From positions 928 through 64,927 of the forward strand of contig JBHIXH010000008.1 of NCBI GenBank assembly GCA_041984885.1: 64,000 nt of DNA, written 5' to 3'. The translations under genes were made by a program, and so were the position numbers. The notes below the pieces were generated by a model that ran no database searches, had not been told where the DNA came from, and saw only the letters and a program-made list of their open reading frames with translations. Below are positions 1 through 64,000 of the stretch, one piece after another. The DNA comes from Gammaproteobacteria bacterium (GTDB lineage: Bacteria > Pseudomonadota > Gammaproteobacteria > Eutrophobiales > Eutrophobiaceae). Every line of letters starts with the position of its first letter. Position 1 is the first letter of the stretch.

Positions 1-3313
<3,313 letters not shown>

Positions 3314-3321
3314 ACAGGCGA

Positions 3322-4422
3322 TTACAGTCGCATCGGCATGACAACATATTTACACGGGCCATCGTCAGCCGGCAGGATCAGGCAACTGCTGTTTGCGTCC
3401 GTCAGCAGGATCTTCACTTTGTCTGTTTTAATTGCCGTGATCGCATCCAGCAGGTACGAAACGTTAAACCCAATCTCGATGTTATCCCCCTGGTAGTCGA
3501 CCGGTATCTCTTCTTCCGCCTCTTCCTGCTCCGGGTTTTGCGCCTGCGCTTTCAGGCTGCCCTGCATCACTTCTATCCTGACGCCGCGATATTTTTCATT
3601 CGACAGTATCGAGGCCCGGGTCAGGCTTTGGCGCAATACTTCTCTGTCCGCCAGCAATTCGTTGTCACTGCCACGCGGTATGACGCGTTCATAATCCGGA
3701 AATTTGCCATCGATCAATTTGCTGGTAAAACGGATGGAGCCAATATGAAAACGAATGTGGTTGGCACTGACATTCACCTGTATCGGCTGCTCGTTGTTAT
3801 CCAGCAGGCGTACCAGTTCCAGCACACCTTTTCTCGGGATGATGATCTGGGTGGTTTCTTTGACCGAGGTCGGCACAGCGATTTCCTTCATCGCCAACCT
3901 GTGTCCATCAGTGGCAACGGCACGGATCGTATCCGGCCGTAATTCAATCAACAGGCCGTTCAGATAATAGCGAACGTCCTGTTGCGCCATGCCAAACATG
4001 GTGTCTTCCAACAATGATTTAAATTCATTTTCGTTGACGGAAAAGTTGGTTGGAAACTGGTCGATATCGGTTAACGGAAATTCCCTCGCCGGCAATGACG
4101 ACAAGGCAAACCGGCTTTTGCTGGACTTCACTTGCACGCGATCCTTCGTTGCATCAAATTCCAGCAGAGATGAATCCGGCAAGGATTTGCATATATCAAA
4201 TAATTTTCGCGCCGGGATCGTGATCTGCCCCTCCACCCCCAGGTTGCTTGGTGAGCTCGAAACCAACTCCACTTCCATATCTGTCGCTGTCAGTTTAAAA
4301 CCATCTTTATCGGCCTCCAGCATGATGTTCGACAGGATGGGCAGGGATTGGCGACGATCAACGACAGAGATCACATCGTGTAAGCCTGGAAGCAAGTCTT
4401 CTCTAGATATAGAAAATTTCAT
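3322..4422 (-). CDS. dnaN: DNA polymerase III beta clamp
   Basis: ATDGHRLA, GKFPDY and C-terminal VVMPMRL motifs; 366 aa. Confidence 0.98.
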   Translation of the reverse strand: MKFSISREDLLPGLHDVISVVDRRQSLPILSNIMLEADKDGFKLTATDMEVELVSSSPSNLGVEGQITIPARKLFDICKSLPDSSLLEFDATKDRVQVKSSKSRFALSSLPAREFPLTDIDQFPTNFSVNENEFKSLLEDTMFGMAQQDVRYYLNGLLIELRPDTIRAVATDGHRLAMKEIAVPTSVKETTQIIIPRKGVLELVRLLDNNEQPIQVNVSANHIRFHIGSIRFTSKLIDGKFPDYERVIPRGSDNELLADREVLRQSLTRASILSNEKYRGVRIEVMQGSLKAQAQNPEQEEAEEEIPVDYQGDNIEIGFNVSYLLDAITAIKTDKVKILLTDANSSCLILPADDGPCKYVVMPMRL

Positions 4423-4614
4423 ATATAAAACCAGTTGTTATTACTATTAATTATAAACGTATGTGGATAAATCAATATTTTGTATAAAAAACAATGTGTT
4501 AGTAAAATTTTCAAGTCTATTATCCATTTGGATAACCCGGCTTTTGGCTGTGGGTTGATAACGGATAACAACGGCACTACCAGCAACAGGAATGTTATCC
4601 ACAAAAGTTCCCCC
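4423..4614. other. Chromosomal replication origin oriC
   Basis: Perfect DnaA boxes at 4462-4470 (TGTGGATAA) and 4595-4603 (TTATCCACA), degenerate boxes around 4520-4570, IHF consensus AATCAATATTTTG at 4470-4482, and an AT-rich TAA/TAG repeat tract at about 4435-4456. Confidence 0.85.
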
Positions 4615-5955
4615 TCATGTTGTCAGGATACGCTCAAGATTGATGTAGTCTTCCTCGATTTTTTGCTCGCTTTGTCGCAGCTCGTTGATCTTGCGGCAGG
4701 CGTGCAGCACGGTTGTGTGATCACGACCGCCAAAGGCATCGCCGATCTCCGGCAGACTATGATTCGTCAATTCTTTCGCCAGCGCCATTGCGACCTGTCG
4801 CGGTCGGGCAATCGATCGACTGCGCCGTTTTGATAACAGGTCAGCGACACGGATCTTGTAGTATTCCGCGATCGTTTTCTGAATGTTGTCGATCGAGATT
4901 TGTTTATCTTGCATCAACAACAGATCTTTTAAAGCTGTTTTTACCAGTTCCATATTAATCGGATTGCCGGTTAATCTTGAGTTGGCAATGACGCGATTTA
5001 ATGCGCCTTCAAGGTCACGGACATTGGAACGAAATCGCTCGGCGATAAAAAACGAGACGTCATCTGTCAGGACAACCTGATACTGTTCGGCTTTTTTTCG
5101 GATAATGGCGACACGTGTTTCCAGTTCCGGCGGCTCGATGGCCACGGTCAGCCCCCAACCGAAGCGGGATTTTAATCGTTCTTCGAGTCCGGTGACTTCT
5201 TTAGGAAAACGATCGCAGGTGAGCACGATCTGGTGCTGGCCTTCCAACAAGGCATTAAACGTATGGAAAAACTCTTCTTGCGAACGTTCCTTGCCGGCAA
5301 AGAACTGGATATCGTCGATTAACAGCACATCTACAGATCGATAAAACCGCTTGAAGTCATTGATCGCATTATGCTGCAAGGCGCGCACCATGTCCGCGAC
5401 AAAGCGTTCAGAGTGCAGGTAGATAATGTTGCTGCCGGGCCGGTCCTGCAAAATGGCGTGACCCAGCGCGTGCATTAAATGCGTTTTCCCCAGGCCCACG
5501 CCGCCGTATATAAATAGCGGGTTGTACGATTCACCGGGGTTTTCCGCGGCTTGAACCGAGGCAGCCCTGGCCAACTGGTTTGATTTTCCCTCGACAAAAG
5601 TCTGAAAAGTGAAGTCCAGGTTCAGGTTGGAAGAGTGTTTCGGCCTTTCTTTTTTCGTCTCGGTTTCCGGCTTTGGCCGAGAGGTTGCGGATGCCTCGTT
5701 GCTGGTGTTGGCGGCGATGCGCTGACTGCCAACCTCAATCTTCAATCCGCAGTCTTCACCGATAATCGCCGTCAAGTGCGTGTGAATGGCGTTGTAGTAT
5801 TGTTCGTTGACCCAGTCCATAACGAACCGGTTGGGGGCCAGCAAGCGAATATCACCGCCTGACTCAATCGCCTGTAGCGGCCGTATCCAGGTATTAAACA
5901 GTTGTGGTGACAGCTCGCCTTCAAGCTTTTCAAGACATTGTTGCCATGGAGACAT
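4615..5955 (-). CDS. dnaA: Chromosomal replication initiator DnaA
   Basis: GGVGLGKTH Walker [22 protein letters not shown] at 5955 (alternative TTG at 5961). Confidence 0.98.
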
Positions 5956-6040
5956 CCCCAAATCAGAACCTCAAAACAAAAAATAATAGAAGGCGTTATG
6001 CCGGTGGAAGCAGCCGCAAGTTTAACCTTCCTTGGGAAAG

Positions 6041-6049
6041 TTATCCACA
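6041..6049 (+). promoter_or_regulatory. DnaA box upstream of dnaA (probable autoregulation)
   Basis: Perfect TTATCCACA in the dnaA/rpmH divergent region. Confidence 0.75.
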
Positions 6050-6073
6050 AGGTAAACTGCCTTGAAACGCGCA

Positions 6074-6102
6074 TTGAAATTGGCAGAAGCTGCCAGTAAG
6101 AT
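6074..6102 (+). promoter_or_regulatory. Putative sigma70 promoter of the rpmH operon
   Basis: TTGAAA-N17-TAAGAT, 48 nt upstream of the rpmH ATG. Confidence 0.5.
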
Positions 6103-6150
6103 AGCCGCCCTTTTAGCTTAAGCAGAAACTATTTTTAAGGTACGGCCACA

Positions 6151-6285
6151 ATGAAAAGACCCTTTCAACCCAGCAACCTGAAGCGCAAACGTAATCACGG
6201 CTTCCGTAGCCGGATGGCAACCAAATCCGGTCAAGCGATCATCAAGGCGCGCCGGGCTAAAGGCCGGAAAAGACTGTCGGCTTGA
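6151..6285 (+). CDS. rpmH: 50S ribosomal protein L34
   Basis: Below the ORF-track cutoff. Hand translation: [44 protein letters not shown]. Confidence 0.98.
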
Positions 6286-6291
6286 TAACGT

Positions 6292-6654
6292 ATGCAACAG
6301 CAGGTCGGTCGACTGTGCCGACAGAATCGACTGGCTGATGCCGCTGACTATCAACGAGTATTTCAATCCGGGACAAAAATACGCGATCGTAATTTTCTCG
6401 TTCTAGCCCATAAAAACAACAAACTTTACAGCCGGGTAGGCTTGGCCATATCGAAAAAATCCATTGGCTCGGCGGTAAAGAGAAACCGGGTTAAAAGGAT
6501 CATCCGTGAACATTTTCGAAGTAATCAGTTTAAAACGCGCGGGCTCGACATTGTTGTTGTGGCCAATCGATCTATTCACGCAGCACAAGGGGCGGAGTTG
6601 TTCCGGTCATTAAACCATCTCTGGCAACGGTTACCGCAATGCGATCCATGCTGA
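6292..6654 (+). CDS. rnpA: Ribonuclease P protein component
   Basis: RNR motif [13 protein letters not shown]; follows rpmH. Confidence 0.95.
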
Positions 6655-6863
6655 ATAGCCTGATTCGGTGCTATCAATATTGCATCAGTCCGTTTCTGCC
6701 CCCGAGTTGTCGCTACTGGCCCACGTGTTCGGAGTACACGCGCCAGGCGATTGAACAACACGGGCCGTTGAAAGGCGGTATTTTAGGTTTGGCTCGAATC
6801 TGTCGTTGTCATCCCCTGCACGCGGGCGGCTATGATCCGGTGCCCGGCGCTAGGGAGCAGTAA
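6639..6863 (+). CDS. yidD: Membrane protein insertion efficiency factor
   Basis: [10 protein letters not shown] and RCHP...GGYDPVP motifs. Confidence 0.95.
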
Positions 6864-8522
6864 GTGGACACCGTCCGTTTTATCCTGATACTTGCGATTG
6901 GTCTCGTCGTCATGATGTTAATGCAGGCGTGGGAGGAAGATTATGGTCAGCCGCCGGCGACAGAACAGCCAGTAGCCGGAACAGGAAACGCAACCACGGC
7001 GACCGAACCGGTGAATCCGGCTGATGTACCAGACCTGCCAGTCGTTGAACAAGAGACCGGGACGCTTGCGCCGGAGATAACGGCCGTCGACGAAGATCGC
7101 CTGTCGCCGGTCACCGTGACCACAGACAAGTATGCCATTGCGATCAACTTACGTGGCGGGGGCATCGACCAGGTTGAACTGCTGGATTACCCGGTCTCGC
7201 CGGAGGCGCCGGAAATTCCTTATGTATTGATGGATCGCGCACCCAACCTGTTTTACGTGCTGCAAGGCGGACTGCTAAGCAAACAGGACGCGCCGACGCA
7301 TGACGCGATTTATCACTCTGCCCGGAGTCACTATGAGTTGTCGCCGATCGAGGACCAATTACAGGTAACGCTGAACTGGCAATCCGGCAATGGCATTCGG
7401 GTCGAAAAGGTCTACACGTTTGCCCGTGACTCCTATCAAATTCTGATTGATTACCGAATTACCAACGCCAGCGGTGCGGACTGGTCCGGTCGCGCCTATG
7501 GTCAACTACAGCGAGACGATCCTGGTCGAGCCGGTCGCCGCCTGTTGTATACGTATACCGGCGCGATCATGTCGACGCCGGAAGAGCGGTATAAAAAAGT
7601 CGATTTTGACGACATGGAAGACAAGCCGATTGCCGAAACCGTGACCGATGGCTGGGTCGCGATGCTGCAACACTATTTTGTCAGTGCCCTGGTGCCGGCC
7701 TCGGCGGAAGCGCCACATTATTACTACACGAAAGCCCTGCCGGCAGAGAACCGCTATTTAATCGGCATGATGACACCGGCCGTGAGCGTTGCTGCCGGTT
7801 CCAGCCAGACACTGTCTCAAAAATTATACATTGGCCCCAAGACGCAGAAGCGACTGGAGCACGTCGCGCCTCGCCTGGAGCTGACCGTGGATTACGGATC
7901 CTTGTGGTTTGTCGCCAAGCCGTTGTTTGTCTGTCTCGACTGGTTTCACTCGATGACGGCCAACTGGGGTTACGCAATTATCCTCGTCACGCTATTGATC
8001 AAGATCATTTTTTACCCGCTGTCTGCGGCCGGTTACCGTTCGATGGCGAACATGCGCAAGGTGCAACCAAGACTGTTGGCCATTCGTGATCGCTATAAAG
8101 ACGACAAGGCAAAACTGAACCAGGCAATGATGGACCTGTATAAAAAGGAGAAGATCAACCCGCTTGGCGGCTGCTTTCCAATCCTGATCCAGATCCCGGT
8201 ATTCATTGCGCTGTACTGGGTCTTGCTGGAGAGTGTCGAGCTGCGCCAGGCGGACTTCGTGCTCTGGATTAATGATCTATCCAGCCCGGATCCGTTTTAT
8301 GTCCTGCCAGTATTGATGGGCATCAGCATGTTCATACAACAGAAACTGAATCCGGCCCCGATGGACCCGGTGCAGGAGAAGGTCATGATGACGTTACCAT
8401 TTGTGTTCACGATCTTCTTTGCCTTCTTCCCGTCCGGCCTGGTTTTGTACTGGGTAGCGAACAACGTCCTGTCGATCGCCCAGCAATGGATGATCACAAA
8501 ACAAATCGAGTCAGCCAAATAA
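6864..8522 (+). CDS. yidC: Membrane protein insertase YidC
   Basis: NPLGGCFPILIQIPVF, DLSSPDP and GLVLYW motifs. Confidence 0.97.
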   Translation: MDTVRFILILAIGLVVMMLMQAWEEDYGQPPATEQPVAGTGNATTATEPVNPADVPDLPVVEQETGTLAPEITAVDEDRLSPVTVTTDKYAIAINLRGGGIDQVELLDYPVSPEAPEIPYVLMDRAPNLFYVLQGGLLSKQDAPTHDAIYHSARSHYELSPIEDQLQVTLNWQSGNGIRVEKVYTFARDSYQILIDYRITNASGADWSGRAYGQLQRDDPGRAGRRLLYTYTGAIMSTPEERYKKVDFDDMEDKPIAETVTDGWVAMLQHYFVSALVPASAEAPHYYYTKALPAENRYLIGMMTPAVSVAAGSSQTLSQKLYIGPKTQKRLEHVAPRLELTVDYGSLWFVAKPLFVCLDWFHSMTANWGYAIILVTLLIKIIFYPLSAAGYRSMANMRKVQPRLLAIRDRYKDDKAKLNQAMMDLYKKEKINPLGGCFPILIQIPVFIALYWVLLESVELRQADFVLWINDLSSPDPFYVLPVLMGISMFIQQKLNPAPMDPVQEKVMMTLPFVFTIFFAFFPSGLVLYWVANNVLSIAQQWMITKQIESAK

Positions 8523-8538
8523 CGGCAGCAATCAAACG

Positions 8539-9873
8539 ATGGCAACTGATGCAGACACAATCGTTGCGGTTGCCAGCGCAGCGGGACACGCTGCGATTGG
8601 TGTTGTGCGTTTGTCTGGCCCCGAAGCGCGCGACATAGCGGAAACGATCACCGCGCAAAAACTGGCAGCCCGCCAGGCCCATTACGCGACAATCAACACG
8701 GTAGACGGCGTACCGCTGGACAAGGGTGTTGTGCTGTTTTTTCAGGCGCCACATTCGTATACCGGCGAAGACGTAGTGGAATTCCAGATGCATGGCTCGC
8801 CGGTTTTATTGCAGGCATTAACCGAGACCTGTGTGAAGTCCGGCGCGCGTCACGCCCGACCGGGTGAGTTTACCGAGCGAGCGTTTCATCATAACAAGCT
8901 TGACCTGTTACAGGCCGAGGCTGTTGCCGATTTAATCAACTCGCGCTCAATAGCCGCGGCAAGGAGCGCTAACCAGTCATTGCAGGGAAGGTTTTCCACC
9001 TATGTCGATGCGTTGTTGCAAGAGATGACGGAGTTGAGCGTGTTTGTTGAAGGGGCGCTCGATTTTCCGGAAGAGGAAGTGGACTGGCTGCAGGACCAGG
9101 GCATTGAAAACAAATTGCAGACATGCGCAGCATCAATGCAACAACTGTTACAGCGTTGTCAGCAAGGTAAACGTTTAAACATCATTCCGAAAGTTGTCAT
9201 CACCGGCGCGCCGAATGTGGGTAAATCCAGCCTGCTGAACTGTTTAACCGGACAAGCCAGCGCAATTGTCAATGAACGATCGGGCACCACGCGGGATTTG
9301 ATTGAGCAGGAAGTCGTGTTAAATGACCTGGCGTTTGTGCTGGTTGATAGCGCCGGCATACGTGACAGCGCCGATCCAATTGAACAGGAGGGTGTGCAGC
9401 GGGCGCAGCAGGCAGCCAGTTCGGCTGACATCGTCATTCACATGTTTGTCGACGGGGAAGTTGCCAGCGAGACAATAGCCAGCAATGAAGACAACACTGC
9501 CATTCTTGTTTTTAATAAAATCGATCAATCCGGCAGTGACGCCGGGGTCAAACCCGGACCGACACCGACCGTGTATTTGTCTGCCAAAACGGGCGCAGGC
9601 ATTGATGGGCTGATCCAGGTTTTACAAAAATTGGCCGGAGCCAGGGAAACAGACGAAACGCCATTACTGGCACGGCAGCGTCATATCGACGCGATCCAGC
9701 AAGCGCAGGCTTATCTGGCAAATGGCCTGGATACGTTACAATCGAATCGTTCGGTCGAATTGCTGGCCGAGGATTTACGTCTGGCGCGCAAGTCACTGGC
9801 CGCGTTGAAAGGCGAACAGCTACCCGATGATCTGCTGGGAGAAATTTTTTCCCGGTTTTGTATTGGTAAATAA
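8539..9873 (+). CDS. mnmE: tRNA modification GTPase MnmE
   Basis: GAPNVGKSS, GTTRD and C-terminal FCIGK. Confidence 0.97.
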   Translation: MATDADTIVAVASAAGHAAIGVVRLSGPEARDIAETITAQKLAARQAHYATINTVDGVPLDKGVVLFFQAPHSYTGEDVVEFQMHGSPVLLQALTETCVKSGARHARPGEFTERAFHHNKLDLLQAEAVADLINSRSIAAARSANQSLQGRFSTYVDALLQEMTELSVFVEGALDFPEEEVDWLQDQGIENKLQTCAASMQQLLQRCQQGKRLNIIPKVVITGAPNVGKSSLLNCLTGQASAIVNERSGTTRDLIEQEVVLNDLAFVLVDSAGIRDSADPIEQEGVQRAQQAASSADIVIHMFVDGEVASETIASNEDNTAILVFNKIDQSGSDAGVKPGPTPTVYLSAKTGAGIDGLIQVLQKLAGARETDETPLLARQRHIDAIQQAQAYLANGLDTLQSNRSVELLAEDLRLARKSLAALKGEQLPDDLLGEIFSRFCIGK

Positions 9874-9901
9874 CAGCAACTACTTCTCTCGGAAATATTT
9901 A

Positions 9902-10294
9902 ATGAGCATACAGATTCCGATTTCTTTTGGTGAGTTTCTCGACAAGCTGACCATCCTGCAGATAAAGCAGCAGCGTATATCTGACCAGGACAAGCTGGCG
10001 AATGTCACCAGTGAATTACAGGCCTTGCAAGTGCTATGGCAGAAGCAGTCGGCAAGTAATACAGGAGAAGTTAATGAACTGGTCAACGAATTAAAAGAAA
10101 TAAACGAACAGTTGTGGGAAATCGAGGATGCCATCAGGGAAAAAGAAAAAAGCAAACAATTTGATGAAGAGTTTATCCGGCTTGCCAGAAAAGTGTATGT
10201 CACTAACGACAAACGCGCCGACATAAAGAAACAGATCAACGTTAAACTGGGCTCCGAATTTATCGAAGAGAAATCGTATTCTGACTATTCATGA
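9902..10294 (+). CDS. DUF6165-like coiled-coil protein
   Basis: IPISFGEFLDKLTILQIK...LWEIEDAIR...EEKSY pattern; ATG at 9902. Confidence 0.7.
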   Translation: MSIQIPISFGEFLDKLTILQIKQQRISDQDKLANVTSELQALQVLWQKQSASNTGEVNELVNELKEINEQLWEIEDAIREKEKSKQFDEEFIRLARKVYVTNDKRADIKKQINVKLGSEFIEEKSYSDYS

Positions 10295-11295
10295 ATGAAC
10301 TGAACGCCAGGCCGACATTGATCGTTTATTCAAACGGGGAAATTCTTGGCGACGCGTTATTAAAATTGCCGGCCCTGGCCACACTGCGCCAGTTTTATCC
10401 GGATCACCATATCACCTGGCTGGCCGGCAGCGGCTTCAGTTTTTATGCCCGCGCCTTGTCGCCGCTGGTCAAGGGCCTGGTTGATGAAGTGCGTGAAGAC
10501 ATTCGGCTTGGTCAGGACTATCGTGAATTGCTGCGCCCGCCTGTCATGACGGCTGCGACAGATATACTTATCGATACGCAGAGCAAACTAAAAACCACGT
10601 TAATACTGAAACGATTACCGCATCGATTATTTATCTCGGCGACAGCCAACTTTATTTTTTCTGATCGTAAGCCCGCTACAGAATTCAAGCAGGGATCGGT
10701 ACAACGCCGCCTGATCGATTTATTCAGCCTGGCCAGCGCTAATCATGCACAAGCGAACTTCCGGCTGCAGTTGCCGGACGAATACAGACAGTTGGCCGAG
10801 CAAGCGTTGCCGAAGGGGAACGACTACATCGGCCTTGCGCCTGGCTCCGGTGTGCAACGCAAATGCTGGCCGCTGGACAGTTTTATTCAGTTGGCACAAC
10901 GGCAAGCGCTTGCCGGACGCACACCGGTTTTTTTTCTGGGGCCGAATGAAGCCGGTTGGCAACAACAACTGGCCAGGGCAGTCCCGTCTGCGCTTTTCCC
11001 GGAGCAGGAAAAGGAGGACGCTTCCATCAACCCGATCATCTATTGCCTTGCACTGGCGCAACGTATTCGCGTCGGCGTCGCCAATGACTCCGGCACCGGC
11101 CATGTTTTCGCTATTGCCGGACAACCACTGGTATCATTATTCGGACCGAGCAATGCGGAAAAGTTTGTGCACGACAACGCCGAGGCACGCATCATCATTC
11201 AGGCAGAAAAATTTGGTGGCAGGGCGATGTCGAACATTCCGGTGGAGGCAGTTGATGAAGCCGTTAACCTGCTGGCACAACGTGACGCCAAATGA
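10291..11295 (+). CDS. Glycosyltransferase family 9 (ADP-heptose:LPS heptosyltransferase-like)
   Basis: LGD near the N-terminus, KCWP, NDSGTGH, LFGP. Confidence 0.85.
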   Translation: MNELNARPTLIVYSNGEILGDALLKLPALATLRQFYPDHHITWLAGSGFSFYARALSPLVKGLVDEVREDIRLGQDYRELLRPPVMTAATDILIDTQSKLKTTLILKRLPHRLFISATANFIFSDRKPATEFKQGSVQRRLIDLFSLASANHAQANFRLQLPDEYRQLAEQALPKGNDYIGLAPGSGVQRKCWPLDSFIQLAQRQALAGRTPVFFLGPNEAGWQQQLARAVPSALFPEQEKEDASINPIIYCLALAQRIRVGVANDSGTGHVFAIAGQPLVSLFGPSNAEKFVHDNAEARIIIQAEKFGGRAMSNIPVEAVDEAVNLLAQRDAK

Positions 11296-12182
11296 GTCGA
11301 ATTCTGTTTATCTCGCTTAGCAATATTGGCGATGCCATCATGACAACACCGGTGCTTGAGGCCCTGCATGATGAGTATGGCGATGCGGTTATCGATATTG
11401 TCGCCGGAGAGCGTTGCGCCGAGGTGTTTCAACATTGCCCGTATCGTGGCGAAATCCTGTTAAAGGACAAGCGTAAGTTCTTACGCGGTTACCCGGATTT
11501 GCTCCGGCAATGCCGACAGCATCACTATGAGCTGGTAGTGGATTTACGCACCGATGGTTTCGCCTGGCTATTGCGCACGCAGCGGCGGTTACAGAAGAAA
11601 AAATCGACAACGGCAACACTGCATTCAGTAGAACAGCATTTGTCCGTGTTGCCAGACGGCATGGCAGCAGGTCAACAAACCCAAATCTGGTTAAGCGATG
11701 CAGACAGGCAGTTTGCCCAGGATCAGCTTGCAACGATTGATAACACCAGGCTGCTCGCTATTGCGCCCGGCTGTGGTGGCCCGGAAAAAGTCTGGCCATC
11801 GGCACACTTTGCCGAGCTGGCGAAAAAACTATCCACGCAACTCGCCGGCGTTGTGCTGTTGGGCGGAGACGGCGACAGGCAGTATTCCGAACCGCTTCGG
11901 CAACGCCTGGATGGTCAGCTTGTCGATCTGACCGGCAAAACGACCGTGCTACAGGCCGCCGCCGTGATTCAGTCATGCCGTCTGTTTGTTGGCAATGACT
12001 CCGGTCTTGGGCATGTGGCCAGTGCAGTACAAACGCCGACATTAACGTTGTTCGGTGTCGGCTACCCGGATCGTTATCGCCCCTGGCAAACCCGGGCAAA
12101 GTGGCTGGTCGGGGCGAACCAGGAAGTCGCGAACATATCTGTTGATGCGGCGTACGCGAGTGCGCTCGAGTTATTGCAATGA
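11292..12182 (+). CDS. Glycosyltransferase family 9 (WaaF-like)
   Basis: SNIGDAIMTTP, KVWP and GNDSGLGH. Confidence 0.88.
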   Translation: MSRILFISLSNIGDAIMTTPVLEALHDEYGDAVIDIVAGERCAEVFQHCPYRGEILLKDKRKFLRGYPDLLRQCRQHHYELVVDLRTDGFAWLLRTQRRLQKKKSTTATLHSVEQHLSVLPDGMAAGQQTQIWLSDADRQFAQDQLATIDNTRLLAIAPGCGGPEKVWPSAHFAELAKKLSTQLAGVVLLGGDGDRQYSEPLRQRLDGQLVDLTGKTTVLQAAAVIQSCRLFVGNDSGLGHVASAVQTPTLTLFGVGYPDRYRPWQTRAKWLVGANQEVANISVDAAYASALELLQ

Positions 12183-13228
12183 GAATCACACAGATCATGC
12201 TGGCGAAAGGCTTTGGCGGTGCCGAGCGTTATTTTGTCGATCTGACGAATGAACTGGCACAACGTGGCCACGAAGTGCAGGCAATCTGTCATTCACGTTT
12301 TGCTGGACGGCCAGCGTTAAGGCAACATAAAAATTTGCGCATCGATACCGTCAATTCACTGGGGCCCTGGGACTGGTTCGCAACACGGCAAATAGTCAAA
12401 CAACTGCGTGATTTTAATCCGGCTGTTGTACACGGCCACCTCGCACGCGCGGCGTCATTGGCCGGCAATGCCTGCAACAGGCTGGCGATGCCGTTTGCGG
12501 TGAAAACGCATAACTATGTCGACCTGAAATATTATCGAAACGTTGATTTGTTTCTACCGACAACCGGCGATCAAAAACGCTACTTGCTGGAGAACGCTGT
12601 TGCAGAAACCAGGATTCAGGTGATACCCAACTTTTCGTCTTTGCCGTTGCATGCTGCGGTTGATCTTGAAAACCCGGATCGACCGCTGACGTTTGGTGCT
12701 ATCGGTCGAGCGGTGAAAAAAAAGGGGTTTGATGTGTTAATCAACGCCTTTAAACAACTGATCGATGCCGGCGTGGAAGCAAGATTGATCATCGCTGGTG
12801 ATGGCGAGTGTTATAAACAATTACAGGCGCAGGTGCGTCGGCTTAAGCTGGAGACGTGTGTGCAATTAACCGGCTGGGTCGACGATGTCGCTGCGTTTTA
12901 TAATGCAATAGACGTGTTTGTCCTGCCCTCGCTTGACGAGCCGTTCGGCATCGTCGTGCTGGAGGCGATGGCAAACCACAAACCGATCATCTCGACAAAA
13001 ACGCAGGGGCCGGTTGAGATACTGGATGACACCACAGCGATTCTGGTTGATGTTGGCAAGGCAGACGAATTAAGCCGGGCCATGCAGGAGACACATGAGA
13101 ATATCGGTCTGGCGCAACAGCGGGCAGAAGTCGCAGCGGAAAGATTTAAAGAAAACTATTCCATCGATGCCGTGTTACCACAACTGTTGCAAGCGTATGA
13201 AAGGATGCAATCAGGCAATCACTGCTGA
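12179..13228 (+). CDS. Glycosyltransferase family 4
   Basis: GGAE at the N-terminus, KGFD and EPFGIVVLEAM. Confidence 0.9.
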   Translation: MRITQIMLAKGFGGAERYFVDLTNELAQRGHEVQAICHSRFAGRPALRQHKNLRIDTVNSLGPWDWFATRQIVKQLRDFNPAVVHGHLARAASLAGNACNRLAMPFAVKTHNYVDLKYYRNVDLFLPTTGDQKRYLLENAVAETRIQVIPNFSSLPLHAAVDLENPDRPLTFGAIGRAVKKKGFDVLINAFKQLIDAGVEARLIIAGDGECYKQLQAQVRRLKLETCVQLTGWVDDVAAFYNAIDVFVLPSLDEPFGIVVLEAMANHKPIISTKTQGPVEILDDTTAILVDVGKADELSRAMQETHENIGLAQQRAEVAAERFKENYSIDAVLPQLLQAYERMQSGNHC

Positions 13229-14179
13229 ATGGCGCAATCGTTGTAAAACCATCTCGCAGCTAATGTTAGCCAGTTCGGCTTCGGCCCCGGTAATTGTCTT
13301 GTCGCTAGTTACATTTGTTTGTAGCGTGATCACGTGGTCCTGTTGCCCGAGCGCATGATTGCGCCGCCAGTTGGTTGGGCCGAATAAAGCAAACACCGGG
13401 ATGCCGCTGCCGGAAAGTGCGTGCATCGGCCCCGAATCGTTGGTTACCGCAAAACGTGCCTGTTTCGCCAGTTCAGCCAGTTGATTCAGGCTGAACTGGC
13501 CGCAGGCATTAACACCAACGCGTTGAGACAGTCTTGCTATCGCCTCCTTATCCTCGCTGCTGCCAATCCAGACCGGCTCGACTGATTGTTGTGCCAGTTG
13601 TTCGGCCAGTTCTGCAAAATATGGCCAGCACTTTTCCGGATGTTGTTTGCTGGCTCCGGCGTGCAGCAGCACAAACGGCTTTTCTTGCAGATGACGTTCA
13701 ATCCAGGCCAGAACCCGTTGTTTGTTTTCGTCAGACAACGGCAAGTACACATCAGGGCTGGCCGGTTCCAGGCCGGCAGAAGCCAGCACATCATTCATGC
13801 GCTCGAAGATGTGTTTCTGACCCGCGTACGGCTCTTCGGGAAAGTACGTGTACGGATATACGTTATGATTACCAACGGTTTCTTTTGTCTTTGCAAATAA
13901 ACAATATAACCGTGAACGATCATTCGACTGCAGGTCATAGACCCGATCAAACGCCTGCTGACGTATCCAGTGTATCGTTTTCCATGTGTTTATTAATCCA
14001 CGCCGGGGAAACGACTGCACGGCAATTCCCGGCCAGTCCGTGAAAATGTCGGCAAACGCATGGCTGGTTAGCAGCGTTAACCGATCATCGGCATGCTGAT
14101 GCTGAATGCTCTGGATCAGGCTGGTCGACATGATGACATCGCCGAGCGCGCCCAGTTTAATGATCAGTATGTTGTTCAT
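13211..14179 (-). CDS. Glycosyltransferase family 9
   Basis: Start MNNILIIKLGALGDV at 14179; KCWP, TNDSGPMH, LFGPT. Confidence 0.88.
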   Translation of the reverse strand: MNNILIIKLGALGDVIMSTSLIQSIQHQHADDRLTLLTSHAFADIFTDWPGIAVQSFPRRGLINTWKTIHWIRQQAFDRVYDLQSNDRSRLYCLFAKTKETVGNHNVYPYTYFPEEPYAGQKHIFERMNDVLASAGLEPASPDVYLPLSDENKQRVLAWIERHLQEKPFVLLHAGASKQHPEKCWPYFAELAEQLAQQSVEPVWIGSSEDKEAIARLSQRVGVNACGQFSLNQLAELAKQARFAVTNDSGPMHALSGSGIPVFALFGPTNWRRNHALGQQDHVITLQTNVTSDKTITGAEAELANISCEMVLQRLRHSAVIA

Positions 14180-15431
14180 CTCTTCCAATGCTGACGACAG
14201 CCAGTGCGATGGCCAGCGACCAGATGCTGACACTGAACCAGTATGAGCCATAAAACGCCAGGTGCGCATTCAGTGGCAGATACGCCGTCAGCGGGCATAA
14301 CAGCCAGGGCATGTTCTGCAGACGGCCAGCCCGGATTTCGGAAAATAATATTCTGATCAGAAAGAAATAGAACAGACCAAACCCGATGAGCCCGATCAGG
14401 CCAGTCTCGGCCGCAATCTCGAGAATATGCAGGTGCGGGTGAGTCGTGCCGTTGTAATAACCTTTGCGTATCCAGAAATTATCCGCTTCGGCATATTCAT
14501 TAAACCGGTGGCGAAACTGTCGCGTGCCAATACCATTCAGCCAGTTGTCCTCGGTGATGGCGATCGCTACCCGCCACAAATCAAGTCGATGTGCCGTTGC
14601 AAAATCGATTTGCTCTGTGTCGAGTGAAAACAGTTGTAATGTCGATTCGATACGCTGTTTGGTCTGCGCATGAAACAGCGAAAATACAATCAGGAAAACA
14701 CAAACGATGGATCCATATACAAGCAGATACTTCAGGCTAACCCGCTTATTGATTAAATATAAATAGATCATATAACCGCCCCCCGAGAACAGGAACATGA
14801 TCCAGGCGCTGCGCTTGCCACCGAGAAGTAACATAAGGAAAAATGGCAGCAGCAGGCCGAGCAACCATTTGTGTTTGGGATAATGGATGCGTATGAATTC
14901 AAAATACAGCGGTGCCAGCACGGCCAGCAAATACGGCATACGTATCTTTGGATAAAACATGCCGGAAAGCTGGTGCGGTGGGGTATAGGGATAACCGAAA
15001 AGGTTATATCCAACCAAAAACTGAATCAGGCCGTCCAGCGCCCACAGGCTTAAGACGATAAATATCAGGGCATGCAACAGGGACAACAAGGCTGTTCTAT
15101 TCAATGAAAAAATGATTGCCACGGCTGCCGGGAAATAGAAAAAATACAACAGGGTTTTAGTCTGCGACGGATATGTCCCGGAAACATCAAGGTTCGCGAC
15201 CAGCATGGGGAACCAGAGCAAGACAAACAGCGTGATAGTCTGTTTGATCAGGACAGTCGGGAATGCGCGAACCCGAAAAAATTTATAAAGTAACGCCAGA
15301 CCGTAACAGGACAGCAGCAAGAACGGCACGATGAACGACGTTTCGGTTGCAAAGAGGAATAAAATTAATGCCGCAACCAGAACCCCGGGGTTCTGCATTG
15401 TGTTTGCAATAGTCTGTTTTGCCTGGTCCAT
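14157..15431 (-). CDS. O-antigen ligase (WaaL/Wzy_C) family membrane protein
   Basis: Many TM segments, KRSAW, RLDLW..GIG and a periplasmic HPH motif. Confidence 0.8.
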   Translation of the reverse strand: MDQAKQTIANTMQNPGVLVAALILFLFATETSFIVPFLLLSCYGLALLYKFFRVRAFPTVLIKQTITLFVLLWFPMLVANLDVSGTYPSQTKTLLYFFYFPAAVAIIFSLNRTALLSLLHALIFIVLSLWALDGLIQFLVGYNLFGYPYTPPHQLSGMFYPKIRMPYLLAVLAPLYFEFIRIHYPKHKWLLGLLLPFFLMLLLGGKRSAWIMFLFSGGGYMIYLYLINKRVSLKYLLVYGSIVCVFLIVFSLFHAQTKQRIESTLQLFSLDTEQIDFATAHRLDLWRVAIAITEDNWLNGIGTRQFRHRFNEYAEADNFWIRKGYYNGTTHPHLHILEIAAETGLIGLIGFGLFYFFLIRILFSEIRAGRLQNMPWLLCPLTAYLPLNAHLAFYGSYWFSVSIWSLAIALAVVSIGRDEQHTDH

Positions 15432-15434
15432 GAA

Positions 15435-16337
15435 TCAAGTAATCGCTCTGCCCGGGGGCGAACAGATAATGTCCTGATGTTTTAATCTTTGGCCGTAGCG
15501 GTACGGAGCCAGCCGGTAGGCGCCAGACGATTTATTGGCCTTGATAAAATAATAAAAGCAATAGTTTTCAGGGAACAAGGACAAAAACTCCTGCTCTCTG
15601 TGAAAACTGGATTCTGTTTCAGGCGACATTTCAATCAGGATCACAGGGCGATGTTGGAAAATAGTATTTTTCAGGCCGACCAGCACGGCTTTTTCAAAGC
15701 CCTCTACATCGATCTTGATCAGCGACACATGCAGGATATTAACGTGCTTGACGAATTCGTCCCCGCTGACTATCTCTACCTCTTTTAGCTTTTTGCCGGC
15801 TTTTTCAAATCGCTCCACTAGACTGGCTGTTCCAAGGTTTCCCCTGGTCGACTCATACAAAGGGGCGGTAGATTTCTCTGCGCCGAGAGCAAGCTCAAAT
15901 AGTCGAACATTTCCGATCTGGTTTATAAGAATGTGATGTTGTAGCCGGCTAAAGGCTGCCGGGTTGGGTTCCAGCGAGTATACCTGAGAAAAAATATCGG
16001 AAAAAAACATTGTGTGGTTGCCTACGTTTGCGCCAACATCGATGCATGAGCCCGCTGTCTGGATCGGGGAGCCACATATATTTTTAAGACAATACAAAAC
16101 CGGCTTTTCATAGAGCCCGCTGACAAACACGGCCCTGTCAATGTGTTCTGCTGTATTTCCTTCAAACATTTTTCCATGACTGGAAGCAGTGAAATTAATG
16201 CCGGCTTTAAATCCGGGTATCAACTTTTTGCACAAGGATTTTTTCAGGCTGAATGGAATGATGCCTGAACGGCATAAAGTGCGGACCAGAACCCGGGTTT
16301 TGACGTCTGCTTCAAAGTTTAAAGTGTTCAAAGTCAT
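15435..16337 (-). CDS. FkbM-family SAM methyltransferase
   Basis: DVGANVG and IKIDVEGFE motifs. Confidence 0.88.
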   Translation of the reverse strand: MTLNTLNFEADVKTRVLVRTLCRSGIIPFSLKKSLCKKLIPGFKAGINFTASSHGKMFEGNTAEHIDRAVFVSGLYEKPVLYCLKNICGSPIQTAGSCIDVGANVGNHTMFFSDIFSQVYSLEPNPAAFSRLQHHILINQIGNVRLFELALGAEKSTAPLYESTRGNLGTASLVERFEKAGKKLKEVEIVSGDEFVKHVNILHVSLIKIDVEGFEKAVLVGLKNTIFQHRPVILIEMSPETESSFHREQEFLSLFPENYCFYYFIKANKSSGAYRLAPYRYGQRLKHQDIICSPPGRAIT

Positions 16338-16386
16338 GCCTGGTCGTTGTCAGGCGCTGTGCCCCGGGTAAGTGCGGAATAGATAT

Positions 16387-17175
16387 TTAAGTGTCATTTT
16401 TTTGAGAAAGTGATTTTAAATAGCACGATATAGGCAGTAAACCTGCCAGCACCGCAATAATAAAACCGTAGAACCCCTCCTGATATCCTTTCTTGTACAG
16501 ATAGCATTTATAAAACCTGGCCGGAATTCGTAGCAGGCATTTTATAAAGCTGTTGTTTTTGGATGAGTGATACGGGTCAGCGGCCATGGCCGTCGCATAG
16601 CGATTAAAGCGATGTAATAAGTCGTGCACATCCTCATCAATCAGGTGTGTCATGGCATGGTCCAGGCGTCCAAGGTATTCCTCTTCAGCCAGGAACAGTT
16701 CCGGGTGTATGGTTTGCATTCCCCAGCGCTTGCTGCCTTTGGCAAACAGACAGACCTTGGCGTTTGTGCCGATGTAGGCGCCCCAGCCCCGGCGAACAAG
16801 TTTTTTCCCTATGTAGTTATCGAATGGAACTAAAAAGTAGCCTTTGTCATGTTCGTCGATCTTTTCGCGGATTTCACTTGCCAGTCGCGGACTGACGCGT
16901 TCGTCTGCATCCACTTCAAGTATCCATTTGCCCTGACAATAATCGATACCAAGATTACGTCGCTCACCTTCAATGTCCCAGCTTCCTTCCAGCAGTCTGT
17001 CCGTAAATTGTGCGGCGATGTTTTTTGATTCGTCTGTGCATTTATCGAGTACGACGACCAGTTCGTCAACAAAAGCCAGGGTTTGCAGGCAATCTGCCAG
17101 GCGACGCTCTTCATTGTGAATGACGACCAATGCCGACAGACGGCCGTAATTATCTGCGGTGGCTGATACATTCAC
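16387..17175 (-). CDS. Glycosyltransferase family 2 (LPS core beta-glucosyltransferase-like)
   Basis: NEE, DADE and HPE motifs. Confidence 0.85.
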   Translation of the reverse strand: MNVSATADNYGRLSALVVIHNEERRLADCLQTLAFVDELVVVLDKCTDESKNIAAQFTDRLLEGSWDIEGERRNLGIDYCQGKWILEVDADERVSPRLASEIREKIDEHDKGYFLVPFDNYIGKKLVRRGWGAYIGTNAKVCLFAKGSKRWGMQTIHPELFLAEEEYLGRLDHAMTHLIDEDVHDLLHRFNRYATAMAADPYHSSKNNSFIKCLLRIPARFYKCYLYKKGYQEGFYGFIIAVLAGLLPISCYLKSLSQKNDT

Positions 17176-18259
17176 GGTAAACGGCCATGGTTTTCTCCAA
17201 CATCGCTTGTCGGGTGAATGGATTTGTTTGCTGTACTGCCGGCAGTTGCTGATGAAAGCGGGTTGCCTTCTCGATCGTTTGTTTTATGTTTAATGGTTCA
17301 ACTGCGCCGTCAGGAAATATTGTGCCGAGCACTTCTGCTGCGCCACCGTGGTTGTAGGCAATGACCGGCTTGCCGATAGCCAGCGCCTCCAGTGCTGTGC
17401 GCCCGAAAGCCTCCGGCTCGCGTGCCAGCGACAATACCACATTCGAGATCGACATGATGTTTTTCATATCGTTGCGCTGGCCGAGAAAACTGACATATTG
17501 TTCTATGCCATACGATGCAGCGAGTGATTTCAGTTCCTGTAAAAAAGCAGCGCGGCGTGGTTCTGCACCGCCGGCAATCAGTCCATGTGCCGGTATGCCG
17601 GTTTTTATCAGGCCGGCGATTACATGAATAAAATCTTCCTGCCCTTTCCAGCGCGTGATGCGCGCCGGTAGTGTCAAGATAAAGCGCCCGACCAGATGCT
17701 GGTTTTGCGAGCGCCAGTCGTTCAGCCAGTCGGCTGGCGCGGTGTAGCCAAATGGAAATTCTGTCGCATCGACACCCCGGGGAATGATACGAATCCGATC
17801 CGTATCGGTTTCGGGATAATTATTGACGATGTAATCACGGATAAAATCAGATATGGCAATCACGCGATCACCGCGACACATGATCGCGCTGTATTTATTC
17901 ACCGTGTACGGCCCATGGACAGTCGTGACGAATGCCGGCCGGTTTGCAAGACCGCGTAGCGCCAGCCAGCTAATCCAGGCCGGTAAACGTGAGCGGGCAT
18001 GCACAATATCAGGGTTCTCGTCGATAAACAGTTTTCGCAGCGAACGGATATGCCGGAAGGTAAGCAATGATTTCTTTCCCACCGCTATCTGGATATGCCG
18101 GCTGCCGGTGTTTTCCAGCGCCTTGACCATTCGGCCACCGGCAGAGATGACAAGTGACTGGTGGCCGGCTTTTTGTAATGCCTCGGCCACTTCCAGTGTG
18201 CCGCGTTCCACACCGCCGACCTCAAGTGCGGGTAATACCTGGATCACTTTAAAACTCAT
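17150..18259 (-). CDS. Glycosyltransferase family 4
   Basis: GGVERGT, HARSR, WKGQ and EAFGRTALEA. Confidence 0.9.
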   Translation of the reverse strand: MSFKVIQVLPALEVGGVERGTLEVAEALQKAGHQSLVISAGGRMVKALENTGSRHIQIAVGKKSLLTFRHIRSLRKLFIDENPDIVHARSRLPAWISWLALRGLANRPAFVTTVHGPYTVNKYSAIMCRGDRVIAISDFIRDYIVNNYPETDTDRIRIIPRGVDATEFPFGYTAPADWLNDWRSQNQHLVGRFILTLPARITRWKGQEDFIHVIAGLIKTGIPAHGLIAGGAEPRRAAFLQELKSLAASYGIEQYVSFLGQRNDMKNIMSISNVVLSLAREPEAFGRTALEALAIGKPVIAYNHGGAAEVLGTIFPDGAVEPLNIKQTIEKATRFHQQLPAVQQTNPFTRQAMLEKTMAVYRECISHRR

Positions 18260-18268
18260 GGTGCTTGA

Positions 18269-19015
18269 TTAGCTGTGTGTCGCCACGATTTTCATCGTTG
18301 ATTTCAGGCTAAGCCGTTTTTTAATTATTTTCAGATCGTGCCTGGCCAACAGCCGGTCCAGCGTCTCTGCATTAAAATAATATAAATGCTCGGAAGGTTT
18401 GATTTCTTTCCAGTCTTGCAACGGTTTTGTTACCCGCCAATGACCAATGTCCGGCGTAATAATATCGATGAGTCCGTCTTCAGACAGCAGCCGCTTCATG
18501 TGTGCCAGCGTGCTATTCAGATCCGGAACATGTTCGATAACATCGTACAGGGAAATGACCTGAAAGTGATTTGCGGGAAAGGACTGATCCTCCAGTTGAC
18601 CATGAAATAACCTGCCCAGATTCAGTTCGCGTTTGCCATATTCAATGCCCCATTTTTCAACATCCACGCCCCAGGCCTCAAACCCGGCAGCCTCCGCGGC
18701 CTTGACTACGAAGCCGGCAGAGCAGCCTATGTCGAGCCAGCTTCTTTTCTCCCGCAGTCTTCTCGCCAGCAGGCGTACGCGTTTCGCTGATCGTTGAATC
18801 TTTTTGTCATGTTTCTTCGTATAATTTTGTGAGTAACCGTCTGAATAGGTGTTCACCACCTGGCTGAATATCGGCCGCGGATTAATCAGGACCAGCTTGC
18901 AGCGAAGGCACTGAACAAACGGTTCATTTTTTTTTCTGAATAATTCATTAAATTCAGTGCCGTCACATACCGGACAATCGATTGTCTCCCAATCCTGGTT
19001 TGAGTCTGAAGTCAT
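18269..19015 (-). CDS. Class I SAM methyltransferase with N-terminal CxxC...CxxC
   Basis: CPVC/CLRC, LDIGCSAG and DVIEHV. Confidence 0.82.
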   Translation of the reverse strand: MTSDSNQDWETIDCPVCDGTEFNELFRKKNEPFVQCLRCKLVLINPRPIFSQVVNTYSDGYSQNYTKKHDKKIQRSAKRVRLLARRLREKRSWLDIGCSAGFVVKAAEAAGFEAWGVDVEKWGIEYGKRELNLGRLFHGQLEDQSFPANHFQVISLYDVIEHVPDLNSTLAHMKRLLSEDGLIDIITPDIGHWRVTKPLQDWKEIKPSEHLYYFNAETLDRLLARHDLKIIKKRLSLKSTMKIVATHS

Positions 19016-19938
19016 GGTTTATTCCCGGTCAGGAAGCGATGAACAATATAGTCTGCACAGCGTTCGGCTTCATTTAATGAGACTGCAGGCGTAACCAGTT
19101 TTTTGTCGTTTACCCAGTCAGCATAAAAACGTAACAGTCGTTGCTCACCAAGCCGATGCAGCGATAAGGACTGTCGGGTTCGCCTGGCTGTCCCGGGCAT
19201 GAACACGCCGGTTTGACAGCCGGCAGTCAGGGCTTCGTAGATCATGGAGAAGCTATCCGCGGTAACCCAGGCGACCGCAGATCGATTCAGGGATTCGTCC
19301 AGTTGCCCGGCCCTGCTGTCATCCCGGTCGATAAACGTAACATTCTGACCGGCAAATGCGACCAGGTCTTTTCGCATTGTCGCGGGTGTCCGCCTTGAGT
19401 TATAGATTTCCCAGCGGTGCCCCGGGCCCGACTGTAAAACAGAATCGATTTGTGACAATACGGAAGACGTGTCCCAGTCAAAATGCCGGGACGGCCCGCC
19501 AACCAGGATGACGCCGGCCTGCTTCACTTTCTGTTGTGGCTGTTTTTGTGTGTTGATCACGCCATCCGTTAACATCACATGTCGGCTTTCATTTGCGCCG
19601 TCGTGGCGCGGGATCAGGCAAAGATCAAACCAGCGGTTTGGCAGGCCGGGCTGCATTAATACAATCGTCGACGCGCCGGTATCGTGTTTCGCCTTTAACA
19701 GGGACCAGTGCGTTTGGTGGCCTGCGCCGAGAACCAGCGCCGGCGCTTCCGGCTGATGAGTTAATGGCGATCGGGTTACCAGGTCGGACAGGTTTTTATA
19801 CCAGGGTTTCGCCTTTATCGTGATCACGTCACAGGCACATACAGCCGCCAACGCTGTGGCGAGCCCCTGTGTTTGTTTTTCATGGCCGGGTTTGCCATCG
19901 ACAATACGCCAGATGATTGTCTTCGTTGCAGAGGTCAA
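19012..19938 (-). CDS. ELM1/GtrOC1-like nucleoside-diphosphate-sugar protein
   Basis: DGKPGH..Q, IPRHD, GGPS, SRRTP and VTADS.SMIYEA; TTG start overlaps the upstream stop. Confidence 0.8.
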   Translation of the reverse strand: MTSATKTIIWRIVDGKPGHEKQTQGLATALAAVCACDVITIKAKPWYKNLSDLVTRSPLTHQPEAPALVLGAGHQTHWSLLKAKHDTGASTIVLMQPGLPNRWFDLCLIPRHDGANESRHVMLTDGVINTQKQPQQKVKQAGVILVGGPSRHFDWDTSSVLSQIDSVLQSGPGHRWEIYNSRRTPATMRKDLVAFAGQNVTFIDRDDSRAGQLDESLNRSAVAWVTADSFSMIYEALTAGCQTGVFMPGTARRTRQSLSLHRLGEQRLLRFYADWVNDKKLVTPAVSLNEAERCADYIVHRFLTGNKP

Positions 19939-20141
19939 GAATCGTCAGCGTGTTCGAGCAGATAGATGGCACCACAGTAGGGGCAGGTCTCGCGACCACT
20001 GTTTTCAATCGGTAGATAAACACGCGGGTGCGCATTCCAGAGCGGCATGTCTGCGGTTGGGCAGTGTAACGGCAAGTCAGAGTGCGAGACGGTGCGCGGT
20101 GTGATCGCTGCGCGTGGCGTCGAACTGCCGGGATCAGACAT
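19935..20141 (-). CDS. Small zinc-finger (zf-CHCC-like) protein
   Basis: LHCP...WNAHPRVYL...CPYCG; follows ilvE. Confidence 0.85.
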   Translation of the reverse strand: MSDPGSSTPRAAITPRTVSHSDLPLHCPTADMPLWNAHPRVYLPIENSGRETCPYCGAIYLLEHADDS

Positions 20142-21054
20142 GGCTGAGCCAGTTTTCGTCAACGCTGTGTTTGCCGGAGACGGTGTCGAAATACAGTTTT
20201 TGCAGCTGGGTTGTCATTGGTCCGCGCGTACCATCGCCAATCAAGCGACCGTCCAGTTCGCGTATCGGCGTGACCTCGGCCGCCGTGCCGGTAAAAAAAG
20301 CCTCGTCAGCTACATACACTTCATCGCGGGTGATGCGTTTCTCGATGACCGTGTAACCGCATTCGGCGGCCAGGCGGACTATCGTGTCACGCGTAATGCC
20401 TTCCAGTGCCGATGTCAGGTCGGGCGTATACAGTTTGCCGTTACGCACAATAAACACATTCTCTCCGCTGCCTTCCGCCACATAACCCTCGTTGTCCAGC
20501 AGCAGTGCTTCGTCATAGCCGCAATCCAGTGCTTCCTGCAGTGCCAACATCGAGTTCATGTAGTTGCCATTGGCCTTCGCCTTGCACATGGTTATGTTCA
20601 CATGGTGACGGGTGAACGAGGACGTTTTGATACGAATGCCCTTTTCCAGGCCATCGCTACCAAGGTATGAACCCCATGACCAGGCAGCGATGATGGTATG
20701 CACTTTTAAATTATCCGCGCGCAGACCCATGCCCTCGGCACCATAAAAACACATGGGTCGCAGGTAGGCGCTGCTTAGATTGTTTCTGCGTAATGATTCC
20801 AGGCAGGCGGCGTTAATCGTGTCGCGATCCCATGGCATCTTCATGCGCAGGATGTGCAACGATCGAAACAGGCGGTCGGTATGATCGTGCAATCGAAATA
20901 TCGCTGTGCCATCCGTCGTTTCATAGGCGCGGACACCTTCAAAGGCGCCCATGCCATAATGCAGCGTGTGTGTGAGCACGTGTGTCCTAGCCTCACGCCA
21001 GTCAACAAACTCACCATCAAACCAGATGACGCCATCTCGGTCATACATTGGCAA
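20134..21054 (-). CDS. ilvE: Branched-chain amino acid aminotransferase
   Basis: LHYG..FEG.R, KANGNY, EGSGEN, LEGITR and GTAAE. Confidence 0.95.
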   Translation of the reverse strand: MPMYDRDGVIWFDGEFVDWREARTHVLTHTLHYGMGAFEGVRAYETTDGTAIFRLHDHTDRLFRSLHILRMKMPWDRDTINAACLESLRRNNLSSAYLRPMCFYGAEGMGLRADNLKVHTIIAAWSWGSYLGSDGLEKGIRIKTSSFTRHHVNITMCKAKANGNYMNSMLALQEALDCGYDEALLLDNEGYVAEGSGENVFIVRNGKLYTPDLTSALEGITRDTIVRLAAECGYTVIEKRITRDEVYVADEAFFTGTAAEVTPIRELDGRLIGDGTRGPMTTQLQKLYFDTVSGKHSVDENWLSHV

Positions 21055-21177
21055 CCTACTCCTGAAGTTATTAATTATTTGATCGGATTATATCGCTGCA
21101 AAGTAATCTCTGTGCGATACGCGTTGCGATGATAATCGAGACGCTGCAGTTATCAAAATCGGAAAGCAGAAAGGCGG

Positions 21178-21504
21178 CTATTTATAGCGCTTGCGCACAC
21201 ACTCTATTATGTTGAGTAATTGAGGATCGGCGACCGAGTAATACACCGTGCGACCGCGGCGTTCACTTTGTAGCAGGCCCTTGCCTTCCATCAGACGCAG
21301 ATGGCCGCTGGTTGCCGGCTGAGTCAGGGCACACAGGCGGGCAATGGTATCGACGGTGTACTCGCCACTGACCAGTATTTCAATAATACGCAGTCGATGC
21401 GGATGAGCGATGCATTTCAGGCTTTCGGCGGCCTGTTTCAGATAATCCAGCGGCAACAACTCTTCGCTCAGATCATCCCGGTCATTTAAATGTACGCTTG
21501 CCAT
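21178..21504 (-). CDS. ArsR/SmtB-family transcriptional regulator
   Basis: AHPHRLRI, SGHL and ERRGRTVYY wing. Confidence 0.9.
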   Translation of the reverse strand: MASVHLNDRDDLSEELLPLDYLKQAAESLKCIAHPHRLRIIEILVSGEYTVDTIARLCALTQPATSGHLRLMEGKGLLQSERRGRTVYYSVADPQLLNIIECVRKRYK

Positions 21505-21542
21505 AATTTATTCAGCTGGTTCAGTCGCAAATCATAGCCTAA

Positions 21543-21566
21543 TACATAAAAGAATCAATATATGTA
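21543..21566. promoter_or_regulatory. Putative ArsR-family operator (TACATA-N12-TATGTA)
   Basis: Inverted repeat in the AT-rich divergent region between the ArsR and rhodanese genes. Confidence 0.4.
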
Positions 21567-21695
21567 GAATTTACAATGTGTTGTTTCCCGGTTACTGGCG
21601 GCCCACAAGGGCCGGCAGGAATCTGTTGCATTTACCTGAGTGGGCCGCTCAGGCAAAATCTGAACCTCAATCATTCAACTATGAGCGAGAGACCG

Positions 21696-22121
21696 ATGAC
21701 TGACAGCGATGTAACCGAAGTCACTCCGCCTGAGGCCTGGGAGCTGATACAGACGAACCCGGATGCGATCCTGCTCGATGTGCGAACCAGTATGGAATAC
21801 GAGTATGTCGGCCATCCGCTGAATGCGGTCAATATTCCCTGGATGGAGTCACCGGATTGGCAGGTAGATGGTGGTTTTGTGAAAAAAGTGCGGGAACTGC
21901 TTGCCCACCGACCGAGCGAACAGGCGCCGGAGCAGACCCCGTTGCTGGCTATCTGTCGCAGCGGCAAACGCTCAGAGGCAGCGGCACGCTGTTTAATCGA
22001 GGACGGGTTTGCCGAGGTCTATAATGTCAGCGAAGGCTTTGAAGGGGATCGAGACGGACAAAAACACCGCAGTTGTATCAACGGCTGGCGATTTCACAAT
22101 CTTCCCTGGGAACAGTCCTGA
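21696..22121 (+). CDS. Single-domain rhodanese/sulfurtransferase
   Basis: LLDVRT..E...GH, active loop CRSGKRS and GWR...LPW. Confidence 0.88.
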   Translation: MTDSDVTEVTPPEAWELIQTNPDAILLDVRTSMEYEYVGHPLNAVNIPWMESPDWQVDGGFVKKVRELLAHRPSEQAPEQTPLLAICRSGKRSEAAARCLIEDGFAEVYNVSEGFEGDRDGQKHRSCINGWRFHNLPWEQS

Positions 22122-22130
22122 ACCTTTGAT

Positions 22131-23528
22131 TTGAACCCCATCCGGTTTATCTCCCGGCTGACCGGAAACCTCTTGGCGGGTTTTCGCCTGGCATTCTTTC
22201 TACCGCTCCGTCCGTGGCATTTCCAGGTGTCGGCCGGGCAGGTCATTGCCTTATTACTGTTGACGGTCGCCTTGCCACTGGTACACGACCTGATCGATGC
22301 CTGGCCACAGCCGCGCATGAATCCTTACGGTGTCAGCTATCAGGCCAGCCAGTACCTGTTTTTTTTTATTAGCGTGTTGTTGCTGTTGTCGATCGAGCGA
22401 CAGCGGCTGGCGCTGGAAAAGCTGCTGGTCTGGTTTTTATCGGTGGTGCCGACTATATGGACGATCTGTTTATTGCTGGATTACGTTGCCACGCGGCAAA
22501 CACTGTTGTCCGCCGTCAGCTCGGAATGGCTGGTGTTTTTTGTTTATATTGTCTGGCACCTGACGGTCATTGGTCGCGCCCTGTTTCGCTGTTTGCGCCC
22601 GGACCCGGCGCGGCTCGCCTTGCTCGTCTGTGTTTACGCCAGTATCAATATTCCGCCATTGTTCTATGTGCCTGCAGTACCGCTCTGGTACTCCACCGTG
22701 ATGGATGCATCAGCGCAACAGAAAAACCAGACACTGATAAATGTTGAAGATACGTTTTATTTACAACATGACCTGTTGGCTCTGCATGGCGGGTCGCTGA
22801 ACCGGCACCAGCCCGGTGAAACGGATTTGTATTTTATCGGGTTCGCCGGGTTCTCGGACGAAGATGTGTTCATGAACGAGACCTTGTCAGTCAAACGGCT
22901 GATGGAGCGGCAATACACCGGTCTCGGTAATGCGCTTGTATTGATCAACAACATTGACACATTGTCGCGCTATCCATTGGCAAATAGACATAACCTGGAG
23001 GCCGCATTACGCATGGTAGCGGCAAATATCGACGTCGAAGAAGACATTGTCTTTTTATTTTTGACGTCGCATGGCACGGAAGATCATCGGCTCTCTGTGC
23101 AAATGCCACCGCTTTCACTGAACCCGATCACGCCGATACAGATTCAAAACGCCTTTCTTGGCGCCGACATCAAGTGGAAAGTTATCGTGGTGTCAGCCTG
23201 TTACTCCGGCGGATTCATCGACTACCTGCAGGACCCGTATACGCTGATCATTACCGCGGCCAGTCCGGATCGAAATTCTTTTGGTTGCGGTCATGATGGT
23301 GCGTTCACTTATTTCGGCGAGGCCTATTTTCAGCACGCGTTATCGCAAACGCATTCGTTTACAGAAGCGTTTGACCTTGCTGCTGCACGCATCCTGTCGC
23401 GCGAGAAACAGGAAGGACACCTGCCATCGCAACCACAGATTGTGGCAGGCAACAGGATAGAGGAAAAGCTACAGCAACTTTATCATTCACTGGATGCTTT
23501 CGTCTCGACCCCGGATGAGACGCCATAA
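22131..23528 (+). CDS. Membrane-anchored C13 (legumain-like) cysteine peptidase
   Basis: N-terminal TM bundle, His-Cys dyad motifs LTSHG and SACYSGGF, SFGC. Confidence 0.82.
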   Translation: MNPIRFISRLTGNLLAGFRLAFFLPLRPWHFQVSAGQVIALLLLTVALPLVHDLIDAWPQPRMNPYGVSYQASQYLFFFISVLLLLSIERQRLALEKLLVWFLSVVPTIWTICLLLDYVATRQTLLSAVSSEWLVFFVYIVWHLTVIGRALFRCLRPDPARLALLVCVYASINIPPLFYVPAVPLWYSTVMDASAQQKNQTLINVEDTFYLQHDLLALHGGSLNRHQPGETDLYFIGFAGFSDEDVFMNETLSVKRLMERQYTGLGNALVLINNIDTLSRYPLANRHNLEAALRMVAANIDVEEDIVFLFLTSHGTEDHRLSVQMPPLSLNPITPIQIQNAFLGADIKWKVIVVSACYSGGFIDYLQDPYTLIITAASPDRNSFGCGHDGAFTYFGEAYFQHALSQTHSFTEAFDLAAARILSREKQEGHLPSQPQIVAGNRIEEKLQQLYHSLDAFVSTPDETP

Positions 23529-24218
23529 TCGGCAATCACTAACGCGATTTCAAATAACAGCAATGCCGGCACGGCCAGTAACAGTTGTGAGATCACATCC
23601 GGCGGCGTTAACAGCATGGCGATAACAAAGACCGCAATGATGATATAAGGCCGCTTGTCTCTTAACGTCTGCACGTTCACCAGGCCGGTTTTTACGACAA
23701 CAAACGTAATGACCGGAATCTCGAAAGCCAGTCCAAAACGCGAGCTTCAAAATAAAATCAAGGAACCGGCTGATGTCCGGCATGATGATGACGCCTGCCG
23801 GGGCCACCGAATTAAAGAAGGAATACAGTAGTGGTGAGACAACAAAAAGCGCGAACGCAGCGCCCGCGTAAAACAGGGTGATGCTGATCACAATCACCGG
23901 CAATGCCAGTTTCTTCTCCTGCTGGTACAGGCCGGGCGCAATAAACAACCAGGCCTGCGACAGCAGGTACGGTATCGCGAGAAAGAAAGACAGGTAAAAC
24001 GTTAATTTAAACGGAGTCAAAAACGGTGCGGCAATCTCCGTCGCGATCATGCTGCCCTGTTCCGGCAGCATGTTCATCAACGGGGTTGCCATCGTCGCGT
24101 AAATATCACCGGCGAAACCGACCATTAGCAGAAACAGGCCGACTACGGCAATGACGCAGCGGACCAGGCGACGGCGCAACTCAATCAGATGGGATACCAG
24201 CGTACCTTCAGCGGCCAT
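23483..24218 (-). pseudogene. tatC: Twin-arginine translocase TatC, frameshifted (real lesion or assembly error)
   Basis: N-half HLIELRRRL...FIAPGLY. Frame breaks at TTTT 23735-23738. C-half GLAFEIPV...LTPPDVISQ is in another frame. Confidence 0.85.
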
Positions 24219-24228
24219 GACAACAGGC

Positions 24229-24489
24229 TCAGTCCTGCTTGTCGCTGGCTGATCGATCCGGCGCATTGCGCATGAGATCATCGGCATCGTCCAGCGAGGA
24301 ACGCAGGTCCTGCTGCTGGTACATATTCAGCTCGTTATACAGCTCGCGTTTTGCCGTAAATAACAGTTTGCGTAATTGGCTGAATGCGCTTCTGATTTCG
24401 CGCAAGATAACCGGCAGGCGCTCGGGGCCGGCGGCGAACAAGGTAACGACGCCAATCAGGACGAGTTCCCAGAAACCGATGTCAAACAT
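24229..24489 (-). CDS. tatB: Twin-arginine translocase TatB
   Basis: MFDIGFWELVLI...GPERLP. Confidence 0.92.
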   Translation of the reverse strand: MFDIGFWELVLIGVVTLFAAGPERLPVILREIRSAFSQLRKLLFTAKRELYNELNMYQQQDLRSSLDDADDLMRNAPDRSASDKQD

Positions 24490-24522
24490 GCGGAGTTAAG
24501 GCAACAGAAATACTGTCAGGGT

Positions 24523-24747
24523 CTATTTATTCGAAGCCTGATCGACTTCACCTTCGATAACTTTTGCGTTTTCACTGTCGGGTTTGTCTTCGTCGGTGCC
24601 GTCATCATCTTTCATCGCTTTCTGATAGCCTTTGACGATACCGCCGACGTCGCTACCCAGGTTGCGTAACTTGCTTGTACCAAATACCAGGGCGACGATG
24701 CCAAGTATGATTAACAGCTCCCAGGGGCCGGGCATTCCCATAGTCAT
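24523..24747 (-). CDS. tatA: Twin-arginine translocase TatA
   Basis: WELLII...[14 protein letters not shown]. Confidence 0.92.
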
Positions 24748-24769
24748 TCCTCCTGCTGGTTAAATGTGA

Positions 24770-25099
24770 TCAGGATGCGGAAGTTCGCCGCGCCTTTTCT
24801 TCGTGGCCGGAGACACCGAAGCGGCTTTCCAGCTCCTGTAGTACTTGTTCCGGGCTGACATCAAGCTGAGACAGCATGACCAGGCAATGAAACCACAGGT
24901 CAGCCGTTTCATGAACGATCGCGGACCGATCGCCGGACTTGGCCGCGATAACAGTCTCTGTCGCCTCTTCGCCAACCTTTTTTAGAATCGCATCAAGTCC
25001 TTTTGCATACAGGCTGGCGACATACGATGTGTCCGCATCCGCGAGTTTGCGCTGTTCGAGTGTCTCTGCCAGTTGTAACAGAATGTCAGAATCGGTCAT
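24770..25099 (-). CDS. hisE: Phosphoribosyl-ATP pyrophosphatase
   Basis: KKVGEEATE and ETADLWFH. Confidence 0.95.
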
Positions 25100-25506
25100 T
25101 TGTCTGCCTGGTTATAAATCTCGTCCGGGGGTTTGATGACCGGCTCGACTGTTTGCCAGCCGGACGTCTCCAGCCGTTGGAAAAAACAATGTTCACGTCC
25201 GGTATGACAGGCAATGCCACCGACCTGTTCCACCAGTAACAATATCGCATCATTATCACAGTCCAGCCGGATCTCGTGCACCCGTTGTGTATGCCCGGAC
25301 TGTTCGCCTTTACGCCAGAGCCGGTTGCGTGATCGGGAGAAGTAGACCGCGCAACTCTCTTCGAATGTCTTTTCCAGCGCATCACGGTTCATCCAGGCAA
25401 GCGTCAGGACCTTGCCGCTGGAAACTTCCTGGGCGATGGCGGGGACCAGTCCCTGTTCGTTCCAGCGAACCGATTCAAGCCAGTCACCGTGATCGTTTGT
25501 GGTCAT
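25096..25506 (-). CDS. hisI: Phosphoribosyl-AMP cyclohydrolase
   Basis: SRSR..LWRKGE.SG, DCDND and ACHTG...CF. Confidence 0.95.
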
Positions 25507-26276
25507 AAGCGAACTTCAATCTGTTGCGTCGCCATCAGTTGTTTTGCCTGTTGCACCGTGTGTTCGCCGAAATGAAATATACTGGCGGCCAGTACCGCGT
25601 CCGCCCTGCCCTCGAGCACCCCCTCGGCCAGGTGTTCCAGCGTGCCGACACCGCCGGAGGCAATCACCGGGACGGGCACGGCATCACTGATCGTACGGGT
25701 TAATTCTATATCAAAGCCGATCCGCGTGCCGTCACGATCCATGCTCGTCAATAATAGCTCGCCGGCACCGCGTTCACACATCTGTTGCGCCCAGTTGACG
25801 GCGTCGAGCCCGGTGTCATTGCGCCCGCCATGCGTATAGACATGCCAGCGCGGGTCAGGACTGTCTGCGTTTGCCCGTTTCGCATCAATGGCAACAACAA
25901 TACATTGCGAGCCAAAGCGCGTCGCGGCCTCACTGACAAACTCCGGGTTGTGGACGGCGGCCGTGTTGATGCTGACCTTGTCGGCACCGGCGTTCAACAT
26001 GCGACGTATGTCTTCAATCGTGCGGATGCCGCCACCCACTGTCAGCGGGATAAATACCTCGGCGGCCACCGCGCGGACAATGTCGACCATTGTGTCGCGT
26101 TCATCGCTGCTGGCCGTAATATCGAGGAATGTGATCTCGTCTGCTCCCTGTTCATCGTAGCGGCGGGCGACTTCGACCGGATCACCGGCGTCCTTGATGT
26201 CGACAAACTGCACGCCTTTAACGACACGACCGGCATCGACATCCAGGCACGGGATGATACGTTTCGCGAGCCCCAT
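25503..26276 (-). CDS. hisF: Imidazole glycerol phosphate synthase cyclase subunit
   Basis: Start [12 protein letters not shown] at 26276; FLDITAS and AASIFH. Confidence 0.96.
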
Positions 26277-26286
26277 CGGAGACAGG

Positions 26287-27030
26287 TTATTGCAGCGGGC
26301 AGATTTCGTCGGCGAGTTTCTGGGCTGCCGCAAAATCGAGCGTTTCTTCATAAATCGCACGACCGGTGATAGCGCCCTGAACCCCTTCTTCAGCCACCTC
26401 ACACAGTGCGCGGATATCGTCAAGATTGGTGATACCGCCGGACGCAATGACCGGAATACTGATCTGGCTGCTGAGTTCCACGGTGGCCTTTATGTTGACG
26501 CTGGTCAGCATACCGTCACGGCTGATATCGGTGAAAATGATCGCCGCCACGCCTTCATCTTCGAAGCGTTTGGCCATGTCGACGGCATCGTGATGCGATA
26601 ATTTTGACCAGCCGTTGGTGGCAAGTTTGCCGTCTTTGGCGTCAAGTCCGACAATGATGTGGCCGGGGAATTCGAGGCAGATATCGGAGACAAAATGCGG
26701 TGTCGTCACCGCTTTCGTGCCAATGATGACGTATTTCACGCCGGCATCCAGGTAGGTCTGGATCGTGTCTTCATTGCGGATGCCGCCGCCGACCTGTATC
26801 GGTGTATCCGGAAAGCGTTCGGCAATATCGTGAATCACATCTGCGTTCTCTGGCTTGCCTGCCGTTGCGCCATTCAGGTCAACAATGTGCAACCGCCGTG
26901 CCCCGGCATCAATCCAGCGTTGCGCCGTTTCCAGTGGATCCATGCAATACACGGTTTCATCATCCATCTGCCCCTGTCGCAGGCGTACACACTTGCCATC
27001 TTTAATGTCGATCGCGGGGATAATTAACAT
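26287..27030 (-). CDS. hisA: ProFAR isomerase
   Basis: IPAID..GKCVRL.QG, QVGGGIR and TDISRDG. Confidence 0.96.
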
Positions 27031-27193
27031 GGGGGTTCCTTCAGAAGACAGTCAGTAGTAAACAGGTGTGCGCGGAATTCTCGTCAGTTTTACGAAACGG
27101 GTGGTCGGTTAATTCGTGGTGTCCGGATCTGGTTCATGGCCGCTGTTATTACAATATAGTCTTAACAAAAAATGCGCATTTTGCAAACCCGGC

Positions 27194-29893
27194 TCAGTGT
27201 GCCTCATCCCAGTTTTTACCAACACCGATATCGACTTCCAGGTCGACCTGAAGTTGAGCCGCGGATGTCATCAGTGCGGATATTTTATCCTTGATGGCGT
27301 CGACCTCGTCCTCGGCCACCTCAAAGACCAGTTCATCGTGCACCTGCATAATCATGCTGGCACCAACCTGTTCCGCTATCAGCCAGTCATCGATATGAAT
27401 CATTGCCAGCTTGATTATGTCAGCTGCCGTGCCCTGCATCGGTGCGTTGATTGCGGTACGTTCAGCATATTGTCGTCGCATCGCGTTCTTTGAATTGATT
27501 TCCGGCAGATACAGGCGGCGGTGGAACACGGTTTCAACATAACCGTCTTCTTTCGCCTGGTTACGGATACGGTCCATAAACGCCTTGACGCCAGGATAGC
27601 GTTCAAAGTAACGGTCGATGTAGGTTTTCGCCGAGCTGCGATCAATGCCCAGTTGTTTTGCCAGGCCAAAGGCAGACATGCCGTAAATCAGGCCAAAGTT
27701 GATCGCCTTGGCAGAACGTCGTTGTTCGCTGCTGACCGCGTCCGGTTTTATGTCGAAGACTTCAGCCGCCGTGGCCCGATGGATATCCTCTCCGTTCGAG
27801 AAGGCTGACAGCAGGCCGGCATCGCCGGATAAATGGGCCATGATGCGTAATTCAATCTGTGAATAATCGGCGGCAACGAGCACGTGTTTGTCCGGTGCAA
27901 CAAACGCGCTACGGATGCGGCGACCTTCTTCCGTGCGAATCGGTATGTTTTGCAGGTTCGGGTCAGAAGAAGATAAACGACCGGTTGCGGCAACCGCCTG
28001 ATGATACGAGGTATGCACCCGACCGGTAGTTGTCTGAATCTGCAGTGGCAGCTTGTCTGTATAAGTGGATTTCAGTTTGCTCAAGCTGCGGTAATCGAGG
28101 ATCAGACGCGGCAGTTCGTAGTCGTTCGCCAGCTCCTGTAACACGGACTCGGCCGTTGACGGCTGTCCTTTTGGTGTCTTTGCCAGCACCGGCAGCTGTT
28201 GTTTGTCATACAGGATCGCCTGGATTTGTTTCGGTGAGCCAATGTTAAAGCTTTCACCAGCCAGTTCATGTGCCTGGATTTCCAGTGCCTGCATCTTTTC
28301 CTGCAACTGCCCGCTTTGTTGTTGCAACATGTTCTCGTCAATAATGACACCATGACGTTCGATCCGTGCGAGTATGGGTAATAATCGCATTTCCATATCG
28401 CTGTACAGTTGTTTCAGGCCAGCGTCGCTTTCAATCTGCGGGTAAAGGTGTTGATGCAGTTGCAACGTGATATCGGCATCTTCCGCTGCATACGGCGCTG
28501 CCTGCTCAATATTGATTTGATTGAACGCAAGTTGTTTGCTGCCCTTGCCGGCAATGTCTTCATAATGCACGGTTTGCTTGCCGAGATAGTTCTGTGCCAG
28601 CGTGTCCATATCATGTCGGCTTGCCGTACTGTTGACGACATACGATTGCAACATCGTATCGTGCGCGATGCCTTGCAGATGAATATCGTGATTGGCCAGT
28701 ACTTCGGCATCGTATTTAAGGTTATGTCCGAGCTTGGCCTTGTCCGGATCTTCCAGCAACGGTTTTAACTCGTGCAGTACCTCTTCACGATTCAGTTGTT
28801 TAGGTGCGCCGTCATAGTCATGGGTTAAGGGTACGTATGCGGCCTTGCCGGCCTCGACAGCAAACGAGACACCCACGATCTCCGCCTGCATGTAATTCAG
28901 ACTGGTGGTTTCGGTATCAAAGGCAAACAGATCGGCTTTCTGTAATTGTTTCAACCAGTCTTTGAATGATTTCTTCGTCAATACGCAGTCGTATTCCGGC
29001 TCGGCCACGACAGGTGCTTCGGCAACACCATTGTCCGTTTCATCCTGCCTGTCCAGTTCATGCAACCAGGTACGAAATTCCCAACGCATGTAATACTTAC
29101 GCAACAGGTCAGTTTGTGGCTCGGTGATAAGCAAGTCTTCGGGGCTGTATTCCAGATCAACATCGCATTTCAATGTCACAAGTTCACGTGACAAACGTAA
29201 TTGTTCCAGGTTATTACGCAGATGCTCGCCAACCTTGCCTTTGATTTCATCGGCGTTTTCAATTAACGCGTCCAGGTCGGAATATTGTTGTAACCATTTG
29301 GCTGCCGTCTTCGGACCGACCTTCGGTATGCCGGGTACGTTATCCACGCTGTCACCAACCAGGGCAAGATAATCAATGATCTGGTTCGGCGGCACGCCGT
29401 ATTTTTCCGTCACCGCATCGGCATCAAGAATCACATCCTTCATCGTGTTGATCATCTTGATTCGGTCATTGACCAGCTGTGCCAGGTCTTTGTCGCCGGA
29501 TGAAATCAGGCTGTCGATGCCGTTCTTTTCCGCCTGCTGCACAAGCGTGCCGATGACGTCATCGGCCTCGACTCCGTCAATGATTAACAGCGGAAACCCG
29601 TTTGCTGCGACGATCTGATGCATCGGTTTTATCTGGCTGATCAACTCATCCGGTGCCGGCGGACGGTTTGCCTTGTATTCCTCATACATGTCATTGCGAA
29701 AGGTTTTGCCCTTGGCATCAAACACGACCGCAAAATAATCCGGTTGTTGTTCGCGAATCAGTTTTTTCAGCATGTTCATCACGCCATAGATCACGCCGGT
29801 ATGTTCACCGCTGGAATTGGTAAAATCCGGCAATGCATGAAAAGCGCGAAACATATAATAGGAGCCATCGACGAGTACGAGCTTTTTTGCCAT
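27194..29893 (-). CDS. polA: DNA polymerase I
   Basis: 5'-3' exonuclease (VDGS..FRAFHA), 3'-5' exonuclease (FDTETT) and polymerase motifs DYSQIELR, KAINFGLIYG, QVHDEL. Confidence 0.98.
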   Translation of the reverse strand: MAKKLVLVDGSYYMFRAFHALPDFTNSSGEHTGVIYGVMNMLKKLIREQQPDYFAVVFDAKGKTFRNDMYEEYKANRPPAPDELISQIKPMHQIVAANGFPLLIIDGVEADDVIGTLVQQAEKNGIDSLISSGDKDLAQLVNDRIKMINTMKDVILDADAVTEKYGVPPNQIIDYLALVGDSVDNVPGIPKVGPKTAAKWLQQYSDLDALIENADEIKGKVGEHLRNNLEQLRLSRELVTLKCDVDLEYSPEDLLITEPQTDLLRKYYMRWEFRTWLHELDRQDETDNGVAEAPVVAEPEYDCVLTKKSFKDWLKQLQKADLFAFDTETTSLNYMQAEIVGVSFAVEAGKAAYVPLTHDYDGAPKQLNREEVLHELKPLLEDPDKAKLGHNLKYDAEVLANHDIHLQGIAHDTMLQSYVVNSTASRHDMDTLAQNYLGKQTVHYEDIAGKGSKQLAFNQINIEQAAPYAAEDADITLQLHQHLYPQIESDAGLKQLYSDMEMRLLPILARIERHGVIIDENMLQQQSGQLQEKMQALEIQAHELAGESFNIGSPKQIQAILYDKQQLPVLAKTPKGQPSTAESVLQELANDYELPRLILDYRSLSKLKSTYTDKLPLQIQTTTGRVHTSYHQAVAATGRLSSSDPNLQNIPIRTEEGRRIRSAFVAPDKHVLVAADYSQIELRIMAHLSGDAGLLSAFSNGEDIHRATAAEVFDIKPDAVSSEQRRSAKAINFGLIYGMSAFGLAKQLGIDRSSAKTYIDRYFERYPGVKAFMDRIRNQAKEDGYVETVFHRRLYLPEINSKNAMRRQYAERTAINAPMQGTAADIIKLAMIHIDDWLIAEQVGASMIMQVHDELVFEVAEDEVDAIKDKISALMTSAAQLQVDLEVDIGVGKNWDEAH

Positions 29894-30009
29894 GTTGGTT
29901 CTGTCTGTTGGTTCGGGCGTGAATTAATTTTTTTATCGCCGGTCTTACCCGAAACTGTGGTAAAACGGCGTTGTTCTGCAGCCAAATAAATGAGTCAGGA
30001 AACCGCATT

Positions 30010-30726
30010 ATGAATGAACAAAAAGGCTTTGCCCATCCGGTCATTGATGACTCCAGCCTGACGCGTGAGTCATGGAAAGTGTTTCAAATTATGGCCGAGT
30101 TTGTCGAGGGGTTCGAACGACTCGCCGGGATTAAACCGTCTGTCTCGATGTTTGGCTCGGCCCGAATCGGCGAACAGGATCCCTACTATTCACTTGCGGT
30201 CGATATTGCGCAGCGCTTATCCAATGCCGGGTTTTCTGTTGTCAGTGGCGGCGGGCCTGGATTGATGGAGGCGTTTAATAAAGGCGCCTACAGCGGCACC
30301 TCTCCGAGCGTTGGCCTGAATATCTCGTTACCGAATGAACAGGGCGGTAACGCGTATCAGGATATCTCGCTTTATTTTCGTCACTTCTTTTCGCGCAAGG
30401 TCATGTTTGTGAAATACGCGTCTGCCTACGTGGTTTTGCCCGGCGGTTTCGGCACACTGGACGAGCTGGCAGAGATCCTGACGCTAACGCAGACGGGAAA
30501 AAGCAAGTCGATTCCGATTGTACTGGTCGGATCCACGTTCTGGCAGGGGCTGGTGGACTGGTTTCGACAGTCAATGCTCGCTGCGGGCACGATCAGCGCC
30601 AACGATATGCACCTGTTTCAACTCGTCGATGAACCTGAAGCGGTGGTCGAGGCCATTTTTCATTATTATGAGAAACGTGACCAGAACCTGACGGCTGAAA
30701 GCAGGGAAAATCATCTGGAACTTTGA
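30010..30726 (+). CDS. LOG-family (TIGR00730-type) nucleotide phosphoribohydrolase
   Basis: FGSAR, GGGPG.M, RK and PGGFGTLDE. Confidence 0.88.
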   Translation: MNEQKGFAHPVIDDSSLTRESWKVFQIMAEFVEGFERLAGIKPSVSMFGSARIGEQDPYYSLAVDIAQRLSNAGFSVVSGGGPGLMEAFNKGAYSGTSPSVGLNISLPNEQGGNAYQDISLYFRHFFSRKVMFVKYASAYVVLPGGFGTLDELAEILTLTQTGKSKSIPIVLVGSTFWQGLVDWFRQSMLAAGTISANDMHLFQLVDEPEAVVEAIFHYYEKRDQNLTAESRENHLEL

Positions 30727-30738
30727 TAGTCTTGGCCC

Positions 30739-31095
30739 ATGAAAAACAACACAACACCTATTTCAGCTCTCTTGCTGGCACTGACATTAAGCCTGCCGGT
30801 CTTTGCCGGTAACGCCAATCCGGATGAATTCGAACCGGTACCGGAACCACCGGAGTTACCGGATCCGCTGGAAAGTGGCGAAGCGATCGAACCGGAAATC
30901 ACGATTGTGCAAAAGGAAGACAGGGTCGTGCATGAATACCGCGTTAACGGTCGTCTGTATATGGTCAAGGTGATTCCTTCGGTGGGTCCGGAATATTACC
31001 TGATGGATCAGGACGGCGATGGCAGACTGGAATCCAAAATGAGCGACATCTATAACAACACGACAGTGCCGCAATGGGTGCTGTTTAGCTGGTAA
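30739..31095 (+). CDS. DUF2782-like exported protein
   Basis: Signal peptide, Pro-rich linker, EYRVNGRLYMVKV.P...YYL.D.DGDG, C-terminal W..FSW. Confidence 0.75.
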   Translation: MKNNTTPISALLLALTLSLPVFAGNANPDEFEPVPEPPELPDPLESGEAIEPEITIVQKEDRVVHEYRVNGRLYMVKVIPSVGPEYYLMDQDGDGRLESKMSDIYNNTTVPQWVLFSW

Positions 31096-31825
31096 GCCTG
31101 CGCGCGCGAAAGACCAATCCCGGTTTCCTGTTCCGGTAAAAACGCTGAATCTCAAACCCATAGTTTTCAAATAATCGTGTTGCCGATGCGCGGTTGAAAA
31201 ACTGCACATGCACCGGCGGCGTAAACACATCCCAGCAATTAATATCGGCAGGTACCCTGGCATGGCCAATGTCCGGCGTCGTGATATAGACATGACCGCC
31301 AGGCTTTGTCAGCGTTGTGATAACTTGCATGTACAAGTTGATATCACTGACATGCTCGATGACCTCGGACGAATAAACAAAGTCATATTGTTTTTTGTGT
31401 TGCAGTAACTGCTCAAAACTTTGACAGGAAAATTCCGGGCGCGAAAAACGCTTGCTGGCATAGTCGATGGCATTCTGGCTGATATCAATACCGGTTGAGT
31501 GCCGGGCAATCCTGCCGAGCACCTCGGCAATAAATCCACCACCACAACCCAGGTCGAGACAGTCCTTGCGAATAGCATAGGGGAAGAACCGGGGCAGTTT
31601 GATCCAGGCACGGCGCAAACGCGAGGCCGCTTTGTCATACGTTGGTTCCGCCTCGTTATCCGAGTCTGTGTATAACTGATTCAACGTCGCCTGATCCGGC
31701 ATCGGGTTTAGAAAAACAAACTGGCAACTCGCACAACGGTCAAAGTTGTAACTATCTTTCAGCGCATACGATTGCAGCGACGCGTTGTCGCAGACCGGGC
31801 AATGATCAACTTTTTGTGCATTCAT
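31085..31825 (-). CDS. Class I SAM methyltransferase with N-terminal CxxC...CxxC
   Basis: CPVC/CASC, LDLGCGGG and EVIEHV. Confidence 0.82.
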   Translation of the reverse strand: MNAQKVDHCPVCDNASLQSYALKDSYNFDRCASCQFVFLNPMPDQATLNQLYTDSDNEAEPTYDKAASRLRRAWIKLPRFFPYAIRKDCLDLGCGGGFIAEVLGRIARHSTGIDISQNAIDYASKRFSRPEFSCQSFEQLLQHKKQYDFVYSSEVIEHVSDINLYMQVITTLTKPGGHVYITTPDIGHARVPADINCWDVFTPPVHVQFFNRASATRLFENYGFEIQRFYRNRKPGLVFRARRLTS

Positions 31826-33177
31826 GCGACCAGGTAGAGCGTGGCGAGGCCAAGAAAGGTCATGAAGCCAACGACATCGGTAACCGTGGTTAAAATCACC
31901 CCGCCGGCAATCGCCGGGTCGATGCCAAAATGGTGTAACACCAGCGGGATCATGGCACCGGCCAACGCGGCGACCAGGAGGTTGGTCATCATTGCCAGGC
32001 CGATGATGACGCCGAGCGCCGTGTTATCAAACCAGAGCACGGCAATGATGGCGACAACCAGTGACCACATCGTGCCGTTGATGACGGCAATCGCGATCTC
32101 CTTGTTTAAAAACGAACGTGCGTTGATGCCGCTGATATGACCGAGGGCGATACCGCGTATCGCTATCATTAATGTCTGACTGCCGGCAATACCGCCCATG
32201 CTGGCAACGATCGGCATCAACACCGCCAGCGCCACCAGTTGCTGGATCGAGTCTTCAAAACGACCAATGACCCAGGCAGCGAGAAACGCAGTTAACAGGT
32301 TGATGCCAAGCCAGACGGCACGAAAGCGTGTGCTGACCAGCACCGGGGCGAAGATGTCATCGTCACCCAGTCCAACCATGCTGCGTACGGTGGACTCGGC
32401 TTCCTGCTGAATCACGTCGACGACGTCATCGATCGTAATACGACCCAGCAAGACATTATCGTCATCAACGACGGCAGCCGAGACCAGGTCACGTTGCTCA
32501 AACATTTTCGTTACCTCGGTCGCAGACAGGTCAGCATGAAGGCTGGTCTCCTCTGCCATGACCTCGCCGACAGTTTGATCCGGATCACTGGTGACCAGGA
32601 TGGCCAGCGGTACGACACCGAGGTATTTATTCTCCCTGTCGACCACAATCAGGTTGTCGGTTTGTTCCGGTATGCCATCGCGACGGGCGAGAAAACGAAG
32701 ATAACGGGAAACGGTAGCCAGGCTGGCATCGGCGCGGACCGGAATCACGTCGATGTTCATCAGGCCACCGGCAACATCCTCCGGATAGGACAGTAGTGAT
32801 GACAGACGTTGCCGGTTTTGTACATCCATCGCCAGCAGCACGGTATCGTGCATGTCTTCCGGCAGATCCTGAATGATGTCAGCGACATCATCGCTGTCCA
32901 GGTCCTTCGTGATTTCGACCAGTTCATGCGGATGGATTTGTTCCAGCAGGCGGGCGCGCACGTTATCCTGCACATGCGACAACACGTCACCCTCGAGTTC
33001 CGGGTCGAGTAACTGCCAGACCATGTCGACTTCCCTGGCGGGCAGACTTTCCAGCAAGTGCGCAACTTCAGATGGATGCAGTTCGGCAAGGTAGGAGCGT
33101 GCCAGACGATCGTCTTCATCAAGCACTGCCTGCCTTAACTGATCGATGCTGCTGCCTTGATTGAGTTCTGAATCCAT
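31822..33177 (-). CDS. mgtE: Magnesium transporter MgtE
   Basis: MgtE N-domain, CBS pair, MGGIAGSQT and DPAIAGG..LTTVTD. Confidence 0.95.
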   Translation of the reverse strand: MDSELNQGSSIDQLRQAVLDEDDRLARSYLAELHPSEVAHLLESLPAREVDMVWQLLDPELEGDVLSHVQDNVRARLLEQIHPHELVEITKDLDSDDVADIIQDLPEDMHDTVLLAMDVQNRQRLSSLLSYPEDVAGGLMNIDVIPVRADASLATVSRYLRFLARRDGIPEQTDNLIVVDRENKYLGVVPLAILVTSDPDQTVGEVMAEETSLHADLSATEVTKMFEQRDLVSAAVVDDDNVLLGRITIDDVVDVIQQEAESTVRSMVGLGDDDIFAPVLVSTRFRAVWLGINLLTAFLAAWVIGRFEDSIQQLVALAVLMPIVASMGGIAGSQTLMIAIRGIALGHISGINARSFLNKEIAIAVINGTMWSLVVAIIAVLWFDNTALGVIIGLAMMTNLLVAALAGAMIPLVLHHFGIDPAIAGGVILTTVTDVVGFMTFLGLATLYLVA

Positions 33178-33280
33178 ACGTTATGTCGAATCGTTAAAGA
33201 GGACAGAGGTGGAGTTGAATAAGGTAACAGGTTACCGCAAAACGGCAACAGAACGAATTAACAACAGGACCGGGGCGCTT

Positions 33281-35014
33281 TTAGTTTAATTCGTTGATAA
33301 AAGCTTCAATTGCCGGACCGCTGTCCAGGTCCATCATTTTGTCAGCAATTGAAGTGAGTTCGGAGACATCACTTTCCATGATGATTTTCTTTACTTCGAG
33401 CAGTCCGCCCGGATGCACACTAAATTCACGCAGGCCAAGACCAAGCAACAAACGCGTAAATGTCGGTTCGCCGGCCATCTCGCCACACATTGCAACCGGG
33501 ATGTCATGCTTGATTCCCGCTTTCAACGTATGATGGATCAGTCTTAACACCGCCGGATGCAACGGGTCATACAGATAACTGACTTCGTCGTTAACCCGAT
33601 CGATAGCCATTGTGTATTGAATCAAATCGTTCGTGCCGATGGAAAGAAAGTCGAGCTGGCGTGCGAATATCTCTGCACAAACAGCGGCAGCGGGTACCTC
33701 GATCATACCGCCAACCGGTACTCTTTCATCAAACGGCAGGCCTTCGTCACGCAGTTCCTGTTTGATTGTCTCTATGATCGATAAAACCTGATCGGTTTCG
33801 TACAGGTTGGACAACATTGGTACCATTAGCCGCACCGGGCCATTGGCGGAAGCCCGTAGAATTGCCCGTAACTGGGGTTTGAAAAATGCCGGCTCCTTCA
33901 GGCAGAGTCGAACCGCTCGCAGGCCAAGCGCCGGGTTTGATTGAACGGGCCCGAGCTGTGAACCGCCATCAACCTGCTTGTCTGCCCCCAGGTCAACCGT
34001 GCGGATCGTCAACGGCAAGCCATCAAGTACCCGCATCACCTCTGTGTAGGTTTCATAATGTTCCTCTTCATCCGGCGGCGTGTCCCGATTCATGTAGAGA
34101 AACTCGGTCCGGTAAAGCCCGACACCGTGTGCGCCGACCTCGCGCACCGTATCGAAATCACCCGGTAGTTCTATGTTTGCCTGCAGTTCGATCTCGACCT
34201 TGTCACGCGTGATGCTCGGTGACTCTTTCAGTTTGCCGAGTTCGGCAAAGTATTGCGCCTCTTCTTTTTGCCTGGTTTTATAAAACTCGAGCGTCTTCTC
34301 GTCCGGCCCTATCAATAACACACCGTTAGTGCCGTCAAGCACCGCAAGGTCGTCTTCCTTAACAAAACGCAGGACATGGTGAATACCCACGATCGCCGGG
34401 ATGCCGAGACTGCGGGCAAGGATAGCCGTGTGTGAGGTCGGGCCACCAAATTCGGTTGCAAACGCGGCAATGCCCTGGTGTTGCATTAACACGGTGTCCG
34501 ATGGTGCCAGATCATCGGCAAGAATGATCCGATCCTGCAGGCGTGTGTCCATGGTCTCGTGCGGTAAAGCAGTGTGTTTTTGCAAGACACGCAAAATGCG
34601 GTTCACAACGTGATCAACATCATCACGCCGTGTGCTCAGATAGGGATCATTCATTTCCATGAACACGCTGACCAGCGCGTTACGCTGGTTTTTGATTGCC
34701 CACTCTGCATTACAAAAACTTTCGCGAATCAGGCGGATGGGTTCTTCTGTCAATGTCACATCGTCCAGCATCAGCAGATGGGTATCAATAAACGCTGCAA
34801 TATCAACAGCGGTTGAGCCTGGAACCTGTTTCTTTATATCGCTGAGTTGCTGGCGGGCAATCCTGACTGCGTCTTCAAAGCGTTTAACTTCTTTATCGAC
34901 CTGTTTTTTATCGATCGTGTATTCCGGGATATCCGGCTGATTTCGTTCAATGATATGCAGGCGCCCGATGGCGATACCACGCGAAACTTTTTTCCCGTGC
35001 AGGGCGATAGTCAT
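33281..35014 (-). CDS. ptsI: PTS enzyme I (no GAF domain)
   Basis: TSHTAILARS, GLYRTEFLY, SIGTNDLIQY and MCGEMAG. Confidence 0.93.
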   Translation of the reverse strand: MTIALHGKKVSRGIAIGRLHIIERNQPDIPEYTIDKKQVDKEVKRFEDAVRIARQQLSDIKKQVPGSTAVDIAAFIDTHLLMLDDVTLTEEPIRLIRESFCNAEWAIKNQRNALVSVFMEMNDPYLSTRRDDVDHVVNRILRVLQKHTALPHETMDTRLQDRIILADDLAPSDTVLMQHQGIAAFATEFGGPTSHTAILARSLGIPAIVGIHHVLRFVKEDDLAVLDGTNGVLLIGPDEKTLEFYKTRQKEEAQYFAELGKLKESPSITRDKVEIELQANIELPGDFDTVREVGAHGVGLYRTEFLYMNRDTPPDEEEHYETYTEVMRVLDGLPLTIRTVDLGADKQVDGGSQLGPVQSNPALGLRAVRLCLKEPAFFKPQLRAILRASANGPVRLMVPMLSNLYETDQVLSIIETIKQELRDEGLPFDERVPVGGMIEVPAAAVCAEIFARQLDFLSIGTNDLIQYTMAIDRVNDEVSYLYDPLHPAVLRLIHHTLKAGIKHDIPVAMCGEMAGEPTFTRLLLGLGLREFSVHPGGLLEVKKIIMESDVSELTSIADKMMDLDSGPAIEAFINELN

Positions 35015-35280
35015 TCCGGTTCTCCGAAACGGTCATCGATCAATTCCCGAATTGCCTGCATGGCCTCGTCGGCATCGGCACCAGCGGTCGTGACATCGAT
35101 TGTGGTGCCCTTGCCGGCGGCCAGCATCATAACTCCCATAATACTTTTACCGCTGACTTCGCGACCATTATGTTTCAGCGTGATGTCCGCCTGGAAGCGC
35201 GAAGCGGTTTGTACCAGTTTCGCGGCGGCCCGGGCGTGCAGCCCGAGTTTATTGATAATGGGTATTGCGTGCGTCGCCAT
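35011..35280 (-). CDS. ptsH: Phosphocarrier HPr/NPr
   Basis: GLHARAA (His15) and KSIMGVM (Ser46). Confidence 0.9.
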   Translation of the reverse strand: MATHAIPIINKLGLHARAAAKLVQTASRFQADITLKHNGREVSGKSIMGVMMLAAGKGTTIDVTTAGADADEAMQAIRELIDDRFGEPE

Positions 35281-35285
35281 AAGGG

Positions 35286-35661
35286 TCAGTCAATCGTCTG
35301 TATGCCATCGATACCACCGCTACGGGCTTTCTCGGCCAGTTCGTCGAGTGATAACTCGGGATAATTTAATACACGAATCAGCATTGACAAGTTCACGCCG
35401 GAGACAGCTCGCGTCGCGTGTTGTCCGCTCAGGCTGGCGGCGATGTTACTCGGTGTTGCGCCATAGAGATCAGTCAGGATCACCATCGTCCAGTGACTCG
35501 ATAAACTCTTCAGCTTGTGTGCGTAACTCGTCCGGGTCACTGTCTCTGGAAGCCATGAGCAGTTTGGCCGGCAGTGGACAGCCGCCGAGCATTAATGATG
35601 TGGTGCCGAGCAGGGCCGGCCCGATACCATCATGGGTAATGACAAGTAAACCGACGCTCAT
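35286..35661 (-). pseudogene. PTS EIIA (Man/Fru-type), frameshifted
   Basis: N-half VGLLVITHDGIG...LDDG and C-half ILTDLYGATPSN...GVNLSML are in different frames; junction at about 35480-35485. Confidence 0.82.
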
Positions 35662-35679
35662 TAATCAATCCCCATTTGC

Positions 35680-36552
35680 CTAGATATCCCGATGTCGAAC
35701 GATGACTTTTTTTTTCTTGCCGGAAAAGTAGTCGGATAATTGTTTCACAATATACACGGATCGATGGTGACCACCGGTGCAGCCGATAGCGATCGATAGA
35801 TAGCTGCGGTTATCCGCTTCAAACCGTGGTATCCAGTGTTCCAGAAATGTACGAATATTTTCAATCATATCGATAACCAGTGCCTGCTGACCAAGAAATT
35901 CGGCAACCGGTTCCTGTAACCCGGTGTACGGACGTAATTCCTTTTTCCAGTGCGGGTTCGGCAGGCAACGTACATCAAAAACAAAATCCGCATCACGCGG
36001 TATGCCGTGTTTGAACCCAAACGACATAAATTGTAACGACAGCCCCGGCTTGTCTTTTCTCGCGATCTGTATCCGCACGAGATCGCGTAACTCGTGCAGC
36101 AGGGTATGGCTGGTATCGACACGCACGGTGGCATTTTCCGACAATGGCTCAAGGATGCGACGTTCCTCCCGTATGGCATCAAGAAGGGTAACGGAATCGG
36201 ATGACAGCGGATGCTTGCGGCGGGTTTCGCTAAAGCGCTTCGTTAATATGTCATCTTCGGCCTCGATAAAAGCCAGTTCAGCGGCAATACCGCTGTCATT
36301 TAATTTATTAATGAATGTGATAACGCGGGAAAAATCATAACTCGGATCACGGGCGTCGATTCCGATGGCGACGTTGCCGCCCATTGTTGTAGCCGGATCA
36401 GCAAGCTGTTTGATAAATTCATCGAGCAGGCTGATTGGCAAATTGTCGATGCAATAAAACCCGAGGTCTTCCAGCGAGTTTAACGCGATCGATTTGCCGG
36501 ACCCGGACAGGCCACTGAGTATGATCAACCTACGAGCTTGTTGGTCCATCAT
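35680..36552 (-). CDS. rapZ: RNase adapter RapZ
   Basis: SGLSGSGKS, ETRRKHPL, DVRCLPNPHW and GCTGGHHRS. Confidence 0.95.
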   Translation of the reverse strand: MMDQQARRLIILSGLSGSGKSIALNSLEDLGFYCIDNLPISLLDEFIKQLADPATTMGGNVAIGIDARDPSYDFSRVITFINKLNDSGIAAELAFIEAEDDILTKRFSETRRKHPLSSDSVTLLDAIREERRILEPLSENATVRVDTSHTLLHELRDLVRIQIARKDKPGLSLQFMSFGFKHGIPRDADFVFDVRCLPNPHWKKELRPYTGLQEPVAEFLGQQALVIDMIENIRTFLEHWIPRFEADNRSYLSIAIGCTGGHHRSVYIVKQLSDYFSGKKKKVIVRHRDI

Positions 36553-37544
36553 TTTTTCTGTTCGTCTATGAACTGCTGTTGTCGTTCGATAAAATCCTCG
36601 GCCGCATCGTATCCACTGGTGCGTAAAATATGATTTCTCGCGGCACACTCAAGCAGAACGGCCAGGTTGCGACCGGGGGCAACCGGTAAAGTAATTTCCG
36701 GTATCTCCAGACCCAGCACATTCGTATTACGATAACTGCCTTCAAGCCGGTTCAATTTTATCATCTGATCGTTGGTCATTGGCTCAAGGCGTGTGATTAA
36801 ACGCAGATACTTGCTGCTCTTGATGGCACTGTCACCGAACAACTCACGCACGTTAATGACACCGAGGCCGCGTACTTCAAGAAAGTCCTGCAGCGCCTCC
36901 GGGCAGCTGCCATTAATAATGTCAGGTGCAAGACGCGAAAACTGCGGGGCATCGTCTGCAACCAGTCTATGGCCCCGTGTGATCAGTTCCATCGCCAGTT
37001 CACTTTTACCAATACCGCTTGGCCCAGCAATTAAAACACCTATTGCCATAACCTCCATGAACACGCCATGTAAAGTCAGCTGATCGGCAAATAAATTTGT
37101 CAGGTAATAATGCAGTGATTCTGTGAGAACAATGCTCGACAGGCTGCTGGTAAACAGCGGCGTATTTTTTTCGTTACACTTGCGTTTTAATGCGGTCGGT
37201 ACAGCGCCTTTCTCGGCAACGATAATACAGGCGGGATTATTGTTGAATAACTGGGTTAACGCGTCCTGCCGTGAGATATCGCGCAATTCATTGAAATAAC
37301 CGAGTTCGACCTTGCCAAACACCTGAATCTGGTTCGGATGAATCAAATTCAGATAACCGATTAATGTCAGATTGTCGGTTTTGGTTTTTTTTCGTCTGGT
37401 CGAACTGCTGGCCATGTGCAGGCCGCGTTCCGGGTGAATAACGTGTTTATTTCCGAGCGTGCCGGCAACCCAGGTTAGCTCAAGTTTCTCGCCGTGCTGG
37501 TTAAACAGCTCCTCTACCGTAATTTCGGTAACCGGCTCGGACAT
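36549..37544 (-). CDS. hprK: HPr kinase/phosphorylase
   Basis: LHGV, GPSGIGKSE, LVADD, EVRGLG and PGRN. Confidence 0.95.
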   Translation of the reverse strand: MSEPVTEITVEELFNQHGEKLELTWVAGTLGNKHVIHPERGLHMASSSTRRKKTKTDNLTLIGYLNLIHPNQIQVFGKVELGYFNELRDISRQDALTQLFNNNPACIIVAEKGAVPTALKRKCNEKNTPLFTSSLSSIVLTESLHYYLTNLFADQLTLHGVFMEVMAIGVLIAGPSGIGKSELAMELITRGHRLVADDAPQFSRLAPDIINGSCPEALQDFLEVRGLGVINVRELFGDSAIKSSKYLRLITRLEPMTNDQMIKLNRLEGSYRNTNVLGLEIPEITLPVAPGRNLAVLLECAARNHILRTSGYDAAEDFIERQQQFIDEQKK

Positions 37545-37552
37545 GGCTGCGG

Positions 37553-37999
37553 TCAGGCGGTTAGCAACGCCAGTAGTTGTTGCGGAGTTTCACTTGTACG
37601 TAATGACGCAGTGAAATCCGGTTGGCTGAATTTTTCCGCAATTGCAGACAGGATACGCAGGTGTTGATCGGTGGATTCCTCCGGCACAATCAGCCCGATT
37701 ATCAAATCAACCGGCTTGTTGTCACTGGCCTCGAAATCAACCGGTTTGTTTAATTGTAAAAAAACGCAGGCAGGTTGGTCGATGCTGGCCAGTCTGCCAT
37801 GCGGCAGGGCAACGCCATTACCGAGACCGGTGCTGCCGAGTTTTTCCCGGCTTACCAGGCAATTAAAAATGTCCTGGGTTGTGATCGATGGATACGCCGT
37901 CGCCAGGATTTCCGACAGGGTTTCAAGTACGGATTTTTTACTGCCGGCCTCGACGTTGTGTCGAACGCAGTCGGCATTCAGGTAGTCAGACAAGTGCAT
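37553..37999 (-). CDS. ptsN: PTS EIIA-Ntr
   Basis: REKLGSTGLGNGVALPHGR. Confidence 0.92.
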   Translation of the reverse strand: MHLSDYLNADCVRHNVEAGSKKSVLETLSEILATAYPSITTQDIFNCLVSREKLGSTGLGNGVALPHGRLASIDQPACVFLQLNKPVDFEASDNKPVDLIIGLIVPEESTDQHLRILSAIAEKFSQPDFTASLRTSETPQQLLALLTA

Positions 38000-38030
38000 A
38001 AACTAAAGCTTCAGTTTATTTGATATAGGG

Positions 38031-38360
38031 TTAACCGGCGTTCTGCTGGTTCTTCAGGCTGCTGTCATTGCGTCGATGATCAGACAGTTTCTCCTTGTGT
38101 TTTTTTAGCTGTCGGTCCAGCTTATCAGTCAGATCATCAATGGCCGCATACATATCCTCATGGACGGCATCAGCAAACAACTCACCACGATTGACATGAA
38201 TTGTTGCCTCTGCCTTTTGCCGATCTTTTTCCACAGTCAGAATGACATGGATATTTGTCATTTTATCAAAGTGTCGTTCCAGTCGCTCAAACTTGCTCGA
38301 CACGTAAGAATTTAATGAAGGCGTGACGTCGACATGATGACCTGTGATGTTAATCTGCAT
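38031..38360 (-). CDS. hpf: Ribosome hibernation promoting factor
   Basis: MQINITGHH...DMYAAID...LDRQL; ATG at 38360. Confidence 0.93.
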   Translation of the reverse strand: MQINITGHHVDVTPSLNSYVSSKFERLERHFDKMTNIHVILTVEKDRQKAEATIHVNRGELFADAVHEDMYAAIDDLTDKLDRQLKKHKEKLSDHRRNDSSLKNQQNAG

Positions 38361-38385
38361 GTATAGACTCCAGAAAGTTTTATTA

Positions 38386-39846
38386 TTATGCCAGTCGCTT
38401 CCGTTCGTTTGAGGGCGGGATTGCCATGGCCTCCCGGTATTTCGCAACGGTGCGCCGGGCAACATTGATTCCCTGTTCGCCCAGCACGGCTGCAATCTTG
38501 CTGTCACTCAGCGGCTTTTCCGGTTTTTCTGCCGCGATTAATTTTTTTATCAGTGCGCGGATAGCGGTGGAAGAACAGGCACCACCGTAATTAGTGCTGA
38601 CGTGACTGGAAAAGAAATATTTAAGCTCAAAAATGCCACGTGGTGTATGCATATATTTGCGTGTAGTGACGCGCGAGATAGTTGACTCATGCATTTCCAG
38701 TGTTTCGGCAATGTCGTGTAACACCAGTGGTTTCATTGCCTCTTCGCCATAATCGAGAAAGGCACGTTGCCGTTCCACGATTGCGGTGGCGACGCGTAAT
38801 AAGGTTTCACTCCGGCTTTGCAGGCTTTTTATAAACCAGCGCGCTTCCTGCAGGTGTGTTTTCAGTGAGTTGTTATCGCTGCTGTTGTCTGCGCGACGTA
38901 TCATGTTGGCATAACTGGCGTTGATGCGCAGTTGTGGTGTGGCTTCATTATTCAGTTCAACTTTCCAGACGTCGTTTTTCTTTTTCACGTAGACATCCGG
39001 GATGACATACTCGGTTTTGCTGTCCTGAACCTCGTTGCCGGGACGCGGATTCAGTGTCTGGATCAGTTCGATCACCTTTTGTAGCTCGCTGCGTTCCAGC
39101 TTCAGCTTGCGTGTAAGTTGATTGAAATCACGTGATCCGAGCGCATCGAGATAGTGATTTACCAGCTCACATGCCGGTTTGTACCAGGGTGTGTCATCAG
39201 GCAGTTGTGACAGTTGCAACATCAGGCATTCGCGCAGATCTCTTGCTGCAACACCGGTCGGCTCCATCGCCTGTACCATCCGGATGGTGGCCTCGACTTC
39301 CTCGATACCGACCTCTTCGTCATCCTCGCCCAGGCTTTGTAACACCTCTTCTGCCGTGCACGTCAGATAGCCGTCATCATCCAGTGCGTCGATGATAGCA
39401 ACGGCGATGGCCCTGTCGACTTCGGTGGTCGGGGTCAGGTTCAGTTGCCAGAGCAGATGCTCACGTAATGACTTTTCCTGGCTGTCCTGGTTTTCAAACT
39501 GGTTGAAATCACCGGTATCCGGTTTTGCCGTGTAGGATATGGAACTGTCATAGATGTCATCCCATTCACTGTCGACCGGCAGGTCGTCCGGAATGGTATC
39601 GTCGGACAGTTTCTCGTTCGTCTCTTTCGTCGCCGCTTCGTTTTTTTCAGAATCACCCGCTTCGTTGCTGCTGTTGCCGGCTTCACTGTCTTCTTCCGCG
39701 ACTTCCAGCATCATGTTGGATTCCAGTGCGTCCTGAATTTCTGTCTGCAATTCCATGCTCGACAGTTGCAACAGGCGAATGGCCTGCTGCAGTTGTGGCG
39801 TCATAGTCAGGCTTTGACTGACTCGAAGTTGTAACGACGGTTTCAT
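38386..39846 (-). CDS. rpoN: RNA polymerase sigma-54 factor
   Basis: [20 protein letters not shown] and RpoN box ARRTVAKYR. Confidence 0.98.
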
Positions 39847-39907
39847 GTGACTTATTCTAACCTAAATCATCTTCTGCGGGTTCAATTAGTTAGCCAGACT
39901 AGTTACA

Positions 39908-40633
39908 TTACAAACTGAATTGTTCGCCAAGATAAACATCCCTGACTTCCTTATTCTCAAGTATATGCTCTGGTGAGCCGGATGCGATAATCTGGCCGTC
40001 ATTAACAATATAGGCACGATCACAGGTTACCAGCGTTTCGCGCACATTATGGTCGGTGATCAGTACGCCGATGCCGTGTCGCCCCAGATATTTGATGATG
40101 CGTTGTATATCGTTAATCGAGATAGGGTCAATTCCGGCGAAAGGTTCGTCCAAAAGTAAAAACTTCGGCTCGGTGGCCAATGCGCGTGCAATCTCAAGCC
40201 GGCGACGTTCGCCACCAGACAGGCTGGCTCCCAGGTTCTCGCGCAGGTGGGTGATGTGAAACTCACGTAACAGGTTTTCCAGACGCTTGTGCATTTGTGC
40301 CGGATTCAGGTGCGTTTGTAATTCCAGGATGGAGAGAATATTTTCCTCGACACTGAGTTTGCGAAACACCGAGCTTTCCTGCGGCAGATAACCCAGCCCG
40401 AGGCGCGAACGCTGATCCATCGGCAGACCACTGATCTCCTGTTGGTTGATATGTATGGTGCCATCGTCAGACGCAATCAGACCGACGATCATATGAAAGC
40501 TGGTTGTCTTGCCGGCACCATTTGGGCCAAGCAAACCAACGATCTCGCCGTTATGTACGGTCAGGCTGATGTCCTTGACGACCGTGCGCTTACGAAAGGT
40601 TTTTGTCAGGTGCCGGGCTGCTAATACGCTCAT
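39908..40633 (-). CDS. lptB: LPS export ABC ATPase LptB
   Basis: [26 protein letters not shown] and TDHNVRETL. Confidence 0.96.
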
Positions 40634-40698
40634 AAATAGTTTTTATATTGGGCCTGAGTTCACCCGTTCTGGACCCGGTTGCCAATACCGGCGCTGGA

Positions 40699-41259
40699 TT
40701 AGTTTTTCTTTTTCGGTTTAATGGTGATTTTCACGCGGTCGTTACGATTTTCTGCCTTCGCGTCCCCGGTTTCTTCCCTGACCGTTTCATCACTGCGCGC
40801 GTAGACCTTGCTGCGTTCAGTATCATATTCGATACGATTACCGCTGAAGCGTAACCCCTCCTGTTTTACCAGGGCGTCATTGATTAATACGATCAGGCTT
40901 TTCAGTTGATAATATTCCATTTTCAACGCTTCGGCTTCATCCAGGATCTGGCTGTTATCCGGCATCTGCTGGTAGTGTGCCGGCCGTCCCGTCACGATCA
41001 AGGTGTCGAGGTCATCGTTTTCATTATACGTCACGGTCATCTTGTCGCCGTTGATTCGCATTGAACCCTGCGTGACGATGACGTTGCCCTTGTATATAGT
41101 CACCCCTTTTTCATCATCCAGTTCGGCGTAGTCGGCCTCGACCTCGATCGGCTGATCCTTGTCTGTCGACAGCGCATGCACAGTCAATGACGTTGCGAGC
41201 AAGACAGCAAAAAGCAGAAATTTAGCCGGGTTTTTTCGGATGAAGTTTGCCTTGTACAT
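40699..41259 (-). CDS. lptA: LPS transport periplasmic protein LptA
   Basis: Signal peptide, D..QPIEVEAD and YKGNVIVTQG. Confidence 0.9.
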   Translation of the reverse strand: MYKANFIRKNPAKFLLFAVLLATSLTVHALSTDKDQPIEVEADYAELDDEKGVTIYKGNVIVTQGSMRINGDKMTVTYNENDDLDTLIVTGRPAHYQQMPDNSQILDEAEALKMEYYQLKSLIVLINDALVKQEGLRFSGNRIEYDTERSKVYARSDETVREETGDAKAENRNDRVKITIKPKKKN

Positions 41260-41794
41260 TATTCAGTAGTTCCAGACGGTTTTGTTTGAAGTAAGCGCGT
41301 ACACCATCGGCGTCGACGACGGAGTTTTGTTTTTTTATCGTTGCGTGCGAATCGGTTTCAGCATAATCCTGATCCAGCAAAACCCGTACATCCGATGTAA
41401 TGACTTCGAGTTCACGCAGACCGGCGTCATCGTCCTGCCAGAGGTCAACATCGCCGGTCAATAGAATAACCTTATTATTTGATGTTACCCAGCCTTTATC
41501 GGAGGTAATAATCATCGGTGGTTTGGCCTCCTTGTATATTTCCAGTCGTGGGTTAATGAGTTCTATCGTATCGTCGTCTGGATAATGTGCCATATATTCC
41601 GCGATCAACCTGTTTTTCGGGCGTCCATCCTGTTCCATCGTTAGCGTTGAAAAATGTTCCATGTAGTAGTCCGGAAAATGCCCGGCCTGGCCGCGACCGA
41701 ACAGGTCCGGATCGTCGCTGATCCAGCTGAAAATAAGGGTCCCGAGCAATGCCAGCGAGAGACACGCAATCGAGATTTTAATGCGTAGACTCAT
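41222..41794 (-). CDS. lptC: LPS export protein LptC
   Basis: N-terminal TM, PDYYM and HYPDD motifs; synteny with lptAB. Confidence 0.88.
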   Translation of the reverse strand: MSLRIKISIACLSLALLGTLIFSWISDDPDLFGRGQAGHFPDYYMEHFSTLTMEQDGRPKNRLIAEYMAHYPDDDTIELINPRLEIYKEAKPPMIITSDKGWVTSNNKVILLTGDVDLWQDDDAGLRELEVITSDVRVLLDQDYAETDSHATIKKQNSVVDADGVRAYFKQNRLELLNNVQGKLHPKKPG

Positions 41795-41829
41795 GCAGCG
41801 TTACTGAAATTGGCAAATGACATATGGTC

Positions 41830-41857
41830 TTAGATTAAAGAAACCGGCCCCGGGTTC
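41830..41857 (-). promoter_or_regulatory. Putative sigmaE (RpoE/AlgU)-type promoter of lptCAB
   Basis: GAACCC-N17-TCTAA on the minus strand, between the rpoH terminator and lptC. Confidence 0.5.
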
Positions 41858-41862
41858 AAGTG

Positions 41863-41889
41863 AAAAAAAAGCGGCCGAATGGCCGCTTT
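41863..41889 (-). terminator. Rho-independent terminator after rpoH
   Basis: Hairpin AAAGCGGCC-ATTC-GGCCGCTTT running into a T8 tract on the minus strand. Confidence 0.85.
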
Positions 41890-41913
41890 GATCGAGTCAA
41901 GAGACGCAATAAG

Positions 41914-42774
41914 TCAGGCCGCAATATCGACCTGTTGTCGCAGCCTGGCCAGCGCTGCTTTCTCCAGTTGCCGGATACGCTCGGCCGAGACCTGATATTT
42001 TTCCGCCAGTTCTGTCAACGTGGTTTTCGATTCGTCCAGCCAGCGGCGTTCGATGATGTCGCGCGAGCGATCATCGAGTTCGGCCAATGCCGAGACCAGT
42101 GCCTGGTGCGATTGCTGTTCGCTTTGCTCTGCTTCCAGTTCCTGATCGGGGCCAGGGCGTTTGTTTTCCAGATAGTTGACCGGTGCAGCCCAGCCGTCGT
42201 CGGCATCCGAGTTGAATGTCGTATCGTAGGCGGCATCGACTGCACTCATGCGTTTTTCCATTTCGAGCACGTCTTTGCTGCTGACGCCGAGGTCATTCGC
42301 GACCGCGTCAACTTCTTCCTGGTTTAACCAGCCGAGGCGCTTCTTTGCCGAGCGCAGATTGAAAAACAACTTGCGTTGCGCCTTTGTCGTGGCGACCTTG
42401 ACGATGCGCCAGTTTTTCAGGATAAATTCGTGGATCTCTGCCCGCACCCAGTGCACGGCAAACGACACAAGGCGAACGCCGACATCCGGGTCGAAACGTT
42501 TGACTGCTTTCATCAAACCAATATTGCCTTCCTGGATCAGATCGGCCTGCGGCAGGCCATAGCCGCTATAGCCACGCGCAATACGCACAACAAACCGCAG
42601 ATGAGACATGACGAGTTGCCGGGCGGCCTCCAGGTCCTGTTCGTCGCGAAATCGTCGCGCCAGATCCTGTTCGTCCTGCTCGGTCAACATCGGGATGGTT
42701 TGTACCCCGCGCACGTAGGCGTCGAGCGAACCACTTGGCAGGGCAAACCCAGGATTGACCAGACTGTTGTTCAT
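41914..42774 (-). CDS. rpoH: RNA polymerase sigma-32 factor
   Basis: RpoH box QRKLFFNLR and [14 protein letters not shown]. Confidence 0.97.
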
Positions 42775-42821
42775 TAGTGACTACCTCCAGAAAATTTGCT
42801 AACTACCTGAATGATTGAATT

Positions 42822-42848
42822 TTAGCACTCCAGCCCTTAGAGTGCTAA
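42822..42848. promoter_or_regulatory. CIRCE element (HrcA operator)
   Basis: Perfect TTAGCACTC-N9-GAGTGCTAA, 47 nt upstream of the rpoH ATG. Confidence 0.93.
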
Positions 42849-42864
42849 TCCGGTTGCGGGTTCC
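42837..42864 (-). promoter_or_regulatory. Putative sigmaE-type promoter of rpoH
   Basis: GGAACCC-N16-TCTAA, same architecture as E. coli rpoH P3 (GAACTT-N16-TCTGA). Confidence 0.6.
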
Positions 42865-42908
42865 GCCCTCTACGAAAGAATTAATCTTTTAATTACAGAT
42901 AGTTATAG

Positions 42909-43865
42909 TCAGGAGGGTTCGATTTCACGGATGTGTCTTTGCACTGCAATCCAGGAACCGGCCAGCCCCAGACCACTGCCGCTGGCCAGCAAAATCAGCC
43001 CCTGAGTCAGTCCAATTCCAATCAACTGGAACTGGCTGGAATATAGAGTGGCAAGCGTCTGGATCGGCGCCTGTAAAAAGCCGAGGCAGGCACTGACGAG
43101 CAGCCATGCCATGACGCTGCCAGCCAGACCGTACCAGAAACCGCTGTACAGAAACGGTCGCTGGATAAACGAGTTGGCACCGCCAAATAACTTGATGATC
43201 TCGATCTCCTGGCGGCGGTTATAAATGCCAAGACGAATCGTATTGCCGATGATCAATAATACAGCGATTGCCAGTAATGATGAGAACACGTAGATCAGGC
43301 GTTCGACAATCTCGATGATGACAAACAGCCGTTGCAACCATTTCTGATCCAGCACGGCGAGTTCAACGATGTCGTTTGCCTCCAGTTGCAGTGCCAGTTT
43401 CTCGGTGTCAACGCCGTTGAGACGGGGTTCGACCAGGATCAATGCAGGCAAGGGGTTCCGTTCAAGGGCATCCAGCGCATCAGCAAAGCCGGACAATTCG
43501 CGGTATTCCTGTAATGCCGCTTCACTTGAGACATAACGGGCCTGTCGAATATCGGAACGTTGTAATAACTCCTGTACATACTGCAGGGCCTCATCCTCGC
43601 TGATCGTATGTTGCAGAAACACCGAGATCTGTGCGCCGCCCTGCCAGTCCTTTGTCAAAACACGGGCGTTTTCCAGCAGGACATAAAACCCGGCCGGCAA
43701 GGTCAGGGATATGCCAATAACAGAGATGGTTAACAAGCTGCCGACCGGATTGCGTGACAGTTGGCCGAGACTGGAAATCAGTGCGCGTAAATTATCGATA
43801 AACCAGCTGGAAATTTTTTGTCGCAGCTGACTTAGCATGGAAGGCTGGCGCGTCGGATTAGTCAT
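42909..43865 (-). CDS. ftsX: Cell division permease FtsX
   Basis: NPLP, IGNTIRL, EIEIIKL.G and RPFLY.G. Confidence 0.94.
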   Translation of the reverse strand: MTNPTRQPSMLSQLRQKISSWFIDNLRALISSLGQLSRNPVGSLLTISVIGISLTLPAGFYVLLENARVLTKDWQGGAQISVFLQHTISEDEALQYVQELLQRSDIRQARYVSSEAALQEYRELSGFADALDALERNPLPALILVEPRLNGVDTEKLALQLEANDIVELAVLDQKWLQRLFVIIEIVERLIYVFSSLLAIAVLLIIGNTIRLGIYNRRQEIEIIKLFGGANSFIQRPFLYSGFWYGLAGSVMAWLLVSACLGFLQAPIQTLATLYSSQFQLIGIGLTQGLILLASGSGLGLAGSWIAVQRHIREIEPS

Positions 43866-44535
43866 CGATCGTGTTACCCGGATGCGTTACCAGCCGGCCA
43901 TTACGCAGGATAAGAATGCGTTTGTTCACTTTGCGAATCATGTCCATATCGTGACTTGCGATCAGGACCGTAACGCCGACCTGATTAAACTGCTCAAACA
44001 GGTGCATGATCTCCAGCGATAACGCCGGGTCCAGGTTACCGGTCGGTTCGTCTGCCAGCAATATGGCCGGTCGATGCACGACAGCCCGGGCAATGCCTAC
44101 GCGCTGTTGTTCGCCACCGGATAATGTCACCGGGTACGATTTTTCCTTTGTGATGAGGCCGACCTTGTCGAGGGCTGCACGAACACGTTTCCGGATCTCG
44201 TCATGGGCATAGCCACTGATGACCAGAGGCAGTGCCACGTTGTCGAACACGGTGCGATCATTCAGCAAGCGATGATCCTGAAACGTATAGCCAACGTTTC
44301 GGCGAAAAAGTGGTATGCGGCGGCCACGAACCCGTTCGAGGTTTTGTCCGTTAACAATGATCTGTCCACGTGAGTGCCGTTCGATCATGCCAATCAAACG
44401 TAACAACGTGGATTTGCCGGCACCTGAACGACCGGCAATGAATGCCATTGCGCCCTGCTCAATGTAAAGATTCAGTTGTTTCAGTGCCTCGTTGCCACCT
44501 TCGTATGCCTTCGAGACATTGGTAAAACGGATCAT
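43858..44535 (-). CDS. ftsE: Cell division ATPase FtsE
   Basis: [17 protein letters not shown] and ADEPTGNLD. Confidence 0.95.
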
Positions 44536-45503
44536 GCCGGTGCGTTCAGCAAGGCGTTGACGAACGCTTCCGGATCAAATGGACGCAGGTCATCAAGCTG
44601 TTCACCGACACCGATGTAGCGGATGGGCAGGCCCAGTTCCCTGGCCAGCGCAAAGACAATCCCGCCTTTTGCCGTGCCATCGAGTTTGGTCAACACAATT
44701 CCGGTGATGCCAATCGATTGGTGAAACTCACGCGCCTGTACCAGTGCGTTTTGTCCTGTCGTGGCATCGAGCACGAGCAGGATTTCCTTTTTCAATGACG
44801 GATCAAACTTATCAACCACGCGAGAGACCTTGGCCAGTTCCTGCATCAGGTTCTGTTTCGTATGTAATCTTCCGGCTGTATCTGCAATCAATACATGCTT
44901 TTTTTGTGCGCGGGCAGAACCGAGTGCATCAAAGATGACGGCCGCCGAGTCGGAGCCGGATGATTGACTGATAACCGGCACCTGATTGCGTTCGCCCCAG
45001 GTCTGTAATTGTTCTATCGCAGCGGCTCGAAACGTATCGCCGGCAGCGAGCATGACGGATAGACCCTGCTGCTGAAACAGTTTTGCCAGTTTACCTATCG
45101 TCGTGGTTTTACCGACGCCATTGACACCGATCATCATCAACAAAAACGGATTGGATCCGGCATCAATTTGCAGGGGGAGATGTACTGTACGCAACAGCTC
45201 GATCATCTGCGCTTTTAGTGTTGCCAGCAGTTGTTCTGCGGTCAGAACCTGTTTCTTTTTTACCTGGCGGCGCAGCGAATCAACGAGTTCGGTCGTGACA
45301 GTGATGCCGAGATCAGCACTCAGCAGTTGATCCTCGAGCTCGTCCAGTGTCGTAGCATTGACCTCCGTCTCACTCGACAACAGTGATCGTAACCGCGAGA
45401 ACAATCCCTGCCTTGTCCGTGCCAGACCCTTATCGAGCGGGTCGGCAGGCGGGTTGTTTGCGGAGGCGTCGTCGTGAGAAGATGTTTTCTTAAAACCGAA
45501 CAT
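44532..45503 (-). CDS. ftsY: SRP receptor FtsY (short N-terminus)
   Basis: GVNGVGKTTT, DTFRAAA, DTAGR and TKLDGTAKGG; start MFGFKK at 45503. Confidence 0.95.
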   Translation of the reverse strand: MFGFKKTSSHDDASANNPPADPLDKGLARTRQGLFSRLRSLLSSETEVNATTLDELEDQLLSADLGITVTTELVDSLRRQVKKKQVLTAEQLLATLKAQMIELLRTVHLPLQIDAGSNPFLLMMIGVNGVGKTTTIGKLAKLFQQQGLSVMLAAGDTFRAAAIEQLQTWGERNQVPVISQSSGSDSAAVIFDALGSARAQKKHVLIADTAGRLHTKQNLMQELAKVSRVVDKFDPSLKKEILLVLDATTGQNALVQAREFHQSIGITGIVLTKLDGTAKGGIVFALARELGLPIRYIGVGEQLDDLRPFDPEAFVNALLNAPA

Positions 45504-45613
45504 AGGTTGATCCTGCGTTGTCGTCGGCACTTTACCGTATTCGTCGGCGAACATGAACTCCGGTATTTGCGCCGGTCTAACCGCCGACAACCACTAACGA
45601 AGAAGCAGATTTT

Positions 45614-46990
45614 ATGAAGAAGCATTGGTTACTGTTTTTTACCTGCCTTGTCCCGATCCACGGGTTTGCAAACGTACATGAATACACATTTGATAATGGC
45701 CTGAAACTGATCGTGAAGGAAGATCATCGGGCGCCCGTCGTCGTATCGCAGGTCTGGTATCGCATCGGTTCGAGTTATGAGCCAGCCGGCATTACCGGCA
45801 TTTCGCATGCGCTTGAGCACATGATGTTCAAGGGTACGGAAAAGTATCCGGATGGCCGGTTCTCCGAAATCATTTCCGAGAACGGTGGTCAGGAGAATGC
45901 CTTTACCGGTCGCGATTACACAGCCTATTTCCAAACAATGGAAAAAAGCCGTCTCGAGATCAGCTTTGAACTGGAGGCGGATCGCATGCGCAACCTGACG
46001 TTACCGGAAGAGGAATTCCTGAAGGAGATTGAAGTCGTCAAGGAAGAACGCCGCTGGCGCACTGACGACAAACCGGCCAACTATATGTACGAAGTCGCGA
46101 TGGCAACCGCTTTTCAAACCAGTCCGTACCGGCAACCGGTTATTGGCTGGATGAGTGATCTCGATAACATGAGTATCGACGATCTGAAGGACTGGTATAA
46201 AAAATGGTACGCACCGAACAATGCGATCGTGGTTGTCGTCGGTGATGTGAATGCGGATGACGTGCACGGACTGGCAAAAAAATATTTCGCACCGCTGACC
46301 GCCGAGAAGATAACGCCGCCACTCGATCGTCCGGAAGTGGAACAACAGGGGATCAAGCGGGTTATCGTCAAACGCCCGGCGCAACTGCCTTCATTGTTTC
46401 TTGGGTACAAAGCCCCGGTGATTCGTCCCGGCTTTACTGAAACCGAGGCGATAACAGAGCAGGATCTGTATGCGCTTGAGGTAATCAGCGGCATCCTGTC
46501 CGGTGGTAGCAGTGCCCGCTTCGCCAGTCGGCTGGTACGAGGTAGCGAGATTGCCGCCTCGGTCAGTGCCGGTTACAGCTTGATCAGTCGTCTCGATAGC
46601 CTGTTCACGATATCCGGTACACCATCGCAAGGCATAACCATTACTGAACTGGAACAGGCGATCATGGACGAGATTGACAAGTTAAAACAGGAACCGGTGA
46701 CGCCGGAAGAACTGCAACGGGTCAAGGCACAGGTAGTTTCATCGGACATCTATGAAAAAGACTCGCTGTTTTTTCAGGGTTACATCATTGGCGTGCTCGA
46801 GACTATTGGTCTGGATTGGCGACTTGCCGATGAGTATGTCGACAAGGTACAGGCAGTGACCGCCGAACAGGTGCAGGCGGCCGCAAACAAGTTTTTCGTT
46901 GATGATCGATTGACGATCGCTGAACTCGAACCGCTGCCAATGACAGCACCACCTGGCCCGCCTGCAGCAGGAGTCCGACATGCGCGTTAA
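45614..46990 (+). CDS. M16 zinc peptidase, catalytic subunit
   Basis: Signal peptide and inverted zinc motif HALEHMMFKGT. Confidence 0.9.
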   Translation: MKKHWLLFFTCLVPIHGFANVHEYTFDNGLKLIVKEDHRAPVVVSQVWYRIGSSYEPAGITGISHALEHMMFKGTEKYPDGRFSEIISENGGQENAFTGRDYTAYFQTMEKSRLEISFELEADRMRNLTLPEEEFLKEIEVVKEERRWRTDDKPANYMYEVAMATAFQTSPYRQPVIGWMSDLDNMSIDDLKDWYKKWYAPNNAIVVVVGDVNADDVHGLAKKYFAPLTAEKITPPLDRPEVEQQGIKRVIVKRPAQLPSLFLGYKAPVIRPGFTETEAITEQDLYALEVISGILSGGSSARFASRLVRGSEIAASVSAGYSLISRLDSLFTISGTPSQGITITELEQAIMDEIDKLKQEPVTPEELQRVKAQVVSSDIYEKDSLFFQGYIIGVLETIGLDWRLADEYVDKVQAVTAEQVQAAANKFFVDDRLTIAELEPLPMTAPPGPPAAGVRHAR

Positions 46991-48293
46991 ACCAGCCCTG
47001 CTGCTGCTCTTGCTGTTGATTTCGACGCAACTGGCAGCGTCGCCGGAGATCCAGACGTGGCAGACATCAACCGGTACCGAAGTATACTTTGTGTCGGCAA
47101 CGGAATTGCCCATGATCGATCTACAGGTGTTGTTTCATGCCGGGGGCAGTCGCAATGGCAACAAACCGGGCTTGTCGGGTTTAACGAACCACCTGTTATC
47201 ACAAGGCGCAGAGGGCCTGACTGCGGACGAGATCAGTTACCAATTCGAATCTCTGGGTGCAGAGTTTGGTAGTGATGCCGGCTACGACTCGGCCAGTGTC
47301 AGCCTGCGATCGTTGTCAGCGCAGGATAAATTCAAACCGGCACTGGAGAATCTGATTCGAGTATTGACGAAACCGGATTTTCCTCAAGACGCGATCGACC
47401 GGGAACGTAATCGCATGTTGGTCGGTTTGCAGGCCAAGCAGCAAAACCCGGGAGCGTTGGCCAGTGATGCATTTTATTCCGCTGTGTTCAACGATCATCC
47501 ATACGCACAACCAAACTCCGGCACTGAAGAGTCATTAAATGCGATCACGCGCAAGGCAATTGTGTCGTTTCATAAAAAGTACTACGTCGCTGCTAACGCT
47601 ATCGTTGCGATCATCGGCGATCTGGATCGCCAGCAGGCAGAATCGATCGCCGAACAAGTGACGCAGGCATTACCAAAAGGAAACAAGGCAAAGCCACTGA
47701 CCGAAGTGCAACCGCTGGCTGCAGCGGAACGCGTACATATTGATCACCCGTCGCAACAAACGCACATATTATATGGTCAGACCGGCATCAAACGTGGCGA
47801 CCCGGATTACTTTGCCCTGTATGTCGGTAATCATATTCTCGGTGGCAGTGGTCTGGTCTCGCGGCTGTTTGAAGAAGTACGCAATAAACGCGGCTTGTCC
47901 TACTCGGCCTACAGTTATTTCAGTCCCATGAAGCAGGCAGGTCCATTTGTCGCCGGTTTGCAGACGCGCGCTGACCAGGTAGAAGAGGCGATTCAGGTAT
48001 TGAGTGATAATATCGCCAGATTCGTCGAAGAAGGCCCGACCGAGCAGGAACTGATCGCATCAAAGAAAAATATCACCGGCGGCTTTCCGTTACGCATTGC
48101 CGGTAACAGCAAGATACTCGGCTACCTGGGCGCGATCGGGATCTACGATTTACCACTGGATTATCTGGATACATTTAACGCGAACATTGAGGCAGTCACC
48201 GCTGAACAGGTTCGCGATGCGTTTCAGCGGCATGTATCGCTGGATACATTTGTGACAGTAACGGTTGGACCAGGAACGGTAAACGGAGAGTAG
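46980..48293 (+). CDS. M16 peptidase, non-catalytic partner subunit
   Basis: No HxxEH; carries the R..RGLSY motif; overlaps the upstream gene. Confidence 0.88.
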   Translation: MRVKPALLLLLLLISTQLAASPEIQTWQTSTGTEVYFVSATELPMIDLQVLFHAGGSRNGNKPGLSGLTNHLLSQGAEGLTADEISYQFESLGAEFGSDAGYDSASVSLRSLSAQDKFKPALENLIRVLTKPDFPQDAIDRERNRMLVGLQAKQQNPGALASDAFYSAVFNDHPYAQPNSGTEESLNAITRKAIVSFHKKYYVAANAIVAIIGDLDRQQAESIAEQVTQALPKGNKAKPLTEVQPLAAAERVHIDHPSQQTHILYGQTGIKRGDPDYFALYVGNHILGGSGLVSRLFEEVRNKRGLSYSAYSYFSPMKQAGPFVAGLQTRADQVEEAIQVLSDNIARFVEEGPTEQELIASKKNITGGFPLRIAGNSKILGYLGAIGIYDLPLDYLDTFNANIEAVTAEQVRDAFQRHVSLDTFVTVTVGPGTVNGE

Positions 48294-48295
48294 TT

Positions 48296-48853
48296 CTGTC
48301 AAATAATCGCCGGGGACAGGTACGTTTAATCGCCGGACAATGGCGTGGACGGAAATTATCCATCGTTGATGCCGATGGCGTTCGACCGACGCCGGATCGA
48401 GTACGCGAAACCGTGTTTAACTGGTTGCAGCCGATGGTGGAAGGCGCACATTGCCTGGATTTGTTTGCCGGTAGCGGTGCACTCGGATTTGAAGCCTTGT
48501 CGCGTGGCGCAGCGTTCGTACAGTTTATTGACACAAATGCGGAATGCGTCGCTCAGTTACAGCAAAATGCCACGATGCTGCAGACGCGTGCCTGCGATAT
48601 TCAATGTATGTCAGCGCCAGACTGGCTGGAGAAAACCGGGGCCTGTTTCGATTTGATCTTTATTGACCCGCCTTTTCAGCAGAACCTGATCCCGGCCAGC
48701 CTGGATATCCTGCTGCACAGGCGATGCCTGAAAGAAAACGGACGACTCTATATTGAGAGTGAGCCCGGATTAAAACTCCCGGACGGGCTGCAAATGCTGA
48801 AACAAAAAGTGACAGGAGGGGTACAATACGGCCTGTATTCACGACAACCGTGA
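48296..48853 (+). CDS. rsmD: 16S rRNA m2G966 methyltransferase (probable CTG start)
   Basis: In-frame RLIAGQWRGRKL...RPTPDRVRETVFNW, DLFAGSGALG and DPPF. The only plausible start is CTG 48296 after GGAG. Confidence 0.9.
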   Translation: MSNNRRGQVRLIAGQWRGRKLSIVDADGVRPTPDRVRETVFNWLQPMVEGAHCLDLFAGSGALGFEALSRGAAFVQFIDTNAECVAQLQQNATMLQTRACDIQCMSAPDWLEKTGACFDLIFIDPPFQQNLIPASLDILLHRRCLKENGRLYIESEPGLKLPDGLQMLKQKVTGGVQYGLYSRQP

Positions 48854-48894
48854 ATGAGCGATCCTGAAAATTAATCCAACGGCGAGATTCGGCT

Positions 48895-49377
48895 ATGAAT
48901 ATCACGGCGATATATCCGGGTACTTTTGACCCGGTGACGAACGGGCATCGCGACATTATTGAGCGTGCGGTGAAATTATTTGATCGTGTTGTTGTCGCCG
49001 TAGCTGATGTCAACAGTACAAGCAAATCGACCTGTTTTACCACGGATGAACGCGTTGATATGTTGCTTAAAGTGACAGGTGATCTTGCCAACGTGGAAGT
49101 CATCGCTTTTAATCAACTCGTCACAGATGTCGCGCGCGATAACCAGGCACAGGTCATCGTCAGGGGCTTGCGAGCGGTGTCCGATTTTGAATACGAGTTT
49201 CAAATGGCAGGTATGAACAGAAAGTTATTCCCCGACGCGGAAACCGTTTTCCTGACACCGTCGGATCATCTTAATTGTATTTCATCGAGCCTGGTTCGTC
49301 AGATTGCCTCACTTGGTGGCGACATCAGCCCGTTCGTGCATGCCGATGTAAATGCGGCATTAAAGGAGCGTTTGTAA
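48895..49377 (+). CDS. coaD: Phosphopantetheine adenylyltransferase
   Basis: YPGTFDPVTNGH, RGLR...DFEYE and ISSS. Confidence 0.97.
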   Translation: MNITAIYPGTFDPVTNGHRDIIERAVKLFDRVVVAVADVNSTSKSTCFTTDERVDMLLKVTGDLANVEVIAFNQLVTDVARDNQAQVIVRGLRAVSDFEYEFQMAGMNRKLFPDAETVFLTPSDHLNCISSSLVRQIASLGGDISPFVHADVNAALKERL

Positions 49378-49626
<249 letters not shown>

Positions 49627-49642
49627 AACCGGTTCAGTCTTT

Positions 49643-51325
49643 ATGCGTTTCTCTCTCTTTCCATTAACGCTTTTTTCTTTTCTTTTCGTGTTTGTGCCGC
49701 AGGCGTCTGCTGCCGGTCCCGGTCAGGCGGTGGTTGCCTCGGCACATCCGTTGGCAACAGAAGCGGGCATAACCGTTCTGCAACAAGGTGGTAATGCGTT
49801 TGATGCCGCTGTTGCTGTTTCGGCAGCGCTGGCTGTCGTTGAACCGTACGGTTCAGGTATAGGCGGTGGTGGTTTCTGGCTGTTACATCGTGAAGAAGAT
49901 AAAAAGCAAATAATGATCGATGGCCGTGAAACCGCGCCTTTAGCCGCGCATGCCAATATGTACCTGGATGAAAATGGTAATCATGTAAAAGACAAATCCC
50001 TGAACGGTCCACTGGCGGCAGGTGTGCCCGGCTTGCCGGCCGCGCTCGATCATCTCGCCAGTCAATATGGCAAGTTGTCATTAAACACGTCACTGGCCCC
50101 GGCCATCCGTTATGCGCGAGAAGGTTTTGCCGTCACGGAGCGTTATCGCAAGCTGGCCTCGTTTCGTAAAGATGTCATGAATCGCTGGCCATCGAGCGCC
50201 GCTATCTTTTTGCACAACAGTGAGGTGCCATCACCTGGTCATATGATCATTCAGCAGGACCTGGCCCGGACCCTGGAGTTGATCGCGAAACATGGTCGTG
50301 ACGGATTTTACAAAGGCGATGTCGCGGATAGACTGGTGCAATCCAGTAGTAGTCATGGTGGTATTATCAAACACGAGGATTTGCGGTCGTATCGTGTGCT
50401 CGAGCGTCAACCGATACGCAGCCGGTATCATGACATTAACATCACTTCAGCATCACCACCGTCATCCGGCGGTATCGTACTGGCCCAGGCACTGGGCATG
50501 CTGGAGCACTTCGATCTGGGCTATCAGGAATCGATACAACGCAAGCATCTGGTTATCGAGGCAATGCGCCGTGCCTATCGTGACCGTGCCGAATATCTTG
50601 GTGATCCCGACTTCGTGAATATTCCGATCCATCGTTTACTGGATGCGGAATACATTGAAGGCCTGGCACTCAGTATTGATCCGGAACTTGCGTCCTCGAG
50701 TGAACAACTCGGCGGCCCTGGTCAGTTTGATCAAACCGGTACGTCCACAACCCATTTTTCCGTTATTGATAAAGACGGTAATCGTGTTGCGGCAACGCTC
50801 AGCATTAACCTGCCGTTCGGCTCCGGCTTTGTCGCGGAAGGGACCGGTGTTTTGCTTAATGACGAGATGGATGATTTTTCCAGCAAACCGGACACGCCAA
50901 ATGCATATGGCCTGGTTGGCGATGAAGCGAATCAGATAGAACCGGGCAAGCGTCCGCTCTCAAGCATGACGCCAACGTTTGTCGAGACAGCCGACAAGGT
51001 TGGCATACTCGGCACGCCAGGCGGCAGTCGTATCATCAGTATGGTGCTGCTCGGAATATTACAGTTCGCCGATCACAAGGCACCGATGGCCTGGGTATCA
51101 GCCCCGCGCTATCATCATCAGTATTTACCGGATGAAGTTCAGTTTGAAAAAGGCGGTTTGACCCCTGAAGAACGTTTACAGCTTGCACAGCTTGGTCATA
51201 AGCTGGCAGAAAAAAACCGTAACTATGGCAATATGCAGGCAATTCTATGGTACAAGCCAAAAAATCTTCTCGTCGGTGCCAGCGATCCGCGCGGTGAAGG
51301 TGAAACAAGGTTGACTGCACATTAA
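49643..51325 (+). CDS. ggt: Gamma-glutamyltransferase
   Basis: GGNAFDAA, SGIGGG, nucleophile TTHFSV, LNDEMDDF and RPLSSM. Confidence 0.95.
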   Translation: MRFSLFPLTLFSFLFVFVPQASAAGPGQAVVASAHPLATEAGITVLQQGGNAFDAAVAVSAALAVVEPYGSGIGGGGFWLLHREEDKKQIMIDGRETAPLAAHANMYLDENGNHVKDKSLNGPLAAGVPGLPAALDHLASQYGKLSLNTSLAPAIRYAREGFAVTERYRKLASFRKDVMNRWPSSAAIFLHNSEVPSPGHMIIQQDLARTLELIAKHGRDGFYKGDVADRLVQSSSSHGGIIKHEDLRSYRVLERQPIRSRYHDINITSASPPSSGGIVLAQALGMLEHFDLGYQESIQRKHLVIEAMRRAYRDRAEYLGDPDFVNIPIHRLLDAEYIEGLALSIDPELASSSEQLGGPGQFDQTGTSTTHFSVIDKDGNRVAATLSINLPFGSGFVAEGTGVLLNDEMDDFSSKPDTPNAYGLVGDEANQIEPGKRPLSSMTPTFVETADKVGILGTPGGSRIISMVLLGILQFADHKAPMAWVSAPRYHHQYLPDEVQFEKGGLTPEERLQLAQLGHKLAEKNRNYGNMQAILWYKPKNLLVGASDPRGEGETRLTAH

Positions 51326-51333
51326 ACGGACAA

Positions 51334-52293
51334 ATGTCGGATATAGTTTTTTACGAAGTCTTTGCCGAAGAGGAGTCGGCACTGAAACATTTTCTTCCTC
51401 CGGACATCACTGCTGAGTTTCACGAAGGTACGATTCAGGAAGTGGGCGAGAAACAGTTGCCCGCAAGCATCATCAGTATTCGCACCCAGTCATTGGTACC
51501 GGAAAACTGGACGGGTGATCTGCAAGCCATTCTCACACGCAGCACCGGCTATGATCATTTAGTCTGGTTACATGATCGCCCGGTCCAGATCGGGTACTTA
51601 CCAGACTATTGTGCCCGCTCCGTTGCCGAGCATGCGTTGCTTCTCTGGACCGCATTACTGAAAAAGTTACCGGCGCAGCAGGCGTCATTTGCAACGTTTA
51701 ATCGCAATGGCCTGACCGGCCAACAGTTATTGAATAAATCCCTGCTTGTTATCGGTGTTGGCAAGATTGGTTATCACGTTGTCCAGCTGGCTCAAGCGGT
51801 CGGTATGCATGTGGCAGGTATGGATATCGAGCAGAAGCATGATAATGTGAATTATGTTGATCAGCATGAAGATTTGAGTCGCTATGACGTGATTGTCAGC
51901 GCGATGAGCCTGAACGAAAACAACATTCACTATTTCGATCAACAATTTTTTGACCGGGTAAAGCCCGGTTGCCTGTTTGTGAATATTTCACGCGGCGAAC
52001 TGTCTCCCTGTTCGGTGCTGATCGAGAACCTGTCAAACGGACGGCTTGCCGGTGTGGCCCTCGACGTATTTGAAGATGAAAACAGGCTGGCTGTGCAGTT
52101 AAGAAACAGGGCGACAAACGAAAGTCATGATACAGCGGTACGTGAACTGTTAACGCTGGCGAGCATGCCAAACACGATTTTGACACCACATAATGCCTTT
52201 AACACCCACGAGGCAACACTACTGAAATCTGAACAGTCGCTGCAACAGCTCATTCACTACCTGCAGCATGGCAGGTTTATCTGGTCGATGTAA
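51334..52293 (+). CDS. D-isomer-specific 2-hydroxyacid dehydrogenase family protein
   Basis: RSTGYDH, GVGKIG, NISRG, LDVFEDE and TPHNA. Confidence 0.85.
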   Translation: MSDIVFYEVFAEEESALKHFLPPDITAEFHEGTIQEVGEKQLPASIISIRTQSLVPENWTGDLQAILTRSTGYDHLVWLHDRPVQIGYLPDYCARSVAEHALLLWTALLKKLPAQQASFATFNRNGLTGQQLLNKSLLVIGVGKIGYHVVQLAQAVGMHVAGMDIEQKHDNVNYVDQHEDLSRYDVIVSAMSLNENNIHYFDQQFFDRVKPGCLFVNISRGELSPCSVLIENLSNGRLAGVALDVFEDENRLAVQLRNRATNESHDTAVRELLTLASMPNTILTPHNAFNTHEATLLKSEQSLQQLIHYLQHGRFIWSM

Positions 52294-52300
52294 CGGGAGG

Positions 52301-52516
52301 TTAAATCTCTTTTGGCGGTTTTCGACCGGTAGTAAGAATATGAAATATCATTGGTATGGTTAATATCGCACCGACAACAATCATCGCAATGCCATAATTT
52401 TCAAATTGTATGGATTTCGGGATCAGATTTGTCCCGGCAAAATGTTCGGCCATCCCGACGCCGGCCAGGATACAACCAATACCATCGAGTGCTATATACA
52501 GCGGTGGAATCTTCAT
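52301..52516 (-). CDS. Small two-TM membrane protein
   Basis: Two hydrophobic segments and an upstream GAGG RBS; fills the intergenic gap. Confidence 0.65.
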   Translation of the reverse strand: MKIPPLYIALDGIGCILAGVGMAEHFAGTNLIPKSIQFENYGIAMIVVGAILTIPMIFHILTTGRKPPKEI

Positions 52517-52617
52517 AAATACCTCTTGTTTTTCTTGTTATTAAACCAGGATAGCCCGTGTAGATGCTGCTGTTACCAGTTGCAGTACTGCGGCAAATTT
52601 CAAGAATGTTCGGTTAT

Positions 52618-53109
52618 ATGTTAACATCACGTATCTCGTTCTCTCGGGAAATCATTCAAACTATTGGTTTTGTTATCTATTTTATCAAACAAAAAGTAGG
52701 CTTTGCTTTTGTGTTTTTTTTACTGCTGTCGACCCGGGTCGAGGCAGACGCCCGCCTGAGCACGGATACCGACGTTGCTTCAGCAGGATACTTTGTCCTC
52801 GACTGGAGCAGCAATATGTCGGGGCCGTTTCTGTTGCAACAATCAAGTAGTCCGGACTTTTTCAGCGTAGATTCGGAATCCAGTCATACAAACAGACAAA
52901 CCACGATCACCGGTCTGGATGACGGTACTTATTTTTACCGGGTTCGGGATGCCACTGGTTTGGTCAGTAACGTTATCAGCGTGGAGGTTGCGCATCATTC
53001 ATTAACGAAGGCCTTTTCATTTTTTATCCTCGGGTGTTTTCTGTTCGTTGTCTTGCTCTCTGTGCTGTTGCACGCACAGCGCGCACTAAATCCTGAACAA
53101 CGTGCCTGA
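52618..53109 (+). CDS. Membrane-anchored FN3-like protein (start uncertain)
   Basis: Hydrophobic leader, LDW...ITGLDDGTYFYRV FN3-like pattern and C-terminal TM. Confidence 0.6.
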   Translation: MLTSRISFSREIIQTIGFVIYFIKQKVGFAFVFFLLLSTRVEADARLSTDTDVASAGYFVLDWSSNMSGPFLLQQSSSPDFFSVDSESSHTNRQTTITGLDDGTYFYRVRDATGLVSNVISVEVAHHSLTKAFSFFILGCFLFVVLLSVLLHAQRALNPEQRA

Positions 53110-53127
53110 TAACGTTGAACCTGTGTT

Positions 53128-54555
53128 ATGTCCACGCCTGTTCTTTCTTCACAAACATCACTGCTGATTCTGGCTGTTTTCTCGGTCGTCTGGATCGGTT
53201 TTGGTGTTTATCTTGGTCGTAAGAATAAAACGCTGACCGACAGCATGGTCGCTGGCAGAAATGTCGGGCTGGCCCTCGCCACAGCTACGGCAATGGCAAC
53301 CTGGGTGACCAGCAACACAACAATGACAGCACCGCAGCTGACCTATCAACTGGGAATCTGGGGAATGTTTGGATATTCTCTCGGCGCCATTGGTTTAATC
53401 CTGTTTGCGCCGCTTGCCGTTCGTATTCGCAAGTTGTTACCGGAAGGTTACACCTCGGGTGACTTTATCCGTTATCGCTATGGCGATCTTGCCTGGCGTA
53501 TCTTTCTGATTATCTCCTTTTTCTATGCTTTTGGCTGGTTGATCAGCCTCGGTATGGCCGGCGGCATTCTGGTGAATGCACTCAGTGGCATACCCTACAC
53601 GATTGGTATGAGTGTCATCTTGTTTACCTGTGTGTTGTATACACTGTTCGGTGGCATGCGTGCTGTTATAGCGACTGACTTCGTACAAACATTAATCATA
53701 GTGATTGGCCTCATCATTATTGCAGTCCAGGTAATTGATTCTCCCGGACTGCATGAAATCTATACCACGGTGGCCGATAACAGGCCGATGTTGTTAAGCT
53801 TGCTGTTTCCGGCGGCCATCATGTTTTTATTCAATAACCTTTTCTTCGGCGTCGGTGAAATCTTTCACTCAAACGTCTGGTGGTCGCGCGCATTTGCATT
53901 TGCCGGCGATGTAGGCGGCAAGGCCTATTTGCTGGCCGGTATTTTCTGGTTGCCAATCCCGGTCGTGGCCGGGTTTATCGCGCTTGCAGCACCGGCATTG
54001 AATCTGTCTGTTCCTTCAGCCGATATGGTCGGACCCCTGGTGGTTGCACAGATACTTGGTGTGGCCGGCAGCGTAATTGTGTTCATCATTATTTTTTCTG
54101 CACTGGCCTCAAGTCTTGACTCGTTGTTGGCCGCCACCTCCGATTTGATAACGCAGGATATTTATCGCGGTCATATAAACAGGCGCGCGACGGATCAGGA
54201 CTGTTTCAGGGCGAGCCGTTTGATCATCATATTGCTGGGCGTGACCACCTGGTTACTGTGTCTGCCCAGAATCACCACGCTGGCATCATTGCTGTATTTT
54301 ACCGGTGCATTTGTTGCCAGCACGATATGGCCAATACTGTTTGGACTCTATTTCAGGAAAGTCAGCGGTAATGCTGCGGCAGCGGCCATGTTTACAGGAA
54401 CGGTTATTGGATTGGCCGCGTATTTTGTTATCGGCTTCTATGTGGCAGCACTGGTGTCCTGTGCGGTTTCATTGCTGGTGATCACAGCCTGGTCACGGAT
54501 AGCGCCAATAGACTTCAGTTTTAGCCCCGCAACTGCGACGGCAGTGTCGTCATGA
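53128..54555 (+). CDS. Sodium:solute symporter (DUR3-like)
   Basis: About 13 TM, AGRNVG, RYG, GGMRAVIATDFVQ and ASSLDS.L.A.S....DIY. Confidence 0.88.
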   Translation: MSTPVLSSQTSLLILAVFSVVWIGFGVYLGRKNKTLTDSMVAGRNVGLALATATAMATWVTSNTTMTAPQLTYQLGIWGMFGYSLGAIGLILFAPLAVRIRKLLPEGYTSGDFIRYRYGDLAWRIFLIISFFYAFGWLISLGMAGGILVNALSGIPYTIGMSVILFTCVLYTLFGGMRAVIATDFVQTLIIVIGLIIIAVQVIDSPGLHEIYTTVADNRPMLLSLLFPAAIMFLFNNLFFGVGEIFHSNVWWSRAFAFAGDVGGKAYLLAGIFWLPIPVVAGFIALAAPALNLSVPSADMVGPLVVAQILGVAGSVIVFIIIFSALASSLDSLLAATSDLITQDIYRGHINRRATDQDCFRASRLIIILLGVTTWLLCLPRITTLASLLYFTGAFVASTIWPILFGLYFRKVSGNAAAAAMFTGTVIGLAAYFVIGFYVAALVSCAVSLLVITAWSRIAPIDFSFSPATATAVSS

Positions 54556-54671
54556 TTTCATTTTTCTTCTTTAGTCTTTTAGTGCAGGTGGCGCTTGGTT
54601 TGACGTTGCTGTCACCGGTTATATTAATTTTTCTGCTAATCCGGGATAAAAACAGAGGCGAGTTATGGTAA
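54552..54671 (+). CDS. 39-aa single-TM membrane peptide
   Basis: MISFFFFSLLVQVALGLTLLSPVILIFLLIRDKNRGELW*. ATGA overlap with the SSS stop; its end overlaps the next ATG. Confidence 0.7.
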   Translation: MISFFFFSLLVQVALGLTLLSPVILIFLLIRDKNRGELW

Positions 54672-55744
54672 GAGAAACAGTAGTTAAGGAAATTGCCGAG
54701 TTTGAGCGCAAGCGACCGGATGTGTATGGCGATGCACATCCAAAAGCATTACTGCGCAAGATTATAGAAAATGGTGACCACCTGCAGCCACTCGCCAGTC
54801 AGCATATTCTTTCGTCGGATCAGTTCGATAAAGACACGTTACTGCAGCTGTTTCGTCTTGCCGCCAAGTATGAAGGTAACCCGGAACGCTTCAGCACCCC
54901 GTTACAGGGAAAAATACTGATTAGTGCGTTTTATGAACCGAGTACTCGAACCCGCTTGTCGTTCGAAAGCGCATGGCACCGACTGGGTGGCGACATAATG
55001 TCGATCACTGACCGCTCCACGACCGGAATCGCCAAGGGAGAATCATTAAGAGATGTTGGCGAGATGTTTAATAACTATGGTGACTGTGTTGTGTTGCGTG
55101 ACCGGGAAGCAAAGTCACTCTACAAGATGGTCGACAGTTTACGCATACCGATCATTAACGCCGGTAATGGTATTGATGAACATCCGACGCAGGCGATGTC
55201 GGACCTGTACACGATTTTTAAGTGGTATCCGGATCTGGTTGATGCCGATCTGGAATCGGGTAAAAAGATCCGCGTCGGTGTCATAGGGGTGCCGAGCAAA
55301 ATGCGTACAGTGCGGAGCCTGTTGAAAATATTCTCCAAATTTCCGTCAGCGTTTTCTGAAGTAGTCATCATACATGACGGTGGCAGCCAGATTTTCGATC
55401 CGGGTCAGAAAGAACAGCTGGTTGAAGCCGGCTTGAGTATTTCGGATACAACCGAATTTAAAAGCACATTGCCTGAACTGGATGTGATTTATATTAATTC
55501 AATCGCCTGGATCGGCGACAACTATGAAGCGTTCCAGCAGGAAATCTCACTGGATAAGGATTCAAACATAAAGGATAACGCGATCATCTTACATCCACTG
55601 GCACGCGGCGATGAATTATCTACAACTCTCGATCAAACCCATCATAACTGGTACTTCTCACAGGCCCGTGGAGCCGTGTTTTTACGCATGGCTCTTTTAA
55701 CCTGTGTGGTTGAAAGAACCGAACGCGTGATGGACGTATTATAA
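54665..55744 (+). CDS. ATCase-superfamily carbamoyltransferase with altered acceptor site
   Basis: FYEPSTRT, KGES, HPTQ and HPLAR are present; YxTRxQxER is missing. Confidence 0.85.
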   Translation: MVRETVVKEIAEFERKRPDVYGDAHPKALLRKIIENGDHLQPLASQHILSSDQFDKDTLLQLFRLAAKYEGNPERFSTPLQGKILISAFYEPSTRTRLSFESAWHRLGGDIMSITDRSTTGIAKGESLRDVGEMFNNYGDCVVLRDREAKSLYKMVDSLRIPIINAGNGIDEHPTQAMSDLYTIFKWYPDLVDADLESGKKIRVGVIGVPSKMRTVRSLLKIFSKFPSAFSEVVIIHDGGSQIFDPGQKEQLVEAGLSISDTTEFKSTLPELDVIYINSIAWIGDNYEAFQQEISLDKDSNIKDNAIILHPLARGDELSTTLDQTHHNWYFSQARGAVFLRMALLTCVVERTERVMDVL

Positions 55745-55767
55745 AAATAACCAGGGAAAAATAATTT

Positions 55768-57777
55768 ATGTGTGGTATTGCAGGCGTAATGCATATCGAT
55801 GCTGATCACGGTGTTGATGCACAAACATTGGTCAATATGGCAGCGATTCAGCATCATCGTGGTCCGGACGGCTTCGGATATCGGGTACTGGAAGAAGACG
55901 GTGTTGGTTTCAGTCATGCGCGCCTGTCGATCATTGACCTGAACGAACAACGCGCACGTCAACCCTTTATGTCGCCGGATAAAAATCTATTACTGTCACA
56001 TAATGGCGAATTCTATGATTATCAAAGACTGCGCGCACAGATGACCGCGCGCGGTTCGCGATTTAAAACGAAAAGTGATTCTGAAATTATTTTGCATCTT
56101 TATCCACGCTACGGCATGTCACCGATGCTGCATCACCTGCGCGGTGAATTTGCGTTCGCCTTGTATGATCGCAAGGAGCAATCGTTGTTTCTGGTGCGCG
56201 ATCGGTTTGGTATCAAACCACTTTACTGGTGTGAAACTGCCAACGGCGTGGTGTTTGGTTCCGAATTAAAAGTCCTGTTTGCTCATCCGGACGTGCAACG
56301 AAAATTTTCAGCGACCGGTGTTTATCATCAGCTAATGCAGATCATGGTGCCGGGCACGACGGCGTTTGCCGGTATTCACCAGGTGAAACCGGGGCATGTT
56401 GTGCGTATTAAACGCAATGAGAAAAAACTCGAGGTTTATGATCAAAAATACTGGGACATGAATTTTCCCGAAGCCGGAGCGCATGATATTAGCAACGAAC
56501 AGGAAGCAATTGATGCCGTCGGTGATCAATTACTGGCCGCCGTCATGCATCGTCTCGAAGCCGATGTGCCGGTCGGCAGTTATTTATCCGGTGGTATTGA
56601 CTCGTGCAGCATACTTGGCCTAGCCGCGGCATCAAGCCAACAACCGGTCAAGGCGTTTACAATCGGTTTTGATGACAAGCAATACGATGAGAGCCATATT
56701 GCAACCGAGATGGCCGAGTCATGCAGTGCGGATCAGGACATCCTGCGGTTGTCCGGCAACGAGTTGTATGGCTTCTTTGAAGAAACACTCTGGCATACCG
56801 AACGCACGATCTATAACACGTTGGGTGTTGCCAAGCTTTTAATGTCACGGCATGTGAAAGAAGCAAACTATAAAGTCGTATTAACCGGAGAAGGTTCGGA
56901 TGAGTTATTCGCCGGCTATCCTTCCTTTCGTCGTGATATGTTTTTATATGGTCTGGATGACCTGGATAGTGACGAACGTGATTTATGGCACCGCGCTTTA
57001 AACGACAGTAACAAGCTGTTTACCGGTTCGATGTTGCCTGCCGATATGGTGAACGCACCATGCTTCGAAAATCTAATCGGCTTTACACCCACGTGCATTC
57101 AGCCATGGCTGGCCTGTGCCGAACATGTACCCGGCCTGTTATCGGAACAGTATCGGGATGAAACCAGTGATTACGATCCTGCCGCCAGCATTCTTGAGCA
57201 ACTGGATATCGAACAGATGCGTGGTCGTCATGCGCTGGACAAGGCGCAGTACGTCTGGTGCAAAACCATGCTGGAAGGCCAGATACTGACCTGGGGCGGC
57301 GACCGGGTCGACATGGCCAACTCGATGGAAGCGCGACCGGCGTTTCTCGATCATCATCTGGCGGCCACCGCTGTGCGAATTCCGCCAAGCCTGAGAATCA
57401 AGGGTAAAACCGAAAAATTTGTTTTGCGTGAAGCGATGAAAGGCTTGTTGCCGAAGACATTATACAAGCGCGAGAAGTTTGCGTTTATGGCACCACCCGC
57501 CTACACGGACAAGACAAAGTGGCAACAGATGAAATCACTGGCGGACACGTATTTGAGTAAACAGGCGATTGAAGATACCGGAATACTCAATGAGGCCGGG
57601 GTCAATGAACTGTTTCAACGGCACGAATCCGCTGACATCAGTGCCGCTGATCAGGTACAACTGGATGCCGTGATCAATCACATGATTGGAGTGCAGGTCT
57701 TGCATAAACATTTCATTCAAACCGATGTGCCCGCGCAAGCGGCAGCCAGGGCAGAAGAGCTGGGTTGGGCCGCCTGA
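55768..57777 (+). CDS. Asparagine synthase (glutamine-hydrolysing)-family amidotransferase
   Basis: N-terminal MCGIAG, HRGPD, HNGE, RDRFGIKPL, SGGIDS and TGEGSDE. Confidence 0.92.
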   Translation: MCGIAGVMHIDADHGVDAQTLVNMAAIQHHRGPDGFGYRVLEEDGVGFSHARLSIIDLNEQRARQPFMSPDKNLLLSHNGEFYDYQRLRAQMTARGSRFKTKSDSEIILHLYPRYGMSPMLHHLRGEFAFALYDRKEQSLFLVRDRFGIKPLYWCETANGVVFGSELKVLFAHPDVQRKFSATGVYHQLMQIMVPGTTAFAGIHQVKPGHVVRIKRNEKKLEVYDQKYWDMNFPEAGAHDISNEQEAIDAVGDQLLAAVMHRLEADVPVGSYLSGGIDSCSILGLAAASSQQPVKAFTIGFDDKQYDESHIATEMAESCSADQDILRLSGNELYGFFEETLWHTERTIYNTLGVAKLLMSRHVKEANYKVVLTGEGSDELFAGYPSFRRDMFLYGLDDLDSDERDLWHRALNDSNKLFTGSMLPADMVNAPCFENLIGFTPTCIQPWLACAEHVPGLLSEQYRDETSDYDPAASILEQLDIEQMRGRHALDKAQYVWCKTMLEGQILTWGGDRVDMANSMEARPAFLDHHLAATAVRIPPSLRIKGKTEKFVLREAMKGLLPKTLYKREKFAFMAPPAYTDKTKWQQMKSLADTYLSKQAIEDTGILNEAGVNELFQRHESADISAADQVQLDAVINHMIGVQVLHKHFIQTDVPAQAAARAEELGWAA

Positions 57778-57802
57778 GCGAGGTGAATAAATCAGAATTG
57801 TT

Positions 57803-59041
57803 ATGGAACACAGTATTGACATAAAGCGTATCGAGCAGGATCTGTACCAGCTGGCACAGATTGGCTACAACGATGAGGACAAAGGCATCTATCGGCAGGG
57901 TTTCAGCGATGCCGATATGCAGGCGCGTAAATGGTTTGCCCATAATTGTGAGTCCAAAGGTTTAACCACAAAGATGGATGGTGCCGGAAATGTGGTCTGC
58001 CGCTATGGCGACCCGGATGCGCCGGCGATTCTGATCGGCTCACATATTGACTCGGTTCCATGCGGCGGCATCTTTGACGGTACGCTCGGCCTGATCGCAG
58101 GGCTCGAGTGTATTCGGGTGATAAAGGAAAATAATATCAAGCTGAAACACCCGGTTGAAATCATTGCGACCAGCGAGGAAGAAGGACGTTTCGGTGGCAT
58201 GCTCGGCGCACAGGCGTTGACCGGACACCTGCGTCTGGACTGGCTGGAGTCAGCCAGGGATGCAAGCGGCGAATTGTTAAAAGAAGCAATGGCGAGCTGT
58301 GGGCTCGACTATCGTCAGGCCATGCATGCAAAGAAACCGGAAGGTTCGGTGATTGCCTTTATCGAATTACATATCGAACAGGGGCCGGTACTCGAGGCGG
58401 AAAAGAAAACCATCGGTGTCGTTGAAGGTATCTCCGGTGTGTTTAAATGGCTGGTCAAGCTGATCGGCAAGGCCGATCATGCCGGTACCGCACCAATGAA
58501 CCTGCGCAGTGACGCGTTTATGGGCATGGCCGACTTTGCTCATGAAATTTCCAGGATCATCGATGAAGAAGGCACGGATAAAAGCCGATTGACGATAGGG
58601 CATGTCGATCTTAAACCGGGCTACGCACATACGGTGCCGGGTGAAGCCGACTTTACCCTGGTAGGGCGTGACATGTCTGAAGAAGTGATGCGTAACCTGG
58701 CCGGTGCCTGCGACAAGGTATTATCGTCAATAGCACGTAAACATCGATTGCAGTTTGAATATAATCAAATGAGCTGGCTGGCGCCGAGCTATTGTTCAAC
58801 TGACATAGTGAACCTGATTGAAAAAACCACGCAGGACCTGGGCTACAGTTATATGGTCATGCCGAGTGGTGCCGGCCATGATGCACAGTTTTTCACAAAG
58901 ATTGCGCCGACCGGCATGATCTTTATTCCCAGCGTTGGCGGTGTCAGTCACGCGCCGGATGAATGGAGCCACTGGGAAGATGTCGAGAAAGGCGCCAATG
59001 TGTTATTGCACAGCCTGTTAAACATAGATGCGGCCAACTAG
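57803..59041 (+). CDS. M20 Zn amidohydrolase (N-carbamoyl-amino acid/allantoate amidohydrolase family)
   Basis: GSHIDSV..GG.FDG, EEEGRF, ELHIEQG, HAGT and SGAGHDA. Confidence 0.9.
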   Translation: MEHSIDIKRIEQDLYQLAQIGYNDEDKGIYRQGFSDADMQARKWFAHNCESKGLTTKMDGAGNVVCRYGDPDAPAILIGSHIDSVPCGGIFDGTLGLIAGLECIRVIKENNIKLKHPVEIIATSEEEGRFGGMLGAQALTGHLRLDWLESARDASGELLKEAMASCGLDYRQAMHAKKPEGSVIAFIELHIEQGPVLEAEKKTIGVVEGISGVFKWLVKLIGKADHAGTAPMNLRSDAFMGMADFAHEISRIIDEEGTDKSRLTIGHVDLKPGYAHTVPGEADFTLVGRDMSEEVMRNLAGACDKVLSSIARKHRLQFEYNQMSWLAPSYCSTDIVNLIEKTTQDLGYSYMVMPSGAGHDAQFFTKIAPTGMIFIPSVGGVSHAPDEWSHWEDVEKGANVLLHSLLNIDAAN

Positions 59042-59063
59042 CCCGGATGTCTGAAAACCCAAA

Positions 59064-59318
59064 CTAGAAGTATCGGATCACCAGATAAAGAATCGCGACA
59101 ATACAGGCGATAATGCCTGGTATGGCGATTCGCATGATCGACCTGGTTTTCTCAATCGCCTGGCGTTGCAGACCGATCGATTCCTCAATCTGTTTCTTCG
59201 CCCGTTCTACCTGTTCCTGTGTGAGGGCGATATGTTTTTCCTGGTTTTCAATCGCGCGTAACTGGTTGTCACGTATTTCCAGTAAAATCTCGCGGACTTC
59301 AGGTTCTTCAGTGGCCAT
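59064..59318 (-). CDS. Small coiled-coil protein with C-terminal TM
   Basis: Helical E/Q/K/R-rich body, hydrophobic tail and AGGTG RBS. Confidence 0.6.
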   Translation of the reverse strand: MATEEPEVREILLEIRDNQLRAIENQEKHIALTQEQVERAKKQIEESIGLQRQAIEKTRSIMRIAIPGIIACIVAILYLVIRYF

Positions 59319-59351
59319 GTTTCACCTGTCCGGGCTGATAGTTTATCCGGG

Positions 59352-60113
59352 TTATGATTTCAGACGATAACCGGACCTGAAAATCCAGGCAATGATGATC
59401 AGGCAAGTGATCAGAAACAGGCAGATCATGCTGAAACTGATAATGACATTGACATCAGCGATACCGTAAAAACTCCAGCGAAAACCGCTGATTAAATAAA
59501 CAACCGGGTTAAACAGGGTGATTGTGTGCCAGAGTGGCGGCAACATCGAGATTGAGTAGAAACTCCCCCCGAGAAATGTCAGTGGCGTCACGATCATCAT
59601 TGGCACGATCTGCAGTTGCTCAAAACTCTCGGCCCAGATGCCAAGAATAAACCCGAACAGGCTGAAGCTGAGCGCAGTCAATACAAGAAACACAAACATT
59701 AAAAACGGGTGCTGCACCTCGTAATCGACAAACAGACGTGCTGTCAGCAAAATCAATATACCGAGAATGACCGACTTGGATGTGGCTGCTCCGACAAAAC
59801 CGATGACAATCTCAATCCACGAAATCGGTGCTGACAAGACTTCATAAATCGTCCCGGTAAACTGCGGCATATAGATCCCGAACGAAGCGTTCGAAATGCT
59901 TTCGTTTAATAACGACAACATTATCAGGCCTGGAATGATGAACGCGGCATAACTGACGCCATCGATCTCGCCGACACGTGAGCCGATTGCGGCACCGAAT
60001 ACAATAAAATACAAGGACGTCGATAGCACCGGAGAGGCAATGCTCTGCATCAGAGTGCGTGCCGTGCGCTTCATTTCAAAAAAGTAGATAGCCTTGATTG
60101 CGTGCAGGTTCAT
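59352..60113 (-). CDS. ABC-2 type permease (YadH-like)
   Basis: [16 protein letters not shown] and [11 protein letters not shown]. Confidence 0.88.
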
Positions 60114-60114
60114 T

Positions 60115-61035
60115 TTAGTTTTTAACCAGGCTGACAAAGATCTCTTCCAGCGAGCTCTCGCTTGAGCGCAGATCGCGGAAATCGATGTCCTGTTCGTTCA
60201 GGCGTCGCATGATCATCGCGATACCGGTATGTTCATGTTGAATATTAAATGTATAGACAATCTCATTGCCGTCTTCGCTCAGTTCGAGAGATAAATCCGA
60301 CAGTGCAGCAGGTAACGAGTCAAGTGGTGTTTGTAACTGAAGATGCAATTGCTTTTTGCCGAGCTTTTTCATCAGTTGCTGCTTTTCGTCGACGACAACG
60401 ATACGGCCCTTGTTAATGATGCCGATGCGATCGGCCATTTCCTCGGCTTCCTCGATATAATGCGTGGTTAATATGATGGTGACACCGCTTTCTCTTAGAG
60501 TGCGTACCATATCCCACATATCGCGGCGAAGTTCGACGTCGACGCCGGCTGTCGGTTCATCAAGAAACAGGATCGTCGGTTCATGTGACAGTGCTTTTGC
60601 GATCATCACGCGACGTTTCATGCCGCCTGACAAGGCCAGGATCTTTGATTGGCGTTTATCCCAGAGAGACAGTTGCCGCAGTATTTTTTCTATGTAATCC
60701 GGGTCGGGAGCCTTGCCAAACAGGCCGCGACTGTAACTCACCGTATCCTGCACCGTTTCGAACATATCAGTCGACAGTTCCTGCGGTACCAGCCCGATGC
60801 GTTGGCGGGCCGCACGATAATCAGTCTGGATATCGTGACCGTCGGCCATGACTGTACCGGACGAGGCATTGACGATACCGCATATGATACTGATCAGTGT
60901 CGTCTTGCCGGCACCATTCGGCCCAAGCAGGGCAAAGATTTCGCCGCGTTTTATCTCGAGATCGACCTGGTCCAGCGCGGTAAAACCGGACGCATACGTT
61001 TTGCCAAGTCGTTCGACAGAGATGATCGAGCTCAT
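60115..61035 (-). CDS. ABC ATPase (YadG-like)
   Basis: [25 protein letters not shown] and TTHYIEEAE. Confidence 0.9.
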
Positions 61036-61069
61036 GTGAAAATACTAAAAAAGTGAAATGCGGAGACTA

Positions 61070-62089
61070 CTAGAAACTTTCAGCCCAGCGAAGCCCGAGA
61101 TTCAAAATTTTCTGGATTAGTGCCGGGTATTCAACCCTGGCCGCTTTCGCCGCGCTGGCGAGTTCTTCATCACTGGAAATATCCGGGTTCGCATTTGCTT
61201 CAAGAAAATAAAAGTTATTGTCTTTATCCAGCCGGTAATCGATACGCGCGTAACCGCTGAGATTGAGTGCCCGATAGATACGCCGTGAAGTACGTTCCAG
61301 CTTTCGCTTGACGTCGTCGGCCAGGCGTGTGGCCGGGCCGAGGCGAATGCCATATTTCTCCTGGTAATCCAGATTCCATTTCACTCGTTCGGTGGCAATT
61401 GGCATCGAGTCAGGTGGTAACTTGTTCATAAACAATTCCCACGGCGGCAAGACCTGTAATCGTTGATTGCCAATCACGCTGACACTGATCTCGCGTCCGT
61501 CAATATACTCTTCCGCGATGGCAGAAGTGTGAAAGTTGTCATGCACAAAACTCACGCGTTTGGCCAGCGCGTCCGCATCGTTAACAATTGATGCCTGCGA
61601 GATGCCGGCCGAGGCCTCCTCCAGGTGTACCTTGACGATGAGCGGGAACTTCAACTTGCGTGTTAATTTAACCTTACGGTTAACGGGGAAACTTTGAAAT
61701 CCAGGCGTACGTACACGGTGATAAAACAGGATCTTTTTTGATAAGGCCTTATCGGACGCCAGCACGAGACCGCGAGGATTACAACCGGTAAACGCCGTGC
61801 GGAGTAATTCCAGGTAACTGACAATATGCTGATCATATATCGTCTGGTAACGAAACTGATCAACCAGGTTAAAAACGATTGTGGGTTTATAGTCGGCGAG
61901 ACGGTCACGTAATGGCACCAGTTCATCCCAGAGTCCGATTTGTTGCCATTCATGCCCGAGCTTGTCGAGCGCGGCAGATACATCGGCCGCGGCCTTGAAT
62001 AATTCGAAATCTTTTTCCGATGCCTTGTCGGCATTTTCCGGGATTACGCCGGATTCAGAAACGGCAATCAGGACACGTTGTTTTTTCAT
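61070..62089 (-). CDS. ATP-grasp amide ligase, D-Ala-D-Ala-ligase-like but divergent
   Basis: DK, IVK, EEYIDGRE, GYARIDYR and LEANANP are present; the Ddl N-terminal GGxSxE is missing. Confidence 0.82.
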   Translation of the reverse strand: MKKQRVLIAVSESGVIPENADKASEKDFELFKAAADVSAALDKLGHEWQQIGLWDELVPLRDRLADYKPTIVFNLVDQFRYQTIYDQHIVSYLELLRTAFTGCNPRGLVLASDKALSKKILFYHRVRTPGFQSFPVNRKVKLTRKLKFPLIVKVHLEEASAGISQASIVNDADALAKRVSFVHDNFHTSAIAEEYIDGREISVSVIGNQRLQVLPPWELFMNKLPPDSMPIATERVKWNLDYQEKYGIRLGPATRLADDVKRKLERTSRRIYRALNLSGYARIDYRLDKDNNFYFLEANANPDISSDEELASAAKAARVEYPALIQKILNLGLRWAESF

Positions 62090-63099
62090 TACACGGCGTG
62101 CCACTTTCGGCTACGCAATGTTTGCACGGAATGCACGGCGAGCAACAGCGCGCATTCGGTTTTCAGTTTGTTCTTGGAACCGACAGCACGTAACCGTTTT
62201 TGTTTACTGCGTAGCATGATCTGTTTTAAAACCTGATCAACGACAAATTGATATTCACCCGTCCAGCGCGCGACTAGTTCACGAATCTCGACTCGATATT
62301 GCCGCAGGAATGCATGTGCGGTCATGCCGGCGCGGGTCTGATCCGGCGTCACAAACAGGCGTTCCAGATCGGGATCAAACGACTCCGGCGCATCGACGGC
62401 ATAGTGTTCACGTTTTTGGTCGTAATAATCGCGCAATGTATGTTTCAGTGTAGACAAACGTAACGGTTTTTTTCTGTTACCCACCTTCGGTTTGACACCG
62501 GCCAGCTCTTTCATGAGCGCATCGACGTATTCCAGTTTTTCCAGTGCCGGCCAGTTTGCGTATTTTTTTCGCCAGGCCGAGCGTGGTTTTAACCATACGG
62601 CAAACGTCTCGGCGAAATCCTCGTCCGGATGGCACTGGGCATACCAGCCTTCCAGGTGCTGGACATGATTGCGCGAGGTCGGGTTCGGTCGATAAAAATC
62701 CGGATAGCGCTGGGTCGAACGACCGAACAGTTGTTGCCAACGGCGCCGTCGATGGACCTGGTAGGCGACCTGAATCGCGTGACCGGTTTCATGCCGGAGC
62801 AACTGCATACATTCACGCCGGGAACCACCTTCCACTTCATAGATTTCGCGCCGTTCCAGCTTCATTAGACGCGGATGGGCAAGGTAAAAAGGAATGCCGA
62901 TACCTGGGGATTCTTTCGGGGAGAACCATTCATCGGACAGCCAGCAATGTGGCTGTAACAGAATATCGCGTTCGGCTAGTTCGTCATGCAGGCGGTAGAC
63001 GCATTCTTCAATCCAGGTTTCTTCAATCTGCAGATCCAGATCGCTGAGACGCATGTTTAATATGCGCTGTAGTGGTAGATGATCCAGAGCTTTGCTCAT
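62089..63099 (-). CDS. Putative zinc-binding metallopeptidase (zincin-like)
   Basis: HETGH (HExxH) and downstream YAQCHPDEDFAETFA. Confidence 0.8.
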   Translation of the reverse strand: MSKALDHLPLQRILNMRLSDLDLQIEETWIEECVYRLHDELAERDILLQPHCWLSDEWFSPKESPGIGIPFYLAHPRLMKLERREIYEVEGGSRRECMQLLRHETGHAIQVAYQVHRRRRWQQLFGRSTQRYPDFYRPNPTSRNHVQHLEGWYAQCHPDEDFAETFAVWLKPRSAWRKKYANWPALEKLEYVDALMKELAGVKPKVGNRKKPLRLSTLKHTLRDYYDQKREHYAVDAPESFDPDLERLFVTPDQTRAGMTAHAFLRQYRVEIRELVARWTGEYQFVVDQVLKQIMLRSKQKRLRAVGSKNKLKTECALLLAVHSVQTLRSRKWHAV

Positions 63100-63297
63100 G
63101 CATATGCATGATAAACCAGGAGTCGAATCTGATACAGTTCAGGGAATGCTTCACCTGTTTCTATTCCGCAACTGGATAATTTCCGATGGGTAGAAAAGGA
63201 GTTGTCGATACGTATAAAAAAAGACGGCCGGGCAGGCGACGAAAAGACGCCAGCGGCAGGATATCAACCGAAAGGGTGCACTAGCCTGGTGAAGGAT

Positions 63298-64000
63298 TTA
63301 GTTTGGCAGTTCACCGCACCGGTATCTGTCGATTGTGTCCTGGTAGTAGCCAAGTTTTTTAACGGCCATTTCACGCGCTGACCAGCCTGCCGCATAAGTG
63401 CGGGTTTCCCTTTTCTTTTTGTTATAGAGATCCTTGTCCTTTAACAAGCGCATCACTTTTTCGCAAAAGTCTTCTGTCGTTTCCTCGGCAATCAACGCAC
63501 CCTTTTCCGGGGACAGTATATCCACTGTGCCAAGCCTGGCCGTGGATACGACCGGGACGTTTTGCGCCATCGCCTCAAGCAGAACCAGTCCCTGGGTTTC
63601 CGTGCGCGAGGCAAACACAAAAATATCGCCAGCGGCATAGCAATCGAGTAATTCGGTTTTGCGGTCAAGGTAACCGACAAAATTCACATGCTGGTCCAGG
63701 TTCAACGTGCGGCCCAGTTGCTTTAAATGATTCAGTGCAGGGCCTTCTCCGGCAATTACCAGCAGGATATCAGGAATGTCATTACGCAGACGCGCAACCA
63801 TGTGCAAAAGAAAGTCGATGTTTTTTTCATGTGCGGCCCGACCAACGTGCATCAACACGGGACGATCCACCGGTATCTGGTGCTTGTCACGAAAAGCAGT
63901 GCCATCACCTTGCGTAAAAAATTGCTCATCCATTCCGGTCGGTATGATCTGCATGGGTGTAGAGACACCATATTCATTCAAAATATCAAGCATCGCCTGC
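63298..64000 (-). CDS. Glycosyltransferase family 4 (diacylglycerol glycosyltransferase-like; 5' end outside the window)
   Basis: IIPTG, VGR..EKN and ETQGLVLLEAM. Confidence 0.82.
   Translation of the reverse strand, partial: QAMLDILNEYGVSTPMQIIPTGMDEQFFTQGDGTAFRDKHQIPVDRPVLMHVGRAAHEKNIDFLLHMVARLRNDIPDILLVIAGEGPALNHLKQLGRTLNLDQHVNFVGYLDRKTELLDCYAAGDIFVFASRTETQGLVLLEAMAQNVPVVSTARLGTVDILSPEKGALIAEETTEDFCEKVMRLLKDKDLYNKKKRETRTYAAGWSAREMAVKKLGYYQDTIDRYRCGELPN

What the first reader, a model, noticed from the sequence alone, without database searches (positions are those of the whole stretch)
52618..59041. Six-gene operon that may make, import and recycle an N-carbamoyl amino-acid amide (candidate N-carbamoyl-glutamine-amide osmolyte pathway)
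Seen: six co-oriented genes with gaps of 18, -4, -7, 23 and 25 nt. They encode an FN3-like membrane protein, a DUR3-like Na+:solute symporter, a 39-aa TM peptide, a non-canonical carbamoyltransferase, an AsnB-type amidotransferase and an M20 N-carbamoylase. No pyrC, pyrI or pyrR is nearby. Established: AsnB paralogues amidate non-aspartate carboxylates (AsnO in synthesis of the osmolyte NAGGN); M20 carbamoylases remove N-carbamoyl groups; N-alpha-carbamoyl-L-glutamine-1-amide is a compatible solute of Ectothiorhodospira marismortui, whose genes I do not know to be described. Inference: carbamoyl-P + Glu/Gln gives an N-carbamoyl amino acid, which is amidated; the symporter imports the solute and the hydrolase recycles it as a nitrogen source. 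From memory (unverified), similar gene sets occur in other marine bacteria with only generic pyrB/asnB annotations.
Basis: partly seen in the sequence, partly recalled or inferred. Interest (0 to 1): 0.88.

Follow-up and report, generated by a model that had tools for sequence, protein, structure and literature searches.

The report
Conserved carbamoyl-amino-acid-amide gene cassette
A tightly conserved, uncharacterised gene set of marine and salt-loving bacteria joins a three-part urea-transporter-like importer to two enzymes that should build an N-carbamoyl amino-acid amide, and often to enzymes that should break it down; it may be the missing route to a known but gene-less salt-protection solute.

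Summary
The six co-oriented genes are real, with exactly the stated gaps. The family calls hold. The carbamoyltransferase (CTase) is non-canonical and the genome has a separate pyrB and argF.

The unit is not chance. Symporter, CTase and AsnB are collinear in 80 of 80 related loci. The 39-aa peptide motif is in 76 of 79 and the FN3-like protein in 67 of 80. The M20 hydrolase is accessory: 36 of 80 loci, in five arrangements.

A second, more distant variant (18 loci) places an M20 and an isochorismatase-family cysteine hydrolase inside the operon.

A complex model supports the FN3-like protein as a symporter subunit (0.75 against 0.00).

My reading (about 0.5): carbamoyl phosphate plus an L-amino acid other than aspartate gives an N-carbamoyl amino acid, which is amidated. 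The symporter takes the product up and the hydrolases recycle it.

The osmolyte role and the N-carbamoyl-glutamine-amide identity remain untested. I could not query a known producer. No paper describes this cassette.

The parts
52564..53109 (+). FN3-like bitopic membrane protein (N-terminal signal/TM helix, seven-strand beta sandwich, C-terminal TM helix). Probable accessory subunit of the symporter. Alternative starts at 52606 and 52618.
   Evidence: ORF, sequence. No family hit. AF2 model pLDDT 84.2 with strands 64-142 and helix 147-174. FN3 domains are among the best PDB fold matches. Homologue directly upstream of the symporter in 67 of 80 loci by ORF clustering (61 of 80 by tblastn) and in 17 of 18 variant-B loci. 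Complex model score 0.75 against best control 0.00.
53128..54555 (+). Solute:sodium symporter family transporter, DUR3-like.
   Evidence: PF00474 96.3 bits. Below every NCBIfam equivalog cut-off. Best PDB relative DUR3 116.9 bits against 51.8 for the next family. Present and collinear in 80 of 80 loci and in 17 of 18 variant-B loci.
54552..54671 (+). 39-aa single-TM peptide. Overlaps the symporter stop by 4 nt and the CTase start by 7 nt. Conserved mid-helix Pro and a C-terminal D-x(4-7)-[LIV]-W end.
   Evidence: The motif ends at or near the CTase start in 76 of 79 loci. Invariant P22, D32 and W39 across 32 sequences. No Pfam or NCBIfam hit.
54665..55744 (+). Non-canonical ATC/OTC-family carbamoyltransferase. 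It has a conserved ~45-aa N-terminal extension and an I-N-S-I-A-W-I-G-D acceptor loop.
   Evidence: It keeps STRTR, R145, HPTQ, R214-T215 and HPLAR. The own pyrB's RLQNER and the own argF's DVWASMG are replaced. ATCase fold, TM about 0.8 on a moderate model of pLDDT 68. The family collapses to one 50%-identity representative at 500.6 bits; the next full-length relatives score 288 bits or less.
55768..57777 (+). AsnB-type glutamine-dependent amidotransferase (669 aa).
   Evidence: TIGR01536 426 against 267. Below the cut-offs for E. coli-type AsnB (279 against 499) and the NAGGN amidotransferase (311 against 570). MCG N-terminus, HNGE, SDSE and SGGIDS are present. Best PDB relative is the hydroxyamidotransferase 7ylz, then AsnB. 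Collinear in 80 of 80 loci and present in 18 of 18 variant-B loci.
57803..59041 (+). M20 hydantoinase/carbamoylase-family amidohydrolase (probable N-carbamoyl-L-amino acid hydrolase). An accessory member of the cassette.
   Evidence: TIGR01879 368 against 204, NF006771 524.5 against 399, ErtE 378 against 520. Best PDB relative 3n5f at 259.5 bits. The only such gene in the genome. Within 8 kb of the cassette in 36 of 80 loci, in five arrangements. A 45-49% identical copy sits inside 18 of 18 variant-B loci.

Best explanation
The window holds one copy of a conserved cassette. Its invariant core is a three-part Na+/H+-coupled importer (DUR3-like symporter, FN3-like bitopic protein, 39-aa TM peptide) translationally coupled to a new subfamily of carbamoyltransferase and an AsnB-type amidotransferase.

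Proposed mechanism:
1. The CTase transfers the carbamoyl group of carbamoyl phosphate to the alpha-amino group of an L-amino acid that is not aspartate. The side-chain pocket looks neutral.
2. The AsnB-type enzyme uses ATP and glutamine-derived ammonia to turn the free carboxylate into a carboxamide. The product is a small, uncharged, urea-like N-carbamoyl amino-acid amide.
3. The symporter complex takes that compound up, or recaptures it after leakage.
4. Where present, hydrolases return it to the amino acid, CO2 and NH3: a cysteine hydrolase (variant B) and the M20 carbamoylase.

The most likely physiological role is a nitrogen-rich compatible solute, by analogy with the NAGGN cluster. N-carbamoyl-L-glutamine 1-amide is the one named candidate.

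Shown here: gene anatomy, family membership, conservation, the motifs kept and lost, and a modelled FN3-symporter contact. Inferred: every substrate, the direction of each step, and the role.
For: Anatomy and coupling: gaps of 18, -4, -7, 23 and 25 nt.

Conservation:
- 393 species genomes encode a relative.
- Symporter-CTase-AsnB are collinear in 80 of 80 loci. The peptide motif is in 76 of 79 and the FN3-like protein in 67 of 80.
- In a class sample the CTase occurs in 24 of 400 genomes and 20 of 309 genera (one of the 24 is the unpublished G265).

CTase:
- It keeps the carbamoyl-phosphate motifs and the Arg-Thr pair. By my recall of E. coli numbering (R167/T168) that pair holds the acceptor's alpha-carboxylate.
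- It lacks the RxQxER aspartate loop and the OTCase DxxxSMG / HCLP motifs.
- It scores below all curated ATCase/OTCase cut-offs.
- pyrB and argF are elsewhere in the genome.

AsnB: catalytic Cys2 and PP-loop intact; one of four paralogues.

Hydrolases:
- The M20 is closest to a solved N-carbamoyl-L-amino acid hydrolase. It is joined to the cassette in five different arrangements.
- Variant B carries an M20 plus an isochorismatase-family hydrolase in 18 of 18 loci. That hydrolase's nearest named relatives are biuret amidohydrolase, RutB and N-carbamoylsarcosine amidohydrolase, all far below cut-off.
- Some genomes keep the core with no M20 found (2 of 5). The ATP-spending synthetic pair is therefore the constant part.

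Transporter:
- The best solved relative carries urea. The genome shows no urease alpha subunit, urea carboxylase or carbamate kinase over cut-off.
- The complex model has the FN3-like protein against the symporter at 0.75, best of 3 controls 0.00. That mark was reached by 58 of 80 solved complexes and 2 of 110 mismatched pairs. Runs agree in at least 96% of contacts and the partner's pLDDT is at least 76. My own alignments and three chains were used, so the calibration holds only roughly.

Osmolyte analogy:
- The NAGGN operon joins an AsnB-type amidotransferase to a hydrolase under a divergent MarR regulator (PMC8070244, passages read).
- A MarR-family gene adjoins 9 of 18 variant-B cassettes. 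One lies within 8 kb in 31 of 80 variant-A loci and is directly adjacent in L007, L008 and L083.
- The own genome shows no ectoine synthase or Ngg.
- Named holders are marine or halophilic genera. The DNA occurs in seawater metagenomes.
Against: - No biochemical, genetic or expression datum exists for any member. The library holds no paper on it and no RNA run was listed.
- The acceptor amino acid is unknown. The alpha-carboxylate reading rests on recalled ATCase numbering.
- Co-transcribing synthesis and breakdown enzymes looks futile unless activity is controlled after translation.
- The invariant partner of the two synthetic enzymes is an importer, which fits uptake of a precursor as well as recapture of a product.
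- The variant-B hydrolase's relatives cleave ureido groups, so it may be a second decarbamoylase and not a deamidase.
- Ectoine synthase is not clearly anti-correlated with the cassette. It is present in 1 of 24 cassette genomes, against 51 of 400 over cut-off overall and about 3 expected.
- A Thiohalobacter genome paper predicts trehalose, sucrose and glycine betaine as that genus's osmolytes and does not mention this cassette (PMC6504805, passages read).
- MscS lies beside only 2 of 18 variant-B loci.
- No Ectothiorhodospira name appears among the rows listed.
Confidence: 0.5

Rival explanations
1. Nitrogen-scavenging or catabolic pathway. The DUR3-like complex imports an external ureido compound (urea-like, an N-carbamoyl amino acid or an amide). 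The hydrolases release NH3, and the CTase runs in the phosphorolytic direction.
For: The importer is invariant (80 of 80) and its closest solved relative carries urea. The M20 and the isochorismatase-family hydrolase are both typical of ureide breakdown.
Against: - The hydrolases are the dispensable parts (M20 in 36 of 80 loci; none found in 2 of 5 genomes). The ATP- and glutamine-consuming amidotransferase is invariant and catalytically intact.
- No carbamate kinase over cut-off to harvest carbamoyl phosphate.
- No urease or urea carboxylase.
- No sigma-54 motif upstream in 0 of 79 regions, using my strict patterns.
- Named variant-B holders include Thiohalobacter and Thiohalophilus. A paper title and a reference title call these chemolithoautotrophs.
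Confidence: 0.15
2. Precursor import and conversion. The symporter brings in a scarce amino acid or amine, which the two enzymes convert inside the cell into a metabolite that is not an osmolyte (a signal, a nitrogen store or a cofactor precursor).
For: Translational coupling of importer and enzymes. High sequence conservation of the enzymes, 66-76% across orders. Patchy distribution, 24 of 400 genomes.
Against: No further biosynthetic gene is conserved beside the cassette in 80 variant-A or 18 variant-B loci. The hydrolases that accompany it would undo the product.
Confidence: 0.12
3. Guanidino synthesis. The AsnB-type enzyme adenylates the ureido oxygen made by the CTase and replaces it with ammonia, giving an alpha-guanidino acid. 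This would be a one-enzyme analogue of argininosuccinate synthase plus lyase.
For: Chemical analogy only, from my own knowledge: PP-loop amidotransferases such as GMP synthase aminate ureido-type carbonyls. The CTase-AsnB pair is invariant.
Against: As far as I recall, no AsnB-family member is known to do this. The genome has an ordinary argG. M20 carbamoylases act on ureido, not guanidino, groups.
Confidence: 0.06
4. Ordinary paralogues. A second pyrB and a second asnB lie beside an unrelated transporter by chance.
For: Public annotation calls them aspartate carbamoyltransferase and asparagine synthase.
Against: Collinear in 80 of 80 loci plus 18 variant-B loci. The aspartate-binding loop is lost in every member aligned. 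Scores fall below the curated ATCase cut-offs. A canonical pyrB is present.
Confidence: 0.03

Closest known systems
Aspartate carbamoyltransferase catalytic chain (PyrB, EC 2.1.3.2)
   Same: Same fold and domain pair. Best sequence matches in the PDB are ATCases at 33-34% identity. The carbamoyl-phosphate motifs STRTR and HPTQ and the HPL-x-R motif are kept.
   Different: The RxQxER aspartate loop is replaced by INSIAWIGD. There is a conserved ~45-aa N-terminal extension. Scores fall below all curated cut-offs. There is no pyrI/pyrC context. A true pyrB is elsewhere in the genome.
NAGGN osmolyte cluster (MarR PA3458; asnO PA3459; ngg PA3460; aminopeptidase PA3461)
   Same: An AsnB-type glutamine amidotransferase finishes an N-blocked amino-acid derivative as a carboxamide. 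A hydrolase sits in the same operon and a MarR-family gene is often beside it (PMC8070244).
   Different: The N-blocking enzyme here is a carbamoyltransferase, not a GNAT/ATP-grasp Ngg; none is in this genome. The AsnB scores 311 against a cut-off of 570 for the NAGGN amidotransferase model. A dedicated symporter complex is fused into the operon. Salt induction is not shown.
N-carbamoyl-L-amino acid hydrolases of family M20 (3n5f) and ErtE
   Same: The window's M20 passes the hydantoinase/carbamoylase family model. Its best solved relative is an L-carbamoylase.
   Different: It is below the ErtE and AllC equivalog cut-offs (378 against 520; 278 against 597.75). No hydantoinase is nearby. The substrate is unknown.
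DUR3 urea-proton symporter
   Same: By a wide margin the best solved relative of the symporter (116.9 against 51.8 bits).
   Different: Much shorter (475 against 704-773 residues), and the match comes in two stretches. It comes with two small membrane partners that DUR3 is not known to have (my recall). The genome has no urease or urea carboxylase to use urea.
Isochorismatase-like cysteine hydrolases acting on ureides (biuret hydrolase BiuH, RutB, N-carbamoylsarcosine amidohydrolase). This applies to variant B only.
   Same: These are the nearest named relatives of the variant-B hydrolase.
   Different: 75 bits against a cut-off of 370 for BiuH, so it is not a member of any named equivalog. 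It is absent from the window's genome and from the 80 variant-A loci.

Membership tests
Aspartate carbamoyltransferase (PyrB) | Score over the curated equivalog cut-off | tested here: not met
   TIGR00670 184.9 against 236.95; NF002032 181.6 against 263. The genome's own pyrB scores 305.9.
Aspartate carbamoyltransferase (PyrB) | Carbamoyl-phosphate binding motifs (STRTR, HPTQ) | tested here: met
   Present and invariant across 15 variant-A and 18 variant-B-centred sequences.
Aspartate carbamoyltransferase (PyrB) | Aspartate side-chain loop RxQxER (motif named from recall, seen in the own pyrB as RLQNER) | tested here: not met
   Replaced by INSIAWIGD in the alignment with the own pyrB. YIN[AS]IAW is kept in variant B.
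Aspartate carbamoyltransferase (PyrB) | Sole ATCase of the genome, in a pyrimidine context | tested here: not met
   Canonical pyrB with an overlapping pyrC-like ORF on contig C3. No pyr gene among the cassette's neighbours.
Ornithine carbamoyltransferase | DxxxSMG and HCLP motifs (recalled; seen in the own argF as DVWASMG and HCLP) and the curated cut-off | tested here: not met
   TIGR00658 86.9 against 280.85. The motifs are replaced.
Class II glutamine amidotransferase / asparagine synthase family | N-terminal catalytic Cys, PP-loop SGGxDS and the family cut-off | tested here: met
   MCGIAG N-terminus and SGGIDS. TIGR01536 426 against 267.1.
NAGGN amidotransferase (AsnO, TIGR03104) | Equivalog cut-off and a partner Ngg gene | tested here: not met
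   311 against 570.1. The best Ngg match in the genome is 32.7 against 569.
M20 hydantoinase/carbamoylase family amidase | Family and subfamily cut-offs | tested here: met
   TIGR01879 368.2 against 204; NF006771 524.5 against 399.
ErtE N-carbamyl-L-glutamate amidohydrolase | Equivalog cut-off | tested here: not met
   378.3 against 520. The variant-B copy scores 381.6.
Solute:sodium symporter family | Pfam gathering score | tested here: met
   PF00474 96.3 against 22.8. No NCBIfam equivalog cut-off is reached.
N-carbamoyl-L-glutamine 1-amide (CGA) pathway | Presence in a CGA producer (Ectothiorhodospira marismortui) | not testable with these tools
No Ectothiorhodospira name appears among the best 120 rows. 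These are truncated lists of 7748, 1419 and 1562 hits.
N-carbamoyl-L-glutamine 1-amide (CGA) pathway | The product is CGA and it accumulates with salinity | not testable with these tools
   Needs NMR or LC-MS. The library names the compound in three papers. I read passages of one of them, and those mention no genes.

The most novel reading that the evidence does not exclude
The cassette is the so-far unknown genetic basis of N-carbamoyl-L-glutamine 1-amide, or of a still undescribed N-carbamoyl amino-acid-amide compatible solute. That solute would be made by a new carbamoyltransferase specificity together with an AsnB-type amidase-in-reverse. It would be recaptured by a new three-subunit DUR3-like symporter and recycled by dedicated hydrolases. 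It would be in use in hundreds of marine and halophilic gammaproteobacterial species, including protein-degrading heterotrophs and sulfur-oxidising autotrophs.
Probability: 0.3. Interest if true: 0.85.

Novelty: new variant of a known kind. Interest (0 to 1): 0.72.

Why it matters
If the reading holds, four things follow.
- A widespread family now annotated as aspartate carbamoyltransferase would get a new reaction.
- An orphan solute described in 1991 (date from my recall) would get genes, or a new nitrogen-rich solute of marine bacteria would be revealed.
- A new accessory-subunit architecture for solute:sodium symporters would be added.
- Pyrimidine and asparagine annotations would be corrected in about 400 species genomes.

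It also yields a simple two-gene route to N-carbamoyl amino-acid amides. All of this is directly testable by expressing two genes.

Tried and rejected
- Rfam found no riboswitch or leader in 51800-59600. The only row is a sub-threshold PhrS match (25.8 against 37) on the other strand beyond the operon.
- A strict sigma-54 pattern was absent from 0 of 79 upstream regions. The sigma-70 and terminator scans were at or below shuffle expectation.
- I considered that the pair might replace argininosuccinate synthase. I dropped this because argG is present.
- I considered urea use and carbamoyl-phosphate harvesting. No urease alpha subunit, urea carboxylase or carbamate kinase scores over cut-off.
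- Co-occurrence with ectoine synthase was uninformative: 1 of 24 cassette genomes, with about 3 expected.
- The window's flanking genes (ggt, 2-hydroxyacid dehydrogenase, ABC-2, ATP-grasp, peptidase) are shared with only one locus, L005, so they are not part of the unit.
- The unlinked M20 copies in Idiomarina-type genomes sit in an unrelated context.
- The MarR gene of variant A has only a 33% identical relative, on another contig of this genome.
- MscS lies beside only 2 of 18 variant-B loci.
- Sequencing runs: no RNA holder was listed.
- The CTase model is only moderate (pLDDT 68.2). I used it for fold assignment only, not for pocket analysis.
- Sister CTase subfamilies at 32-45% identity also carry no informative names.
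- Supplementary tables of PMC8070244 and PMC12279604 were not seen.
- The CGA-producer test could not be run (see the membership rows).

Full report
OBSERVATION. One search lists six + strand ORFs at 52564-53109, 53128-54555, 54552-54671, 54665-55744, 55768-57777 and 57803-59041. The stretch has 46-53% G+C, like its surroundings.

FAMILY CALLS.
- Gene 2 is a solute:sodium symporter (PF00474). It reaches no NCBIfam equivalog cut-off. Its best solved relative is the DUR3 urea-proton symporter at 116.9 bits; the next family, a choline transporter, scores 51.8. The label 'DUR3-like' therefore holds.
- Gene 4 has both ATC/OTC domains. It stays below every curated cut-off, for example TIGR00670 at 184.9 against 236.95.
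- Gene 5 passes the broad asparagine-synthase model (426 against 267). It does not pass the E. coli-type AsnB model or the NAGGN amidotransferase model. It has the MCG N-terminus, HNGE, SDSE and SGGIDS, so it should be an active glutamine-dependent amidotransferase.
- Gene 6 passes the hydantoinase/carbamoylase model and subfamily NF006771. Its best solved relative is the N-carbamoyl-L-amino acid hydrolase 3n5f.
- Genes 1 and 3 hit no family.
- Gene 1 models with confidence (pLDDT 84.2) as an N-terminal helix, a seven-strand sandwich and a C-terminal TM helix. FN3 domains are prominent among its fold matches, at weak E-values.

THE CARBAMOYLTRANSFERASE IS NOT PyrB.
- The genome (97.7% complete) has a canonical pyrB on another contig (305.9 bits), followed by an overlapping pyrC-like ORF. 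It also has a canonical argF beside an aminotransferase gene.
- Aligned with these two, the cassette enzyme keeps STRTR, R145, HPTQ, an Arg-Thr pair (R214-T215) and HPLAR. It replaces pyrB's RLQNER and argF's DVWASMG with INSIAWIGD.
- From my recall of E. coli ATCase, the retained Arg-Thr pair corresponds to R167/T168, which hold the alpha-carboxylate. The lost loop carries R229/Q231, which hold the beta-carboxylate of aspartate.
- My inference is that the acceptor is still an alpha-amino acid, but one with a different, probably uncharged, side chain.
- A ~45-aa N-terminal extension is conserved.
- The fold is that of ATCase (TM about 0.8), from a model of only moderate quality (pLDDT 68.2).
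- Against 1.84 billion representatives the family collapses to a single 50%-identity representative at 500.6 bits. The next full-length relatives score 288 bits or less at 45% identity or less. These sister groups also bear only generic names.

CONSERVATION, VARIANT A.
- The CTase has relatives at 66-76% identity in Kangiella, Pleionea, Aliikangiella, Idiomarina, Pseudidiomarina, Aliidiomarina, Thiothrix, Sedimenticola, Pseudohongiella, Ketobacter and Pseudoalteromonas. All carry generic names.
- A scan of one genome per species found 393 stretches encoding a relative; the best 80 were kept.
- In these 80 loci symporter, CTase and AsnB are collinear on one strand in 80 of 80.
- The FN3-like gene sits directly upstream in 67 of 80 by ORF clustering and in 61 of 80 by tblastn.
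- tblastn found the 39-aa peptide in only 17 of 80. A motif search found a frame ending in D-x(4-7)-[LIV]-W-stop at the CTase start in 76 of 79 loci. P22, D32 and W39 are invariant across 32 sequences. The peptide is therefore a real gene.
- The window's flanking genes are shared with a single locus only.

THE M20 IS ACCESSORY BUT LINKED.
- It lies within 8 kb in 36 of 80 loci. Of these, 15 are directly downstream on the same strand (as in the window), 3 are downstream after inserted genes, 6 are directly downstream on the opposite strand, 1 is spaced on the opposite strand, and 11 are upstream and divergent. In 44 loci it is absent.
- Of five genomes lacking it at the locus, three have a 60-62% identical copy elsewhere, in an unrelated context. 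In two none was found with this query.

VARIANT B.
- In a sample of 400 genomes of the same class the CTase (E at most 1e-90) occurs in 24, which is 20 of 309 genera. It occurs in neither of the two other genomes of the window's own family. One of the 24 is the unpublished G265.
- I fetched 18 of these loci, with CTase identity of 53-64%. They share another layout: FN3-like, M20, isochorismatase-family hydrolase, symporter, peptide, CTase, AsnB.
- CTase, AsnB, M20 and the extra hydrolase are present in 18 of 18. Symporter and FN3-like protein are present in 17 of 18.
- The CTases keep every signature motif.
- The extra hydrolase carries the isochorismatase domain. Its nearest named relatives are biuret amidohydrolase (75 against a cut-off of 370) and RutB. 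Among solved structures they are ureide-type cysteine hydrolases and N-carbamoylsarcosine amidohydrolase.
- It is not in the 80 variant-A loci and not in the window's genome.
- Public names beside variant-B proteins include an Ectothiorhodospiraceae bacterium, Thiohalobacter, Thiogranum and Thiohalophilus.
- A MarR-family gene directly adjoins 9 of 18 variant-B cassettes. A MarR-like gene lies within 8 kb in 31 of 80 variant-A loci and is directly adjacent in three.

THE TRANSPORTER LOOKS LIKE A COMPLEX. I modelled the symporter, the peptide and residues 61-181 of the FN3-like protein, each with my own alignment.
- The FN3-like partner scored 0.75 and the best of 3 controls scored 0.00.
- That mark was reached by 58 of 80 solved complexes and 2 of 110 mismatched pairs.
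- The runs agree in at least 96% of contacts and the partner's pLDDT is at least 76.
- The job differs from the calibration, so the counts hold only roughly.
- The C-terminal helix packs against symporter residues around 226-242 and 436-449. The sandwich touches loops on one face.
- This supports binding but does not show it.

MECHANISM. The simplest scheme that uses every part is the following.
1. Carbamoyl phosphate plus an L-amino acid gives an N-carbamoyl amino acid (CTase).
2. ATP and glutamine-dependent amidation of its carboxylate gives the amide (AsnB).
3. The neutral, urea-like product is taken up or recaptured by the DUR3-like complex.
4. Where the genes are present, the amide is removed (variant-B hydrolase, inferred) and then the carbamoyl group (M20).

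Carbamoylases of the M20 type need a free carboxylate (my knowledge). This would explain why a second hydrolase accompanies the M20.

A purely catabolic reading fits less well. The hydrolases are the dispensable parts and the ATP-spending amidotransferase is invariant. The genome also shows no carbamate kinase, urease alpha subunit or urea carboxylase over cut-off.

ROLE. The nearest worked-out analogue is the NAGGN cluster. There an AsnB-type enzyme amidates an N-acylated glutamine derivative, a hydrolase gene shares the operon, and a divergent MarR represses it until osmotic stress (PMC8070244, passages read).
- Points for an osmolyte role: the holders are marine or halophilic by name; the DNA is in seawater metagenomes; the window's genome has no ectoine synthase or Ngg; and an Idiomarina description lists only choline-dependent betaine genes and general amino-acid genes as osmoadaptation genes (PMC12279604, passages read).
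- Points against: ectoine synthase is not clearly anti-correlated with the cassette (1 of 24, about 3 expected); a Thiohalobacter genome paper predicts trehalose, sucrose and betaine (PMC6504805, passages read); MscS is adjacent in only 2 of 18 loci; and there are no expression data.

THE CGA IDENTITY. N-carbamoyl-L-glutamine 1-amide fits the chemistry. The M20's nearest substrate-defined model is the N-carbamyl-L-glutamate hydrolase ErtE, although below cut-off (378 against 520). The library names the compound in three papers. I read passages of one of them (PMC7824335), and those mention no genes. I could not query a producer genome. No Ectothiorhodospira name appears in the truncated listings. 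I put the CGA identity at about 0.2, an osmolyte role at about 0.35, and the general chemistry at about 0.5.

NOVELTY. Every enzyme family is known. The new elements are the combination, the CTase specificity, the two small transporter partners, and the two cassette variants. I found no description in the library with the searches. I rate this a new variant of a known kind, namely amino-acid-amide solute clusters of the NAGGN type, with interest 0.72.

Noticed in passing
window 52301-52516 (- strand): A 71-aa ORF with a hydrophobic product and a plausible ribosome-binding site lies just upstream of the cassette and diverges from it. It leaves only about 50-100 nt of promoter space before the first cassette gene.
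   Followed up: no
window 59352-63993 (- strand): A convergent cluster: ABC-2 permease, ABC ATPase, a D-Ala-D-Ala-ligase-like ATP-grasp protein overlapping a Peptidase_Mx zinc peptidase, and a GT4 glycosyltransferase. It is shared only with locus L005.
   Followed up: partly
window 45614-52293 (+ strand): A pair of M16 peptidases, a cytidylyltransferase-like gene, a gamma-glutamyltranspeptidase and a D-2-hydroxyacid dehydrogenase precede the cassette. The last two are syntenic only in L005, so they are probably unrelated to it.
   Followed up: partly
window 59441-59502 (- strand): A sub-threshold Rfam match to the sRNA PhrS (25.8 bits against a gathering score of 37, E 0.0028) inside or at the end of the ABC-2 gene. 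Probably chance.
   Followed up: no
L101-L118 (for example L103:4313-11484): A second cassette variant with an M20 and an isochorismatase-family cysteine hydrolase inserted between the FN3-like gene and the symporter. L101 has the four enzymes, but no symporter or FN3-like gene was detected.
   Followed up: yes
P0281, P0282, P0284 (proteins): Sister carbamoyltransferase subfamilies at 40-41% identity keep an NS[IL]-type loop and HPLAR; one is from an Actinophytocola. More distant ones (P0287-P0300) have altered STRTR and lack the KGES loop. None has an informative name.
   Followed up: partly
L001:1462-3697 (own genome, contig C3): The housekeeping pyrB overlaps by about 110 nt a 456-aa ORF that looks like a dihydroorotase-type partner. 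I did not scan that ORF against any family.
   Followed up: no
own genome, contigs C68, C22, C44: Three further AsnB-family paralogues score over the TIGR01536 cut-off in a 2.5-Mb genome. Their contexts were not examined.
   Followed up: no
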